This document shows positions 1 through 64,000 of a stretch of 64,000 nucleotides of DNA, one piece after another. A program made the position numbers and the translations under genes. This stretch comes from Cyanophora paradoxa CCMP329 (taxonomy: Eukaryota; Plantae; Glaucophyta), in assembly GCA_004431415.1 (NCBI GenBank), contig QPMI01000139.1, positions 1 through 64,000 on the forward strand, written 5' to 3'. The notes under the pieces are model-generated. The model did no database searches and was not told where the DNA came from. It saw only the letters and a program-made list of their open reading frames with translations. How positions within the stretch are numbered: the first letter of the stretch is position 1; the number at the start of each line of letters is the position of its first letter.

Positions 1-146
1 CCCTAGACCCACGCAGCGATCAGTACGAGCGGCGAGCAAATGTCCACGTACTTGTGAAGGCAGCTCGTTAGGCGCGGCCTGTTCCCCGCGCTCGACCGCG
101 GCGGCGTACGACGTGTGCTTGGAGTTCGGAGTGCGACCCGCTTGCG

Positions 147-3100
147 ATGTGGCGCTCTTTGGGTCCCGGGCCTCTAAAACGGCTCTACAAGTTCCTGTTC
201 AAGCGCCTCATCGGTCGCTTCCTTAAGAACCCGCTCGACATCCGGCAGCTCGACGTGCAGCTCCGCGCGGGCGTCGTTGAGCTGCACAACCTTGAGATAA
301 GAGAGGATGTGCGCTTTCTCGCCCAGCGCTCTCTTTCAGGCTCAACGACGGCAGGTTGTCAACGACATCGTCGGAGTATCCGCGCTGACCGTCAGCAGCG
401 TGCGGCTGGCCAAGGCAGAGCTGCGCATTCCCTGGCGCACGTTCCTGCAGAGCGGAGTGGAGTTCATTCTAAAGGGAATTGAAGTCGTTGTCGAGCCGTC
501 CGGTTCGGGGGCCGCGGTTGTGCGGTTGCGCGTGAAGCGGCGTCTGATGGCGCCTCCAGATGCCGCTCGGCGAGATTCGGGCGGTGCGGGGGCCGCAAGC
601 GCCTGCGCGGCGGAGGCGTCGGCGGGGGAGGAAGCGGCGCGGGGTGCGGAGGCGGCGGAGGAGCTGGAGTCGGACGTGGAGGGGCTGCAGGTGCTGGCGC
701 GGCTCGTGGAGCGGGTCCTCTCGAGCGTGCGCGTGACCGTCCTCGACCTCTCCGTCCGCCTCGAGCTCCGCGCCGCCCCGGCCCCGACCGCCCTCGCCCT
801 CGTCCTCCCCTGGGCCACCCTCGCCCCGCTCCACCCCGAGCAGCCGCCCCCCCCGCCGGCTCCTGGTGGCGCTGGCGCGGGGCCGGGGGCCGAGGAGACG
901 CGCGCGGCGGGGAGGCAGCTGCGCTTCGGGGGCCTGCGGCTCCACGTCGGGGAGCTGCGCGGCCGCCGGCGGGGGAGCTCCGAGGGCGAGGGCGAGACCG
1001 CGGGGAGGAGGAAGGGAGCCCCGCTGGCCGCCCCGCCCGACCCGCCACGAGCTCCCGCTCCTTGCCGCCGCCGGCTCCGACCCGCCCGCCGCCCTCGCCG
1101 CCGCCGCCCTCGCCGCGGGGAGCGCGGGGAGGGCCGGCGGACAGCGTGACGTGGCGGCGGCTGGCGCCAGCGGCGGACGGGCGCAGCGGTCGAGATCGAC
1201 GCCCGCATCGCCGCAATCCACGTGCGGCCCACCCGCCACCGGCCGCCCGCCGCGCCCTCACCCGCCCGACAGGCCCGCCTCTCCCCGCGGCAGCTCGAGC
1301 AGCTCCGTGCCCTCGCCGCCGCTGTCTCCGAAGCCGCCGCCGCCGCGCGGCCGACGCCGCGGCCAGCGACGGCGGAGGGCGGGGCGGGGGAGGGCGGGCG
1401 GGTGTGGGTGACGGCGTCCGGGGCGGAGGTGCTGGCGCTGGGGGAGGGCGGGGAGGGGCCGGAGGGGGCGCTGGTGGAGGTGCTGCGGCACTCGGTGGGA
1501 GACCTCTCCGCTGCGGAACTCCTCTGCGAGGCCGCCGGCGAGGCCGCCCCGGGGGCCCCGCACCCCGACCCCGACTTCGACGAGGAGGAGGGGGAGCTGG
1601 AGGGGGAGGAGGGCGCGGGCGGGGAGGAGGCGGAGGAGGAGTCACTGGCGGCGTCGCTGCACGGGCTCGAGGGGCGCCCGGCGGGCCCGTCGGGCGCGCC
1701 TGCGCGGCCCTCAGGCGGGCCCGGCGCCCCGGCGGCGCCTCGTGGGGCGCGCCTGCGCCTGGGGGGCTCTCCCTCGCCCTCCTCACCGACTCCCTCTCCG
1801 ATGGGCGCGCTTGCGACTCCGCCCCGCCCGCGCCGCGCCGCGCCGCTGACGGCCGGCCGGCAGGTGCTCGGCGCACGCCTTCCCGCCCCTCATGTCCGAG
1901 CACGCCGCCCTTCTTACGACCTCCTGCTCGATCCTGTCCGCCCCGCCCCGCCCCGCCCGCCGCCCCGCCGTGTCGTGACGCGAGGCTCGGGGCGCAGGTA
2001 CCGGGGGGAGGGCCCCGGGGCGCCCCTGGTGGAGGCGAGCGTGGCGCGCCTCGCGGCCGCTGAGTTCCTTTTCCGCGGCGCGCCCGCCCGCCCGTCTAAC
2101 CCGCCGGCCCCGGCGGCCGCGCTGACGGGCGCCGCAGGGCCGAGGCGCCCGTCGCCGACCGCGCCATCGACCGCGCCCTCGCCGCCGCCCGCCGCGCCGC
2201 CGCCGCCCACGCCGCCGCCGCCTCCGGCGCGCCCCGCCCCGCCGGCGCCGGCGGCGGCGGCGGGCCCGGGCGGGAGGCTCCAGCGGGGGAGGAGGAGGAC
2301 TGGGACGCCTTCGGCCCGCCCGGCGACCCGAGGCGCGCCCGCCCCGCCCGCGCCACTCCCGCCCCACGCGTGCGTGACGGGGCGCGCAGCCTCTTCCACC
2401 GCATCCCGCTCCTCTCGTTCGGGGGGCCGCCGGGGACGAGCCGGGGCCGTGGGGCGGAGGCGCGGGCGCACGTGCGGGTGCGGGTGGAGGTGCGGGAGGG
2501 AGCGGGCGGGGCGCTGGAGGCGGCGGGGGCGGAGGTGCAGCTCGAGGCCGCCACCCTCCAGCTCCTCCCCTCCACCCCGGACCGCCTCGCCCCCTTCCTC
2601 CGCCCCGCCCCGGCCCCCGCCCCAGCCACCCCCCGCCCCGCCTCCTCTGCCCCGTGCGCCCGCACCGCACCGCCCGCACCCTCCTCCCGCGCGCTGAGCG
2701 GCGCGGCAGGCCCCTTCTCCCGCCCCGCAGCCGGCGGCCCCGCTGCGGGTGGCCGTCACCGCACCCTCCCTGCACGTGCGCCTGCGGTTCCCGCGCCCGC
2801 GGCCCCCGCCGGCAGCTTCTGCCCCTCCGGGTGCGCGCCGACCACGCCTTCTCGCGCGGCGCGCCGGGCCGACCGACGGGCCGGGCAGGCCGGAGCTGCC
2901 GCGGCGGGAGCTGGTGTCCGTGCACCTGACGGGCCCCGCGGGGAGCCTCGAGCTGCCGCGCGGGCGGGGAGCGCCGCCGCGCCCCTGCGCCTCGCCCTCA
3001 CCTGCGCCGCCCTAAAGGCCGCCCTCGACGCCCGCCCCGCCGTCCGCACCCCACCCTCCGCCGCCCGCCCTTGTCACCCCGCCGCTGAGCGCGTGCGCAG

Positions 3101-6100
3101 TGCCGGTGACCTTCCTCGAGGGGGGGCCCTGCTCGTTCCCGGGCCCCGCCCTGCTGCCCGCCTCGAGCTCACCCTCCGGCCCCGGCCCCGGTGGGGCGGG
3201 GCGGCGGCGGCGGCTGGGGAGGAGACGGCGGGGGAGCGGGAGCGGACGGCGTCGCGGGGCTCGCGGGGCTCGCGGGGCTCCCGCGCGGGGCCGCCCCTCG
3301 CCCGCCCCGGGCCGGGGCCGGGCCGGGCGGGGGCGGAGGCGGGGGCGACGCCTTCTCGGAGGACGAGGCGGCCGGCGCCGCCTTCCGCGAGGCCGCCCTC
3401 GCCGCCGCCGTGCGCCCCGCCCCGCCCCTCGCCCGAGCCCGGCCGAGGGGCGCCGCAGGGCGCCGGCTGGCGGGTCGAGGTGCCTGCGTGGCGCGCGACG
3501 CTCGCCAAGGCCGACTACGACCTCCTCGCCGCCCTCCTCGCCTCCCTCGCCCCGACGCCCCGCGCCCGCCCCCAGCCCCTCCACGCCCCTCCCGGCCCCG
3601 CCCCCTCCCCGGCGCCCCTCTGCCTCGGCCTCCCGGCGGCGGCCGCGGAGGAGGAGGCGGCGGCGGCGCGGGCCGGGCGGCGGTGCCGCGCTCGCCGCGC
3701 TCGGCGCGCTCGTCGTGCCGCTCGCCCTCCCCGGCGCCCTCCGCCGCCTCCTCGGCCGCCTTCCCCTCCCGCCCTCCTCCCGCTCCTCCTCGCCCTCCTC
3801 CGAGGGCCCTCCCTACCCGCCACCCCCGCGCCCCGCGGGGCGCACGGGGCGGCCTCCCATTGACCTCGCCTCCCTCCCCGCCGCCTCCGAGCTCCGCTGC
3901 GGCGCCCCTCCTCCCCATCCGCCCCCGCCTCCGCCGCCGCCCCCGCCGCCGCCCTCGGCGGCCCCTGCCTGGTCCTCTCCTCGGGAGGGCCGCTGCACGC
4001 TCCTCGGGGGCCCCGCGGCGCCCGCCGTGCTGGAGCTCTCGCTGCGGGGCGCGTGGGCGCTGGCGGCGGCGCGCCCGTGCGGGCGCCCGCTCTCGTACCT
4101 CCACGCCGCCGCCGACGAGGCCGCCCTCGAGGAGGCCCCCGCCGCCCCGGGGGCCCCACCGAGCCCCTCTGCGGGCGCGCCCCCTGGTGCCTCGCGGGGG
4201 CCGCCCCGGGAGCGCCCGCCGATGCTCGCGGCGACGCTGGTGGCGTGCGGCGCGGGGCCGGAGGAGGGCCCGCGCGACGTCGCCTGCACCCTCGCCCTCC
4301 ACAACGCCGCCCTCCGCCACCGCCCCGAGTCCGCCTGGCTCCCCGCCCTCACCGCCTTCTTCTCCCCGCCCGACCCCGCCCCGCCCCGCCCGCCGCGGGC
4401 CCCGCCGGAGCGCGCCGGGGCGGTGCGGACGCTGGTGCGGCTGCATGACTCGTGCCTCGAGTGGGGCGTCCCGGCGGGGCCCCCGGGCTCCCGCGGGGGC
4501 TGCGGCGGCGCTGGTGGCGGGGAGCTGCGGGCGCGGCTGCGCGGCGGGTCGCGGCGCTGGCGCCTCGCCGTGCGCGACGCCGCGCTGCACCTCCTCGACG
4601 AGGCGGCGCCGGCCCTCGCCCGCGGCGCCGGGCCCGCCCCCGCCGCCACCCCCGCCGACGCCCTCGAGGCCGCCGGTTTCGCCCGCGTCGCCGAGGCGGA
4701 CGGGCTGCGGCTGCGGGCGGCGGCGCGGGCCTCGCGGCGCGGCTGCGGGCGCTGCGGCTCGCGACGGCGCCGGACTCGCTCGCCCTCCTCGCCGCCCTCG
4801 CCGACCCTTCGCCCGCGACTTCCTCCCGGCCCCGCACCCGCCCCGCCCCGCCCGCGCCCCGCGGGGCCCACGCCCCGCCCGCCCCGCCCCGCCCTCCTCC
4901 GGCCTCGGCGGCCTTGCGGGGGCCGGCGGCGCGGCGGGGCGCGGCGGCGGCGGCTCGCCCCTCGCCGGCATCGACGAGTGCGCCTTCCGGCCGCCCCCGC
5001 CCCAGTCGCGCCCGGCGCCGCCGCCGCCGCCGCCCCGAGCGGGCCCTCGGCGGCGGCCGAGCTGCCCGGGCGGTCTGCGGCGGCGCCCTCGTCATAGCCG
5101 ACTACGTGCGGGACCCCGCGCGCCGCCCCGGGGCCCCCGCCGGCGCCCTCGCCGGGGGTCTGGGCGGGGGCGAGGGCGGGGTGCGGCCCGGGGGAGCTGG
5201 AGGAGGACCTGGAGCCGCTGCTGGGGCGGGGCGCGCCCGACTCGGCGGCCTGCCCCGCCGCCGCCTCCTTCCTGGGGCCCGGGCCCGCGGCCGAGCTTCT
5301 CGTCGAAGCGGCCTCCGAGGGGGGCGGGGACGGGGAGGAGGGGGACCTGGAGGACGGGGAGGGGAGCAGCGGGGCCGAGCACGGCGGGCGGTTGTACGGC
5401 CCCGCCGAGGAGGAGGAGGAGGATGCGGGGAGCGTCTCCAGCGGGGCCTCGAGCGCCGCCTCGGGCTCGAGCGACTACGATCAGTTCGAGGACGCCGCCG
5501 AGTGGCAGGCCCCCGCCCCGGGCCCCAGCCCGGGCGCCTCGCCGCGGGAGGGCGGGGCGGGGGGGCGCGGGGCGGGGCGGGAGGCGGAGCAGCGGGCGGT
5601 GTGGACGGCGCCCGAGGTGGGCGTCCGGGGCCTCCCCATCGTCCCCGACCACCTCGCCGCCCCGCCGCCGGGCCCCGGGGCCCCGCCGCCCCGGCCCCGC
5701 CCCCGCGGACCGCCCGGCGTCGCCGGGGGCGGGGTCCGGGGCCGGCGTGGCGGGTGACGCTGCGCGTGGACCGCGCCTCGTGGGCCCTCTTCGGCGGCTC
5801 CGACTTCGCCCCGCGAGCCCGCCCGGCCCCGCCCGCCCCGCCTCCCGCCCGGGCTCGGGCCCGCGGGGTCCGCCCCTGGCCGGCGCGGGGGCCGGCGGGA
5901 GCGCGGGGCGAGCCCCGGGCGGCGGCGTCGGGGGCACCCTCGGGCTCCTCCTGGCCCCGCCCTCCCTCCTCTCCCGCTCCCCGCCTCCCCGCCCCTCTCC
6001 GCCTCCCCGCATCCCTCCCGGCCGCCTCCCCTTCCGCCCCCCTCCGCCCTCGCCGCCGCCCTTTCCCGCGCCTCCCCGTCTGGTCCGCCGGCGCCGGCGC

Positions 6101-7860
6101 CGGCCGCGGCGAGTGGGGCGGGGGCGGCGGGCCGGTGCAGGCGGGCCGGGGCGGGGAAGCGGGTGGCGCGGGACACGAGCCGCGTGGTGGAGGCGGTGGT
6201 GGAGGGGCTGGCGCTGCGGCACGAGGCGCTGGAGGCCGCCGCGGGGGGCCCCTGGCGGCGAGCGCGGTGCTGACCGTCGCCGAGCTCTTCGTGGAGGACC
6301 GGGTGCGGAGCAGCGGCTGGCGCGCCCTCCTGCGCTACCGCGAGGAGCCCGGCGGCCCCGCGAGACGGGCAGCGCCACCCTCGCCGCCCGCCTCGACACC
6401 GTCCGCCCCGACCCACCCCCCGCCCCCGCCCCCGGGGCGGCGGTCGGCGCCCCGGGGGCCCCGTCCCCCGAGGAGCTCCGCCTCAAGGCACGGCCCCCGC
6501 ACCCGCCATCCCCCTCGCCCGGGCCGGCCTCCTGACGGGGGCGTGTGGCGGCAGGTGGCGCTGCTGCCGCTGCTGGTGAACGTGGACGAGGACACGCTCG
6601 ACTTCCTCGCCGCCTTCTTCGCTGCCGCCGCCGACGCCGGCGCCGGCGCGGGGGGCCCGCCGCCCCGCCCCGCCCGGCCAGGCCCCCGACGACGACCGCG
6701 TCGCCCTCTTCCGTGCGGCCCCCGCCCTCCCGCCTCGCCGCCCGGCCGCCGGAGCGGCGCGCTGAGGGGAGGGGCGCAGAGGTGGTGGAGGTGGGGCGCT
6801 GCGGGTGGCGGTGAGCTTCAAGCCGAAGCGGCACCGGCTGGCGGCGCTCGTGCCCCTCGAGCCCGTCTCCCTCCGCCTGCGCCCCGTCCGCATCGCGGGC
6901 GCCGCCGGCTGGGGCCCCGCCGCCGCCGCCCTCTACGCCGCCTGGCGCGCCGACGTCCGCCGCCGCCAGAAGCTCCGCTGCGCCCGCGGCCTCAAGCCCG
7001 TCCGCTACGCCGCCGAGCTCGCCCGCGCCGCCCGCGCCCTCCTCCTCGCCCCTACGCCCCCGCCCGGGGCCCCGCGGCCTCCTCCGCGGTCCGCCCGCCC
7101 CGCCCCGCCCGCCGCCGGCGGCGTGTGACGGGCGGGCGGGGCAGGCGTGCAGCGGAGCGTCGGCGAGTTCACCGCCCGCCTCTTCGGGTGCGCCCCGGCC
7201 CCGGTCCCCGGCCCGCGGCCCGCGCCCCGGGCCCCGTGGCGACGGGCCGGCCCGCAGGGTGGCGGTGGACACGGGGCTGACGCTGACGGCGGGGGCGGCG
7301 CACGCGCTGGCGGCCGCCGCGGGCCCGACCCCGCCGCCCTCCGCAGCCTCCGCGCCGACCCCCGGACTCCCTCGCCAGGGCCCGCCCCCGGCCCGGCCCC
7401 GCCCCGGCCCCGCCCCCGCCCCGCGCTCACGGCCAAGCCCCGGCCCGCAGGCGTGCAGCAGGGGTACGATGCGCTGCGGCGGGGCCTGCGGACGGCGCGG
7501 CGGGCGCTCGTCTCGCGCCCCGCGGAGACCCTTGCCCGGGCGGGGCCCCTGGTGCCGCCTCCGCGTCCGCAGCGCCCGGCGTGGGGCGCGTGGTCTGAGC
7601 CGGGGGGCAGGGGGCGGCGCGGGCTGCGGTGGAGGGTGTCCCCGTCGCCGTCGGCCACTCCCTCCGCGGCGCCGCCGGTGCGCCCCCGCCTCCCTCGCTC
7701 TCCTCGAGGGGGCTGATGGCTCGGGGGCGGGGCGGGCAGCCGGGGCGGCGAAGGTGATGGCGGGGGTGCGGGCGGCGACGGACCCCGCCTGGGCGGCCGA
7801 CACGCGCGCCAAGTACAAGGGCCACTCCACCCCGGCGCGGGACGGGGGGCGCGAGGCCGG

Positions 7861-7894
<34 letters not shown>

Positions 7895-7975
7895 CGGCGG
7901 GCCTCGTTCGGGCGGCGGGGGCCGGCCCCCGAGGAGGAGGAGGAGCCCGACGAGCTCGCCATGGGCGGCCCGTGA
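147..7975 (+). CDS. ATG2: Autophagy-related protein 2 (lipid transfer protein), multi-exon
   Basis: N-terminal chorein-like segment LKRLYKFLFKRLIGRFL..LDIRQLDVQLRAGVVELHNLEI. Internal ATG2-like segments: LALHNAALRH..WLPALTAFF; LPLLVNVDEDTLDFLAAFF; GVQQGYDALRRGL; C-terminal DPAWAADTRAKYK. Many short introns and apparent indels. Confidence 0.85.
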
Positions 7976-9051
7976 GCCCCCGGCCGCCCCCGGCCCGCCA
8001 CCTTCTTGAATTCGGGGGTCCTGGTCTAGCCCTCCGCGTCGACGTCGTCTTGCAGCTAGCTATAGGCTGCGTGTATAGCACGGTGCCCATGATCATGAAC
8101 GCTGCAGTCTCCAGCATGGTTGAAGAACACCATCTATTTTGCAGCCGGCAGCTGCAAAATTTGCAATACGTTTTTGCGGCCTGCCAGTGCAGCTGCCATG
8201 TGCATGCCATGATGGCCATGCAGCTGCTGCGCTAGTTGGCACCGTCGCACTGCGGCAGGCAGCGATGCATATGATCATGCCATGATGACTCAGTGATTCG
8301 ATGATCATCTAGATCTGGCGAGCCTCGAAGTCGAGCCACCTCGCCCCACTGCCAGGCTGCCAGGCTGGGCAGTGGGCACTGGAATGGGCCGGCGCCACTG
8401 GAGCTCATGATCATCGGATCAAATCATGATCAGTGACGGTGGGCCACTGGGCCACTTCCATTCAAGGGCTTGCAATTGAAAAATCAGATTGATTGCCGCA
8501 GTGCTGCGAACTTCCACTGAAATTTGGCGCGAGAAACTTTGAAATAGACTCTGAGATCTAGATCTAGAACAAAAGCTAGCAGGCCCTGAGCCAATGAGCC
8601 TCGGAGGGTATACGTACGCGTACTACAACTTGCAATGCGCTGGGACGGTCCTTGATAACCGCGTTGAACAGCCGCACTGCGGCAGTCCTCATGATGCCTG
8701 ATCCGTGATCACGATTCATGATCGGCTGCCAACCGTTGAATTGCAGCTCAGCGGCTGCCAGGCTGTGACTGCTCCACTGCCAGGCTGGGGGCCAGCCTGG
8801 CAGGCTGCCACTGGGCCGGGCTGAATACCAGAGACTACATCATGCGGCATGCACATGTGCATTCCCCGTGCCAATAACTGAAGGCCACGCGGCCCTGCGG
8901 CCCCGCGCTCTAAACGATGATCGAATCTTTCACCGAGTCATCTCACGATTGCACGACTGGGCGTGCAGCAAAGCATCGATATCATGGATGGCGGGCCGGG
9001 GGAGGTGGGGGGTGAGGGTGCGTGTGGGTTGGGAGGGAGCGGGGGTGCGGG

Positions 9052-10838
9052 CTAGAGGGAGGCGTCGGCGAGGGAGGCGCGGGGGTCCCAGGAGCGCGCG
9101 GCGCGCAGCTGCTCGTAGAGCGCCCGCTCCGCCTCCGAGAGGCCGCCCCCGCCGGCCGCCGACGCCACGACCTGCACCCGCGCGAAGAGGTCCCCCGCGC
9201 CGCCGCCCTGCCCCCGCCCCGCCCCTCAGCCCGCGACTCCGGGGCCGGGGGGCGCAGCGGGGGCGGACCTTGATGTCGGGCCAGCCCTTGCCCTTGAGGC
9301 GGAGCAGCTGGCCGCTGCGGACCCCCGGGGGCACCTGCATGCGGACCGAGGGGCCGGCGGGGGTGGGGACGTCCACGGTGGCCCCGAGGGCCGCCTCGTC
9401 GGGGGCGAGCGGCAGGTCGACCTCGAGGCGGTGGCCCCCGCCGGGCGCCGCCGCGAGCTTGAAGACCGGGTGCTCGCCCACCTCGCACGCCAGCATCACG
9501 TCCCCGGGCCGCCCCGTCATCGGGTCGGGCGCGCCCCGCCCCGCCACCCGGATCTTTGCCTCGGGGTACGCCCCCGGCGGGATCCGCACCGTCACATTCT
9601 CCTCCCCGCCCGGCCCTGCGCTGCCTCAGGCGCGGGAGAGGCCGGGCGGGGGCGGGGGCCGAGGCGGGGCGCGGACGGGCGAGGCGGATGGAGCGGGTGG
9701 TGCCGCGGTACGCCTCGCTCAGCGAGAGCGAGATCCGCGCCGCCGCCTGCTGCGGCCCCGCGCCGCGCGCCGCCCGGGGCCCCCGGGCCGCCCGCCCGCC
9801 GCGCCGCCGAAGGGGAAGCCGGCCGCCCCGAAGGGCGACCCGCCCCGCCGAAGGGCGAGCCGGCGCCGCCGAAGGGGGACCCGCCGACGTTGACGCGGAA
9901 GTTGCCGGGGCCGCCCCCGCGCCCCCCGCGAAGCGCCCGAGCCTGCGCGGCGGTCACCGGCGGCGCCGGCGGGGGGCGCGGGGGGGCGCGAGGGGCGCAC
10001 AGGTCGTTGATGAACTCGTCGAACGAGCCATAGCGCCCGAAGCTGCGCACAGGCTCAGGTCCGGCTTCGGGGCGGGGCGGGGCGGGGCGGGGCGGGGCGG
10101 AGCGCACTCGCCCATGCCGGGGCCGCCGCCCGGGAAGCCGCCGGCCTGCTTCCAGTACTGCCCGAACTGATCGTACCGCTTGCGCTTCTCGGGGTCGCTC
10201 AGCACCTCGTACGCCTGCCCCGCCCCGCCCCGTCAGGCCGTGCCACCGGCCGGGCGCGGGGGAGGGGTCGGCGGCGCCGCCCGCACCTCGTTGATCTCCT
10301 TGAACTTGGCCTCCGCGCCGGGCGTCCGGTCGATGTCCGGGTGGCACTTCCGCGCCAGCTCCCGGAACGCCGATTTGATCTCCTTCGAGCTCGCGCCCCG
10401 GCTGACCCCCTGCCGTCCCGTGTCGGAGAGGGAAAACGCGGCTCCGCAGCGCGCTCTCGTGCGCACCAGGGTCGCGTAGTAGTCCTTGAAGTCAGTCTTT
10501 GCACACTGGACGTCAGAGACGCGCGGCAGGACCGCCGGCGCGGCCGAAGCCGCCGCTCTGAAAGACAGCCGCTGGCCCAAGAACGAGCCGGCCTCAAACC
10601 GAAGTTGCGCAGCAGGCTTGTTCGAGCTGCGTGGCCTCTTCGCGCAGCTAGCGTGCCGCGCTGAAGGCGCTTCGGCGTTCACGTGCACTCGCGCCCGGTG
10701 AGCGGGGGCGCCCTGCCACATGCATAAGCGGGGCATTGCGAAGCACAGTGAAGATGCTGGACGACGAACCTGCCACGCTAGCCGCGGCGCGCAGAGGGCT
10801 GTTGTAAAGCACGCGTGTAGATCATTCGAGGCTTCCAT
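9052..10838 (-). CDS. DnaJ class II / CbpA-like chaperone, cyanobacterial type, probably plastid-targeted; start approximate
   Basis: J domain [47 protein letters not shown]; [14 protein letters not shown]; C-domain [37 protein letters not shown]-terminal Ala/Arg/Ser-rich extension. Confidence 0.85.
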
Positions 10839-11069
10839 CCGGAGTGCGGGATGCGACCAGAGTCGTTTCAGCGAGCGCTCAAATCCGCTTCTAAACTTCC
10901 AAGTACCGCTATCGCTTGAGGCCACGCGCTTCTCTCAGCCACGAGTTCTGCGTGGTAGCCCCCCCTTCCCCTTCCCCCCTTCGTGCCGATCACAGCAGAT
11001 CGGGCTTCCCCCTCTTGCAAAGGCGGACGCCAGCGTCGTGCAGTGTTCACACGTTCAGCGTTCAGCTCG

Positions 11070-12464
11070 ATGAACGCGTTATTCAGCTTCGCCTCTGTGC
11101 CGGTGCGTGCCGCAGCGCGCGGCGCAGCTCGCACGCGCCGCGGCCCCCCAACTGCGGCCGAGCTCAAACGCGCCCCGCAGATGGTGGCCAGGCGGTCCGA
11201 GGTGGTCAGCCAGGATGAGATCCGCGTGCGGCAGCTTCAGAGCGCTAGCTCCAGCGCAGGAGCTCGAGTGACGATGAAGAAGCGCGGCACCAACCCGGGA
11301 CTTAAGGCGAACAAGCTTGACAAGTGAGCTCTGCCCCAGCGCCGCATGTGCCCCAACGCCACACGTGCTTAGCTTGACCGCGCGTGCAGGTCGTGGTTCC
11401 AGGCGCGCCTTTGCAGAGACGATCCCTAACATTGCCGTGCTTTACCGACACGTCCGCTTCGCAGGTCGCGGAGGTCGGCGTTTGGCCGATCGCCGATTTT
11501 GATCCGAACTGAAGTACGGAATGATCTGACGCGGAACCCCTTCACCCCTTCAGGTCGAGGGCTTCCAGGAGGGGCTGAACCGCATCGCCCTGGAGACGGA
11601 GAACCGGTGCGCGCCGCCCGCGCGCCCTCGCCCCGCGGGGGCCGGCCCGACCGCATCGCGCGCAGGACGGCCTTCTCCGGCGAGCGCGCTCGGGCGCCAG
11701 CGCTGCGCGGAAGGGGCGGGCCTGAGGCCGAGCCGCAGGGAACGCGATCTTCGTGATGAAGGAGGGCGGCGAGTTCTACGCCCTAGACGCGAATTGTAGC
11801 CACATGAAGTGCGCCTGCCCCGCCGACGGGCTGAAGTGCGCTCCCGCCCGCTCTCGCCATGACACGCCGCGCGCGCAGGTTCCCCCTTATCACTGGTCCG
11901 GCCGCATTCGAAAGGGGTTGATCCTAGGAGAGCGCCGTCTGACCTGCCCGCAGGGAAGGTGCAGGAGAACTGCATCAAGTGCCCGCTGCACGGCTCCCGC
12001 TTCGACATCGAGTGCGGCCCGCGCGGCCCCCGCCCGGCTGCAAGCGCGCTGATCGGCTCGGCTCGGCTCCGCAGCACGGGCGAGGCGAAGGCGTGGTGCA
12101 CGTTCCCGCCGGTGCGGCCCCGGCCCCGCCGCCGACCGCGCGGGGCGCGCCGGCCGGAATGCCGAGGCGGGGCGGCGCGCAGGACCCCCTCCACCAGAGC
12201 GTCGTCCCCAAGATCGTGCCCTCCCCTCCTCGCCGCGCGCGGCGCTCCCCTCGGCCGCCCCCCGAGGCGGCCCATGTGCAGGGCGGCTTCAACAACGGCA
12301 CCGCGACGCCCAAGGACATTCGCACGTACCCTACGAAGATCGTCGGCGGTGCGCCCCCGTCCCATCCCAGATCCTCTCCCCGGCTAGCTCAAGCTCGAGC
12401 GCGAGGCGTTGACCCGGGGCCCCCGGGCGCAGGCTTCGTCTACGTGCAGGTGAAGGACCCGTGA
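11070..12464 (+). CDS. Rieske [2Fe-2S] ferredoxin-like protein, putative plastid transit peptide
   Basis: Spliced motifs FYALDANCSH and CIKCPLHGSRFDIE; C-terminus IRTYPTKIV/GFVYVQVKDP*; N-terminus MNALFSFASVPVRAAAR. Confidence 0.8.
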
Positions 12465-12589
12465 GCTCGCGTGGCCATGCTTTCAACAGTGTGAACGAAT
12501 GAGATGCGCACGCCAGCTGCAGCTGTACTCTCAGCTGGAGAAACAAGTTGAGAGGACGCCGGCGGATCCGGAGGGAAATTTAAGGAGGC

Positions 12590-12636
12590 CACTAGGGGGG
12601 ATACATTGCTAGCTATGTATATGATCCCCCCTAGTG
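12590..12636. repeat. Perfect 13-bp inverted repeat (hairpin)
   Basis: CACTAGGGGGGAT (12590-12602) and ATCCCCCCTAGTG (12624-12636). Confidence 0.85.
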
Positions 12637-13048
12637 TTTCTCTCAAGTCGATATCGGCCAGTATAAAAGGGAGATATGACGCGGTCATTTCCAGTACACG
12701 ACCGACGACATCCATTGCCGGCGCCATCGGACCTGATCGGTAAATCGCATTCGTACGGCGGCCCGTACGAAGGTCCGTACGTATATACGGTGCACCCTCA
12801 ATGGCACACGCGCGCGCATGCGCAGGCGCGGGCGCGGGCGCGGGCTAGCGCTTCGCGGGGCGATCGCGAGGGGTCAATATCTAACGGGGAAGCGCGAGAT
12901 CGGGAGCGTGCACGTGCGACGATGTCAGGAGCTTGAGCGCCGCGATGCGAGCTAGCCCGAGCTCGAGAGATGCATTCGGGCAGATCAAATTTATGGGGGG
13001 CCGACCCGCTGCGGGGTACGGCACAGTTCGTCAGACCGAGATCTAACC

Positions 13049-14509
13049 ATGGCTTTCGTCGCCCCGGTCGCTGCCATCTCGGCCCGCGTTGCGGCGCCCT
13101 CGCAGATTTCTGCCTCGTGCCAGAAGCCTGGTTCGCGAGTCCACGATGCAGAGTGCGCGCGCAGGCTGACGCACCCGCCTCCCGCAGCCGCGGCGGTCGT
13201 CGCACAGCAGAAGTCGCGTTTCGTCGCGGGCCAGACCGTCGGCAAGCGCGCCTTCTTCGGTCGCGCGCAGCAGTTCGCCGCGCCCGTGGCTGGCCCGTCC
13301 ACCCAGGCCGTCAAGCCGATTTCGATGGCGGCGGTGCGCGAGGGCGGCGGGGAGCGGGGCGGGCGGGGCTGAGGGGCGGGGCGCAGTCGATCGAGGAGCT
13401 GAAGAAGCTGGCGGCGGAGAAGGCGGTGGACATGTACTTCAAGGACGACATGGTGGTGGGCCTGGGCACCGGCTCCACGGCGGCCTACGCCGTCGCCCAC
13501 GTCGGCAAGCGCCTCAAGGAGGGCTCCCTCAAGAACATCGTCGCCATCCCCACCTCCGAGCGCACCTACGAGCAGGCCAAGAGGTCCCCGCCCCGCCCCG
13601 CCCGCCGGCCGCCCCAGCTCACGCCGGCGCAGCCTCGGCATCCCGCTCTCGACGCTGGACATCCACCCCAAGATCGCCGTCACCATCGACGGCGCCGATG
13701 AGGCCCGCCCGCCCGCCCGCCGGCCGGCGCCGCCCCGGCCTCGCTGAGGGCGGGGGCAGGTGTGCCCGAAGCTGGACCTGGTGAAGGGCCGCGGCGGGGC
13801 GCTGCTGCGCGAGAAGATGGTGGAGCTGGCGTCGGAGAAGTTCATCGTCATCGTCGACGACACCAAGCTCGTCCCCGGCCTCGGCGTCTCCGGCGCCATG
13901 CCCGTCGGTCCGCCCGCCCCGCGCCCCGCCCCGCCCCGCCCGAGCGCCCCCCGGAGCCGGCCGACGCCCCCGCGCAGAGGTCGTGAAGTTCTGCTGGGAC
14001 TTCAACGCGCAGCGCATCCGCGAGGCGCTCGGCTGCCAGTCGCAGCTCCGCGACACCGGCAACCGCGACGTCCGCCCCGCCCCCCGTCCCCCGCGCCGCG
14101 CGCCGGCGCCAACGGAGAGGGCGCAGGAGTACACCGTGTACGAGACGGACAACAGCAACTACATCGTGGACCTCTACTTCGACAAGCCCATCCCGGACTC
14201 CAAGAAGGCCGCCCAGATCCTCGACGTTCGCCCCGCCCCGCCCCGCACCGCCCCGCCCCTCGCCGACGCGGGGCTCGCGCAGAGCTACGTCGGCGTCGTC
14301 GAGCACGGCCTCTTCCTCGACATGGTGCGCGGCCCCGCCCCGGCCGCCCCGGCCCCGCCCCGGCCGCCCCCGCCCCGCCCCGCCGCCCTGCCGACGCGCG
14401 GGGCCGGCAGGCCACCTCGGTGATCGTCGCGGCGTCGGAGGGCGTGTACGAGCTCAAGCACAAGGACCCGAGCAACCGCAACTCCGAGGTCGTCAAGACC
14501 ATGCTGTGA
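13049..14509 (+). CDS. rpiA: Ribose-5-phosphate isomerase A, plastid-targeted
   Basis: [52 protein letters not shown]. Transit peptide starts [11 protein letters not shown]. Confidence 0.95.
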
Positions 14510-14945
14510 GCGCCGCCCCGCGGCCGCCCCCGCCGGCCATGGGCCCGCGCCCTCGCGCACCCCGGCCGGTCCCCCTTTGTAGTAATTTAATGAAGGCTTC
14601 TTGAACGCGTTCAATGCGCAAGCACTGCGGCGGGGGTCCGGTAGGCGTTAAGGAAAAGCGAGCGCATGAGCGGCGGGCCGGGGCCGCGCCGCGCGCGTGC
14701 ATCGGCGCTTCATGAACCCGCAAGCGCACAAAAGAATTCATATTGAAGCGGAACGTGATCTGGCTAGCGCTGGATCTGCCGTCAAGCGAGGCGAGTAGAC
14801 GTCGGGACGCTCTACCCCTCCACCGGCGGGACCAGTTCAGCCGCCGAGCGTGCCGTAGGTTCGCCCCCGCGTTCATTTGGCCCACCGATATCGCACAGGT
14901 TGAATCCCCCCGCCCTTGCGGCGCCGCTGACCAACCGCCGCAGCC

Positions 14946-16249
14946 ATGGTCGTGGCTCTCTCAGCGAGACAGCGCGCAGAAAACCTCTTAGTGCTGCGTA
15001 GATTTGAAGAGGCGATTAAGATATCTTCCGACGCGCTCTGGGGTGCGCACGCGTCTCCCCAGCGTCGCCCGCCACTTCCGCGCCGCCGTGCTCACGCGCA
15101 CACGTAGAGCGCAAGAACTTGCATGAGGCAGAGGAGACAACGGCATCGGCAACCCGCCGCCGGCGCTGCCCGCACTGCCATCTAAACTACGACGACGATG
15201 AAGTTCTCGACGGGGCTAGCGGCTGTGGCTGCGTTCCCTTCGTCTCCGTCGTACTGCAGAGCATGTTTGAGCTCGGGCGCGCGGCGGAGGTGACAGACTT
15301 CCTCGACGCGATCTACGGGCCGGGGGCGCTGCACAAGGGCGTGCTCCCCTTCCCCATCTTCGCCATGACGTGCGCCCCGCGGGCGCCGCGCACCTGCCGC
15401 GCGATTGGTTTCTCTTTCTTTTCCTGATCCTCTTTTATGGCGCAGGCTGTCGCTGATGGGCAGCAGCGGGCAGTACGAGGAGGCGGCGGCGGTCGGCGTC
15501 GCCGAGCTGGAGATGCTGCAGAGCTGCCAGTTCGAGCGCTCGGCGGCCGGCACGTTCCAGACGCGGCGGGTGCGGGCGCGCAACTGCGCGGCCAAGTTCG
15601 ACACGCTGCTGGAGGTGCTGGTCAGCGGCGTGCTGCTGCCCAACGGGCGCCTCCTGCAGGCGGAGCAGATCGTGCGCAACCAGGTCCAGGCCTCTCCCGA
15701 GGTCAAGCACGTGCGCCCCGCGCCCGCCCACGCGCCCGCCGGCGCGCCGGCGCCGCCGCCGCCGATGCGGGCGGCAGGCGCTGGAGGAGGCGATTGAGGA
15801 GGCGAAGCGGGGCCTCGGGGCGGCGCGGCGGGCCCCAGCGAGGCCGCCGGCGGGGCCGCCCCGGCGGGCCCGCTCGTGCGCGTCCGCAAGCGCCCCGAGG
15901 GCGCCCCGCTCCTCGAGGCGGCCGCCGCGCCGGCCCCTCCCCGGCCCCCTCCTCCTCGAGCCGGGGGCGGGGCGGGCGGGGCGGGGCCGGGGCGGGGCCG
16001 GGGGCGGGGCGTGTGCGCGGGGGCCTGGGGCGGCTGCTGGCGGTGCCGCGCTGGCTCCTCTCGTGGAGGTGCGCGGCGGGGGTCCTCTTCCTCGCCCTCG
16101 CCGCCCTCCTCCTCTGGCACCGCGCCCGCCGCGGCGCCCTCGCCCGCCGCGCCGCCCTCCGCTCCCTCCAGTCCCGCAACGCCACCGCCGCCGCCTCCTC
16201 GCCCTTCGGAGACTTCGTCAAGATGATGTTCAGCACCCTCTACCTCTAG
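14946..16249 (+). CDS. PEX26/APEM9-like tail-anchored peroxin (tentative)
   Basis: AENLLVLRRFEEAIKISSDAL; VVLQSMFELGRAAEVTDFLDAIYG..LPFPIF; C-terminal TM followed by a basic patch (AAGVLFLALAALLLWHRARR) and FGDFVKMMFS. Assignment is from recalled motif pattern. Confidence 0.55.
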
Positions 16250-16436
16250 ATCCCGCCCTGTACACCCTGTAAGTAGTCCCGCAGATCGGACAAGCCCTAG
16301 AGACCTCTTTTTGAAGGCTTCAGCGTAGTCAACTGGCGCGCGGCCCGCCCCCGCCCACAGCACGCGCGCGCACCAGAGCACCGCGCGCTCTCTGCTAGCT
16401 CTGCACACAAGCGCGGCTGGGAGGCGGGGCGGGGGC

Positions 16437-19400
16437 CTAGAGGGGGGTGCCGTCCTCGCGGATGGCGCCGGCGGCGACGGTGAGGAGGGCGTCGGGATCG
16501 ACGCGGGCGCGGATGGCCTCGTTGACGCGCTCCAGCGGCAGCGCCGCCAGCAGCCCGGCGTACTCGTCCAGGTACGACACCGCCCGCCCCCGGTCCGCGT
16601 TCGCCAGGATCGCCCCCGCCAGGCCCCGCGTCGACGCCAGGCCGACCTTGTAGCCGCCCTGCGGGGAGGAAAGGGGGTGCTCAGCGTGGAGGCGGGGTGG
16701 CGGGGCAGGCGGGGGGTCGGGGCGGGGCTACCTGGAGGGTCTCGACGCGGGCGCGGAGCTCCTCCTCGGTGATGCCCTCCCGCGCCCACCGCCGCACCTC
16801 CTCCTCGATCGCCTCCCTGCCCCGCCCCGCCCCGCCACCTCAGGCACGAGCGACGCGTCGGGGGCGTGGGGGGCCGGGGGGCAGAGACCGGCCGGGGAGG
16901 ACGTTGGCGGGGGCGAAGGAGGCGGCGACGCGGAGGTAGGCGTCGGCGCCGTCGTCGGCGGCCTCGAGGCCGGCGCGGATGCTGTACGTGAGGCCCCGCT
17001 CGTCCCGCACCCGCTGCACCAGCCGCGACGAGAAGTTGCCCCCCAGCGCGTACGCCCCGACCATCAGCGGCAGGTAGTCGGCGTGGGCGCGGTCGACGCC
17101 AACGGGGACGGCGAGGAGCGTCTCGCAGCTCGGGCGGTCCGGGATGGAGATGAAGGAGGCGGCGCGGGGGGCGCGGAGAGCGCGGGCGCCCTCCGGGTGG
17201 CGCACGGCGAGGGGCGAGGCGCGCCAGCCGCCGAAGTGCCGCGCCACGAGCTCGCTGACCTCCTCCGAGTCGACGTCGCCGACGGCCACGAGGTGCAGCG
17301 GGCCGAGGCCGTAGCTGGCGGCGTGGAAGGCCCGCAGGTCGGCCGCCGTCGTCGCCCGCGTCGCCTCCACCATCTCCTCGATCGACGCGCTGTGCGTCGG
17401 GTGCTGCCGCCCCGCCCCTGCGTCGGCGGAGGGAGGGCGCGGGGAGGGCGGGGGGGCGGACGTTCTCGGGGTAGAGGCGGCGGAGGAGGTCGATGGAGGC
17501 GCGGGCGCCCGGGGCGAGGCGGGAGCGCTCGAGGTCGGAGAGGGTGCGGGCGCGCAGCGTCTCGAGCTCGGCCTCGGGGAAGGCCGGCTCCCGCAGCTGC
17601 TCGGCGAGGAGCTCGAGGACGAGCGGCAGGTCTTCCCGCAGGCACCGCCCCGAGAAGGCGACGCGGTAGCCCCCGTCGTCGCCCAGCGAGAGCGAGGCGC
17701 CGCGGTCCTCCAGCAGCGCCCCCACCTCCAGCTTGCTCCGCCGCGCCGTGCCCCCCTCCAGCAGCTTCCCCGCCAGGTTCGCCTGCCCCCGGCCCAGCCC
17801 AGCCGGCGTCGGCGGGGCGCGGGAGAGGGGCGCGCGCGCGGGGGGCGCGGGGCCCGCACGAGCATAACGTTGGAGGCGGAGGAGAACTGGGTGCCCCCGA
17901 GGATCGAGCCGGCGATCGTCACGACGCCCTCCACGGGGGTACGCATCGCGAAGACGCGCGCCCCCGGCACCGGCTCCGTCACCGCCACCTGCTCCGCGAT
18001 CCCCTTCCCCGCCCCCGCCCGCTTCGGCGCCCTCGCCGCCGCCGGCGCCGCGCCGTTCGCCGCCGCCGCGCGGGCCGCCGAGGAGGAGGATGCGGCGGGC
18101 GGGGCGGGCTGGGGCGGTGCGGGGGCGACGGGGACGAAGAAGCCGGTGGTCATGATGTCCTCGTCGAAGACGAGGCGCGCCGCCGCCTGCACCTCCTCCC
18201 GCGTCACCGCCGCGATCTTGTCCTCGTACTCCGCCTGCCCCCCGCGAGCATGAGCGCGGGGCGGGGCGGGGGCGGGGCGGGGCGGGGCGGGGCGCGCGTA
18301 GAACTCCCAGCCGCCGACGGCGATGGCCTCGTTGAGGCCGCCGGCGACGGAGAAGGCGCCGTCCCGCGCGAAGGCCGTCGCCGCCCGCACCGCCGCCTTG
18401 GCCCGCGCCAGCTCCGCCTCCGTGACCCCCTCCGCCACCAGCCGCGCCTGCTCCGCCGCGATCGCCGCCTGCACCTCCTCGTGCGTCCGCCCCGGGGCCA
18501 CGAAGGCGTAGGTGCGGAAGAGGCCGTTCTCGCGGAGGGGCGGGCAGGAGACGAAGAGGCGCGTGGCGATGCCCGTGTCCACGAGCGCCCGGTACAGCCG
18601 CGACGTCTTCCCCGAGCCCAGCACCTGCCGCCGCCCCGCTGAGACGGGGAGGAGGGGGAGGGCGGGGGCGGGGGGGCGGGGCGCACCTGGGCGAGGACCT
18701 GGATGGCGTGGGTGCTCTTGTCGAGGGCCGGCGGCGTCTTGAAGGCCTGCGCCACGATCCCGCTCTGCCCGACGCGCTTGACGACGACGTGCCGCGGGCC
18801 CGTCTGCTTCTCCTCCTCCGTGTAGGGGCGGGGGATGGGGTGCGGGGCCGGCCCGTGCTCCTTGAAGTGCTTCGCCACCAGCGCGAGGGCCGCCGCCGGC
18901 GTCACGTCCCCGACGACCGTGCAGCAGGCGTTGTTCGGGTGGTAGTACGTGTCGTAGAACTCCCGCAGGCGCTCCGTCGAGACGTTCTCGATGTCGGAGC
19001 GCCAGCCGATGGTGGAGTGGTGGTACCCGTGGGCCATGTAGGCGGCGGCCCACACGTGCTTGTCGAGAACCTGCAGCGGGCTGCCCCGGGGCGGTGTCGG
19101 CCGGGGCGGGGCGGGGCGGCGCGGGGCGGGGCGGACTCGTTGTCGCCGCGGTCGTACTCCTGGCGGACGACGCTCATCTCGGGACGGCGGTCCTCGTCGC
19201 GCAGGAAGGCGTGCCGCATGCGGTCCGCCTCCACCGCCACCACCTTCTCCAGGTGCTCCACCGGCACCACCGCGTAGTAGTTCGTCCGGTCTGCAGCCGC
19301 GGACGCCACCGTCAGCCGCCGCCGGCGTGTCGCGCGAGGCATCATGCGAGCGCAAGGACTCTGCGCTCACCGAGCCAGGTCGTCTGCGCGCGGGCGCCGC

Positions 19401-20309
19401 TCGGGTCGGTCGGGGCGGGGGGCCAGCGCGTGGGCACGGGCGGCGCATGCGCACGGCGTTCATCTGGGCGCCGATGTTCTGGAGGACGGTCCACACGCTC
19501 GTCCCCTTCTCCTTGTTGAAGTTGCGGCTCCCCTTGAACCTGCCGCGCCCCCGAGGCCCCGAGGCGACCCGCTAAGCCCGCGAGCCACGAAGCCGGCCCC
19601 GGGCTGGCGCGCGGGCGCACATCAGGTGCTCGAGGAGGTGCGTCGCGCCGGTGTGGCCCTGCGCCTCGTACCGGCTCCCGACCTCGTAGCTGCGCGCGGA
19701 TCAAATCGAACAACGGGGGCCGGCTGGCGGCACGCACGTGACCATGAAGAGGCCGACGGGGGCCGAGTGGTCGGAGAGCACGAGGACCCGCATTCCATTC
19801 GACTTCTGCCCGCGGCGCGTGAGCGCCCGGCGGCCCGGCGCCCAACGCGCTAGCGCTGTCATGTGCAGCTCGATGCGCACCATCAGGAATTCCTTGATAC
19901 CCTTCAACTCCTTGACGAATTCGAAGTCGTCGGGGATGGCTGAGCGGGGCGCACGTGCAAGGTCATCATAAGACGCGACGTTAGGCGGCAGCCGGGGCGA
20001 AAGGAATCTACCTTCGGACGTCGACGCTTCGGCAGGAGCGGCGGGAGACGGAGCCTGCAGCTCACTCCTCGGCGCGCTCGTGCTTTTGCCGCTTCGGGTC
20101 GAGAAAACGGCAGCTGGCCGCAGGAGAGCTGGACCGGCTGAGCTGTAGAAGAGCGACTGACGAGAAGCGAGCCTGGCTGGACGATGCGCCCGGCGCGTGC
20201 TGAGCTGAGCAGGCCGCACGAGCCGCGCCGGCGCCTGTGCGACGGCAACCCGTGCAACAGGGAGGCTCCGGACGGCCATCGCCGTAGCCGGTGTCAGAAA
20301 CGCGTCCAT
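16437..20309 (-). CDS. M16 family zinc metallopeptidase (bacterial PqqL-like two-module type), putative plastid-targeted
   Basis: Inverted zincin GATHLLEHLM-FKGS; NATTWLDRTNYY; HHSTIGWRSDIE; ALGGNFSSRLVQRVRDERGLTYSI. N-terminus MDAFLTPATAMAVRS. Confidence 0.9.
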
Positions 20310-20505
20310 AGAGTGCTAGCTACAGGTCTGTGTGAGACTGTCGGCGTGCGCTCAATGTTTCACGTACTCCTGTCTTGTCCCCCCCTACTCCTGCTTAGCT
20401 GGCGACCTGCTTAAGCTTGCGAGCCCGAGGAAACCGAGGAACCAGCACGCAAGAGTCTGCGCGGTTGAGCCTGCACGTCTGGCTGGGCCCCTGGAATCAA
20501 GCGTC

Positions 20506-22430
20506 ATGTCCGCCGAGCCAGCGGAGGGTAGGCCCGCCCAGAGCGAGCCAGCGGAGGGTAGCGGCGTGATACCTGAGAGCTCTGGCAACGCGGACGCGTC
20601 GAAGCCTGTTGCCTTTCCGTCGTCTTTCATCGCCTCGATGGCCGCCGACCTACCCAGCGATCAGGCGATGGCCGAGTGTGACAGACTCTTCGCTCATGGT
20701 ACGTGCAAGCGCTACCGTAGTTGCCTGGAGCGTCGCTCAGGCGCCGTCCACGCAGGGGAAAGGTTGTACGCAAGCGGGGCGCAGAAGGACTACGAAGAAG
20801 CGAGAACCGTGTACCTCGTCCGCACCTTTGCAGAGCTCTGATCCGCGGAGCCGCTTCGTTGACCTCTTTGCGGCGCAGAGCGCGGTGGCGCTGGCCCGCA
20901 GCAAGGAGCTAGTGTGGCCTCTGCTGCCGCGGGCGATCTCGCGATTGGCGCGCGTATGCATGCACCTGGGGCGCTATGAGGAGGGCATGAAGTTTCTGCA
21001 GACGGAGAAGTTCATGCTGGACGCGCTCCTCGTGCGGGCAGTCGAGCAGCGCTCCAACCCGGCGCCCGGCTCCCCGCGCTCCCCCTCGGGCAGCTTCCGC
21101 GCCGCCGGCTCGCCGCGCTCGCGGGGGGCGGAGGGCGAGGGCGGGCCGCTGAGCCCGCATCGGCTGAAGAGCGGGAGCTTCGGGGCGCCGTACCGGGTGC
21201 CCCGGCTCGCGGACGACCAGGAGGCCTCGGGCGGCTCCCCCGCGAGCGCCTCGCCGAGGGCCTCCTCCCAGCCCGCCTCCCCGGGGCGCGCCCCCGCACC
21301 GGCGCCCTCCGTGGCCGTCACAGCCGCCGAGGGCGACGAGGCGGGGGAGGCGGTGGAGGCGGGCGCGGCCGGGGAGCAGGAGGAGGAGCAGGGGGCGGGG
21401 GTGACGCTGGCGCTGCCGCCGCGGCGGGGCAAGATGTCGGCGGCCTCGTCGCTGGTGGACGGGGCGAGCTCGCACACGGACCTCACCAGCGAGGTCAGCG
21501 AGGCCGGCAGCGAGGTCCCCAGCGAGGGCACGGGTCCGCCCCGCCCGCCCCGCCCCGCCCTTCCGGGCCGTCGCGCGGGGTGCGAGGGCGGGGCGGGGCG
21601 ACGGCAGAGTACGTGACTGCGATGGAGGAGAAGGCGGGGGCGTACGACAAGCTGGCGGAGATGTTCCTCTCGGACCGGCAGCACCAGCTCGCGTGGGAGT
21701 ACGCGCAGAAGGCGATGCGCATCCGCGAGGAGATCTGCCGCCACCCCGCCTGGCGCGGCGGCGAGGAGAAGGTCGAGACCATCGCCAAGGTCTACTTCGG
21801 CATCGGTACCCCCGCCCGCCCCGCCCCGGCCCCGGCCTGGCGCCCGGCGCGAGGCGGGGGGGTCGCAGGGGTGCAGAAGTACCAGGCAGCACTGCAGCGG
21901 TACCGCCGCTCGCGGTCGCAGATGGCGCGCCGTGCGCCGCCCGACGGCTCCCTCCCCGAGGGCGCCGACGGCGAGGAGGAGGAGGCCGCAGCCGAGGCCA
22001 GCTCCTACGCGCCCGAGGGCGAGGGCGACGGGGGGGCCGGGGAGGGCGGGGCCGGGGGGGAGGGCGGCGTGCGGCGGCGCGCGCGGGTCGCCTTCGCGAA
22101 GGGCGCGGAGGAGGAGGAGGAGGAGGAGGAGGAGGATGCGGGGCCGGAGGGGGCGGGGCGGCGCGGGAGCATGGAGAGCACGGGGGAGGAGGAGGAGGAG
22201 GAGGAGGCCGCCGAGGAGCGCCGCCGCGCCTCCATCCGCCGCTACCTCATCGTGCGCCCGTCCCCCGCCCGCCGCCCCCCCCGGCCTCGCGAGGGCGTGC
22301 GCTGAGGGGCGCGGGGCGGGCGCAGTGGGCGCTGGCGGCGGTCGTGGTGGGGACGGCCCTCGCCGTCTACCTCGCCTACAAGAAGACCCTCCGCCTCGTC
22401 GAAATCCACGGCGTACCCCTCCGCCCCTAG
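20506..22430 (+). CDS. TPR-like helical protein with acidic region and C-terminal TM anchor (weakly consortin-like)
   Basis: TPR-like helices (LPRAISRLARVCMHLGRYEEGMKFLQTEK; AYDKLAEMFLSDRQHQLAWEYAQKA). Terminal WALAAVVVGTALAVYLAYKK. Host-type introns. Confidence 0.6.
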
Positions 22431-22564
22431 CGCTAGCCCGCCCCCGCGCGCACCCGCCCCGCCCCCCCACGCCCCCGTCCCGTCTCCAAGCGCGCGGCAC
22501 GCTCGATTAGAAGAGAGAGGTTGGGGTCGGGGTGCGGGGGTGCGGGGCGGGGGCGGGGGCGGGC

Positions 22565-24291
22565 CTAGGTGCGGGGCGGGGGCAGGAGGCACATGGCGTC
22601 GCCGAAGGAGTAGAAGCGGTAGCGCTGCTCGAGGGCCTCCGCGTAGGTCGCGAGCAGCGCGCGGCGCCCCATCAGCGCCGACACCATCATCATCAGCGAG
22701 CTCTTCGGCAGGTGGAAGTTCGTCACTGCGCGCCGGTCGCTCACCGGGCGCCGGCGCGGGGCGGTCGGGGCGGTGGGGCGGGGCGGACCCATGCCCTGGA
22801 CGACGCGCCACTGGTAGCCCGGGTAGATGAAAATGGAGGTGCGCCCGAAGAAGGGCGCCAGCGGGGCGCTCCCCGCCACCCCCGCGCTCCCCGCCCGCGC
22901 CTCCGCCGCCTGCGCGGCGCCCTCGAGCGCCCGCGCCGCCGTCGTGCCCACCGCGATCACCCGCCCGCCCCGCGCCCGGCACGCCTCGATCGCCTCCACC
23001 GTCTGCGACGGCACGTGCACCCTGCGGCGAGGCGCGTGAGCGGGGCGGGGCGGGGGCGGGGCGGGGCGCGGGGCGCGCCGCTCGTCGTGCATGGCGTGCT
23101 GGGCGATGTGGGCCGCCTCGACGGGGCGGAAGGTGCCGAGGCCGACGTGGAGGGTGACGAAGGCGCGGGCGACGCCGGCGGCCTCCAGGCGCGCGAGCAG
23201 CTCCTCCGTGAAGTGCAGGCCCGCCGTCGGCGCCGCCGCCGACCCCGCCTCCTTCCCGTACACCGTCTGGTACTGCTCCTGCGCCCCAGCGCCTCGCCCC
23301 CGCCCCGCGAGCGGCGGCGGGGCGGGGACGGGGGCGGCGGACCCCGGCGGCGGTGCTCTGGGTGATGTACGGGGGCAGGGGCACCTTGCCGAGGCGCTCG
23401 AGGAGAGGCAGGAAGGGCTGCCCGGGGGGCAGCAGGAAGCGCAGCATGCGCCCGCCCGACGCCTCGTCCACCGACTCGATCTCCGCCGTCAGCGCCGGCT
23501 CCCCCGCACCCTCCGACTCTGCCCGTCCCGCCCCGTGTCGGGACCCCGGCCGGGGCGGGGCGGGGGGCGCACCGAAGAAGCCGACGCGGGCGCCGGGGCG
23601 GAGCCTGCGGCCGGGGCGGACGAGGGCGAGCCAGAGGTTCTTCTCGCGCTCCTCCAGCAGCAGCACCTCGCAGTGCGCCCCCTCCGCCGCTACCGCCCCG
23701 CCCCCTCGCCACAGCGCCCCGCGACCCTCGCGGCGCGCGCACCGGGGTCGGTCCTGCGGGCGGGCTGGGAGCCCGGGGCCGGGGGCAGCTTGCGGCCGTA
23801 GAGGCGGGCGGGGACGACGCGGGTGTCGTTCATGACGAGGAGGTCGCCGGGGCGGAGCAGCTCGGGCAGCTCGCGGAAGACGCGGTGCGCGAAGTGCGCC
23901 TCGCCGCCCCCGCCCCGCAGCGCCCCGTCCCGCCGCACGGCCCCCAGGTCGATCGCGAAGAGCCGCGAGGTGTCCCGCGGCACCGCCGGGTTCTGCGCGA
24001 TCCGCTCCTCCGGCAAGACGTAGTCGTAGCTCGACAGGTGCATATCCTCCTCCTCCTGCCGCACCGGCGGCGCCCCCAGCGGCGCCGCGCTCGACATGCG
24101 CGCAGCGCCCGGGCGATCAAGCGCCGCGGGCCTCCTCGCCGGCCTGCTCGCCGCCGCCTCGGATCTCGACGCGATCAGCGCTGAGCTGGCGCTGCCGGCG
24201 GCGAACGGTCGGGTCAGGCGGCGCGCGCCGGCCGCCGCTCCGTCGCTCGTAGTGGGAGGTAGCGCGTTCGACAGGAGGAAGGCGGCCGCAT
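22565..24291 (-). CDS. queA: S-adenosylmethionine:tRNA ribosyltransferase-isomerase (queuosine synthesis); start approximate
   Basis: [26 protein letters not shown]; [13 protein letters not shown]; PLPPYI; [10 protein letters not shown]; [12 protein letters not shown]; AVGTT; [10 protein letters not shown]; [10 protein letters not shown]. Intron-containing. Confidence 0.95.
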
Positions 24292-24712
24292 CGGTCCCGT
24301 CGCGCGTTCCGCCCAGCGCTGCACTGCACGGTGAGCGGGGGCGAGCTCGGCGGCGGCGGCGCGAATCCCGAACCTCGAGCCGAGCGAGAGAGAGCCGAAC
24401 CACCGCGCAGCCCGATCCGCGCGCCGGCCAGCATCGCGGACACAATACGGCTGTGGTCGGCGGTCAAGCCCTCGTGCAAACCTCCTTATCTCAGCGAAGC
24501 CGTAAGACGGTGTACGCAGCGTGGCGAAGTGCGGTCTCGGGAAGCCGCGCTCAAAGGGGGTACGCAGATCCCCCTTCGTTCAAACCCGAACGTCGCTACC
24601 GTTCGATCCCTTCGGCCAGCAGCCGCGCCACGCCCCTACGCGAGCTGCCAAAGCTGGAAGTTCTCGCAACAAGCGTTCTGGAGCTGGCAGCCAGCAGATA
24701 CTAGTTGGCGCG

Positions 24713-25942
24713 ATGGAGGGTCTAGCAGGAACTTCGGCAGCCTCGGCCTCAGCGTGCCAGCCTCAGCATCAGCATTCGTGCGATGTTCTGGCTCGCCTGC
24801 GCTCATTGCCGCCCATGCCTCCTCAGCCAAACTCTGTCGCAATGGCGCGACTGGTCGAGCCCGCCGCGAGGGCCTTCGTCAGCGACGTAGTTCGACGGCG
24901 CTGCAGTGCTCTTAAGCTCTGCGATGGAGAAGACTGCGAACTGGACCTGGCTGTCATCGGAAGGAGTTCTCCGGGTCTGGCGGGGTGGTCGTACCTGAAC
25001 TGCTATCTGAAGCGTACCATTCGGTGCCCCGTTCACAGTACAAAGCTGCTTCACTTCAGGTAAGCGCTCGCGCGCTTTTCCGCTGCTCCGGACCCCCGTG
25101 ACGCGAACCGTCGCTAACTTGCATCTCACCAGCCTGCAAGCTTCTGGCGAAGTCATCCTTAAGTGCACGGAGTCGACCCGGTGCGCATGGCAGAGCTTTG
25201 CGAATTCCGCACCGGCCCCGCTGACCACGTCGCGGCCTCGCGCAGCCGCCACTGCCTGTTCGCCGATCGGTTCAACGAGGACGAGGTGCTCCTCGCGAGC
25301 ATCCTCTTCGAGTTCGGGTCCCTGGAGGACGTCACGCTCGAGACTCTGCTCGGCGAGGAGGCCGCCGACTCGGTCGCCTCCGTCTCCCCGGCGCCGCTGC
25401 CGGCCGAGGCTGGGCGGGGCGCGGCGGGGGCGCGCGGGGCCTTCGCCTGCCTGGAGAGCGACGACGCGGTGTCGATCTGCTCGTCGTCCCTCGCCCCGAC
25501 GCCCCTCTCGACCACCTCGAGCTGCGTCTCCGCCTTTGACTTCCCCACCCCGCGCGGGGACGCCCCCTCGCCCTCCTCCCCCCTCCAGCGCACCGCCTCC
25601 GCCGCCGCCTGCGCCGCGCTCCCGCCGGCCTCTCCCGCGCTCTCCATCCCCTTGGACGAGCTTCTCTGCCCCACGCCGGACGTCTCCGGCCGCCCCTCCA
25701 AGCGCCTGCGCTCGGGGGAGACCCCCGCGCCGGCCTCCGCCTCGCTCTCGCGCCACCTCGAGCTCTCCCCGCCCTCCCCCTTCGTCACCGCGCCCCTCTT
25801 CGATCGAGGTGCCTCGCACCCGCGCGCCCCCTCGCCCCACCCTCCTCCCCGCTCACGCCCGCCGCCCCGCAGAGGCCGACCCTTTCACAGTTCTCCCCTT
25901 CGAGCTATCCTTCTGAAGCCTGCCCGACATACGCAATTTTGA
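24713..25942 (+). CDS. Hypothetical protein (Cys/His-containing N-part, Ser/Pro-rich tail)
   Basis: Coding-like frames 24713-25059 and 25163-25942 joined by a GTAAGC..CAG intron. No family recognised. Confidence 0.5.
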
Positions 25943-26458
25943 CATCTCTCTCTCTCTTGCTTTGTGCCCTAGTGAACCTCGCCTTGCGCTCTTCGCCTGT
26001 CCAAACCTCGCCTCGCGCTCTTCACAAATGGGGGCAAAGGGACAAAGGGGGTCGTCTAGGCTGGCGTAGCTCCTCGGGGTGTATTAACAGCATGCTAATG
26101 TCTGATTCTTCGGGTGGCCAGTGGCCACACCCGCATCAGTTTTCAAATCGCGGCAGTAACGTTCAGCTCCGTTTTTAACCGCCGCACCGATCGAGGTCGG
26201 AGTACTACGGTACAGCATTCGGCCTGGCGCCGTGCTGTCAAGCACGCAACATTAAGCTTGTTTGTATTCAGCTGCACATGTTGCTAGCATGAGGTAGCCG
26301 TGGGATCGTCCAGCGCGTGGAGCCAGCGCCAGGCAAGCGCGTGGTCGCCAGCGCCAGCGCGTGCGCTTGCGCCCCTTTGTGAGGGAGAACTGCCGCAGTG
26401 CCGCAGTGCGATGAAGGACAAATGGGAGTGAGCTCCCAGAGCGATGCCCTGACGGGCA

Positions 26459-29400
26459 TGAATGCAAGCGAGCCTCGGAGCCTCCCGCTCCAAACGTGCC
26501 GCTGAGCGCTGCTAAGCGGTGCTAAGCGGTGCACGTACGCGGTTGCTTCGCTGCGACGCTCGCATGCATGCGTGCGCCTGACTGCAGCAGCGCAGGTGCC
26601 GCACTGCTGGTCTGCCGGTGACACGGCCATAACCGTCGTCCGATCCACCATGAAGCAGCTCGCGCTCGCGCCGGGCAGCGTTCTGCAGTTCACGCCCCTG
26701 ACTTGGGAGGAGCTCGCGTGTTACATGGAGCACCGGCGGCTGCCGCCCAGCGCCGACAGGGCGCCCCCGCGCATGTACTTCCGCATCCCCCGCGGAGCCT
26801 GCCCCCTCGTGGAGGCGACCCTGATGCGCAACGGCTTCCGGATGCTCGCGCCCGGCGAGCGGGGCAGCGCGGACCTCACGTGGAGCGGCGGCGGCGCGCG
26901 CTCGACGCAGATCTCCGCCCTCGCCCCGTGAGCGAATCCCCGCGGGGCGGGGCGAGGCGGGAGCCTCGGAGGGGCCTGAGGCGCGGGCGGGGGCAGGAGC
27001 GCGAAGTGGAACCACTTCCCGCGGAGCAGCGAGCTGACGCGGAAGGACCGGCTGTACACGAACTTCGCGCGCATGCGGGAGCTCTTCGGCTCCCGCCACT
27101 TCGACTTCGTGCCCCTCACCTTTATCCTGCCCCACGACGCCCCGCTCCTCGCCGCCGAGCACTCCCGCCTCCGCTTCCACGCCCGCCCCGCCCCGCCCCG
27201 CCCCGCTCCCCGCACGCCCCGGAACCAACCGCCCGTCCGCGTAGGAGGGAGCCCGGGCCATCTGGATCTGCAAGCCCAGCAACCTCTCCCGCGGCCGCGG
27301 CGGTGTGCCGTCTCGCAGGCCCCGCGCAGCCCCGCCGGCTGACGCCGGGGGCAGTGTTCCTGGCGGCGTCCCCCGCGGAGATCCGAACCGACGTCGCCTG
27401 CGTCGTCCAGAGGCGCGCGCCCCCTCTCCCCGCCTCGCCCCCCGTCGCCCCCGAGGCCGCACCGCAGGTACATCCACAGGCCCCTCCTCGTCGACGGCCG
27501 CAAGTTCGGTGCCCCTCCCGCCGGCACGCCGCGCCCCCGCGAGCCGCCCTCACGCGCCGCGCCGCAGACCTCCGGATCTACGTGGTGCGATGCGAGGCGC
27601 CCGCGGGGGCCTCGAACACGCGAAGGCGCGAGCGTGCGGGGCGGGCGCAGGCGGTGACGTCGTTCGACCCGCTGCGGGCGTACCTCTACGGCGAGGGCCT
27701 CGCCCGCTTCGCCTCCGAGCCCTTCGACCTCTCCAACCCCTCCAACCCCTTCGTGCCGCCCCCGAGCCCGCCCCGCCGCCCCCCGGGGCCCGCCGGGGCC
27801 GACGCGGGAGGGGCGGCAGGTGCACCTGACGAACTACTCGATCAACAAGCGGCGGGCGGCCTCGCGGGCCTCCGCCGGGGGCGCCTGCGCCGAGGACCCC
27901 GAGGCCTGGCTCTACGGCGACGTCGAGCCCGAGCCCGACGCCCCCGAGGAGGGCGCGGAGGGCGGCGAGGGGCCCGCCCCGCCCCCGCACCCCGAGCCCG
28001 CCGACGCCGAGCGGCGGCCCGACGCGCCCCCGCCGGTGCGCGCGCGCGGGGCCGGCGGGGGACGGGGTGCGGGGCGGCTGCGACGGGGCAGCAGATCAAG
28101 ACGCGACTGACGGCGCTGCTGAGGCGGCTGGAGGCGGGCGGGGTGGACGTGCAGGGGCCGGAGGGCCTGATGGCGCGCATCCGGGCCCTCGTCGTGAAGA
28201 CGCTGCTGAGCGGGGAGAGCGCGATCCATGCCGCCTGCAAGATGTCCGTCCCCTTCCGCGGCAACTGCTTCGAGGCGCGCCACGCATCCCCGCCCCGCCG
28301 CCCCGCCGGCAGCGCGCCGCGGGCTGAGGGGGCGCGGGGGCAGCTCTTCGGGTTCGACGTGCTCATCGACGAGACCCTGCGCCCCTGGCTCCTCGAGGCC
28401 CGCCCTCCCCGCCCCTGCCCGCCAGTCCCGGGGCGGCCCGTGACGGGGCGCGGGGCGGGGTGCAGGTGAACCTGAGCCCGAGCCTGGCGTGCGACGCCCC
28501 CGTGGACCTCGCGGTGAAGGGCCCCATGCTCGCCGACCTCTTTACCCTCGTCGGCTTCCGGCCCCCCGCCTCCGTCTCCGCACCGCCCTCCCCCCACCGC
28601 CACCGCCCCGCGTGCGCCCCGCCCCTCGCCACAGCGCCCCGGCGCCCCGGCGCTCTCCCGCCGCCGAGCTTGGCACGCAGGCCGCCGCAGGCCCCGCCGC
28701 GCTCGCCCCAGGGCGGGCCGCAGGTGGGCGCCCGGCGGACGGTGAGCGCGGGCGGGGGCACGGCGGGGGCCCTCTCGAGGGAGCAGGGGTGGGACGGGAG
28801 GCCGGGGCCGGCGGGGGCGCGCGGGGCGGGGGCGGGGGCAACGGGGACGGCCCCGCGAGCCTCGCCGCCCTCTACTCGCCCTTCCGCGGCGACGGCGGCC
28901 TCTTCCGCGGCGACCGCGCCCTCGGCCGCTCCGAGGGCGCCCCCTACAGCCCCCGCGTGTACCCCCCGCCGCCTGGGGGTGCGCGCGCCGGCGCTGCGCT
29001 CTGGGCGTGGCGGGGGCGGTGAGGGCGGGGCGCAGGCAGCTGGCGCCGGAGCAGCGGCAGGTGCTGCGGGAGACGGAGGACGAGCTCGCCCGCGCCGGCG
29101 CCTGGAGCCGCGTCTTCCCCCGGCCCCTCCCAGCCGGCCCCGCCCCGGCCCCTCCCGCCCGCACTCCCCGCCGGGGCGCCCCGGGGCGCCGGGCGGGGCG
29201 TGCGGGGGGAGCGGAGCCTTCCCGAGGGGCGCGACCTGCTCGGTGCGCGCGCGCGGCCCCGCTCCCCTCCCGCGCATGCTCGAGGCGACGGGGCGCAGGG
29301 CTCTACGAGCGCATGTTCGAGGGCCCGCGGCCCAGCGTCGCGCTCCTCGCCCTCCAGTACCGCCACCAGCAGGCCCTCGCCGCCCCCGCCCTCGCCCCGG

Positions 29401-29670
29401 GCCCCCGCCCGCACCCCTTCCCAGGCCCCGCCGGCGACCCCGCCCCGCGCCCGCCCAGCATCGCGCGCCCGCCCTCCCCGATCCGCTCCCTCCCGCTCCC
29501 TCCTCGCCGCCCCGGGCCGCACGGTCGCCTCCCCTCGACGCCGCCGCCGCTGCGGCCGGCGAGGTGCGCGCCGCCTCGGCGCGGCCCGTGCGGCGGGCAC
29601 GCTGACGGCCGGCAGCGACTTTGCGGCGCGGGCGCGGGCGCTCCAGGAGAGCCTCCGCCCCAGCGCGTGA
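26459..29670 (+). CDS. Tubulin polyglutamylase, TTLL4/5-like; start approximate
   Basis: [90 protein letters not shown]. Confidence 0.92.
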
Positions 29671-29800
29671 TCCCCCCTCGCCCCCCGCGCAGCGCTCTGC
29701 TCTTTCTCTCCGAGGCTCGCTTTTTTCGCTTTTTTTTTCGAATGTGGGATGATGAAGCGGAGGGGGCCGGCGGGGAGGGGGCGGGGCCGGGGCCGGGGCG

Positions 29801-31674
29801 TCAGCGGGAGGGGAAGGCGGCGTCGAGGGCGGCCTCGGCCTCCTCCCCCGCCCGCTCCAGCACCCGCACCTCCACCCGCCCGCCCCGCCCCCACCGCCCC
29901 GCCAGCCCCGCCACCCGGCCCGCCCCGCCCCCATCCCGCCCCGCGGCCGGGGCCGGGCCCCGCGGGGGCGGCGGGGCGTGAAGGGCCGGGGTGAGGGTGA
30001 GGCGGGCGGCGCGGGGGGCGAGGGCGAGGATGCGGAGGAGGGAGGCGGGGCGGAGGGCGAAGGCGGGGCCCCGGGCGGCGCTGCACTCGGCGCACTCCCG
30101 CACGACGAGCTCGCGCAGGGCGGGGGCCGGCCCCGCCGCCGCCCCCGCCGCGAGCGCCGACGCGGCGTCCTCTACGGCGCACTCCGAGGTGACGAGGAGG
30201 GCGAGGGCCGGCAGCCGCCCCAGAGAGAGCAGCGCGCCGGCCCCGCACCGCGCCAGCCCCGCCGCCCGCAGGCAGGGGGCCCGGGGAGGGCCTCGGGCCC
30301 GGCGGCGGGGCGGGCTGGGGCTCGAGGGCCGCGCAGGGGGCCGGGGCGAGGGCGAGGAGGCGGAGGCGGGGCAGGGCAGAGAGGGCCGCCGCCGCGCACT
30401 CCTCCGCAGCGTCCCCGTCCTGCGCCCCCGCGCCCGCTCGCCGCGCGAGGCCTGCCGGCGCGCGGGGGGCTGGGCGCATGCGCACACGGGGAGCATGAGG
30501 TGCGTGAGGCCGGGGCAGAGGCTGCGGGGGTGAGATGGCGGGCAGGGCAGCGCGCGCGGGGTGGGGCGGGCGTGCCGGGCGAGGGCGCGGAGGGTCGGGG
30601 GTGGACGGGGGTGCAGGAGGCGGCGTGGAGCTCGGCGAGGCGCGGGGCGAGGGGCGCCACGGCCGCCACCAGCGCGTCCAGCCCCGCCGCCTCCGAGACC
30701 CACAGCGCCCGCAGCGGCAGGGGCGCGGGGGCGCCCCCGGGGGCCTCGAGGAGGGAGCGGGCCCAGCGCCAGCGGACGAGGAGGCAGCTCTCCACCTTGA
30801 GGAGCTCCAGGGCGGGGCAGCCGCGCAGCAGCGCCTCCACACCCTCGTCCGTCACCCGGTTGCTGCCCCCGCACCCCTCAACCCCCGCGGCGAGGCGGAG
30901 CGCCGGCTGGGACCGGCGGCAAGGGGGCGCGCCAGAGGCGGAGGCGGGCGTCGCGAAGGCGGCGGTGGGCGGAGGCGGCGCGCAGGCAGTCGTCCGTGGC
31001 CGGCCAGCGCTCGAGGTGCAGCGCCTCCAGCAGCGCCGCCCCCGCCAGCAGCGCCCGCAGCTCCTCCGAGGCCCGCCCCTCCAGGCGCGCCCCGCCCGTG
31101 TAGGCGAGGCGGAGGCGGCGCAGGCGAGGCGCGAGCGCCTGCATGCCGAGGAGCGTGTCCCGGCCCGCCGGCACAGCGAGCGCGACCGAGCTCAGGCACG
31201 GGAGCGCCGCCCCGAGGCCCCGCATGAGCGCAGCGTCCACCTGTCGAGCCCGCCCGTCGGCGGCGCGCGGCACGCTCGCGGCGCGGCCGAGCTTAGGCCC
31301 ACCATCTCGGGGACGGCGCGCAGGTCGAGGTGCGCGAGGAGCGCGAAGCGCCGCTGGCAGAGGAGGCGCTCCAGCGAGAAGCTCGGCCCGGCCGCGGAGA
31401 GGAACGGCACCGCGCAGTTGCCCGAGCCGATTCCTCCCACGCGTTCGCCTCCCTTGAGCCGCGGAACGACCAGCTCGGTCCAGAAGCGCGCGTCCTGCGG
31501 GGCGGGCGGTTCACGTGCGCTGCGAACCGCGGCTGGAGCGCCGGCGCCGGCACGCACGTCGACGATAGCGCGCCAGCGCTTGCAGACGCGCGCCAGGAGC
31601 GCGACTGAGGTGACGTTCGCGTCCCGCACGCGCGTCAGGATGAGGCTCAGGAGCGCGTCGTCCAGGTCCTCCAT
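29801..31674 (-). CDS. F-box/LRR-repeat protein
   Basis: N-terminal F-box MEDLDDALLSLIL..LARVCKRWRAIV; LRR units such as VTDEGVEALLRGCPALELLKVESC. Confidence 0.75.
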
Positions 31675-32296
31675 CGCAGCCCGCCGCGCAGCACTGCACA
31701 GCGCCGCGAGGCTGCAGCGGGTTTGAAGAACAAGAAACAGCCGGCCCCTGCTAACTGGCTCACTGTGCCGGTCGCGCTAGCCGGGGTATTCGAAACGTTA
31801 ACTGCCCCGCGCGCGCGCCATGGCCAGCTGCATGCGCAGCTCCATCTGCAGTCATGTGTACGTAAAAGTCTTGACTGAGTGCTAGATTTGTATGGTCGCA
31901 GCGCTAACTTCAGTGCGCGCTTGGCGCCGGCAGTGCCCAGAGAACATCTTGAGCGCACGTCAATCCGCATCCCAGGACTGCCAGCCCCCAACGCGTACGG
32001 AGGAAAGCTGTGGAATTCGGCGGAGTGTCCGAGCAACTGCGTTCATTGACTTGAACAGAAAAAGATAGAAGTGCTGCGTGAAAGAACGAGGGAACAGACT
32101 TCCTCTTAAGAGGGCCGCGACCCGCGGATCGAAGGGGCCGGGCCCCGGAGGTCATCCTGGAGCTCTACCGTGGGGATGAGATGTGGTCGAACCTATCTAC
32201 GAGGGAAGGAGTAGGCTTCGACGGGCTTGGGACGTGGAGGGCCAAAGAAAGGGGAGGCAGGGAGGAAGAAAAAGCGGAGCCGAAGGGAGGATTGGA

Positions 32297-33085
32297 TCAG
32301 ACGACGGGGGCGGCGGGGGCGAAGGCGGGCCGCGACTGCTTCTTGGGGGCCGGCGTCTCGTCCGACTCGCTGTAGGAAAGGCGGCGGCGGCGGCCGCCGG
32401 TCTCCACGAACGGGCTCGGTGTGAGCAGGTTCAGCTCCTGGTGGCTCTGCAGCACGGCGCGCTGGCCGCGGCTCTTCGGCTTGGCGCTGGCGGCCGGCGC
32501 GGGCGTCGCCGGGATGGACTTGTTGGAAGGGGCGGGCTTCAAAGGCGCGGGAGGGTTGGCGTCGTTCGCGGCGGAGGCTTCCGCGTCGGGGCCGGACGAC
32601 TTCGCCTCCCCGGCCGAGGGCACTTTCGGCGCCAGGTCGGGCAAGTCGAATTCACGCGTGTACCGCCTCTTGGCGACGAAGGCCTGGAGCGAACGCGGCG
32701 CCGCATAGCGAGGAATCTCCTGCTTAATGACGACGGAGGAGTATGCCTCCTTCTTCTCGGCCGGGGCCTTCGCGCTGGTGCTGAGGCCGACTAGGGGCGA
32801 GGGCTTGCTGGGCACGACCGACAGCACCGAATCCTGAGAAGATGAGTCCTTGATGGGCGAGACGCTCTGCTTCGGCGAGTCGCCGGCAACAGCGTCGCTG
32901 CGCGTGGCGGGAGTTAGGTTTCCGACCACGCGGCGGAGCGCCCTGGGGCGCGTGTTATCGCAATCGGAGACGGGATCGCACAATTTCAAGGAGCCCTTCG
33001 GCGGTGAGGCGAGGGCGGCGCGGCCCAAGTCGGAGATGCTCGGATCGAGCTCCAGGCTCACCGACGAACGGCTGGTTGCAGGCAT
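32297..33085 (-). CDS. Hypothetical Ser/Pro/Lys-rich disordered protein
   Basis: Intronless ORF with a non-shadow amino-acid composition, divergent from the 33243 gene. Confidence 0.45.
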   Translation of the reverse strand: MPATSRSSVSLELDPSISDLGRAALASPPKGSLKLCDPVSDCDNTRPRALRRVVGNLTPATRSDAVAGDSPKQSVSPIKDSSSQDSVLSVVPSKPSPLVGLSTSAKAPAEKKEAYSSVVIKQEIPRYAAPRSLQAFVAKRRYTREFDLPDLAPKVPSAGEAKSSGPDAEASAANDANPPAPLKPAPSNKSIPATPAPAASAKPKSRGQRAVLQSHQELNLLTPSPFVETGGRRRRLSYSESDETPAPKKQSRPAFAPAAPVV

Positions 33086-33242
33086 TGCAGTATGTGATTT
33101 GGTCGACTGCTTGCGCGTGCTGGCGCGTCCCGGCGGGCTGCTGTCGCTCTGGGGAGAGTTGGCGCCCTTTTCGCGCGGGTTTCGAACTTTTCGTTGCAAC
33201 TAGTCTTCCGGCGTACCCGTCGTTTCTCCCCCCTCTCGCAAA

Positions 33243-34567
33243 ATGACCTCGCGCGGTGGCAAGGCCGGTGGCGGCGCAGCGCCCCGCTTCCTTAGCCGCG
33301 ACCAGCTACAGTCGCGCCTCGTGGCATTTAAGAGGAACGGCAACGCGTCCGATATCTCATTTCCGCCGTCGCTGACGAACGTAGAGCGGAGGAACAGTGA
33401 GCGCGTACGCGGCAGTTCAGTTCTGCATTGCTGACACTGCGCAGTTCACGAGATATGCGAAGCGCTGGGCCTCGGGCATCAGAGCGTCGATGCGGACGGC
33501 GGCCGCTTCATCCGCGTGTACAAGCTGGACGCCGCGCCGGCGCCTGCGGCAGGCGCGAGCGGCGCGGCTCCAGCGGCCGCCGACGAGGAGCCGAGCGCGG
33601 GTCCGTCGAGGCACAGCGTGCAGCGCAATGCCTTCGACGTGGTCCGCCTCCGCCGCTTCTCGCGGTTGGGTCCCGGCCGCGAGGGCGCTGACGGCGGTCC
33701 AGCTGGCGCAGCTGCAGCTCGCGGATGCGGAGGGCGCCGAGGCTGGGGAGGGCGCGGCAGGCGGCTCCGAGCCGGATGAGGAGGGGAGCGAGCGCGAGGG
33801 GGCGGAGGGCGGGCCGGAGCCAGCGGCGGGGGCACCCGGCGCGGCGGCGGCCGCCAAGCGGAAGAAGAAGAAGACGAAGAAGAAGACGGCGGAGGCGGGG
33901 GCGGAGGGGGCGGGGGCGGGGCCGCAGGCCCCCCCCGGGGATGCTGCTGCTGGGGAGGAGGACCCCGACATGGCCTTCCTCCGCTCCATCGACCAGTGCG
34001 GCCCCGTCCCGCCCCCCGCCGAGCCGGCCGGCAGCTGACGGCGGGGCGGCGGGGCGGTGCGGCAGCTCGAAGTGCGGGCAGCGGCTGGCCTCGGGGAAGG
34101 TGTGCGGGGCCTCGGTGGCGACCATCGGGCGCCTCTGCGCCTTCTGCAAGCTCAAGTTCTGCCTCGAGCACAGCCTCCCCGAGGCCCGCCCCACCCCTCG
34201 GGGCCGCCTGCGGCTTGTCCCTCGCTGCGGCGTCGACGGGGCCGGCAGGTGCACGGGTGCGGGGAGGACGCAAAGCGGAAGGCGCGTGGGGATTGGCTGG
34301 CGGCGCACGACAAGCGGGAGCCCTGGACGGCGGAGAAGAAGACCCCGGAATGGCAGCGCGACTACCTCGCCCGGAAGCTCGAGCAGCGGGCCCGCCCCGC
34401 CCCCGCGCCCCGTCCTCCCGCCCCCGCCCCGCTCTCTCGAGCCGCCCCCGCCGCAGATCGGCGCGGCGCAGGAGCAGCGCGCGGCACAGCGGAAGCCCAG
34501 CGGCGCTGGCGGAACCTCGGGAGCTGGCGCAGGGGCGAAGGGCGGGGGGCGCGGGGGCAAGACGTGA
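33243..34567 (+). CDS. R3H + AN1 zinc-finger protein (resembles the IGHMBP2 C-terminal half)
   Basis: R3H: FPPSLTNVERR..HEICEALGLGHQS. Lys-rich KRKKKKTKKK. AN1: CGASVATIGRLCAFCKLKFCLEHSLPEVHGCG. Confidence 0.8.
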
Positions 34568-34853
34568 GACCTTGGGGACGCTGGGGCTCTCTGCCCCAGC
34601 CTCTCGCCTTCTCGAATCCGCCTCGGTCGGCCTGTCAAGCCTGCTGCTCGGTTCGTCCGGCGGCCCCTGCCGGGCGCCTCGTCCGGATGAGACGCCCCGA
34701 GTGCCCGTGGGCCCCACGAGCGTCCCTTGTCCCCCGTGCACGGCTACGATGGCGGCCGATCGGCGCAATAACGCGTTCTGCTCATGCTCGGTGCTGCGCA
34801 GCCGCTGCTGCAGTGGGAAGGGGGGGGGGCGGGGAGGGTCACAGGGGCGGCGG

Positions 34854-37800
34854 TCAGGAGCCGGGGGGCCGGCGCCAGGCGGCGACGGGGTTGCCGTTCT
34901 CGGGGAGGGCCTCCCGCCCCCGCTCCCCGGCGCTGTGCGACTGCCGCGGCGGCGCCGGCACCGGCGGCTGCTGCGCGGGGGGCGCCTGCACGGGCGCCGC
35001 GGGGCGGGAGGCCTGGACGGGGAGGTGGTGGACAGGGGCGCCCGGGGGCGTGGGGGCTTGGCGGGGGGCGGGCCCCCTGGGCGGCGGCGAGCTCGGCGCG
35101 GAGGCGGACGATCTCGCGCTGGTAGCGGGTGGTGGCGTCGGCGAGGTAGGCCTGCAGCTCGCGGAGCTGCTCCTCGGCGACGAGGCAGCGCGTGCGCAGC
35201 TCCGCCCGCTCCTTCTCGAGCTCCGCCTGCGCGTTCGCCGTCCACTCCCGCAGCTGCACCCGCACGGCGTCCGGCGCCGGGCCCCCCGCCGCCCCGCCCC
35301 GCCCGGGCGCGCCCCGGGGGCCCCCTCGAGGTCCCGCACGCGCTGCTGGAGCTGCACGACCTGCGCCGCCAGCTTCGCCGCCGTGCCCCCGCCGTCGCTC
35401 CCCAGCAGCTTCACCTGCGCGGCACTCGGCGCCCGCCCCCCAGAGGCGGCGGGGGGCGGACCTGGGCGCGCAGGTCGACGATCTCGCGCCTGCAGGCCTC
35501 AAGCTCCCGCCGCGCCGCCTCCAGCTCCCGCCCCTGGCTGCGGCCGGCCTCGACCCGGGGCCCGCCGGCATGCGGGCCGGCCGGCGGGCGGGGCGCACAT
35601 GGCGGAGGCGGTGTGGCGGGTGGCGGCGACCTCGGGGGGCGTCCGCGCGGGGTTCTCCCCGAGCCCCGCCCGCATCGCCTCCCGCCGCTCCCGCTTCTGC
35701 CGGATGCTCTGCGCCCCGCTCAGCGGCGCCGAAGACGGCGGGGAGGCGGGAGCAGCAGGGGCGGACCGCCTTGACCTCCTCGGAGACGCGCTGGAGCTTG
35801 CGGGCGCCCGCCAGCGGGCCCAGCACCGCCGTCGTCCCCTCCCTGCCCCCCCGCCGCGTCGCCCCGGGTCCCCGCGCGGGGCTCCGGCGGGGCGGGGCGG
35901 ACGGGAGGAGGTCGGAGAGGAGGCGCTGGTAGGCGTCGACGGTGCGGAGGGCCATGTCGCTCTGCTGGACGAGCTCGCTCTCGAGCTCGCCGAGGCGGTG
36001 CCGCAGCGACTCGCACTCCCGCTCCAGCTCCGCCTCGCGGTCCGAGACCTGCTCGCCCAGCTGCCCCCGCAGCTGCTCCTCCGAGAGCACCTGCCGCCCC
36101 GCCCCCGCCCTCGGCGCCGGCACACCCGGGCAGGGCGGGCGGGGCGGGCGGGCCTCGGGGAGGGGCTGGCCCGGGGGCGTGGCGTCGGCGAGGGCGTTGC
36201 GGGCGGTGCGGTAGGCCTGGAGGAGGACGCGATTGCGGAGGAGAAGCTCCCGCGCCTGCTTCCGCAGCGCCGCCGCCTCCGCGACGACGCGGCCCTCCTT
36301 CTCGCTGTAGCTCTCCACCAGCTCCTGCGTCAGCTCCTGCGTCGCCGCCTGCATCTGCATCCGCGCCTCCGCCTCCTGCGCCCGCTCCAGCGGGCCCTGG
36401 CCCCGCGCCAGCACCCGGCTCAGGTCCGCGATCCGCCGCAGGTCTGCGCCCCGCCCGCCCCCCTCGGCGCCCCTCCGGCCTGGCCTGGGCGGGGCGGGGC
36501 GGGGGCGGACAGGTCTGGAGGGTCTCGCGGTACTTGCGGTTGTCCTCCTCGGCCTTGCGGATGGCGGCCTCGCGGTCGGCGTGGAGGACGACCTCGCGCC
36601 GCGTCCGCTCCGCCTGGTCCCCCTCGAGGTCCCCCACGCGCCGCGCCAGCTGCTTCCCCTGCACCCGCTCCCGCGACAGGCCCGCCACCGCCTCCGCCAG
36701 CTGCCGCTTCACCCCCGACAGCTCCTCCTCGTACTTCCGCTGCAGGTCCGTCTGCCGCCGCCGCCCCTCTGTGAGCGGGTGGAGGCCCGGCGGGGGCGCG
36801 GGGCGCGCACGAGGGCCCGCTCCAGCGCCGCCTTCGCCGCCTCGCCCTGCGCACGCCCCGTGAGGAGGCCCCCCGGGCAGCGCCGCGGGGCGGGGCGGGG
36901 CGGGGCGGGCCTGCACGACGGCCTTCTCGAGCTCGAGCTTGGCGCGCATCGCCTCCGCCTTGAGCTCCTCGTTCGCCGACTTCAGCGCCGCCGCCTGCTC
37001 CTCCAGGCTCCGGCTCGCCGCCGCCACGCTCGTCCCCGCCGCGTCCTTGTCCTCCACCCTGGCCCCAGAGTCAGCGCCCCGCCGCCCAAGGCCGCCGGCG
37101 CGGCGCTGCGGGTGCGCACAGGCGCATGAGGCGGCCGCGCTCGCCGCGCATCTCCTCGCGCTCCTTCAGGAGGGCGTCCCGCGCGTTCACCAGGTTCACG
37201 ATCTCCAGGCTGCGCCCCGCCCTCAGCGCCGCCGGCCCCCGCCAGCGCCTCGGGCCGGCGGGCGGCGCGCCTCATCTCCTCGACCTTCTTGCGCTCCGCC
37301 TCGAGCAGCCGCGCCAGCTCGTCGCTCCGCCCCTTCAGCGCCACGTAGTCCACCCGCAGCTCCTCCTGCGCCCGCCCCACGCTCGCCCCGCCCCGCAGCG
37401 CCTGCCGCGGCCACGCCGCGGAACGCACGCGCTGCCCGTTCGTCTCGGCGAGCTGCCGCGTGAGCTCCTCGATCTGGGGCGGGCCGGCTCAGCGGGGCGG
37501 CGGAGGAAAGAAGGGGCGGGGCCGGGGCGGGCCTTCTTGTCGCGCTCCTGGAGACGCATCTCGGCCTCGAGAAGCTCGTTCTCCGTGGAGAGGAGCTTGT
37601 TGACCACCTCGTACTTCTCCGCCTCCGCCTTCTCCGCCAGCGTGTTGTTCTCGATCTGCGCCCGCCCCCCGGCACTCGGCCCCCCCGCGGCCCCCGGCGC
37701 CGGGCGGGGCGGGGCGGGGCGGGGCGGGCCTGGAGGTCGACCAGGGCGCGGGAGACGGTGAGGCGCTCCTCCTCGGAGGCGATGAGCTCGCCCTGCACCG

Positions 37801-39819
37801 CCGCCTTCTCCGTGACGAGCTGCTCCAGCTTGCTCCGCAGCTCCCCGAGCTTCCCGTTCAGGCGCTCCTTGTCCTCCTGCAGGCGCACGACGTCGTGGCG
37901 GGCGGCGAGGAGCTCCCCCTCCGCCTCGTGCGCCTTCATCCGCGCAGCGCGCATCTCCTGCTCCTCGGGGAGCCCGCGCCCGCCGGCCGCCTCCAGCTTC
38001 ACCGCCTCCAGCTCCATGCGCGCCTGCATGATGTCCAGCTGCCCGCCCCTCAGCGCCCGCCCCGCCCAGGGGCGGGCGGCGCGGGGTGCGCACGCGGCGC
38101 TTGGTGAGGAGGCCGTGGACGCGGTCGTCGTTGATGACGGGGTAGTTCTGCACGCGCCCCGCCGCCGCGGCGACCTGCATGGTGACAGAGGAGGCCTCGT
38201 AGCTGCCGGGCTTGAGGGCGGCGATGAGGAGGGTGACGGCGTTGCCCCCGATCTGCTCCTGCAGCATGGCCGTGACCTTGGAGTCGCGGTAGCTCACGTA
38301 CTCGACCTCCTTCTGGCCCCCGAGCGTCCGCAGCAGGCTGCTCAGCGCGAAGACCGCCCGGTTCAGCGTCGGCCCTGCCGCCCCGTCGGCGCGCGCGGAG
38401 GGCCGGCGGGGCGGCGCGGGGACCCTCGCGGAGGCGCGTGTTCGCGGCGTCCGAGGCGAGCTTCTCGGAGCCCGGGCAGTCCACGAACGTCAGGCGCGAC
38501 ACCAGCTGCGCTCCGGCCCCATCAGGCACAGCTCGCGGCGCGCCCCGGCGGGGCGGAGCGGGGCGGGCGCACCACCTGAGGGGCCTGCCCCGCCTGTCCC
38601 GGGTCGTACGTCTGCGCCGGGGGAGGAGGGGCTCGTGCGGGGGCGGGCGGGGCGGGGGAGGGGCGGGGGGCGGGGCCGGGGCGGGTTTGCGGGCCTGGAC
38701 GACGTCGACGAAGGCGATGCCGGTGGCGCGCTCGGCGGCCGGCCCGAAGTCCGTCGCCGCGCTCGTCCGCGCGATCCGCCCCTGGTTGTACAGCTCCAGC
38801 AGGTCCTCCGCGTCGTGCACCTGCCCACCGTCACGCCCCGCGCGACCGGAGCCGGGCGGGGCGGGGCGGGGCGGACGGGGGCGGCGACGAGGGCGCCGCA
38901 GACGGTGCCGAGCTCGGGGTCGTCCTCGAGCGGCAGGTCCCGGTTCTGCGGCTGCAGCAGGTCCTGCACCCGCTCGTCGTACACCTCCGCGTATCTGGCC
39001 CCCGCGCACCGCCCCGCTCGCCCCGGCCCCGCCCCGCCCCGGCGCCGCCCCGCTCACGCACTGGAAGCGGACGCGGTAGTTGAACTCGGGGCCGCGCCCG
39101 CGGCGCAGGCCGACCTGCCCGGCGCTCGCGGTCGCGGCGACGTTGTTCTGCTTGTCCCGCAGCAGCTGCATCAGCGCCCCAACCGCGAGGGGCACCACGC
39201 CTGCCGCCCCCGCTCGCGCCCGCCGCCAGCCGGGGGAGTGCGGGCGGACTCGCCCTGGCCCGCGGCGCCCCGCACGCCGTCCATCGTGAAGGTCTTGCCG
39301 CTCCCCGTCTGGCCGAAGGCGATGATGCAGCCCGAGACGCCTGCGCGCGGGGCTCACGCGAGGGCGCACTCCCGCCGCGGTCGGAGCGCCGGGTCACCGT
39401 CGAGTACGCCCTGGATGATGGGCATCACGGACTGGTCGAAGAGCTCCTGCGGCGCGCGGAGGCTCAGCGGCGCCCTCCCCTCTCGCAGCGGGGTGGCGCT
39501 GGCTCGCCTTCGTCGACGCCTCCGGCCCGTACACGGCGTCGAGCACGAACTCGTCGCTGGCGCTCCTGCGCCGCAAGCTGTGGGCAACGGGAGGCGAGGG
39601 GCCGGGAGCCCAAAGCCCAGCGCACCCCTCGCGCCGTCCGGGCGGAACGAGCATGAGCTTCCGGCCCGTGACCTGGATGTTGCCGGCGGGCGCGGGCTCC
39701 GTACGTAGCACTGGGCGCACTCTTGCAATGACCTGGATGGGCAGGCCGACAGGGCTCTTGGATAGCTTGGCGCGATAAGCCGAGCGCCCGTGCGGCGCTA
39801 CTCCAGAGAAGTCCGCCAT
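34854..39819 (-). CDS. Kinesin motor domain fused to CCDC78/DUF4472-like coiled coil; 3' end approximate
   Basis: Motor: IQVIARVRP, AFGQTGSGKTFTM, DCPGSE, SYRDSKVTAMLQEQIGGN. Tail: ELIASEEERLTVSRALVDLQIENN and EKERAELRTRCLVAEEQLRELQAYL..RYQREIVRLR. Confidence 0.85.
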
Positions 39820-40047
39820 GTCAGCTATCTAGGTTGCGTGGGCAATCTCTCTTCTTTCTTGCGCCTCCGCTGCAGCAGCCGCACCCGCTCCGGAGAGCTG
39901 GCTAGCCGAGAGGCACTGCTCGGGGGCTGCAACCCCGGCGCGCGCCGCGCCTATCGAATGCACAACGACTGCTCAACTTTCAGCTGCAGGCTGCACCAGC
40001 AACTTCGCCTTTCGATTCGAGATTTTGCGTACCCCGCGTAAACCTTT

Positions 40048-40171
40048 TTGATAGTAAAGTAGTTTACTTAGGTCAACCCGCGAGTAGACGTAGAGCAGCT
40101 GTACCCGAGGCACGACTGCCCGCCCCTCTTCAGTTGTTGTACCCCGAGTGCGCCGTCGCGCCTCGAGCTCT
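40048..40171 (+). repeat. Split direct repeat A1
   Basis: Matches 45862-45984 except for one homopolymer C. Confidence 0.95.
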
Positions 40172-40196
40172 GCAGAGCGTTCCGGCCGTACGCAAC

Positions 40197-42190
40197 ATGG
40201 TTGTCGAGACCCGTGGCCGCACGGCCACTCGCGCAGCCTCGGAGGCGGGACCATCGCGGTTCCAGAGTGCACCTCCCGACCCGCGCCAACCGGAGGCGCC
40301 AGCAGCTACACCGGTAGCTACAGCGGTAGGAGATGCGGGCTCGCAGCTGCAGACGACCTCAGATCTGCAGCCGCCCGTCGGGATCGCCCCTGCGCCAGGG
40401 CTCGCCTCGCACTCCGCGCAGGCCGAGCAGCAGCATCCCGGCGGCCCCGCCGCTCCTCCTGCGTCGACAGCGAGGCTGCTGCAGCAGACTTCGCACGCGG
40501 CTGCCGCCCCCCCCGCACCCGCGGGCGGGGGTTCCGCGGCCGCGCCGTCGACCCCGGCATCCGGATCCGCGCCGCCTCAGCCCGCCCCCGTGCTCGCACC
40601 TCGCATGCCGGAGGCCCGAGCTTCGCGCGCGCCGCCGGCGGGACCCCTCGCAGTCCTGCCCGGCCCCGGATCGCCGGCCCCCGTGGTGGATCTGTCACAG
40701 CTCGGCCCGATGCTGACCCAGCAGCTCGCGGCGAGCGTGCAGCAGGCGACCGCCTCAGCGGTCGCGGCAGCGGTTGCTCCCCTGACGCGCGACCTCAGCG
40801 CCCTCGTGAGCGCCGTCGACCAGCAGCGCATGGTGCTGGCGCAGCACCAGAGCCTGCTCGAGCACGCGCAGCGGCCCGCCCCAGCCCAGGTCACGCACCT
40901 GCCGCTCGAGGCCCCTGCCCGCTGCCGGCCCCGGCACCCCCGCCGGCGCGGCCCTGTCCCACCACGTCCCCACGGCGACCGCCGCCGTCCCTGGTGCTGT
41001 ATTCGTCCCGCGGAGCGCACCGTCCCGCCCCTTCGTGCACGGCGCCGCCGCCGACCCGCCGCCCACATCGCAGACCGATGTCGATATCTCTCAGGCGGTG
41101 TCGCAGGCACTGGCGCGCGCCCTGCCGGCGGCGCTCGCAGGGGCCGGCTTCGCGTTCGGGGTGCCGGCGCTGCGCCCCCTCGACCGACGGGAGCGCTCGC
41201 GTCAGCACCCTTCCCGCGCGCATCTTCACAGGCCCGGCCGGTGAGCGCCTCGTAGCGGCGATTCGGGCGGGGGGGCCTTTCGAGCTCCGTAGGCTCTTTC
41301 TAGACCCCGTCTTCTCCCCCTCCGCCACCCAGTCGGGCCTCGCGTCCTCCGCCGCGGACGCCATCGCGGTGTCCCTCGACCCCGTCTCGGGCCGGCTGGT
41401 CCTCCAGGCGCACTCCGCCTCGTCCAGCACCGGCACACAGCGCGAGCAGCTCGCCTTCCCCGACCTCCTCCTGTGCCTTCAGCTCCTCGCCTTCCAGATC
41501 TCCACGGACACCATGCTGCCGGCGGAGGAGCGCTGCCGCCGCCTCGAGGCCCTGTCCCGGCTGCAGTACGAGATCATCGTCCTTGCCCGCACGCTTCCGT
41601 GGGAGCGGGTCTTCCCGTGGGTGCAGCATCACCTTGCTGACGCCCTCGCCTGCGCCGAGGACGCCGACGGCCGGTACCGCGCCCTTGGCCACCACAGCAT
41701 GGCTCTCCTCGCGCGCAGCCTGCCCGAGGGGGGGCTCGGGCTCGGGGGCCCCCTCCCCTTTCACGCCGGCAGCATCGTGGCCTCGGCCGCCGCCGTCGAT
41801 GCAGCCGCCCGTCCGGCCGGCGGCGGCCGGGCGTCGCGCTCCAGCGCCGCGGCGCGCCCCGCCGCGGCCTCGGCGGTCGCCGCGCTCGCGTCCCCGCCCG
41901 GCACCGCGCCCAGCGGCGACACTCGGGCCGCCTCCGGCTCCGGCCGCTCGCGGTCCCGGGCCGTGCAGGATGCCCTCGACCGTGGCGCCGTCTGGCACAC
42001 CGAGGACCCGCGCTACTTCGGCGTCAGCCCAGCCATCTGTTGGTGCTTCAACCAGGGCATCTGCAAGAACGCCGTCAGCGACGGCGTCTGCTTCTTCGGG
42101 CGCCACATCTGTGCCCAGTGCCACAGCCGGGACCACCCCGACTGCGCGCGCCGTACCGCCACCGGCGCCGGCGCCGTCGGCCCTTCCTGA
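40197..42190 (+). CDS. Gag-like ORF1 of the retrotransposon (frameshifted in this sequence)
   Basis: Ends in Cys/His finger ICWCFNQGIC..CFFGRHICAQCHSRDH, typical of YR-retrotransposon ORF1. Pieces lie in frames 40134 and 40148. Confidence 0.75.
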
Positions 42191-42534
42191 GCACCCCCCG
42201 CAGGCGGCCGCAGTTCCCGCTCCCTGCGGCGCGCCAGACGCGGAGCATCATAGGAGCCCTCCGGAGGCGGTGGCGCCCCCTCTGGCGGCAGCGGTGCGCC
42301 CATCGCCGCCGTCCCCGCCTCCGCCCCCTTCGGTCTCGGTCGCGGCCCTCCCGCGGCTAAGTCCGATCGCCCCCCCCTCGGCATCTTCCCCCCGGGCTTC
42401 GCCCGTCCAGGCACCCGGTTTTGTACCGGCGTCCGCTGTCCCGGGCCGTTGCGTCCGGCGGCCTAGCGGACAGGACGTCGTGTCTGTTGTCTCCGAGACC
42501 CGCAGTTCGAGTCCGACCGGGTCCACTTCCGCCG

Positions 42535-42745
42535 CTTCGATTCCGGAGAGGCGCGCTTCCACGGCGACCGCCGTCGACCCCCCCCACGACCCGCGCTCGA
42601 TTCCCGCCGGGTCCTCTTTCGCTGCTTCGGCTCCGGAGCGGCCCGTTTCCACAGCGACCGCCGGCGCCGCCGCCCACGCTCCCGACCCGCGCTCGATTCC
42701 CGCCGGGTCCTCTTTCGCCTCTTCGACTCCGGAGCGGCCCACTTC
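42535..42745 (+). repeat. ~96-bp tandem duplication in the pol N-terminal linker
   Basis: CGACCCGCGCTCGATTCCCGCCGGGTCCTCTTTCGC at 42587 and 42683. Confidence 0.8.
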
Positions 42746-42904
42746 CGCAGTCGCTGACGCCGCCGCGCCCGCGGGCACGCGCGCCCGCGCGCACACGCGC
42801 ATCCGCAAGCAACCGCTGGCCCCCCTTTCGACACGACTGTCCCGACCTACCCCACGAGTGCTGTCGGCGGCGCCCCGCTCCCGTCGGGACTGGCGCCCAC
42901 GCCG

Positions 42905-44532
42905 GTGCACCTCCCCAACCTTCTGGCCGCGCTGGCCGACCATCCAGACCCCACGCTCGCTACCCGCCTGGCCCAGGGCTTCACCCGCGGCTTCCCTCTG
43001 CTCTACCGCGGGCCGCCTTACTCGGCGGTCCACAGGCCCCATCCCACGGCGCTGGAACATCTCGACGCCGTGCGGGCGGACGTCGCCAAGGAGCGGGCGG
43101 CGGGACGCATGGCCGGCCCTTTCCCGCATCCGCCCTTCGCCCCCTTCGTCGCCTCGCCACTCGGCGCCGTGCCGAAGAAGCGCTCCAACCCACCCAAGTG
43201 GCGGCGCATCACAGACCTATCCTATCCCCGGTTTCGCGGCTTCAGCGTCAACCGCGGCATCGACAATGCTCCCCTTCACTACACCTCCCCTTCGGTGGCA
43301 GACGCGATCGAGCTCATCATCTCCCTGGGCCGGCTCACGCAGCTGGGCAAGGCCGACGTGCGGGACGCCTTCCGCCTCCTGCCGGTCCGCCCGGAGGACT
43401 ACTGGCTGCTGGGTGCCGCCTCCCCTCCGAGGATCCCGCCCGCCCCGGCGCGTACGACTTCTACTACGACATGGCTCTCCATTCGGTGGCCGCTCCTCCC
43501 GCGCACGTTCGAGGACCTCGGTCAGGCCCTCGACCACGCCCTCCGTCGGGGGGGCGTCCTCTTCCTGCGCTACGTCGATGACATCCTCGTGCTCGGGCGC
43601 CCCGGCACTGCCGAGTGTGCACGGTCGATGGAGGCCCTCCAGGCCATCTGCTCCCACCTGGGCATCCCGCTGGCTGCGGAGAAGCTGGAGGGGCCCGCCT
43701 TCCGCCTCGTCTTCCTCGGCATCGAGCTCGACACCGACGCGATGGAGGCGCGCCTCTCGGCCGGCCGCTACGAGGACCTCGTCTCGCTCCTCGGCAGCTG
43801 GGAGGGAAAGCGGCACGCCACCCGGCATGACCTCCAGTCCCTCGCCGGTCTCCTCACCTCCGCCACCGCCGTCATTCCCCCCGGCCGCTTCTTCCTCCAG
43901 CGCGTGCTGAGTCTCATCTCTGCCCTGCGCGAGGACCACCACCGTGCCACGCTCCACCCCGGCTTCCACGCAGACCTCCGTTGGTGGCGCTTCCTGCTTG
44001 CCGAGCGGCACGGCGTCCGCCTCCTCCCGCCTCAGCCCGCTGGGCCGACTCGCGGGAGCTACGCCTGGAGACTGATGCCAGCGGCGTGGGCTTTGGCGCC
44101 GTCTTTGGCGACGCCTGGCTCTTCGGCGCCTGGGCCGACCACCCCGACATCCCTGCCAGCATGCCCTGGCGCGAGCTCATGGCGATCGTCATCGCCGCCG
44201 CCACGTGGGGCCCCCAGTGGCACCGCCGGCGGATTAACTTCCACACTGACTGCGAGCCGGTTGCCCTTGCCATTGCCAACGGCTACTCCCCCCGCCCCGG
44301 CTTCGCCACCCTCCTCCGCACCCTCTATGCCCTTTCCGTCCTCCACTCTTTCGAGTTTCGCGCCACGCACATCGCTGGCCTGTCTAACGTCCTGGCCGAC
44401 CCCCTCTCCCGCCTCCAGATCGAGCAGTTCCGCCGACTGCACCGGTCAGCGGATTCTTTGCCGACCCCCGCCTGCTGGCCGTCGATCGACCCCTTGCCGC
44501 CCTCGCCACGCACCTCTACATGTCCGGCTTAG
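42905..44532 (+). CDS. Reverse transcriptase-RNase H (frameshifted)
   Basis: SPLGAVPKK, KWRRITDLS, KADVRDAFRLLPV, YVDD (43571), FLGIELDT. RNase H: TDASGVGFGA, RELMAI, FHTDC, HIAGLSNVLADPLSR. Confidence 0.93.
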
Positions 44533-45502
44533 CGGCCAGCACCCGCAGGAGCTACTCGTACCCGCAGCGCGAGTTCATCGAGTTCTGCCTCCAGCGGGGT
44601 CTGCACGACAGGCAGGGCTCGGTCCTGCCGGCGTCGGAGGCTACACTCTGCTTCTTCGCGGCGCACCTCTTCCGCCGTGGCGGCGTCGCCCCGCCATCCA
44701 TCCGCACGTACATCACGGCCGTGCAGTCGCTGCACGTCGACTCCGGCTTCAGCACTTTCTGGGGCTCCATGCCGCGCCTCGCCCGGCTCCTCGAGGGCAT
44801 CGCCCGCGTGGCCGACCCTCGCCCCAAACTCTGCCGCGACCCGATCACGCGCGGACAGCTCAGTGACCTCGCCCAGTATGCAGCCGCCCACCCGTCACCT
44901 GAGACGCGGCTCCTCTGGGCCGCCTTTTCCACCGCCTTCTTCGGCTTCTTCCGCTGCAGCGAGGTCTGTGCTGTCCGCCTCCCTGTGCCCGACCCGGCCC
45001 GGCTCTTCCAGCGCCGCGACCTCCGCTTCTTCACGGACGAGGGCGAGAGCTTCGCCGCCTCCGCCTGAAGAAGTCGAAGACCGATCAGCGAGGCCAGGGC
45101 TGTGACGTCGACATTCCCCATGTCGGCGGCCTGGAGTGCGCTCACTGCGCCCTCGAGGCCCTCGCCCTCTCCTGGACGGGCCCCGCCCGCCCTGACGCCT
45201 ACATCTTCGCACATGCCGCCACCGGCCAGCGCTGACCCGTTCGGAGCTGCATGCCGCCCTCCGCAACTGGCTCCACGCCTCGGCTACGCAGCCGACCCCT
45301 GCTGCCGCACAGCTTCCGCATCGGCGCCGCCACCGCGGCGTTCGAGGCCGGCCTCCCTGACTACGCTATCCAGCTCCTCGGCCGCTGGCGGTCCGACGCT
45401 TTCCAGCTGTACATCCGTGCGCGCCCCGAGCTCGTCCGCCGCCAGCGGGGCCTCCTCCTCGCCAGCAGCCACGCGCCCCCAGCCGCAGTGCCCTCCAGCT
45501 GA
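44520..45502 (+). CDS. Tyrosine recombinase (frameshifted)
   Basis: AFFGFFRCSEV; LKKSKTDQ in a shifted frame; HSFRIGAATAAFEAG..IQLLGRWRSDAFQLYIR. Confidence 0.93.
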
Positions 45503-45572
45503 CCTTCATTCATCACACACCTCTCTCCATGGGTGCCAGCGCGCGGCGCCCACTTCGCAGCCGCCGCCGCCT

Positions 45573-46304
45573 CGGCGCCTTGGTCCTGCCTCTCCCCTGC
45601 TTCGCGTACCCTAGGCCAGACTGCCGTACCCAGGACAGGTGTTGCGAACTAGCCTAGTTCACGTACCCCTCTGCCTGCTACGGACTCTAGCCAGTTTCAC
45701 GCTCAGGATTTTCACAGGCCCGAGGCAGTCCCCTTCTTGGCACCCATTTCGAGTTGTGTATGCATATACTAGATTAGCATATGACCATGCTAGCGACGCA
45801 GAGCTCACAGCACTGCGGGGAGTGTACCCTCTATTGCTAAGAGTAAACTCGCTAGGGTTGATTGATAGTAAAGTAGTTTACTTAGGTCAACCCGCGAGTA
45901 GACGTAGAGCAGCTGTACCCGAGGCACGACTGCCCGCCCCTCTTCAGTTGTTGTACCCGAGTGCGCCGTCGCGCCTCGAGCTCTCCCACCCGACCCTACC
46001 CTATGTATACGGCGCCTTGGTCCTGCCTCTCCCCTGCTTCGCGTACCCTAGGCCAGACTGCCGTACCCAGGACAGGTGTTGCGAACTAGCCCTAGTTCAC
46101 GTACCCCTCTGCCTGCTACGGACTCTAGCCCAGTTTCACGCTCAGGATTTTCACAGGCCCGAGGCAGTCCCCTTCTTGGCACCCATTTCGAGTTGTGTAT
46201 GCATATACTAGATTAGCATATGACCATGCTAGCGACGCAGAGCTCACAGCACTGCGGGGAGTGTACCCCTCTATTGCTAAGAGTAAACTCGCTAGGGTTG
46301 ATTG
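45573..46304 (+). repeat. Right-end split repeats B1 (45573-45864), A2 (45862-45984), B2 (46010-46304)
   Basis: B1 and B2 are identical apart from three single-C indels in C runs. Confidence 0.95.
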
Positions 46305-46322
46305 CGCCAGCCGAACGAGGCA

Positions 46323-48871
46323 ATGCAGCGGCCCTCCTCGCGCGGTGGGCAGATGCCAACGGGCTCCATCCCCGGCGGAGGTGCCATGGCCCGCCCATCG
46401 AGCCGCGGCGGCTACGGCGGAGTCATGGGCGCGCCACTCGGGCCCTCCGGCTTCATACCTGCCCAGGTGCGTCCCAGATGGATGCTTTGCGTTTAGCTAG
46501 AGGCGTGTGGGGCCTCCGGGCCGTTCGCTTGCTGCCCGGCTCCCGCTCACTTTTGAGCAGGGTGGCATGGCTCCTGGGCAGGGTGGCCCGCTGCGACCAG
46601 TCACAGGAGCGATGCCGCCTGGCACAGCTATGCGCGGTGGAGTCCCCGGAACAGCTCAGCGGCCTGGCACTCGCGGCGGCGGCGGTGGTTCGTTGCCGCG
46701 CAGGCCGCCACGTACCACCGCTGAGCGCCGCGCAGGCGGCATCGGGTTGAACACGAATGTACAGATCTCGGAGCGACCAGTCACACAGCAGGGCATGATG
46801 GGTGCGCGCTGTGCGGGTGGCGTGTCGGAAGCACCTGGCGCCTTCCAGGCTGAGTGGCGGCCCTCCACGGGCGCAGGCATGAAGGGCGCGGCGGCTGGAC
46901 CGGGCAGGCAAGTGCAGGACAAGTCCTTCTTCATGGGCGAGCTGCGGGCGAAGATCTCCGAGCTGAAGAGCGAAATCGACGCGCTGACCAACGAGCGCGA
47001 CAAGCGGCAGAACGATACAAGCACGATGTCGCAGCTTGCGCGCGCGTACGACGACGCGCAAAGGAAGATCAAGACGCTGCAGGCGGAGCTCGCCGTGTAC
47101 AACCTCATGCTCGACAAGGTGCGCGGGGCGCCCCCCCGCGCCGGCAGGGCGAGCAGGGCCGAGCGCCGGGGCAGGTGAGGGTCGGCGCCGAAATGGATGC
47201 CGTCCGCAACGAGTACACGGACGTGAAGGCACGGAACGACAACGAGAAGCGGCGGGCAGACCAGATCTTCCAGGAGCGATCCAGGCACGTCCGCTCGCCT
47301 TGGCGCGCCGCGCGCCGCGGGGCCGGGGGGCGAGCGCGGGGCGCAGCAAAGAGGCGCACACGCGGGAGATCGAGGCGCAGATCAACGCGGTGATGCACCA
47401 GCTGGAGAGCCGCCTGAGCGAGCTGGCGCCGGGGGAGCGGGAGCGCTACCGCCAGCTGCAGGAGCAGAACCGGCAGGCGAACGACGCGGCCGTGCGCCTG
47501 ACGGCGGACCTGGAGGACAAGACGCGGGAGATCCAGCGGCTGGAGGAGGAGCTGCGGGCGGACACGCTGCGGCAGCGAGCGGTGGCGCTGGAGGAGCAGA
47601 AGCGGGAGGCGGAGCAGCGGCTGGCGGAGCTGCAGGCCGACTCCGCCAACGAGAACCTGCCCTTCCCGGAGGCCCGCGACCGCCTCCTCAACCAGGCCCG
47701 CCCAGCCCCGCCCCGCCCCGCCCCGCCCCGCCCCCGCGCCGGTGGCGGGGCCGGCGCTGAGGGCGGGGGCAGGTGCGGAAGGACAACATGGAGATCGCGG
47801 ACGCGGAGCGGCAGATCCGGGCCCTCGAGAAGGAGAACGGGCAGCTGCGCGAGCAGGTCGACGCCATGGGCGCCGACATGGACGAGACGCGGGGTGGGCG
47901 GGGCGGGGCGGGGCGGGGCGGGGCGGGGGCGTGACGGGGGCGGGCAGGGGAGAAGGCGGACAAGTACGCGGAGCTGCTGGCGAAGGACCAGGAGATGCAG
48001 GCGTTCATCGAGCGCTTCGACGAGAACAAGCGGGCCACCGCCGAGGCCATCCAGAAGCACGAGCTCATGATCTGCGCCCTCCTCCAGCACATCTCCCAGG
48101 CCCGCCCCCCGCCCCGCCCCCGCCCCGCCCCCGCCCCCGCCCGAGCCCCCGCGGCAGGGCCTGGACCGGCAGCACGCGATGCCGACGGCGGAGCGGCTGA
48201 AGGAGCTGCAGGAGGAGGTGCGCGGGGGGCGCGGGGCGCGGGGCGCGGGGCGCGGGGCGGGGGGCGGGCCCGACGGGGCGGGCGGCAGGTGGAGTACAAG
48301 CGGACGCAGCTGGAGAACTCGCAGACGACGGCGGAGCGGCTGAAGCAGGAGCTGCAGCTCCGCGAGATGGAGCTCGAGAAGATCAAGACGCTCGACCAGA
48401 AGATCGGGGTCGAGCTGGAGTCGCTCAAGGGCAAGTCGCAGCAGATGCGGGAGGAGATGGGCACCTTCTCGCAGATCGAGCAGCTCAAGGAGGCCCACGA
48501 GGCCCGCAAGCGCGCGCTCGTCGCCGAGCGGCAGCGCCTCGGGAAGCGGAAGGAGATGCTGAAGCAGCAGACGGCGCTGCTGCAGGCCAAGTACGACACG
48601 AAGAAGATGCAGCTCTCCGAGAACGACGTCTACACGCAGCTCGACTCCCTCGAGCAGAAGCTGCGCGCCCAGGAGCAGAACAACTTCCACCTCCGCGAGT
48701 GTCCGCACCGCCCCGCCCGCCCCGCCGCGCCGCGCCGCCCCCCTCACGCGCCGCCAGTCATCGAGACGAAGGAGCGAGAGAGCAATTACGTGCCCCTGAA
48801 GAAGGAGTGCCTCACCATGGTCGACGAGCTAAACCAGCTCGTCATCAAGGCCCAGGCGTGCCCCGCCCCCG

Positions 48872-48902
<31 letters not shown>

Positions 48903-48945
48903 AGCTCTGACAGCGTTTTGCCCGCAGACCGGCGCCAAGTTCTGA
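46323..48945 (+). CDS. IFT74: Intraflagellar transport protein 74
   Basis: MQRPSSRGG; RPGT/RPVTQQGMMG; GPGRQVQDKSFFMGELR; LAVYNLMLDK; LEQKLRAQEQNNFHLRE; KERESNYVPLK. Confidence 0.93.
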
Positions 48946-49133
48946 GCTGTTTCGCCATCGTACCCCCTCACCAGCCCCCTGCCCCTCGCGCTGCGCCCCT
49001 CCCGCATCTCTTGCCTCGTATCCCTCAATATCACGGACCGACCCCGTCAACGAAAGCGCGACTAAGCGAGGCGTGGCATGCATACACAAATACCTGAAAT
49101 ACTGTAACCCATAAGCGAGGGGCCCGGCGGGGC

Positions 49134-52100
49134 CTCACTCTGTGATGACGCGGAGGAGGGTGTGGCGGGAGGGGGAGTTCTTTCGGGGATCGCCGGGCGG
49201 GGCCGGGGCCGCGTCGACGAGGAGGGGCGGCTCCTGCGACTGCGGCTCCTGCAGCGCCTCCGCGTCGTGCCCGCAGAGCGTGTGCCGCCGCCGCCGCGCG
49301 AGGAGGCCCGGCGACTCCGCCCCGCTCCCCGCCGGCGAGGGCGTCTGGTCGGCGGGGTGGGCGCGGCGGGGCGTGCGGGGAGCGCGCGGGGGCGGTCGAG
49401 GGAGTCGAGGAAGGCGCGGGCGTCGTCCCGCGAGGCCGGCGCGCAGAAGGGCCCCGGCCCCGCAGCACGCACGCCGGCGAGGCCCGGCCGACCCCGACCC
49501 GGCGGCGGCGGCCCCGCGCAGCGCCGGCGAGCCCGGAAGCGGGCCCGAAGAGGGGCGCCTCGTCGCGGGGCCGAGGGGCGCGGCGAGAGGGAGCGGTTGC
49601 GGGGGAGGGCCGGGGCGGGGCGAGGCGGCCGCGCTCCTGGGCGAGGCGGCCGACGACGTCGATGCGGTGCCGCAGCTGTCCAGTCGCGACTCCAGCAGCA
49701 GCTCCGCCGCCGTCGGGCTCGTCCCGCCCCGCGGCGCCGCCCCAGCGGCGCCGGCGCCGCCAGGTGCGTGTGCGCGGGCTGGGCACGTGCTCGGGGGCGG
49801 TGCGGGCGGAGCCCGGGGCGGAGGAGGGGAGATGGAGAGGGCGGGGTGGTGGCGGGGGAGGCGGCGGGGCTGGGGGCGGGGCGGTGCGGGGCGAGGGAGT
49901 GGGGCGCGAGGAGGCCGGCGAGGGCGAGGGCGGGGGCGAGCCGCGGCGCGCCGCCTCCTCGAGCTCCCGCTCCCGCTCCTCCTCGGGGGTCGGGCTCCCC
50001 TCCGAGGCCACCGAGATCACCGGCGCCGGCCCCGCCCCGCGCCCCGAGGGCGGCGAGAGGGCGCCCTGGGCCCCGGAAGAGGGCGAGGGGGTGCCGGGGG
50101 GCGGCTGGGCGGCGAGGAGGGCGGGGGGCACGGGGGAGGAGGCGCGGAGGGCGTCGGCGCCGGCGCGCTCCTTCATCTCGATGATCTCGACCCAGCGGCC
50201 GCGGTTCTCGAGGAGCTGGCGGTAGCAGCGGCGGACCTCCGGGAGGAAGTTTTCGAGGGCCGTGAACAGCGGCGCCGCCACGAAGTCGATGAAGTTGAGC
50301 GTCACCCGCGCCTCGCACGCCGTCCGCCGGTCCACTGCGCCCCCCGCTCAGGCGCGCGCGCGCCGGGGGGAGGGGGGGCGGGGGGCGGGGGGCGGGCGGG
50401 GACGGGGCGCACTGAAGGGGGTGACGGGGAGGCCGCGCCGCCGCTCCTCGTCGCCCTGCTCGAAGAACTCGTCCATGACGAGGAGGCTCCAGCGCTTCGA
50501 GAGGCTCCACGGCTTGATCGGGTTCGAGATGTCCGCCGCGTGCAGCAGCGTGTTGATCAGCGCCCGCCGGTGCTTCTTGTTCGCCCCGTCGAAGCTGGCT
50601 CTGCCCATCAGCGGCGTCCGCCGCGCCGCCGTGCGGGCGGGCGGGGCGCACCCGGCGTGGGTGATCTCCGTGAAGCTCGCCACCTCGTCGAGGTGCTGCG
50701 CCATGTCCGTCGCCCTGCGCGCGCGCCAGCGGCCCCCGACCCGCGTCGGCCCCCGCGGTGCGGGGCGGGCGGGGCGGGGCGGGGCGGGGCGGACAGGATG
50801 GCGCCGATGACGATGGAGCGGATCTCCTTGGCGGCCTCCTCCTCCACGTCCTCCAGGAAGTTGCACCGCTCGTCTGCGCCCCCCGCCCCCGCTCGCCCGC
50901 CGCCCCGCCCCGCCCCGCCCCGCCTGCGCGCACCGCGGAGGGTGACGAAGATCTCGGCGGCGTGCATGTTCTCCAGAACGCTCTGCGCCCTCGTCGGTCC
51001 CGGCGGCGGAGGCGGGGGCGCGGGGGGCGGCCTGGGGGGCCGGGGCGGGGCACCTGGTCGTTGTAGCGGATGGCGAGCTCGTGGCCCGTTGCGACGAGGA
51101 AGCCGTTGCTGAGGCCCGGGTGGCCCACCTGGCGGGGCGCCTCGGAGGGGGCGGGGGGGCGGGGCGGAGGGGCGGGGCGGGGGCGGACGTCGTGGCCGAT
51201 GGCGGCGAGGTAGAGGGCGAGGAGCTCGCGCTCGGAGAGGACCTCGGCGACGCGGCGGCAGCCGGCGAAGACCGCCACCGTCCGCAGCACGTCGAACGCG
51301 TGCCGGAAGCAGTGGTACGGGTTGTGGTGGTACTTGCGAGCGAGGACGCGGAGGAAGCGGCGGAGGCGGCGGCGGCGGAGCTTCAGGCGGCGGACGAGGT
51401 CCCGGGCCTCGAAGAGGAGCACGGCGAGCTCCACCAGCTCCTCCTCCGTCCGCCCGAACACGTCGAAGCTCCACTCGTTCAGCCCCTCCGCCTCCGCCTT
51501 CTCCTCCGCCGCCGCGCACCCCAGGCCCTCTTCCTCCGGCCCCTCCTCCTCGCTGCCGGCCGTCAGCGCGCCGCCTCCGGGCGGTGGCGGGGGCGGGGCG
51601 GGGGCGGGCGCGCTCGGAGGAGTGTATGATGTCGCGGTCGGCCTGGGCGCGGGGCGACGTGTTGAGCGGCGAGCGGTGCGGCGACGCCGGCCGGCTCCGC
51701 AGGATCGGCTCGCAGCCGCCGCTGCCCGTCTTTCCCAGCGCGGTCGCTAGCAGAGCCTCCCGCCTCCCGAATATCCTGCCCCGCCCCCCCGTCAGTGGTG
51801 CTCTCGAGGGGGCTCGCACGCCAGGGGCAGCGCACAGATCTGCAGAGTGCGCAGCCGCCACGTCAGGAGCGGGGCAGCGCGGAGCGGGGAGCTTCGACGG
51901 CGGCGGCGCACCGGCGATGGAGCTCCCGCGACGGCGCATGCGGGCGGGGACGGACGCGTTCGGGTCCAGCACAGAGATGAGAAAAGCCGCCGTGTCGGGG
52001 TCGTCCGCAGTGACGCTCTGGCGCGCGCACGCCCGGGGTCAGTGGGGTCACGCTTTAGAAAGCGCGCAGAAAAGCTGACGCGCTAGCGCGCGCGGGGGGG

Positions 52101-53196
52101 TGGGGGGGGTGGGGGGGGGGGGGTGGGGGGGGGTGGGGGGGGGAAGAGAAGAGAAAGGGGGGGACGTCGGGGGGCAGGGGGCGGCGGGGAGGGTCACCTT
52201 CATCAGAGCGTCGAGGAGTGCGGGGCCGAGACGGGTCTCGCTGGACGCCCGAGCCGCGGCAGCGCACAGCTCTTCAAGGAGCTTAATCCTCCCGTGCACG
52301 AACTGCAGCTCCCTGCGCTCCCTCCTCTCAAAAAAAGGAACGAAACGCGCAATAACCAAAAGAGACAGGATGGGCCGGGCGCTGCCGCACCGCATGAGGA
52401 GGGGCCCGTCGCTCTTCTGGAGGCATCCTTGCTTGCGCCTGAGCTCTCTCCTCCGCGCGGCAGTCTCTATCTTTTCCTCCAGCTCCTCGTCCGCGAAGGG
52501 GACGCCAAGGACGTCGTCGCTTCCCGCGTCCAGCAAAGACAGCGCGGCTTGCGCTCCGCTAGCGTTAATCGAGTAGCGCAGAGTTGGGGACGTAGAGGCC
52601 GCTGAGCCGGTGCACCGTCTGAACTCGTCCGGAGCACGGCGAGGATACAGATGAAGGCGGCGGAGTCCGCAGAACGGAGCGCTCGAATGTGCGACAGAGC
52701 ATCGCTTATCGATATCTCGTCATCCTCGTTAGGGAGGAGCACGTAGACGAAGATTGCCTGGAAGCTTTTCCCCTCCTTCAGCAGTTCGCGTAGGGAAAGG
52801 ATATCCTTCGACCAGGAAACTGTGCACATAGGCGGTGAGCCGGGGCCTCACAGAAGGGAAGGGCAGGCTAGAGGAAGGCTGAAGGGCAGCAACGAGACAC
52901 GGAGAAGGGTGCCATGCCGAGGCCAGACACCTCGGGGCCGGGGCTCGGGGTTCTAGCTAGATTTCTGCGGTGTAGCTAACGTTCAGAGCGGGGTCGTTGA
53001 TCCGCTCACCGTTCTGGCTGCGAAAGCTCGGCAGGCGAAGCAGCGACTCCAGTAACCCATAAGAACAGGCAACCGCGACCGTCAAACGGTCAGAGGACGA
53101 AGCTTCGTTTACGTCTGCAGCTCGCGGAGCTGCTGCGGCCGCCGCGATATCGGGCTGGGCGAGGGGGTTCCCGGGCCCGGGGGCCGATGGGCTCAT
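49134..53196 (-). CDS. Class I cyclic-nucleotide phosphodiesterase with N-terminal degenerate receiver domain (RegA-like); ends approximate
   Basis: NPYHCFRHAFDV, HDVGHPGLSN, ENMH, ATDM, LHAADISNP, EFFEQGDEE. Receiver-like FQAIFVYVLLP..LDAGSDDVLGVPFADEEL. Confidence 0.88.
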
Positions 53197-53280
53197 CGCC
53201 TCGCCAGGGCCGGGGACCTCGGGCCGTTTTTCAAGCAGCTAGGTGCTTGCTGGGCGGCGGCAGTAGTGCAGTAGGTCGGT

Positions 53281-53890
53281 GTGGAGCTTCGTCCGCTCGG
53301 AGCTTTCGCCGCAGCGTATGGGTACCACTTGATCGGGCTTGCTGCGGATTACGTATACGCAAGACCTAGCAGCGGCGGCGCTACCTGCGAGGCGAGAAGC
53401 TGCGTACGACGCAGCAGTAGGGCCCTCTGGAGGAAGGCGCGCGATCCCCTTCGGTCCGCGTCCTGCACAGCTATCGCATTAGCGCCGGCACTCCCGCACA
53501 CTAGCGCCGGCTCTCTACAGCTGGTCCAGACGGATGTCGTCGACGCCGAGGTACGCTTCGCGCCTCTCATCGCCGCGTGCGTGACGTGGCGCATGTCAGG
53601 TGGCGGGCGCGCTCTATCGTCGGGAATACGAATAGGAAGCAGAGCACCAAGCCCGCCCAGCCTTTGCCTTGGGCGGAGCGCCTGCTGGATTCTGCCGACG
53701 AGGACTCGTTGGCGCTCAGCCGCAGGAGCTCCCATCTCATCAGCGCGGACGAGGCCACCAACGAGGAGTCCATCGTTCTGGATACGCAGCGCACTGCGCG
53801 ACCACCGTCGACGCTTGTTCGTGGACACTCGGTACGCGCGCACGGTGCGTTGCGCGCCGCTGCAACTGCGTGTTGATCGCCGCACGCGCG
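53281..53890 (+). CDS. Possible small spliced hypothetical gene
   Basis: Host-like intron (GAG|GTACGC..CAG, 53551-53599) and coding-like segments. No clean model could be built. Confidence 0.25.
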
Positions 53891-54398
53891 TCTAGGCAAG
53901 ACCTCGGATCGCGCTACCAGTATCTGGCGGCATCACACCTTCGTCTTGGGTGCCGATGCCTCCTTCGATTTCGCCCCGAGATGAGAGGAGAGAGCAAGCA
54001 GACTGGGCGCTCTGGCAAAGCCGAAGTAGGAGGGACTCACCTTCGGGCCCCGGGTTCCCCTGCGTGCACATGCCTACAGCACCGCGATCGAGGCCCGCGA
54101 CAGCGCCGCCCGTGCGTCTCCGATTGTATTTCCTCACTTTCTGAGGCCGCCGGGCGATGGAAGGCTAATTTATCGAGGGATCGGCGCAGGTTTCGCGCGC
54201 GTCGATTCCCGTCATCGAGATAAGACTGCTTGCGGACCCAGAGTGGCCTAGGGCGCAACCGCACACGCGCTTTCCCCCCGCGGCCCGCACAGCACGCGAT
54301 CTGCCAACCCACGAGAGATTGTTTGGCGCTTTAGCACCAATGACGAGAGAGATCTAGCTACCTAATGTCACTGAGCTAGCAGCTAGCAGGCAGGCTCT

Positions 54399-56282
54399 CT
54401 AGTCGGTGAACGTAATGGGGCGGGGGCCGCTGGAGGAGGGGGGGCTTGCGGGCCTAGAGGAGGGCGTCTGCGCGGCGAAGTCGCTGAAGAGGGTGGCGCC
54501 GAGGGCGCGGACCACGGAGGGCGGGGCGGAGATGAGGGCGGGCCGCTCCGCCTCCTCGTGGCAGGTGGCCTCGCCGAAGGCGGGGGGCGGCTGCGAGAAG
54601 GCGACGACGGCGTGCGGCTCGTGCGTCGGCGTCTGCGTGCCCCGCGAGACCCGCTCCACGCTCCGCACGGGCGTCGAGGGCCCGTCCGGCGTGTACGGCA
54701 CCGGAGCGCTCGTCGGGAGGGACGCCGCCACGTGCTGCGACGGGTCCGACGCCGCCGTCGGCGAGAGCGGCGGCGGTGGCGGCGAGACCGCCACGTCGCC
54801 GCCTGCCGCGGCCGCCGGCGGCGTGCTGGGCCTGGACCCCGAGCCGCCGTGGCCGTGTGCGTGGCCGTGCGCGTGGCCGTGCCCTGCGCGCCGCTCGGGA
54901 CGGCAGGCGGGGGGCGCGCCGGCGGGGCGCACCGTGGTGCCCGTGGCCGTGCCCGTGCCCGTGGTGCCCGTGCCCTGCGAGCCGCTCCGGTCGCCGCGAG
55001 GTGCACTGCGCTGCGACGGGACGCACCGTGGTGGTGGCCGTGCGTGGCGGGGTGCTGCGGGGGGGAGTGCGAGCGCGGCGGGGGCGGGTGCAGGAGCTTG
55101 TGGGCCTCCTTCAGCACGTAGTCCCACTGGAAGGCCGGGCCCGGGTCGTTCTTCTCCGCCTGGATGTGGTAGTGGCCCAGCACGCCCTTGAACGCCGCGA
55201 GCTCGGCGTCGGGAAGCTTCCGCGGGAGCGGCTTCCCGCTCGCGGCGTCGCGCGGGCACTCTAGCCGGATCTGAGGCAGGATCGCCGAGAGCGCCGCCGT
55301 GAGCCGGATGAGCGCGTTGTACTGCGCGCAGGGCCCGGCGGTGAGATGCGGCGCAATCGCCGGGAAAATGCAGCGACGGCGAGGACCTGCTGCTGCGTGT
55401 AATCGTACTGCCGGTACTTGCGCCCCTGCAGTTCGTCCACGATCATGTGCGGTCGCACGGGATGCCCGATGAAGTTCTTCGTCTTGATGCCCCCGCCCCG
55501 CGCCTCGGGCGGCACCACGATCCGCGTCCGGCTTCCCTCGCGCTTGTACCAGCGATCGAACTTGTCCTTCTCGTCCTCTAAGTACGCTGACGAAAACGAA
55601 GAGGGCAGATTAGTGGGTAGTCTGTAAAGCGACAGCAGGTGAGGGCTGTGGGCGCACCTCCGACGTTGGCAATCTCGATTCCGACGGATCGATCGTTGGA
55701 GATGGTAGCATGCCAGCCGCGCTCCTTCAGATCTAACGTCTGATAGATGGTGCCATCAAGATCCAATAGGAAGTGGCAGCTCAACCCTCGCCGGTCCTGC
55801 AGGACCTGCAGGCGAATTGGATCGGCCGCGAGCAGGCAGCGAGCGGCGGAGACCGCGGGGAACCTCGAAGCAGCGCTGGCTGAGGCCACAAGCGTCGCAG
55901 TGAATGACGAACTGATCCACGACGCGCCGCAGCTGCTCCAAGGTCCAGCCCCCGCCGCGAACCTGTTCGACCTCGGCGGCCGAAAGCTTGGGGCTGCGGC
56001 GCATGCCGTAACGGTTCGGAGTTTTAAGCTCCCGCGATATACTGTCCCACTCCGAGCTCTCCAGCGGCCCGAAGCTGAGATGAGGGCGCTCAGGGCGCTT
56101 TCGAGCGCGCGAGATGCGGTCCACTGGGGGTCGCACCGGCGCTCCACGCGATATGCATCGTAGCCGCCCGGATCCATGAAGGTGTAGACGCGCACGCCCC
56201 CGCCCAAGCGGAAGAGCTGGCCGCACACAACGATCTCATCGCCGTGCCTCGGCACCGGCTGCCCAGGACGATCGTCCGCCAT
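54399..56282 (-). CDS. N-acetylmuramoyl-L-alanine amidase (Amidase_2) with low-complexity His/Pro-rich tail
   Basis: QFVIHCD, LSCHFLLDLDGTIYQTLDLKERGWHATISNDRSVGIEIAN, QYNALIRL, VLGHYHIQAEKNDPGPAFQW. Short host-type introns. Confidence 0.9.
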
Positions 56283-56843
56283 CTAGTCCCGCACTCGCAC
56301 GCGGACTCGGCACACACCCCGGCGACTCCGACTTAGTAATCTCAGGGTCTGTACCCAGGCATGCGCAATTTGATCCAGAATAAAGACCCTTCCGAAGTTC
56401 GCCTGAGCCCCGAGAGGCTGATTCCAGTCCACCGATTCCACGCGGCCGCGCCGAGACACTGTGACAGGAGCCAGTGCTCGCCTAACTGCTGCGCTATGGC
56501 AACCATGCAGGCCACACGTTTTCATGATCACCTCTTCTGCATATGCATACGCATGCGCGACAGGAACGGTGGCGCAGTGGATCCGAATCAGCGCGCCCGC
56601 CCTTCTCTCCCTGCCCGATCGTTATCCTCGCCGGCCCAGGACTGCCGACCCTGACGCCCTCGGCTCCCACGCAGCTGGGCACGCTCAAAGGACACGGGGA
56701 ATTGTGCTGAACATCAAGCGCGAGGGCTCTCAGCAGCCACGTCAACGGCTGAGCAGTGCAAACGGCACCCTGCTCATGGGTATCAGTTCCGCAAACACGC
56801 CTAAACGCGATCGGCGCACGTTTTCTTCAGAGAAGAATTGAGC

Positions 56844-57750
56844 TTAGAAGCCCTGGAAGGCCTTCTTCGCCTGGCCGCCAGTCGAGCCCGCCTTCGGGAT
56901 GACCTTCAGGACATTGAAGCGGACGGTCTTCGACAGGGGCCGGCACTGGCCGACGATCACGGTGTCACCGGGGCTGCGAAAGACATAAAGGTTACTTCCT
57001 TTCGACGGTCATCCAGTAGGGCAAGGGCGGGTCGCGGGCTAGACGGAGCAGGTAGGAGTGCGCGGCAGGCGAAACGCAGAGCATGCGGGCGCACTTGACG
57101 ATGAACGCCGGAGAGCAGTGCGCGGGGAAGTTCTTGTGGCGCTTCTCATAACGGTTGTACTTCGGGATGAAGTGCATGTAGTCGCGGCGCACGACCAGGG
57201 TGCGCTTCATCTTGGTCGACTGCACGACGCCCTGGAGGATACGGCCGCGGATGCTGACATTGCCAGTGAACGGGCACTTCTTGTCGATGTAAGAGCCTGC
57301 GCACACAAGCCCGCAGGTCAGCGGAAGCTTCTTAGGTCGGCGATCGATGGCTCTGTTGCGCTGGTAAGACGGCATCGCTGCTCGGGCGAGCGGAGGGGCG
57401 AGCCGCATAGAAGAGCTTCGACCGCAAACTAGACTGGAGCTGCACCCGATGGCGCCTTCTGTTCGCCGGCGGCTACCTCGCCCGCTGCTGGCTCGAGCGC
57501 GAGCGGCCGCCGGCTCCCGCAGACGCGTCCGCTCCGCGATCGCGCCGTCCGGTCTAGCTTCTAAGCTACTGCGAAGCGCACCCTCGATCGCCTCGCGCGG
57601 AGTCTTGAAGCCGAGGCCGATGTTGCGGTAGTAGCGCGGGACCTTGCCGCTCGGGCCGCCCTTCTTGGCCAGAAGGCGCTTGGAGCCAATGAAGATGGCG
57701 TCCTGCTTCTGGAAGGCCCTCTCGACCTGCTGGACTTCGGCCGTCGACAT
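56844..57750 (-). CDS. RPS11: 40S ribosomal protein S11 (uS17), 3 coding exons
   Basis: [70 protein letters not shown]. Confidence 0.98.
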
Positions 57751-57930
57751 TTTCCCCTGCGCAGCCGCAAGCGGCGCCAAAAGGTGCACAATGAGCACAA
57801 AATCTCGAGTCCCAAAGCGGGAAGCGCCTCTGGTGGCTATATCGGCTGGCGTTCTTTGGCGGACGGACCTGTGTTACTGCCGGGTCCCGACCGCGTACGG
57901 GTACCGCTGTTCAAAAAAACTCGAACTTCG

Positions 57931-58795
57931 CATCGAACTACATCAAGCTCGGGCGCGCGCTTCCCCAGCGCAGGGAGGAGGCACTAGCTGCGCGCCTTCC
58001 CCGGCCTCCTTGCTCGCTCGCCCCCGCCCCGCAGCAACTCGTTCGACGAGCGTGTTGTTTTCCATGAGCTTTGCATGAGGGCGGCAAGAGGTGCGCTAAT
58101 TAGCTTTAGTTAGCGATGCTGTGTGCTAAACTGGCTGTCTCAACGTTCCCGCAGCTGGCGCCGGCCTTGCCTGACCGCTCGACCGATGATCAACAGCTCG
58201 CCGGTACTCGCCTACCTTCCAAGCGTGAGCTCTAGCTCTCGTGAGCATGAACTTAGCATTGAACTACATCAAGCTCGGGCGCGCGCTTCCCCACCACAGG
58301 GAGGAGGCACTAGCTGCGCGCCTTCGAATTCCCCCGGGGCATCGCGTCTTGCCTGCTCCCGGCCTCCCTGCTCGCTCGCCCCCGCCCGGCAGCAACTCGT
58401 CCGACGAGCGTGTTGTTCTCCATGAGCTTTGCATGAAAGCGGCAAGAGGTGCGCTAATTAGCTTTAGTTAGCGATGCTGTGTGCTAAACTGGCTGTCTCA
58501 ACGTTCCCGCAGCTGGCGCCGGCCTTGCCTGACCGCTCGACCGATGACTAACAGCTCGCCGGTACTCGCCTACCTTCCAAGCGTGAGCTCTAGCTCTCGT
58601 GAGCATGAACTTAGCATTGAATTACATCAAGCTCGGGCGCGCACTTCCCCACCACAGGGAGGAGGCACTAGCTGCGCGCCTTCGAATTCCCCCGGGGCAT
58701 CGCGTCTTGCCTGCTCCCGGCCTCCCTGCTCGCTCGCCCCCGCCCGGCAGCAACTCGTCCGACGAGCTTATAGCTTATTGTTCTCCATGAGCTTT
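57931..58795. repeat. Tandem repeat, ~358-bp unit, ~2.4 copies
   Basis: GAACTACATCAAGCTCGGGCGCGC.. at ~57935, 58261 and 58619. Duplicate ORFs at 58123/58481 give a period of 358. Confidence 0.9.
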
Positions 58796-59315
58796 AGGAG
58801 TGGGCGCACCATTGGGCGCTCGCGCACGGCGCGGGCAATGTCCTGCAGATCTCTCGGAGCTAGCGCTGGAGGCGAACAAGCGGGAACATGAGCTCGAGGA
58901 GCGGGAGGCGAAGACACGCAAGCTGGCCCAGTGGCGCCGTACGTGAGCGGGAGGTGAAGACACGCAAGCTGGCGCCGTACGCGTCGCCTGCCTTCCTAGC
59001 GTTAGCTCTAGGGCCTAGCGCTAGCTCCAGGGCCGATATCATTATATAATTAATTTAAGTTTACTGTACATATGCATGTGCATGTAACTGTTTTACGCAG
59101 CCCATGTGTACGCAGCTCTCCGATGGTCACCGCGCGCGGCCGTCGTCTTGCAGTTGTCTTGTCGACTTCGATATCATGAAGCTTATATAGGAGGGCCATC
59201 AATGGGCCAAACGCGAAAAGGCAACTCCGAGAGCTCGAGACTCGGAAGTGACGCTTGGATTGCGGAGGTTCTTATAACCGCCGCAACAGCTGTGGGGGTA
59301 CCCCCTCCGAGGCTG

Positions 59316-59425
59316 GCGATCGCGGCGATCGCGACCCGATCGCGACCCTGGTGATCGCGACTTTCTCCCGATCGCGACCCTTTTCGATCGCGATTTCGAG
59401 ATCGGGGGCATTTCTGCGATCGCGA
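59316..59425. repeat. Cluster of seven GATCGCG motifs
   Basis: Copies at ~59318, 59327, 59338, 59353, 59370, 59386 and 59418. Confidence 0.9.
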
Positions 59426-59552
59426 GAAAGGAAAAATCGGAAAAGGCCGAAAAGTGCGTTTTTCACGCGTGAAATCGACCGAAAACGAGGGTTCGAATCC
59501 CGGGCCCGGATTTGGACTTGGGCAAAATCTCGGACTGAAATGGGAGAAAAAT

Positions 59553-59634
59553 GGGACCTGGGACTTGGGACTTGGGACTTGGGACTTGGGACTTGGGACT
59601 TGGGAAGAGTTGGAATCAGAGTCTGGACTCAAAA
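59553..59634 (+). repeat. (GGGACTT)n module 1
   Basis: GGGACCT + 6 x GGGACTT + GGGAAGAGTT tail. Confidence 0.95.
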
Positions 59635-59660
59635 CGGGGAAATTTTCGGAGGGGAGAAAA

Positions 59661-60131
59661 ATGTCAGGCAATCTCTATTACGATTTCCCCTTTGAGTTGC
59701 ATATGGCATTCGAGAGGCTGCGCGAGTTCTGGCGTTGGCACCTCACAGGACATGACATTCCCGACATAACACCAGAGCCCAACACACAGGGCGTGCTTGA
59801 AGTCATCCGTCAATATCCGCGTCGATTCAATGAATGGATCGAGTTCCACGCAACGAACCGTTTCCAGAGTCTCCCCGAGGCCATACGCGAAAATTTCGTG
59901 AGGCTGGTGGGACCAGGCTACGACAACCCTAACAATCATAGACCACGCCCAGCTGGCGTGACGCGCGAAGCTCGAGAAGACCGTAGACTTTTCCGCAGGG
60001 AATTGAGAGAGGATAGACGGAGGCTTTCAATGGGGCTCCCGCAGATTGTGAGGGGGTACAGCCCGGATTACGAGACTTACCAAGAATTGTACGGCTTCGA
60101 AAATCCCTTTGAGAGGGTACTACCAGGGTGA
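59661..60131 (+). CDS. Hypothetical protein, 156 aa (element-borne)
   Basis: Intronless ORF MSGNLYYDFPFEL.. with AAAAATG start context and a normal globular composition. Confidence 0.65.
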   Translation: MSGNLYYDFPFELHMAFERLREFWRWHLTGHDIPDITPEPNTQGVLEVIRQYPRRFNEWIEFHATNRFQSLPEAIRENFVRLVGPGYDNPNNHRPRPAGVTREAREDRRLFRRELREDRRRLSMGLPQIVRGYSPDYETYQELYGFENPFERVLPG

Positions 60132-60469
60132 GGGGCCAGGGGGGGCCCCTGAGGGTGTACCCCCCATCCGAGACTCGACCTTCGGCGGACGCACTCGGGC
60201 AATTTCCGTCAGGCCGGCTCCTTTTTCTGTCTTCGGTCCAACGCTAAATTTGGCTTTTTCAGGCCAGTTGGCAACGTTTTCCGTTGCGAACTAGCCCAGG
60301 AAAAAATTCGCCCACAAAACCGCGGTCCGCCGCCATTTTGCCTCACTCTTGAAACGGGTTCGCCGCCTTCTCTCAGCCCAAGGAAACCCTGCCTCTCCGA
60401 ATTTTCACAAGTCCGCCCTCACAGTCACCTCACGTTTTGCCTTTGCTGATTTCTTTTCCCTTTGCGCAG

Positions 60470-61536
60470 ATGTCGATTCCCGCTGAGCTTGCCGAGGACT
60501 TCGCCTTTGTCCAAGCAACGTGGGCTAACTCCGGTGGCACTCAAGGGGCTACCCCTGAGATGGAGCAGCGCGCCGACGCTCTGGGGTACATCTACAATTA
60601 TGCCATCTTACGCGCCACTGGCCCCGAAGTGCAACTTCTCCCCAAGTCCGCCTTCACGTCCAAGGCCAAGAAATCCAAGTCCAAGCAACCCAAGCCCGAG
60701 CCCCCGTCGACGTGCCCCCGTCCCCGGCTGGGTCAAGACCGCCAACGGCTGGGGCGACCCCAAGCTTTTCGCCGAGTCTGCTGCCGAGACGCTCGCCTGG
60801 GCCTACCCCCTCAAGTCTTCACGAATTACCCCCTCCGTCATCGTCGTCATCTGCCCCTCAGCCCGTCGCCGAGCCCGCCCCCGAGCCCGCCGATGACGCC
60901 AAGTCCGAGGCCTCTGACGTCGAGTCTGACATCAACGACTTCATCGACTTTGACGTGCCGATTCCATACGACTCTGAGTCGTCTTCTGACTCTGAAGGCG
61001 ACAACGAAAACCCGACTCGCAAGCGCCGCATTATCAAGACCAAGTCAATCGTCAAGAAGAAGTTCATGGAGACTACGTCATTCACCGACAACTCCGAGCG
61101 CGTCAAGGACCCCGCCAAGGCACACGAGAAGGACTTGAAGCTCGGCGCCGGCATTGCCCGTTCTCGCGTGACGTCACACTACAGCGAGCGCCTGACTCAG
61201 CACGTCAAGACCATTGAGAAGCGCGTCCTCTGCAACGAGCTCCGCAAGGAGTTGGAGCGCAAGCGGCGCCACGAGCGCCTTGTCCAGTACCAGATCAACA
61301 AGGCGCGGATCGCCGAGCGCAAGCAGAAGGAGGCGGCCGAGCTCAAGGCGCGCATCGAGGCTCAGCAGCAGCGCGAGGCAGAGGCGGCAGCGGCCTTGGC
61401 GGCGCAGCGCGAGCGCGAGCGGCAGGACTTGGTGCAGGCAGCGCAGTCCCTTCCCCGCATTCCCCTTAAGTCGGCGCCCGAGGGCCTCATTGAGTTGGTT
61501 TCCGATGACGATGACTCTGACTTTGAGATGCTGTAA
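60470..61536 (+). CDS. Hypothetical protein with acidic tract, basic NLS-like segment and coiled coil (two apparent frameshifts)
   Basis: MSIPAELAEDFAF.. (frame 60437) continues into DDAKSEASDVESD..RKRRIIK..ELRKELERKRR..DDDDSDFEML* (frame 60712). Confidence 0.65.
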
Positions 61537-61607
61537 ATAGTATTGCGTCATTCCATTGTACATACTTGTAAAAATTGGCCGACTATTCAGTTACGACTTG
61601 GCGCGAT

Positions 61608-61725
61608 CCTGGGACTTGGGACTTGGACTTGGGACTTGGGACTTGGGACTTGGGACTTGGGAAGAGTTAGACTCAGGGTCTGGGCCCAGAATCTCTCTGG
61701 ATCTGAGAGTTTGCCGCGCCAAGTC
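61608..61725 (+). repeat. (GGGACTT)n module 2
   Basis: CCT + 7 units + GGGAAGAGTTAGACTCAGGGTCTGGGCCCAGA..CAAGTC. Confidence 0.95.
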
Positions 61726-61951
61726 CCTAACCACCGGGCAGACATGTAGAGGGGTACGGAAATCTGCATATGACGTTTCTGGTGACATTCCAGGTGAGAT
61801 TTCAAGCGAGGTAGAGTCTGAACTGGTGTACGACTTGTAGCATGATACTGGACATGAAAGCTCACGAGAGTATGCAACCGAAAACGGATGTGAAGAGGGG
61901 TAGGAGTTTTCGTGTGAGATGTCGAGAGAAGGAGGGTACGAGATGGGATAC

Positions 61952-62021
61952 GAGTAAAAAGACTACGAGTAAAAAAGACTACGAGTAAAAAAGAGTATGA
62001 GGAGTGGTAGGAGTAAAAAAG
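61952..62021 (+). repeat. GAGTAAAAAAGACTAC-type short tandem repeat
   Basis: Three tandem copies plus one spaced GAGTAAAAAAG. Confidence 0.85.
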
Positions 62022-62040
62022 TCGGTAGAAAAACTCACCT

Positions 62041-62176
62041 GACTTGTCTGACAAATTTCTGATCCTGGAGAAAGTCTGGGCCGGGACCTGGGTTTCAACT
62101 CTTCCCAAGTCCCAAGTCCCAAGTCCAAGTCCCAAGTCCCAAGTCCCAAGTCCCAAGTCCAAGTCCAAGTCCCAGG
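62041..62176 (-). repeat. (GGGACTT)n module 3, inverted relative to modules 1 and 2
   Basis: About 10 AAGTCC(C) units preceded by AACTCTTCCC and the reverse complement of the conserved tail. Confidence 0.95.
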
Positions 62177-62197
62177 TTTTTCTGAACCTAGGGCAAA

Positions 62198-62514
62198 ATG
62201 GCCCTGCTCCGGTGCACCGACTCGCAAGACGTCGCCTACAACGTCCTGGTCAACTCGGACGTACCCCGAGTGCCTTGGAGTTTCCCTGGAGAGTGGACAG
62301 GGACAGGGTGAGCAAGACGTTTGGAGGGCGCAAGCACTACCTCTCCCAGCTGATCCTCGGGAAGTCGCCACGTGGACGCTACGTGGAACACATCAACGGC
62401 AACCCGCTGGACTACAGGAGGGAGAACCTGCGCTGGGCATCAATGTCGGAGATTCGCAAGAAGAGGAGGGGTACGCCAATTTACAGGAGAAGAGCGAGGA
62501 GATTCGGGAGATGA
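62198..62514 (+). CDS. Small phage-type HNH endonuclease-like protein (one frameshift near 62270)
   Basis: YLSQLILG..YVEHINGNPLDYRRENLRWAS. ATG in GCAAAATG context. Confidence 0.75.
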
Positions 62515-62550
62515 TGGAGGCGACACAGGTGCTAATGCAGCTTAGCCAGT

Positions 62551-63363
62551 CTAGACGCTAGTGGTGTGAATCTTGGTGTCGTACTCGCGACCGACCGTTT
62601 CCCAGGCCACGTAAACTTCGGCTCCGGCGCCTGGCGCTGTCGAGTTGGTAGTCGCAGTCGTGTAGTCCGCCTCTGCCTCAATTAGTTCGGCCATGAGGGT
62701 AGAGCCCACGACCATTCCAGAGGTAGGCATTCCGGCGATGTTGTTGTACAATTTGAAAGTGAATTTCGTGAAGAGGAGCCGGGGCCAGACCTGGGTACGG
62801 GGATTCGAGGCGCCGTATGAATAATCGGTACCCGAGGCGCCGCCCGTGGTGGCATTCGTCATCATCTCCTTTGCGGTCATCTTCCAGAGGTTGTACATCT
62901 CAAAGGGAACGGCCTGCGTGGTCTTGTGTGTGGCATCGATGAGGGCGCCATCTAAATGCGTTTTGATGTTCGGATTCGCACCATTCCCGAATTTGCGAGT
63001 GAGGGCGGTGTTAGCGGTGAACTTGAGTTCGAGCACGCGAATGGCGGGCCGATCAGGCACAGAGGGCTCTATCTTTTTCAGGAGGCCCGAGAGCCAGAGC
63101 GCCTCCGCCTCATCCGCGCTCACGCCCGAGTCGATGTCAAAGTACACGTACACGGAGCAGGAGGCGGGATTCTCGAAATCGTTGGAGGTGACGCGCAACA
63201 TGACGGGATTCTGGACCCTCACGGTGAGCGGGGTGGCGTAGTTTCCGTCCCACTCCACCTTGTCCGTCCCTGCGTTGGCCACGTTCCCAGCGTTGCCGTA
63301 GAAATCGGGGACGATCGAGCCGGCAGACACGGTCTTCACGATGGTGGCCGAGGTGGTCGGCAT
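62551..63363 (-). CDS. Hypothetical 270-aa beta-rich protein, possibly a virion structural protein (paralog A)
   Basis: Intact intronless ORF, Thr/Asn/Gly-rich, GCAAAATG start. Colinear similarity to the upstream ORF. Confidence 0.75.
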   Translation of the reverse strand: MPTTSATIVKTVSAGSIVPDFYGNAGNVANAGTDKVEWDGNYATPLTVRVQNPVMLRVTSNDFENPASCSVYVYFDIDSGVSADEAEALWLSGLLKKIEPSVPDRPAIRVLELKFTANTALTRKFGNGANPNIKTHLDGALIDATHKTTQAVPFEMYNLWKMTAKEMMTNATTGGASGTDYSYGASNPRTQVWPRLLFTKFTFKLYNNIAGMPTSGMVVGSTLMAELIEAEADYTTATTNSTAPGAGAEVYVAWETVGREYDTKIHTTSV

Positions 63364-63386
63364 TTTGCGACCTCAAATGAGAAAGA

Positions 63387-64000
63387 TTATCCGTGAAAGA
63401 GGGTGATGTCGCCACCGATGTTCATGACGCGGGCCCCAGGCACAGAGTCAGCGTCGGTGCCGTACGCGTAGGAAATCGAGCACTCACGCAGCTCCGCGCA
63501 GAGGCTGGCGCCCGTGCTGAAGTGGGGCTGGTCGGCGGCGTAGGAGAGGGGGAAGACCTGGAACCTGAAAAAGGTGAAGGGGAAGCGGGGTAGAGTCGAG
63601 CCGCGTGGGTTGCCGCCCGTGTAGAGGGCCCCAGGGTCGCGGGACTTGGATTGAATTTCGTGAAGAGCACGTCGCCCTTGAGCGTACCCCTCATCTGGTA
63701 AGTTCCCGTACCCGGAAGATTCGAAGAACTGGGGTACCGGTTCACGGTGGGGCCGTACCCCGTCTCCCTGAACTTGACCTCGAGACAGCGCAAGACGTTG
63801 GCAGTGGCCGTGGCAGGTGCCACCTTTTTCACGAGTCCTGATTCGTGCAGCAGCTCGATAACCTCTGCGCTGAGGCTCAGAGGGTCGAAGAAGAGCTGGT
63901 AGGAATAAATCTTGGGCGTGGCGTAGGCGTTCTGAACGACCTGAATCACGACGGGATTCTGCAGAAAGACGTCGACGTAACTGCCGGAGGGTATGCGTGC
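63387..64000 (-). CDS. Paralog B of the 270-aa protein (5' truncated by the window; one frameshift near 63660)
   Basis: LQNPVVIQV..SGLVKKVAP..RCLEVKF, then in the shifted frame YTGGNPRGSTLPRFPFTFFRFQVF..GASLCAELRECSISY..ITLFHG*. Confidence 0.7.
   Translation of the reverse strand, partial: THTLRQLRRRLSAESRRDSGRSERLRHAQDLFLPALLRPSEPQRRGYRAAARIRTREKGGTCHGHCQRLALSRGQVQGDGVRPHREPVPQFFESSGYGNLPDEGYAQGRRALHEIQSKSRDPGALYTGGNPRGSTLPRFPFTFFRFQVFPLSYAADQPHFSTGASLCAELRECSISYAYGTDADSVPGARVMNIGGDITLFHG

What the first reader, a model, noticed from the sequence alone, without database searches (positions are those of the whole stretch)
59040..64000. Unclassified virus-like integrated element: best candidate for a new system
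Seen: a sharp switch from very GC-rich, intron-dense host genes to compact, lower-GC ORFs with AAAATG starts. These comprise two orphan genes, an HNH gene and tandem paralogous beta-rich proteins only 23 nt apart, interleaved with a private repeat module. No recognisable transposase, polB, packaging ATPase or known capsid lies in the visible part. Inference: the left arm of an endogenous DNA virus (Polinton-like or virophage grade, or a new group) or a large DNA transposon.
Basis: partly seen in the sequence, partly recalled or inferred. Interest (0 to 1): 0.85.

Follow-up and report, generated by a model that had tools for sequence, protein, structure and literature searches.

The report
Integrated virus arm in glaucophyte alga
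This is the left end of a DNA element present in many copies in an alga's genome, likely one of the small integrated viruses already counted there, and its two tandem genes are predicted to fold like the single-stranded-DNA-binding proteins of phage T7 and giant viruses.

The parts
59184..59190 (.). Left end of the element; a TATATA run is either the target site or the first bases of the element
   Evidence: Depth step and loose ends with other flanks at 59179, 59183, 59184 and 59193 in runs X2, X4, X5 (24 of 67 loose-end rows were shown)
59316..59424 (+). Subterminal cluster of seven GATCGCG motifs; likely protein-binding sites of the terminal region (inferred)
   Evidence: 7 seen in 59185-59550 against a mean of 0.36; 0 of 5000 Markov controls reach 7; 32-nt period repeat; DNA fold of 59185-59480 z -2.5
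59552..59634 (+). Repeat module 1: about 7.7 copies of a 7-nt G-rich unit plus a conserved tail of about 30 nt; fits the G-quadruplex pattern
   Evidence: (D3)
59661..60131 (+). ORF1, 156 aa orphan, AAAATG start
   Evidence: no Pfam or PHROGs family; 0 of 192 candidates
60470..61536 (+). ORF2, likely one gene of about 350 aa over three frames: acidic stretch, basic cluster, C-terminal charged helix; possible intron acceptor just before the ATG
   Evidence: three-frame translation; only sub-threshold coiled-coil-type hits; not searched in the large protein collections
61608..61697 (+). Repeat module 2, facing module 3
   Evidence: (D3 91% to module 1; I1)
61698..62067 (.). 370-nt purine-skewed spacer between the facing modules, with a 16-nt unit x2.9 (61949-61994); candidate origin or promoter hub (inferred)
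62068..62177 (-). Repeat module 3, inverted (about 10.7 units), ending 20 nt before the HNH start
   Evidence: (I1: 88 nt, 80% complementary to module 2)
62198..62561 (+). HNH_3 endonuclease gene, read over three frames; its end overlaps the stop of the convergent paralogue 1
62551..63363 (-). Paralogue 1, 270 aa, intact; predicted OB fold closest to T7 gp2.5/Enc34-type SSBs
63387..64000 (-). Paralogue 2 (226 aa in intact copies; the first 22 codons lie beyond the window; one frame switch near 63630); predicted OB fold of the same type
58813..59183 (.).
   Evidence: records 13, 24, 30

Best explanation
This is the left 4.8 kb of a high-copy integrated DNA element of Cyanophora paradoxa, likely one of the small endogenous double-jelly-roll viruses (Polinton-like to mriyavirus-like grade) already counted in this genome, whose tandem paralogues are predicted T7 gp2.5-type single-stranded-DNA-binding proteins. 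Shown: a discrete end at 59184-59190 shared by many copies with different, mostly AT-rich flanks; the paralogue pair kept side by side in other copies; three subfamilies of paralogue 1 (about 100, 85 and 65% identical) and relatives outside the host proteome. Inferred: an integrase (tyrosine recombinase or rve type) encoded in the unseen part inserts the genome at TA/AT-rich sites, using the subterminal GATCGCG cluster as binding sites; after excision or reactivation the two SSB-like proteins coat unwound DNA during replication, probably primase-helicase-driven, since pPolB viruses are reported to use non-OB SSBs; the facing G-rich modules and their spacer act as origin or promoter; the HNH gene is an accessory or selfish nuclease; capsid, penton and ATPase genes lie further right. 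Step odds: OB fold about 0.75, SSB function about 0.55, frameshifts as assembly errors about 0.75.
Confidence: 0.65

Rival explanations
1. A capsid-less large DNA transposon, or a deleted non-autonomous derivative of a virus, that spreads inside the nucleus and carries SSB-like and HNH genes as cargo or replication helpers.
For: High terminal depth with TA-rich flanks and subterminal repeats; terminal depth ratios exceed the 41 annotated protein entries; no virion gene in 4.8 kb.
Against: Compact convergent genes, HNH_3 and a fold type described as virus-specific; gene models undercount copies; hundreds of MCP loci exist in this genome.
Confidence: 0.17
2. The element is a small integrated virus, but the tandem proteins are virion proteins (two pentons or cement-type beta-sandwiches), not SSBs.
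For: Size 226-270 aa and beta-rich; duplicated pentons are reported in Trimcap B PLVs; Atlas features point to phage unknowns with a 21% Bbp16 cluster; no acidic tail; no profile support for SSB.
Against: Both models rank gp2.5/Enc34 SSBs first among 48,161 chains and their lists are led by OB folds; the core of the better model has pLDDT 70-90.
Confidence: 0.1
3. The stretch is the end of a giant endogenous viral element (nucleocytovirus), duplicated in part across the genome.
For: GEVEs are reported in C. paradoxa; gp2.5-like SSBs are typical of nucleocytoviruses and ASFV CP312R ranks fourth.
Against: A sharp shared end at tens to hundreds of times single-copy depth in a genome of about 100 Mb does not fit full giant genomes; near-identical copies on 35 contigs.
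Confidence: 0.06
4. The element is real but this junction is a misassembly that joined a repeat to the host flank.
For: Flank contigs overlap the end by under 31 letters; the link to the ribosomal protein gene crosses an unbridged tandem repeat.
Against: In 3 of 3 DNA runs a single-copy contig matches the window with 0 other letters from 58813 into the first bases of the end.
Confidence: 0.04

Closest known systems
Endogenous PLV-type viruses of Cyanophora paradoxa (Bellas et al. 2023, PMC10120064: 366 MCP hits, two unnamed iterative-HMM clusters of 272 and 94)
   Same: Same host; copy number of the same order; lower GC than the host; HNH gene; frameshifts of the kind that paper treats as assembly artefacts.
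   Different: No MCP is linked to this arm here; in the parts I read there is no description of the ends, target site, repeat modules or SSB-like pair of these elements.
Gamadviridae / Mriyaviricetes (PMC11253617) and the Zora, VC134 and VC218 groups (10.64898/2026.06.19.733378)
   Same: Small viruses with NCLDV-like capsids; Gamadviridae keep a T7 gp2.5-like SSB (PEV_26); VC102, VC134 and VC218 often carry rve or YR integrases; the Cyanophora MCPs hit NCLDV capsids by HHpred.
   Different: Here the SSB-like gene is a diverged tandem pair; mriyaviruses are said to lack integration genes, whereas this element is inserted many times; HUH, VLTF2/3 and Mriya48 are not in the window.
Maverick/Polinton and adintovirus-like elements (PMC8502044 notes PolB + integrase contigs in C. 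paradoxa)
   Same: Multi-copy integrated elements with repeat-rich ends, in the same host.
   Different: pPolB viruses are reported to use non-OB SSBs (PMC4889955); no pPolB, rve or protease in the visible part.
T7 gp2.5 / Enc34 ORF6 / DUF2815 / ASFV CP312R SSB family
   Same: Top structural matches for both paralogues over 116-148 aligned residues.
   Different: 9-11% identity, no profile match, no acidic C-terminal tail, larger insertions, two paralogues.

Membership tests
Polinton-like virus (broad sense) | Double-jelly-roll MCP, penton and A32 ATPase in the element | not testable with these tools
   The window ends 4.8 kb in; no genome held; no related locus in viral, metagenome or genome collections
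Polinton-like virus (broad sense) | Discrete, multi-copy chromosomal insertion with a GC shift | tested here: met
   Depth step and alternative flanks; 35 contigs; GC 0.652 to 0.572
Polinton-like virus (broad sense) | Terminal inverted repeats, 15-45 kb length, target-site duplication | not testable with these tools
   Only the left end is visible; it does not recur in the window
Polinton-like virus (broad sense) | Integrase (YR or rve) | not testable with these tools
   None in the 8 frames scanned; rest of element unseen
Maverick/Polinton (Polintoviricetes) | pPolB + rve integrase + cysteine protease | not testable with these tools
   Not in the visible part; an OB-fold SSB would be atypical for pPolB viruses
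Mriyaviricetes / Gamadviridae | T7 gp2.5-like SSB (PEV_26) | tested here: inconclusive
Mriyaviricetes / Gamadviridae | NCLDV-like MCP and ATPase, VLTF2/3, RuvC, HUH endonuclease | not testable with these tools
   Not in the window; the published host MCPs hit NCLDV capsids but are not linked to this arm
T7 gp2.5-like SSB | OB fold of the gp2.5/Enc34 type | tested here: inconclusive
T7 gp2.5-like SSB | Sequence-profile similarity to the family | tested here: not met
   HHalign 0.2% and 0.4% against an Enc34/DUF2815 alignment (shallow profiles, Neff 1.5-2.2); no Pfam hit in 13 members apart from one at E 0.06
T7 gp2.5-like SSB | Acidic C-terminal tail | tested here: not met
   3-4 acidic residues in the last 25 of 7 of 7 proteins checked
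T7 gp2.5-like SSB | Binds single-stranded DNA | not testable with these tools
   Needs purified protein
Single-jelly-roll penton / minor capsid protein | Eight-stranded jelly-roll fold | tested here: inconclusive
   Models of pLDDT 40 and 66 searched; weak Atlas lead to Bbp16
HNH_3 endonuclease | Pfam HNH_3 above the curated cut-off | tested here: met
   31.7 bits against 24.8

The most novel reading that the evidence does not exclude
An unnamed family of integrating dwarf relatives of giant viruses, specific to glaucophytes and their kin, that has amplified to hundreds of copies at TA-rich sites and replicates with an anciently duplicated, possibly two-subunit T7-type SSB that recognises or unfolds the element's own telomere-like, G-quadruplex-forming repeat modules.
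Probability: 0.22. Interest if true: 0.72.

Novelty: new variant of a known kind. Interest (0 to 1): 0.45.

Why it matters
C. paradoxa is an axenic, much-used model of the earliest-branching plastid lineage, and a published estimate puts about 7% of its genome in endogenous viruses known mainly by their capsid genes. A defined end, a target preference and a marker gene pair would let those viruses be delimited, typed and tested for reactivation. A duplicated gp2.5-type SSB in an integrating small virus would bear on the proposed continuum between Polinton-like viruses, mriyaviruses and giant viruses.

Tried and rejected
No whole genome is held, so the contig could not be extended. No related locus was found for the pair in viral contigs, metagenome contigs or prokaryote genomes, for the HNH frame, or for the terminal 26-mer (0 matches). 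The one viral match to the terminal 19-mer shares only 20 nt and is chance. A search for longer fused gene models that might show the next gene gave 0 of 1485 candidates. tblastn against phages gave 2 hits at E 6-8; PDB sequences gave 0. No penton or double-jelly-roll chain appears among the top 50 VIA rows of either model, which does not exclude the fold; Foldseek's PDB rank 1 was a parvovirus capsid at TM 0.14 and was rejected. My first guess, pentons, came from a recalled motif pattern and was not borne out. The 6 contigs with published MCP examples are not among the 35 with this pair; about 0.3 overlaps would be expected if the assembly has some 700 contigs (recalled), so this says nothing. 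The complex predictor was not available, so binding between the paralogues is untested. The second Atlas search did not complete. A 123-codon open frame in the spacer is low-complexity and was rejected. Earlier scan notes held nothing relevant. Eight literature searches found no paper that describes these genes or ends. The gene maps in Bellas's Dataset S1 (pictures), the cut part of its table file and the bioRxiv supplements were not seen and may annotate them.

Full report
Observation. The stretch holds five genes and three repeat modules: ORF1 (59661-60131), ORF2 (60470-61536, three frames), an HNH_3 gene (62198-62561, three frames) and two minus-strand paralogues 23 nt apart. A 7-nt G-rich array with a conserved tail occurs at 59552, 61608 and, inverted, 62068-62177; all three fit the G-quadruplex pattern. 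GC is 0.572 against 0.652 in the 7 kb before. AAAATG starts three element genes and also the neighbouring host gene, which I read as ribosomal protein S11/uS17 from its translation (name recalled; both introns are spliced in run X17).

Host and copy number. The 270-aa paralogue found 14 proteins: 12 from EukProt, one from ENA and one from Logan. Named members carry Cyanophora paradoxa accessions and lie on 35 contigs. Full-length members fall into groups about 99-100, 84-86 and 65-67% identical to the window protein. A profile search of 1.84 billion representatives gave 9 hits, among them an intact 226-aa paralogue 2 and a Logan relative at 38-42% identity. In 3 of 4 named intact paralogue-2 models the neighbouring gene number is paralogue 1. 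In a tree of 22 full-length proteins the two paralogues split 100/100, each side with a protein from outside the host proteome, so the duplication likely predates the expansion in this host.

Boundary. Contigs of three DNA runs were laid on 56900-59500. Depth is 98, 32 and 6.8 over the host gene, 111, 41 and 6.3 over 58901-59161, then 18,672-30,158, 1,685-6,511 and 93-794 from 59162 on. The tool sums contig depths, so this gives an order of magnitude only. Loose ends show other flanks joining at 59179-59193; most of those shown are AT-rich, and several end in TA repeats. The end is at 59184-59190, with the TATATA run either target or terminus. Single-copy contigs run with no mismatch from 58813 to 59202-59212, across 59040, but only 13-23 nt past 59190, under the tool's bridging rule. 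No listed contig crosses the 358-nt tandem repeat to the host gene. Seven GATCGCG motifs cluster at 59318-59424 (0 of 5000 controls reach 7). Depth over the genes themselves was not measured.

Frameshifts. Paralogue 2 matches an intact copy up to residue 146 in one frame and from 146 on in another; the switch falls at a four-base run near 63630. The four switches in ORF2 and the HNH gene also lie near runs of 3-5 C or G, but no intact copy was at hand to check them. Bellas et al. report such breaks as frequent assembly artefacts in multi-copy viral insertions. Error is likelier than decay, but it is not shown.

How it likely works. The shared end and varied flanks show repeated insertion of a unit, with a bias to AT/TA-rich sites. 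The recombinase must lie outside the window. T7-like SSBs are described as confined to phages and nucleocytoviruses, and pPolB viruses as using unrelated SSBs (PMC4889955, passages); gamadvirus mriyaviruses keep one (PMC11253617, passages and section 5). This favours a virus that replicates by a helicase-driven or rolling-circle route over a classical Polinton. The facing G-rich modules around a spacer with short direct repeats look like an origin or promoter hub, and an SSB pair could keep such strands unfolded; both points are inference.

What is known. Bellas et al. 2023 (PMC10120064; part 2 of 7 of the text, passages, and rows of Tables S1, S2 and S4) list 366 MCP hits in C. paradoxa, 272 and 94 in two columns under the unnamed 'iterative HMM' heading by my column count, with HHpred hits to nucleocytovirus capsids. 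Starrett et al. (PMC8502044, section 3.4) note adinto-like PolB/integrase contigs in this species. PMC12344493 (passages and section 9) reports methylated giant-virus-like insertions. PMC12220804 (passages and supplement rows) uses C. paradoxa PLVs for fibre and tRNA counts. The 2026 framework preprint (parts 1-3 of 5; supplements closed) describes integrase-bearing groups between PLVs and mriyaviruses and has no match for SSB or glaucophyte terms. The genome paper (PMC6704402, passages) has no match for virus terms and counts 11.5% unknown repeats. 10.64898/2026.08.29.747986 (passages) adds another nucleocytovirus group with this SSB type.

Verdict. A real, high-copy integrated element, likely viral and likely already counted by its capsid gene, with undescribed ends, repeat modules and a duplicated SSB-like pair. 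Family membership cannot be settled from this arm, because the published capsids could not be tied to it. New variant of a known kind; interest 0.45.

Noticed in passing
window 55200-55800 (- strand): An intron-containing gene with an N-acetylmuramoyl-L-alanine amidase domain (Amidase_2, E 2.7e-12); fits a host with a peptidoglycan-walled plastid, or bacterial gene transfer.
   Followed up: no
window 57923-58795: A 358-nt tandem repeat of about 2.4 copies, 97% matches, between the ribosomal protein gene and the element; contig depth fits low copy number.
   Followed up: partly
window 58810-58851: About 40 nt at more than ten times single-copy depth whose other copies continue with a different shared sequence; likely a remnant of a second repeat family.
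   Followed up: no
window 8001-9000: A sharp 1-kb island of 47-61% GC inside 80-83% GC DNA, without a long open frame of its own; possibly a small insertion.
   Followed up: partly
window 60420-60470: A pyrimidine tract ending in CAG directly before the ORF2 ATG, like an intron acceptor; no donor of the pattern tried was found in 60130-60440.
   Followed up: partly
proteins P0009, P0013, P0048: Relatives of both paralogues on 1.0-1.9 kb ENA and Logan contigs outside the host proteome (62-66% and 42% identical), so the family is not confined to this assembly.
   Followed up: partly

What the first reader, a model, noticed from the sequence alone, without database searches (positions are those of the whole stretch)
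59553..62176. Three telomere-like (GGGACTT)n modules with a conserved unique tail
Seen: each module is CCT-(GGGACTT)6-10-GGGAAGAGTT followed by a related ~25-60 bp tail (..CAGRGTCTGG.CYCARA..; module 3 is more diverged). They sit between genes: one just upstream of ORF 59661, one after ORF 61536, and one inverted just before the HNH ATG. The G3 runs are G-quadruplex-capable. The shared tail shows these are a dispersed module, not microsatellite slippage. Inference: analogous to baculovirus hr origins/enhancers or herpesvirus telomere-like repeats.
Basis: partly seen in the sequence, partly recalled or inferred. Interest (0 to 1): 0.75.

Follow-up and report, generated by a model that had tools for sequence, protein, structure and literature searches.

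The report
G-rich repeat cassettes in algal provirus
Three copies of a short G-rich repeat with a shared tail sit between genes of a likely viral element that a freshwater alga carries in dozens of copies and transcribes; they differ from the telomere repeat known in a related alga and likely serve as promoter cassettes for the host's transcription machinery.

Summary
The three modules are real: 6, 7 and 10 units, the same 10-nt junction, related tails (17/25, 15/25, 12/25 identity; shuffle p 5e-5 to 0.009), and no array in the other 59 kb. They lie at one end of a lower-GC element of Cyanophora paradoxa whose ORF2 occurs on 29 contigs. The element is transcribed and spliced: a 59-nt intron before ORF2 is removed in runs of two studies. 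Read along the G-rich strand, module 1 leads to an ATG and modules 2 and 3 to the element's only two CAGGTGAG donor-like motifs. Best reading (0.42): duplicated promoter/leader cassettes; no transcription start is mapped. The herpesvirus-telomere analogy is not supported (not TTAGGG, internal, interstitial site); the hr analogy fits only loosely (no palindrome). The closest sequence kin are bacterial G-quadruplex heptamer repeats (Xanthomonas, Nostoc), which lack a shared tail. A better origin candidate lies 240 bp to the left (hairpins plus GATCGCGA repeats). The scan noted telomere-like arrays before on another copy of what seems to be this element (e1-10416734). New variant of a known kind; interest 0.4.

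The parts
59553..59660 (+). Module 1: GGGACCT + 6 x GGGACTT, junction GGGAAGAGTT (59602-59611), 49-nt tail/leader ending at the ORF1 ATG
   Evidence: array+junction+tail also in short-read contigs of DNA run X1 and run X17 (loose ends at 59613)
61608..61730 (+). Module 2: 7 units, junction 61659-61668, tail; flanked by an 11-nt inverted repeat (61595 and 61717)
62039..62176 (-). Module 3: 10 units, junction 62106-62097, 58-nt tail ending at a CAG/GTGAG motif; inverted to module 2 with 370 nt between the arms
61791..61798 (+). CAGGTGAG donor-like motif 125 nt after the module 2 junction; a splice from 61794 to the acceptor-like site at 62191 would put an ATG at 61770 in frame with the HNH ATG (predicted only)
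62034..62041 (-). CAGGTGAG donor-like motif 58 nt after the module 3 junction; T-rich acceptor-like sites would give a 60- or 76-nt intron; no long ORF follows (predicted only)
59661..60131 (+). ORF1, 156 aa, AAAATG start context, no family and no homologue found
   Evidence: covered by contigs of runs X15 and X17
60411..60469 (+). 59-nt GT-AG intron in the leader of ORF2, spliced out
   Evidence: (X17 record 21; X15 records 12-14) read
60470..61536 (+). ORF2, about 356 aa in other copies (frameshifted in the window by single-base deletions), variable N-terminus, acidic middle, coiled-coil-like end; homologues on 29 contigs
62198..62514 (+). HNH_3 endonuclease gene, frameshifted in the window, phage-like
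   Evidence: Pfam PF13392 E 2.5e-7; phage HNH 41-51% identity, E 3e-6; frames
62551..63363 (-). 270-aa orphan gene, multicopy; weak hints of a T7 gp2.5/Enc34-type ssDNA-binding fold
63387..64000 (-). Paralogue of the 270-aa gene (226 aa in other copies), cut by the window end; same weak fold hint
59260..59315 (.). Two adjacent hairpins near the presumed left end of the element; candidate origin or end signal
   Evidence: DNA fold z -3.35, 1 of 200 shuffles (region picked by eye)
59316..59426 (.). Cluster of six GATCGCGA repeats, two as tandem 11-mers; iteron-like
60149..60170 (+). Second copy of a CTG-GGG-GTACCCC motif also found at 59290; lies upstream of the ORF2 leader
   Evidence: chance 0.24 with 2 mismatches; pattern built from these two sites

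Best explanation
The three modules are copies of one polar cassette (heptamer array, fixed junction, short tail) inside a multicopy, host-transcribed element that is likely an endogenous DNA virus, and they likely act as promoter-proximal cassettes in which the array would bind a transcription factor or open the DNA and the tail would form the start of the transcript. Shown: the cassette was duplicated as a unit; no array lies in the 59 kb of host DNA here; module 1 is kept in other copies; the element's ORF2 is transcribed and spliced. Inferred: module 1 drives ORF1 (and perhaps ORF2 through a long leader); module 2 drives the HNH gene through a leader exon spliced over module 3; module 3 drives an antisense or non-coding transcript back towards ORF2, so that the facing pair 2/3 could work as a mutual on/off control. 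G-quadruplex or i-motif folding of the arrays is likely in vitro but need not be the working principle.
For: Polarity: always array, junction, tail. Downstream on the G-rich strand: module 1 reaches an ATG after 49 nt in the AAAATG context shared with the HNH gene, the 270-aa gene, spliced ORF2 and host RPS11; the only two CAGGTGAG in the 4.8-kb element part (both strands) lie 125 and 58 nt after modules 2 and 3, in the same sense as the arrays; chance about 0.002 per 130 nt, motif chosen after seeing it. The predicted module 2 splice is in frame with HNH (1 in 3 by chance) and ends 6 nt before its ATG, like the shown ORF2 intron that ends at its ATG. Host-type splicing of the element is shown in runs X15 and X17 of two studies, so it needs host-readable promoters. 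Contigs of X17 cover ORF1 and run into module 1. The monomer GGACTTG is enriched in the element outside the arrays (9 against 0.6 expected; 2 in 59 kb of host), as expected of a binding word.
Against: No transcription start is mapped; contigs cannot show starts or strand. The X17 contig holds 18 nt of array, so a start inside the tail is unlikely if it is RNA. The one intron shown belongs to ORF2, which has no module directly upstream (its leader reaches at least 60168, next to a different motif at 60149), and the 270-aa gene has none either. My predicted joint from the ORF1 end to ORF2 was not seen. ORF1 has no homologue or gene model (0 of 522 candidates). Module 3 points at no long ORF. GTGAG is not an enriched donor in the host DNA here; the shown intron starts GTCCGC and the RPS11 introns GTGCGC, so CAGGTGAG may simply be part of the copied cassette. 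Modules 2 and 3 fit the bacterial placement rule (just after a stop on the sense strand, just before a start on the antisense strand) equally well (PMC4692102 abstract). The region between modules 2 and 3 was not tested with reads.
Confidence: 0.42

Rival explanations
1. The arrays are replication signals: binding sites for an element-encoded initiator or ssDNA-binding protein (iteron- or hr-origin-like), used when the element excises and replicates.
For: An earlier unchecked note reports HUH Rep genes on another copy (e1-10416734). Iterons are short direct and inverted repeats bound by Rep (PMC10653810 passages). Two neighbouring paralogues give weak matches to T7/Enc34 SSBs (Z 4.5-4.6 over 109-110 residues; E 0.16). 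All modules lie within 3 kb of the presumed element end.
Against: Iterons sit at a fixed short distance from the nick hairpin; the tails fold no better than shuffles (z 0.3 to 1.5), while the good hairpins at 59260-59315 have their own repeat cluster (GATCGCGA) beside them. Three dispersed copies with gene-facing tails are not needed for one origin. No Rep gene lies in the window; the fold models are low-confidence (pLDDT 36 and 44).
Confidence: 0.2
2. The arrays are bacterial-type G4 heptamer repeats that mark gene boundaries (pause, termination, RNA-end protection or insulation) or merely ride along; the tail is shared only because a short segment was duplicated.
For: The unit differs by one base from GGGACTG, tested as a K+ quadruplex, and Xanthomonas/Nostoc repeats are intergenic, often in convergent inverted pairs, near gene ends (PMC4692102 sections 10 and 12). 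The same unit forms arrays between terminase-like and portal-like ORFs of a phage contig (L001) and in a bacterial genome (G001). The element carries a phage-like HNH gene.
Against: The bacterial arrays seen share no tail beyond a chance 8-10 nt in one case; here junction and tail are kept in all three modules and in other copies. Bacterial repeats are spread over the chromosome by the hundred; none was seen in 59 kb of host DNA.
Confidence: 0.18
3. The modules are recombination sites: modules 2 and 3 would invert the 370-nt spacer in front of HNH, and modules 1 and 2 would excise the ORF1-ORF2 block.
For: Modules 2 and 3 form an 88-nt, 80% inverted repeat; modules 1 and 2 are direct repeats 2057 nt apart. 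ORF2 N-termini vary strongly between copies.
Against: Tails are only 48-68% identical, poor for a recombinase site; ORF2 and the 270-aa gene keep their neighbourhood on 12 of 29 ORF2 contigs (the rest could not be paired from the names at hand); no strand-switch joint among the 7 listed (which did not cover the spacer).
Confidence: 0.1
4. The arrays mimic the host telomere and serve integration into or protection by telomeric chromatin, as in HHV-6 or Marek's disease virus (features recalled).
For: G3 periodic repeat with telomere-like strand bias; the telomere of C. paradoxa itself is not reported in what I read (0 occurrences of 'telomer' in PMC6704402).
Against: Glaucocystis telomerase makes TTAGGG. 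The arrays are 49-67 nt, internal, in both orientations; the copy lies next to RPS11 in gene-rich DNA.
Confidence: 0.05

Closest known systems
G-rich heptamer repeats of Xanthomonas (GGGAATC) and Nostoc (GGGGA(C/T)T) (PMC4692102: abstract, sections 10 and 12, passages)
   Same: 7-nt unit with a G3 tract, four or more units, intergenic, close to gene ends, convergent inverted pairs; near-identical unit folds as G4 in K+
   Different: Here three copies share a fixed junction and tail, lie in a mobile element of a eukaryote, and are absent from 59 kb of host DNA; origin from bacteria is not shown
Baculovirus homologous regions (hrs) (abstract of PMC4535591 in a search listing; rest recalled)
   Same: Several related repeat blocks dispersed between genes of a nuclear DNA virus; candidate enhancer/origin
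   Different: hr units are about 64 bp with a 24-bp imperfect palindrome; here a 7-nt non-palindromic unit with a polar tail; no activity measured
Herpesvirus telomeric repeats (HHV-6, Marek's disease virus; recalled)
   Same: G3 tandem repeats inside a viral genome
   Different: Not the known glaucophyte telomere unit; not terminal; interstitial insertion
Iterons of rolling-circle replicons (gemini-, nanoviruses; PMC10653810 passages)
   Same: Short direct and inverted repeats in non-coding DNA
   Different: No adjacent nick hairpin; the GATCGCGA cluster beside the hairpins at 59260-59315 fits this picture better
Endogenous DNA viruses of protists: PLV-type loci in C. paradoxa (366 MCP hits, PMC10120064 supplement rows) and latent punuivirus genes with host-type introns (bioRxiv 10.64898/2026.10.09.758095 passages)
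   Same: Multicopy, lower-GC insert with HNH and orphan genes, host-spliced transcript
   Different: No capsid, ATPase, polymerase or integrase in the window, so the virus group is open; such repeat cassettes were not mentioned in the passages read

Membership tests
Herpesvirus-type telomeric repeats | Unit identical to the host telomere repeat (recalled) | tested here: inconclusive
   Differs from TTAGGG of Glaucocystis; C. paradoxa telomere not found in print and no genome held
Herpesvirus-type telomeric repeats | At genome termini, integration into host telomeres (recalled) | tested here: not met
   Arrays internal, between genes; copy 1.8 kb from RPS11
Baculovirus hrs | Several related repeat blocks dispersed between genes | tested here: met
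Baculovirus hrs | Imperfect palindrome of about 24-30 bp in each unit | tested here: not met
   7-nt unit is not palindromic; tails fold no better than shuffles, z 0.3-1.5
Baculovirus hrs | Enhancer and origin activity | not testable with these tools
   needs reporter and replication assays
Bacterial G4 heptamer repeats (Xanthomonas/Nostoc type) | G3-N4 heptamer, four or more units, intergenic, near gene ends, inverted pairs | tested here: met
Bacterial G4 heptamer repeats (Xanthomonas/Nostoc type) | Scattered over the host chromosome in about 90-190 copies without a common flank | tested here: not met
   Shared junction and tail; none in 59 kb of host DNA; rest of the genome not seen
Rolling-circle iterons | Fixed short distance to a nick-site stem-loop | tested here: not met
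   Nearest strong hairpin ends about 240 nt before array 1; none found at arrays 2 and 3
Rolling-circle iterons | Sequence-specific Rep binding | not testable with these tools
   no Rep in the window
MITE (modules 2+3 as terminal inverted repeats) | Near-identical TIRs and a target-site duplication | tested here: not met
   80% over 88 nt, mostly array; outer flanks unrelated
Endogenous DNA virus (PLV or Mriyaviricetes-like) | Multicopy insert with GC shift | tested here: met
   57-58% GC against 60-85% in host bins; ORF2 on 29 contigs, either gene on 48
Endogenous DNA virus (PLV or Mriyaviricetes-like) | Capsid, packaging ATPase, replicase/HUH, integrase | not testable with these tools
   element runs off the window; no genome held; HUH Rep only from unchecked note e1-10416734
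T7 gp2.5/Enc34-type SSB (270-aa gene and paralogue) | OB-fold structural match | tested here: inconclusive
   pLDDT 36 and 44; best Z 4.5-4.6, E 0.008-0.16; Atlas features pointed instead to CRESS capsids at 0.83-0.86, below its trust level

The most novel reading that the evidence does not exclude
A eukaryotic endogenous DNA virus has turned a bacterial-type G-quadruplex heptamer repeat into a portable promoter cassette, and its own pair of OB-fold proteins binds the G-rich strand, telomere-protein fashion, so that facing cassettes switch the provirus between silence and activity.
Probability: 0.08. Interest if true: 0.75.

Novelty: new variant of a known kind. Interest (0 to 1): 0.4.

Why it matters
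How integrated DNA viruses of protists are switched on by a host without a helper's promoter is largely unknown. A short, duplicated, sequence-defined cassette in a cultured alga with dozens of copies gives a direct handle: map 5' ends, delete the array, pull down the binder. If the link to bacterial G4 heptamers holds, it would also offer a first function for a repeat class whose role is still open. If the arrays are only passengers, the finding is a useful marker of this element family and little more.

Tried and rejected
No whole genome is held, so arrays could not be mapped genome-wide or at chromosome ends. Array+junction pattern: 0 loci in viral contigs, 0 in metagenome contigs, 1 in genome contigs, a bacterial heptamer tract without the tail; that genome holds no copy of the element (7 short repeat-only matches). 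Junction+tail pattern: 0 in viral contigs. Four-unit array: 1 phage-like contig, no tail. Relatives of the 270-aa family: none confirmed among 17 viral and 104 metagenome candidates. Rfam: 0 matches in 57500-64000. Pfam/PHROGs: nothing for ORF1, ORF2 or the paired genes. ORF1: 0 of 522 candidates (the query carried 69 extra upstream residues). No RNA holder is on record as RNA; six guessed ones held 26-34% of the words, three of which I laid. My idea of an ORF1-ORF2 splice from 60128 was dropped: no such joint and it would be out of frame. Capsid reading of the paired genes: not supported by two low-confidence models; no listed match passes significance either way. Conserved RNA structure in the tails: rejected. 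Literature: ten searches (top listings only) showed no description of these arrays in Cyanophora; supplements of PMC10120064 and PMC12220804 were searched only for the organism name, two files were cut when stored, and preprint supplements were not seen. A recalled likeness of the unit to a nanovirus iteron was not confirmed by the search and is not used.
Full report
Observation. Module 1 has six perfect units after GGGACCT, module 2 seven units, module 3 ten units on the minus strand; each ends in GGGAAGAGTT, which occurs only these three times in 64 kb. All 17 double-unit matches in the window fall in them, against 0.01 expected. The tails are related beyond chance (17/25, 15/25 and 12/25 over the first 25 nt; 29/60 for modules 2 and 3), so the unit of duplication is array plus junction plus tail. 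G4 potential is real on paper but unremarkable here: the host part has 181 canonical motifs.

Setting. The first 57 kb is high-GC eukaryotic DNA with an intron-containing RPS11 gene and an amidase gene. From about 59.2 kb GC falls to 57-58%. The 270-aa gene at 62551-63363 has near-identical relatives labelled Cyanophora paradoxa; ORF2 has 29 clusters of relatives, 29 of 29 bearing contig-style names of the same source, on 29 different contigs. On 12 of those 29 a 270-aa family gene lies within three gene numbers, and the two families together mark 48 contigs (names typed). So this is one end of a dispersed multicopy element. An HNH gene of phage type and orphan genes fit a viral origin; C. paradoxa is known to hold many endogenous viruses (366 capsid hits, PMC10120064 supplement rows). 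No hallmark gene lies in the window, so the group is open. I could test only part of it: models of the two paralogues are poor (pLDDT 36 and 44), and their longest matches are T7/Enc34 ssDNA-binding proteins below significance, while the Atlas pointed weakly to CRESS capsids.

Other copies and expression. Contigs of one DNA run and three RNA-guessed runs were laid on 59612-61600. In the DNA run a contig enters the region with array and junction attached, so module 1 is not peculiar to this copy; its depth (about 1600-2300) is of the order of the ORF contigs (2100-3700), a weak hint that the tail is not amplified beyond the element. Single-base insertions in those contigs explain the ORF2 frameshifts of the window. 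In X17 one contig runs 60168-60410, has 181 other letters, and resumes at 60675; the variant ORF2 proteins P0062, P0063, P0069 and P0070 have exactly 60 codons plus one base before that point, so the contig goes straight from 60410 to the ATG. In X15 one contig ends at 60410, one spans 60381-60499 (30+59+30) and one starts 181 letters before 60675. This is the pattern of a spliced and an unspliced path around a 59-nt GT-AG intron at 60411-60469 (my note says 60 nt; one search corrects it). The element is therefore transcribed and spliced in runs of two studies. The third run, X20, covered only parts of ORF2 (7 of 30 bins). X17 also has a contig (depth 4.8) running from the array into ORF1; X15 starts only at about 59700. 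Contigs show neither start nor strand.

What the modules point at. Along the G-rich strand, module 1 reaches the ORF1 ATG after 49 nt, in the AAAATG context also seen at HNH, the 270-aa gene, spliced ORF2 and RPS11. Modules 2 and 3 reach the element part's only two CAGGTGAG motifs after 125 and 58 nt (about 0.002 each by chance, post hoc). A splice from module 2's motif to the acceptor-like site at 62191 would join a short upstream frame to HNH in phase; module 3's motif is followed by T-rich acceptor-like repeats that would give a 60- or 76-nt intron but no long ORF. Against this: GTGAG is not an enriched donor in the host DNA here, the shown intron and the RPS11 introns use other donors, ORF1 has no database support, and ORF2, the one gene with a shown intron, has no module directly upstream. 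The monomer is enriched elsewhere in the element (9 against 0.6), which fits a binding word.

Mechanism. Most likely (0.42) the cassette is a promoter-proximal unit for host RNA polymerase II: the array would give tandem sites for one factor, or an easily opened G4/i-motif patch, and the tail would be the conserved leader. Duplication, conservation of module 1 and host-type expression are shown; the promoter role, its direction and the binder are inferred. Rivals are replication signals (0.2), bacterial-type boundary or passenger repeats (0.18), recombination sites (0.1) and telomere mimicry (0.05). For an origin there is a better candidate: two hairpins at 59260-59315 (z -3.35, picked by eye) followed by six GATCGCGA repeats, which resembles the stem-loop plus iteron layout of rolling-circle replicons (PMC10653810 passages).

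Comparison with what is known. Telomere: the one glaucophyte measured has TTAGGG (PMC3622300 passages); C. paradoxa was not found in print (PMC6704402 passages). hrs: dispersed like them, but without the palindrome (PMC4535591 abstract in listing). The closest sequence kin are the G4 heptamer repeats of Xanthomonas and Nostoc (PMC4692102 abstract, sections 10 and 12, passages): a unit one base away folds in K+, and these repeats sit just after stops on the sense strand, just before starts on the antisense strand, and in convergent pairs, as modules 2 and 3 do. I found the same unit in a phage-like contig and a bacterial genome, without the tail. Whether this is descent or convergence is not known. 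Host-type introns in latent genes of an algal endogenous giant virus are described (bioRxiv 10.64898/2026.10.09.758095 passages). Also seen as passages only: PMC8502044, PMC12220804, PMC7805220, PMC11253617. Herpesvirus features are recalled, from no call.

Verdict. Real, non-random and, as far as this window shows, confined to the element; not telomeric on present evidence; function likely regulatory but unproven. Repeat-based cis-elements are common in nuclear DNA viruses, so this is a new variant of a known kind. It is cheap to test in a cultured alga and touches two open questions (activation of protist proviruses, role of G4 heptamer repeats). Interest 0.4.

Noticed in passing
window 59260-59426: Two adjacent hairpins (first with an AT-rich loop, second containing a GGGGGTACCCCC palindrome) followed by six GATCGCGA repeats; looks like a rolling-circle origin or end signal of the element.
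   Followed up: partly
window 59290-59309 and 60149-60170: A second dispersed motif (CTG-GGG-GTACCCC-TCCGAG) brackets the repeat cluster, module 1 and ORF1; the second copy lies just before the ORF2 leader. GGGGTAC is enriched in the element (11 against 1.1 expected).
   Followed up: partly
window 59542-59553 and 59652-59663: A 12-nt direct repeat ending in ATG flanks module 1 like a target-site duplication (10 of 300 shuffles of the 4.8 kb give any such repeat); the first ATG opens a 72-aa frame through the array.
   Followed up: partly
window 60470-60700: The ORF2 N-terminus is hypervariable between copies while the rest is 80-100% identical; the long ORF2 contigs of all three RNA-guessed runs are of a variant class, not the window's class, a weak hint that only some copies are expressed.
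   Followed up: partly
window 59654-60078: A low-depth DNA contig (about 128) skips or replaces 423 nt covering most of ORF1, so a minor class of copies keeps the module 1 tail with another downstream sequence.
   Followed up: no
window 61880-62040: Strongly strand-biased spacer (118 of 160 purines on +) with 16-nt repeats between modules 2 and 3; reads as T-rich acceptor-like repeats on the minus strand.
   Followed up: partly
window 62551-64000: Two tandem paralogous orphan genes (40% identity over 68 aa) with divergent relatives in three unnamed environmental proteins; recurrent weak match to T7/Enc34 SSB.
   Followed up: partly
window 57923-58795: About 2.5 tandem copies of a 358-bp unit between the RPS11 start and the element.
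   Followed up: no
window 55578-56282: Intron-broken Amidase_2 (peptidoglycan amidase) gene in the host DNA (Pfam E 2.7e-12), fitting a glaucophyte plastid wall.
   Followed up: no
L001 2926-3064: Inverted pair of GGGACTT tracts between a terminase-like and a portal-like ORF of a phage-like contig; similar AGTCC-type tracts appear inside those ORFs (names from sequence look only).
   Followed up: partly
L002, L004, L007, L011 (G001): Many short GGGACTN heptamer tracts, often in facing pairs, in a Rhodospirillaceae genome: the repeat class extends beyond Xanthomonas and cyanobacteria.
   Followed up: partly

What the first reader, a model, noticed from the sequence alone, without database searches (positions are those of the whole stretch)
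62551..64000. Tandem divergent paralogs of an unknown beta-rich protein, hidden by a frameshift
Seen by manual translation: VQNPVMLRV/LQNPVVIQV; SGLLKKIEP/SGLVKKVAP; IRVLELKF/LRCLEVKF. In a frame not shown in the ORF track: NPRTQVWPRLLFTKFTFKLY/NPRGSTLPRFPFTFFRFQVF and GSTLMAELIEAEADY/GASLCAELRECSISY. The similarity is colinear over the whole visible length but low in identity, indicating an old duplication. Inference: a family of virion structural subunits (capsid, penton or filament), possibly with more paralogs beyond the window.
Basis: partly seen in the sequence, partly recalled or inferred. Interest (0 to 1): 0.75.

Follow-up and report, generated by a model that had tools for sequence, protein, structure and literature searches.

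The report
Twin orphan genes in algal provirus
Two related genes of no known family sit side by side in a stretch repeated at many places in an alga's genome, likely an integrated DNA virus; weak structure models suggest they are single-stranded-DNA-binding proteins rather than capsid parts, and the apparent break in one gene is likely an assembly error.

The parts
62551..63363 (-). Gene A, 270 aa, intact, single open frame; orphan beta-rich protein
   Evidence: identical protein is in the collection, in a cluster of Cyanophora paradoxa EukProt models
63387..64000 (-). Gene B, paralogue of A; 226 aa in other copies; first 22 codons beyond the window; its stop lies 23 nt before the start of A
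63628..63632 (.). Apparent frameshift in B: a short homopolymer one base shorter than in short-read contigs; likely a long-read assembly error
   Evidence: extra base at full depth in X3 and X10
62199..62561 (+). HNH endonuclease gene converging on A; also appears frameshifted in the window
   Evidence: Pfam HNH_3 E 5.5e-8, above cut-off; single-base differences at 62467 (X10, X15) and 62267 (one divergent X10 contig); frames
59552..62174 (.). Three arrays of a 7-bp unit (about 59.55-59.61 kb and 61610-61662 in one direction, 62103-62174 inverted); the last two form an 88-nt inverted repeat around a 370-nt spacer
   Evidence: gene model P0024 from another copy runs from A into the same array and flank
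60471..61536 (+). Orphan gene split over two frames in the window; acidic and basic low-complexity middle and a coiled-coil-like end
   Evidence: no Pfam above cut-off; the break was not checked with reads
59661..60131 (+). Orphan ORF, 156 aa
   Evidence: no Pfam; exact sequence not in the collection
59000..64000 (.). Left part of the lower-GC multi-copy element (GC 0.50-0.59 against 0.70-0.76 for 1-57800); exact left end not defined; continues past the window

Best explanation
A and B are a conserved tandem pair of paralogous genes in a multi-copy element, likely an endogenous DNA virus of Cyanophora paradoxa, and their products are predicted, with low confidence, to be T7 gp2.5-like OB-fold proteins that would coat single-stranded DNA. 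Shown: paralogy, fixed B-then-A order, many copies, orphan status, and short-read support for an intact B. Inferred: the element is a Polinton-like or related virus; when it replicates, A and B, perhaps as a heterodimer, bind displaced single strands; lacking the acidic tail, they would not recruit a polymerase or helicase as gp2.5 does and may bind DNA less selectively.
Confidence: 0.45

Rival explanations
1. A and B are virion structural subunits of the endogenous virus (paired minor capsid, penton or cement proteins with a single jelly roll).
For: T/A/G/S/N-rich, low-charge composition like Bbp16; ESM feature hits at 0.94 (204 of 256 features) to phage hypothetical clusters, with Bbp16-carrying clusters at 0.87-0.91 (family on 21-37% of members); strict tandem order; two penton copies are described in some Trimcap B PLVs (10.64898/2026.06.19.733378, passage). 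That Bbp16 is a jelly-roll cement protein is recalled.
Against: Both models fold as a barrel, and capsid-like rows appear only at Foldseek probability 0.02-0.04; HHalign against 71 Bbp16 relatives is at background (11.9; 16 of 60 shuffles as high); shuffled proteins reach an ESM score of 0.9 in 4-10 of 100 cases.
Confidence: 0.3
2. A and B have a fold unrelated to either lead, or are accessory genes of a non-viral transposon-like repeat; the OB-fold matches are artefacts of weak models.
For: No Pfam, PHROG or PDB sequence match; best Z lies within the range seen for unmatched models; no viral hallmark gene in the visible 5 kb; 11.5% of this genome is unknown repeats (PMC6704402).
Against: The top fold hits are one coherent subfamily in two aligners and two libraries; HNH gene, low GC and compact layout fit a virus; divergent homologues at 37-66% identity show long conservation.
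Confidence: 0.2
3. The frameshift is real: this copy of B is a decayed pseudogene.
For: Logan contigs merge copies and drop rare variants, so a deletion private to this locus would be invisible (notes); many gene models of other copies are also broken.
Against: The difference is one base in a four-base homopolymer, a second such case lies at 62467, all depth in both DNA runs has the longer form, and the assembly is PacBio RSII based.
Confidence: 0.15

Closest known systems
T7 gp2.5-type SSBs (T7 gp2.5, Enc34 ORF6/DUF2815, PF24083, ASFV CP312R, gamadvirus PEV_26)
   Same: Predicted barrel with a helix right after the second core strand; top structural matches; known from small eukaryotic DNA viruses.
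   Different: No acidic C-terminal tail, no significant sequence similarity, long T/A/G-rich insertions, and a fixed pair of paralogues.
Endogenous Polinton-like viruses and virophages of protists (PMC10120064; 366 capsid hits in C. paradoxa)
   Same: Multi-copy, lower-GC, gene-dense insertion with an HNH gene and repeat arrays.
   Different: Capsid, ATPase, integrase and both ends are not in the window, so membership is untested; this gene pair is not described in the passages read.
Duplicated minor capsid (penton) genes of Trimcap B PLVs; phage Bbp16 cement protein
   Same: Two related beta-rich genes in a small DNA virus; similar composition; ESM feature likeness.
   Different: No jelly-roll match by structure or profile here.

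Membership tests
T7 gp2.5-type SSB | OB-fold five-stranded barrel | tested here: inconclusive
T7 gp2.5-type SSB | Long capping helix directly after strand beta2 | tested here: inconclusive
   helix 83-91 follows strand 68-75 in both models; only 9 residues, pLDDT about 50-60
T7 gp2.5-type SSB | Acidic C-terminal tail | tested here: not met
   2-4 D/E in the last 30 residues in 10 of 10 A/B proteins, against means of 8.2 and 15.5 in two SSB sets
T7 gp2.5-type SSB | Sequence similarity to DUF2815 or PF24083 | tested here: inconclusive
   not above shuffles; the test has little power, since SSB families score only 14.0 (E 0.22) and 22.6 (E 0.009) against each other
T7 gp2.5-type SSB | Binds ssDNA | not testable with these tools
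   needs a binding assay
Single jelly-roll minor capsid / penton / cement protein | Eight-stranded jelly-roll sandwich | tested here: inconclusive
   low-confidence models only; ESM feature lead to Bbp16-like clusters; HHalign to Bbp16 at background
Single jelly-roll minor capsid / penton / cement protein | Lies in the morphogenetic module and is found in virions | not testable with these tools
   element runs off the window; no genome is held
Endogenous Polinton-like virus / virophage | Double jelly-roll capsid, A32 ATPase, integrase or recombinase | not testable with these tools
   only about 5 kb of the element is visible; no related loci in viral, metagenome or genome contigs
Endogenous Polinton-like virus / virophage | Multi-copy, compositionally distinct insertion in a protist genome | tested here: met
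   36 contigs; GC 0.50-0.59 against 0.70-0.76
Endogenous Polinton-like virus / virophage | Terminal inverted repeats at both ends | not testable with these tools
   repeat arrays near the left end, right end outside the window

The most novel reading that the evidence does not exclude
A glaucophyte virus lineage has duplicated a T7-type ssDNA-binding fold, lost its acidic tail and uses the A/B heterodimer as a DNA-coating virion core or nucleocapsid protein. This would reconcile the OB-fold models with the virion-like composition and the strict pairing.
Probability: 0.12. Interest if true: 0.8.

Novelty: new variant of a known kind. Interest (0 to 1): 0.45.

Why it matters
Viruses of glaucophytes are known almost only from capsid-gene counts. 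This pair is a conserved, intact, two-subunit module of a widespread element in a cultivable alga, in a family with no annotated relative. If SSB-like, it is a tail-less, duplicated form of the T7-type SSB in a small eukaryotic DNA virus; if structural, it is an unrecognised virion protein family. Either is directly testable. It also shows that 'broken' genes in multi-copy viral inserts of long-read assemblies can be errors, so such elements may be more intact than they look.

Tried and rejected
No whole genome is held, so the rest of the element could not be read. No relatives by pattern scans of viral contigs, metagenome contigs (39, 105) or prokaryote genomes; one E 6 hit in phages. No match in Pfam, PHROGs (41) or PDB sequences; Rfam none. 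No jelly-roll capsid listed with weight in any fold search; this absence does not exclude it. P0081 is a low-complexity repeat protein and P0080 a fragment of A; both were left out of the tree and alignments. Local motif likeness between A/B and PF24083 or DUF2815, seen by eye and in HHalign output, did not beat shuffles, so it is not used as support. Expression: no RNA holder listed on record; a run guessed to be RNA gave one 989-nt contig over 62372-63359 and another gave none, which says nothing firm. Reads were laid on 62200-64000 only, so the break in the 60471-61536 gene is unchecked. The sources of P0078 and P0079 are unknown. Earlier scan findings: none. PMC3519460 is not held. Paper searches listed no paper on this gene pair. 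Table S5 of PMC10120064 is cut in the held copy and returned no Cyanophora rows, and bioRxiv supplements are closed; either could link these contigs to capsid genes.

Full report
Observation. The minus strand holds an intact 270-codon ORF, A (62551-63363), and 23 nt upstream a second gene, B, that runs off the window. A matches B in two colinear pieces in two frames (E 1e-10 and 6e-10). With intact B proteins from other copies the paralogy is beyond doubt: z 25-32 against 1000 shuffles, HHalign probability 98.5% over 170 columns, 25-34% pairwise identity between clades.

The frameshift. Laying public contigs on 62200-64000 (4 of 24 listed runs) shows one more base at 63628 in all depth of both DNA runs. 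The place is a four-base homopolymer; a second such case lies at 62467 in the neighbouring HNH gene. The published assembly is PacBio RSII with Canu (PMC6704402, passages). Intact 226-aa B proteins occur in many other copies. So the break is likely an assembly error; a deletion private to this locus is not excluded, because contigs merge copies.

Host and copy number. The window is eukaryotic (a ribosomal S17-family gene in two pieces at 56992-57798). Of 14 hits for A, 12 are EukProt models and the named cluster members are all Cyanophora paradoxa; A itself is in such a cluster. Named models put A on 33 contigs and B on 18, 36 in all; 15 of the 18 B contigs also list A, and in 15 of 15 the gene numbers are consecutive (numbers entered by hand, unnamed members not counted). 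Two A homologues come from other sources (P0008, P0012; 59-60% identity). The full HMMER search of 1.84 billion representatives returned 12 proteins: 11 family members and one repeat artefact. Two are new, P0078 and P0079, 37-43% identical to B and on the B side of the starred A/B branch (17 rows, long branches). No third paralogue clade appeared.

Context. GC is 0.50-0.59 from about 59 kb against 0.70-0.76 in 1-57800; the single best change point in 50-64 kb is earlier, at 55.5 kb, so the left end is not sharp. The block holds two orphan genes, an HNH_3 gene and three arrays of a 7-bp unit, two of them inverted to each other; a gene model from another copy runs from A into the same array. PMC10120064 (passages; supplement rows) counts 366 capsid hits in this genome, 272 and 94 in two groups that by my column count fall under its iterative-HMM heading. 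PMC12344493 (passages) reports giant-virus inserts and methylated viral genes in this alga; PMC8502044 (passages) notes adintovirus-like genes on its contigs. I infer an endogenous DNA virus; hallmark genes could not be seen.

Mechanism. Best reading (0.45): a duplicated, tail-less OB-fold pair that would coat single-stranded DNA during replication of the element, perhaps as a heterodimer. Removing the tail of Enc34 SSB gives dsDNA binding, so less selective DNA coating is plausible. T7-like SSBs are known in gamadviruses and giant viruses (PMC11253617, passages). It works like an SSB at best; it is not filed as a family member because the tail test failed. Rivals: virion jelly-roll subunits (0.3; doubled pentons are described in Trimcap B PLVs, 10.64898/2026.06.19.733378, passages and section 6) and an unrelated fold or non-viral repeat (0.2).

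Novelty. Five paper searches listed nothing on this pair; 10.64898/2026.10.13.758929 and PMC11071308 (passages) do not mention Cyanophora. The element class is probably known, the protein family is not described in what I could search. Verdict: real, a new orphan gene pair in a likely known kind of endogenous virus, function unresolved; interest 0.45.

Noticed in passing
window 40134-46000: Retroelement-like block: ORF 42905-44866 has a weak RVT_1 match (E 2.6e-4, below cut-off); the layout recalls a tyrosine-recombinase (DIRS-type) retrotransposon (recalled, not tested).
   Followed up: partly
window 57923-58806: About 2.5 tandem copies of a 358-bp unit (97% matches) directly left of the element; role unknown.
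   Followed up: no
window 54383-56282 (-): N-acetylmuramoyl-L-alanine amidase gene (Pfam Amidase_2, E 2.7e-12) in a glaucophyte, whose plastid keeps a peptidoglycan wall (recalled).
   Followed up: partly
window 61662-62103: Non-coding-looking spacer between inverted repeat arrays, purine-rich on the + strand, with a 16-bp repeat and CpG observed/expected 0.56 against about 1.06 elsewhere; could be an origin or a small nested element.
   Followed up: partly
window 59300-59430: Cluster of short self-complementary repeats (32-bp period) just inside the likely left end of the element.
   Followed up: no
EukProt models P0001, P0014, P0015, P0018, P0024, P0027: Gene predictors bridge frameshifts in this element with false introns and fuse B to A, so public proteomes hold many chimeric or shortened forms.
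   Followed up: partly
window 22242-23666 (-): Queuosine biosynthesis (QueA-like) gene fragment, Pfam E 2e-7.
   Followed up: no
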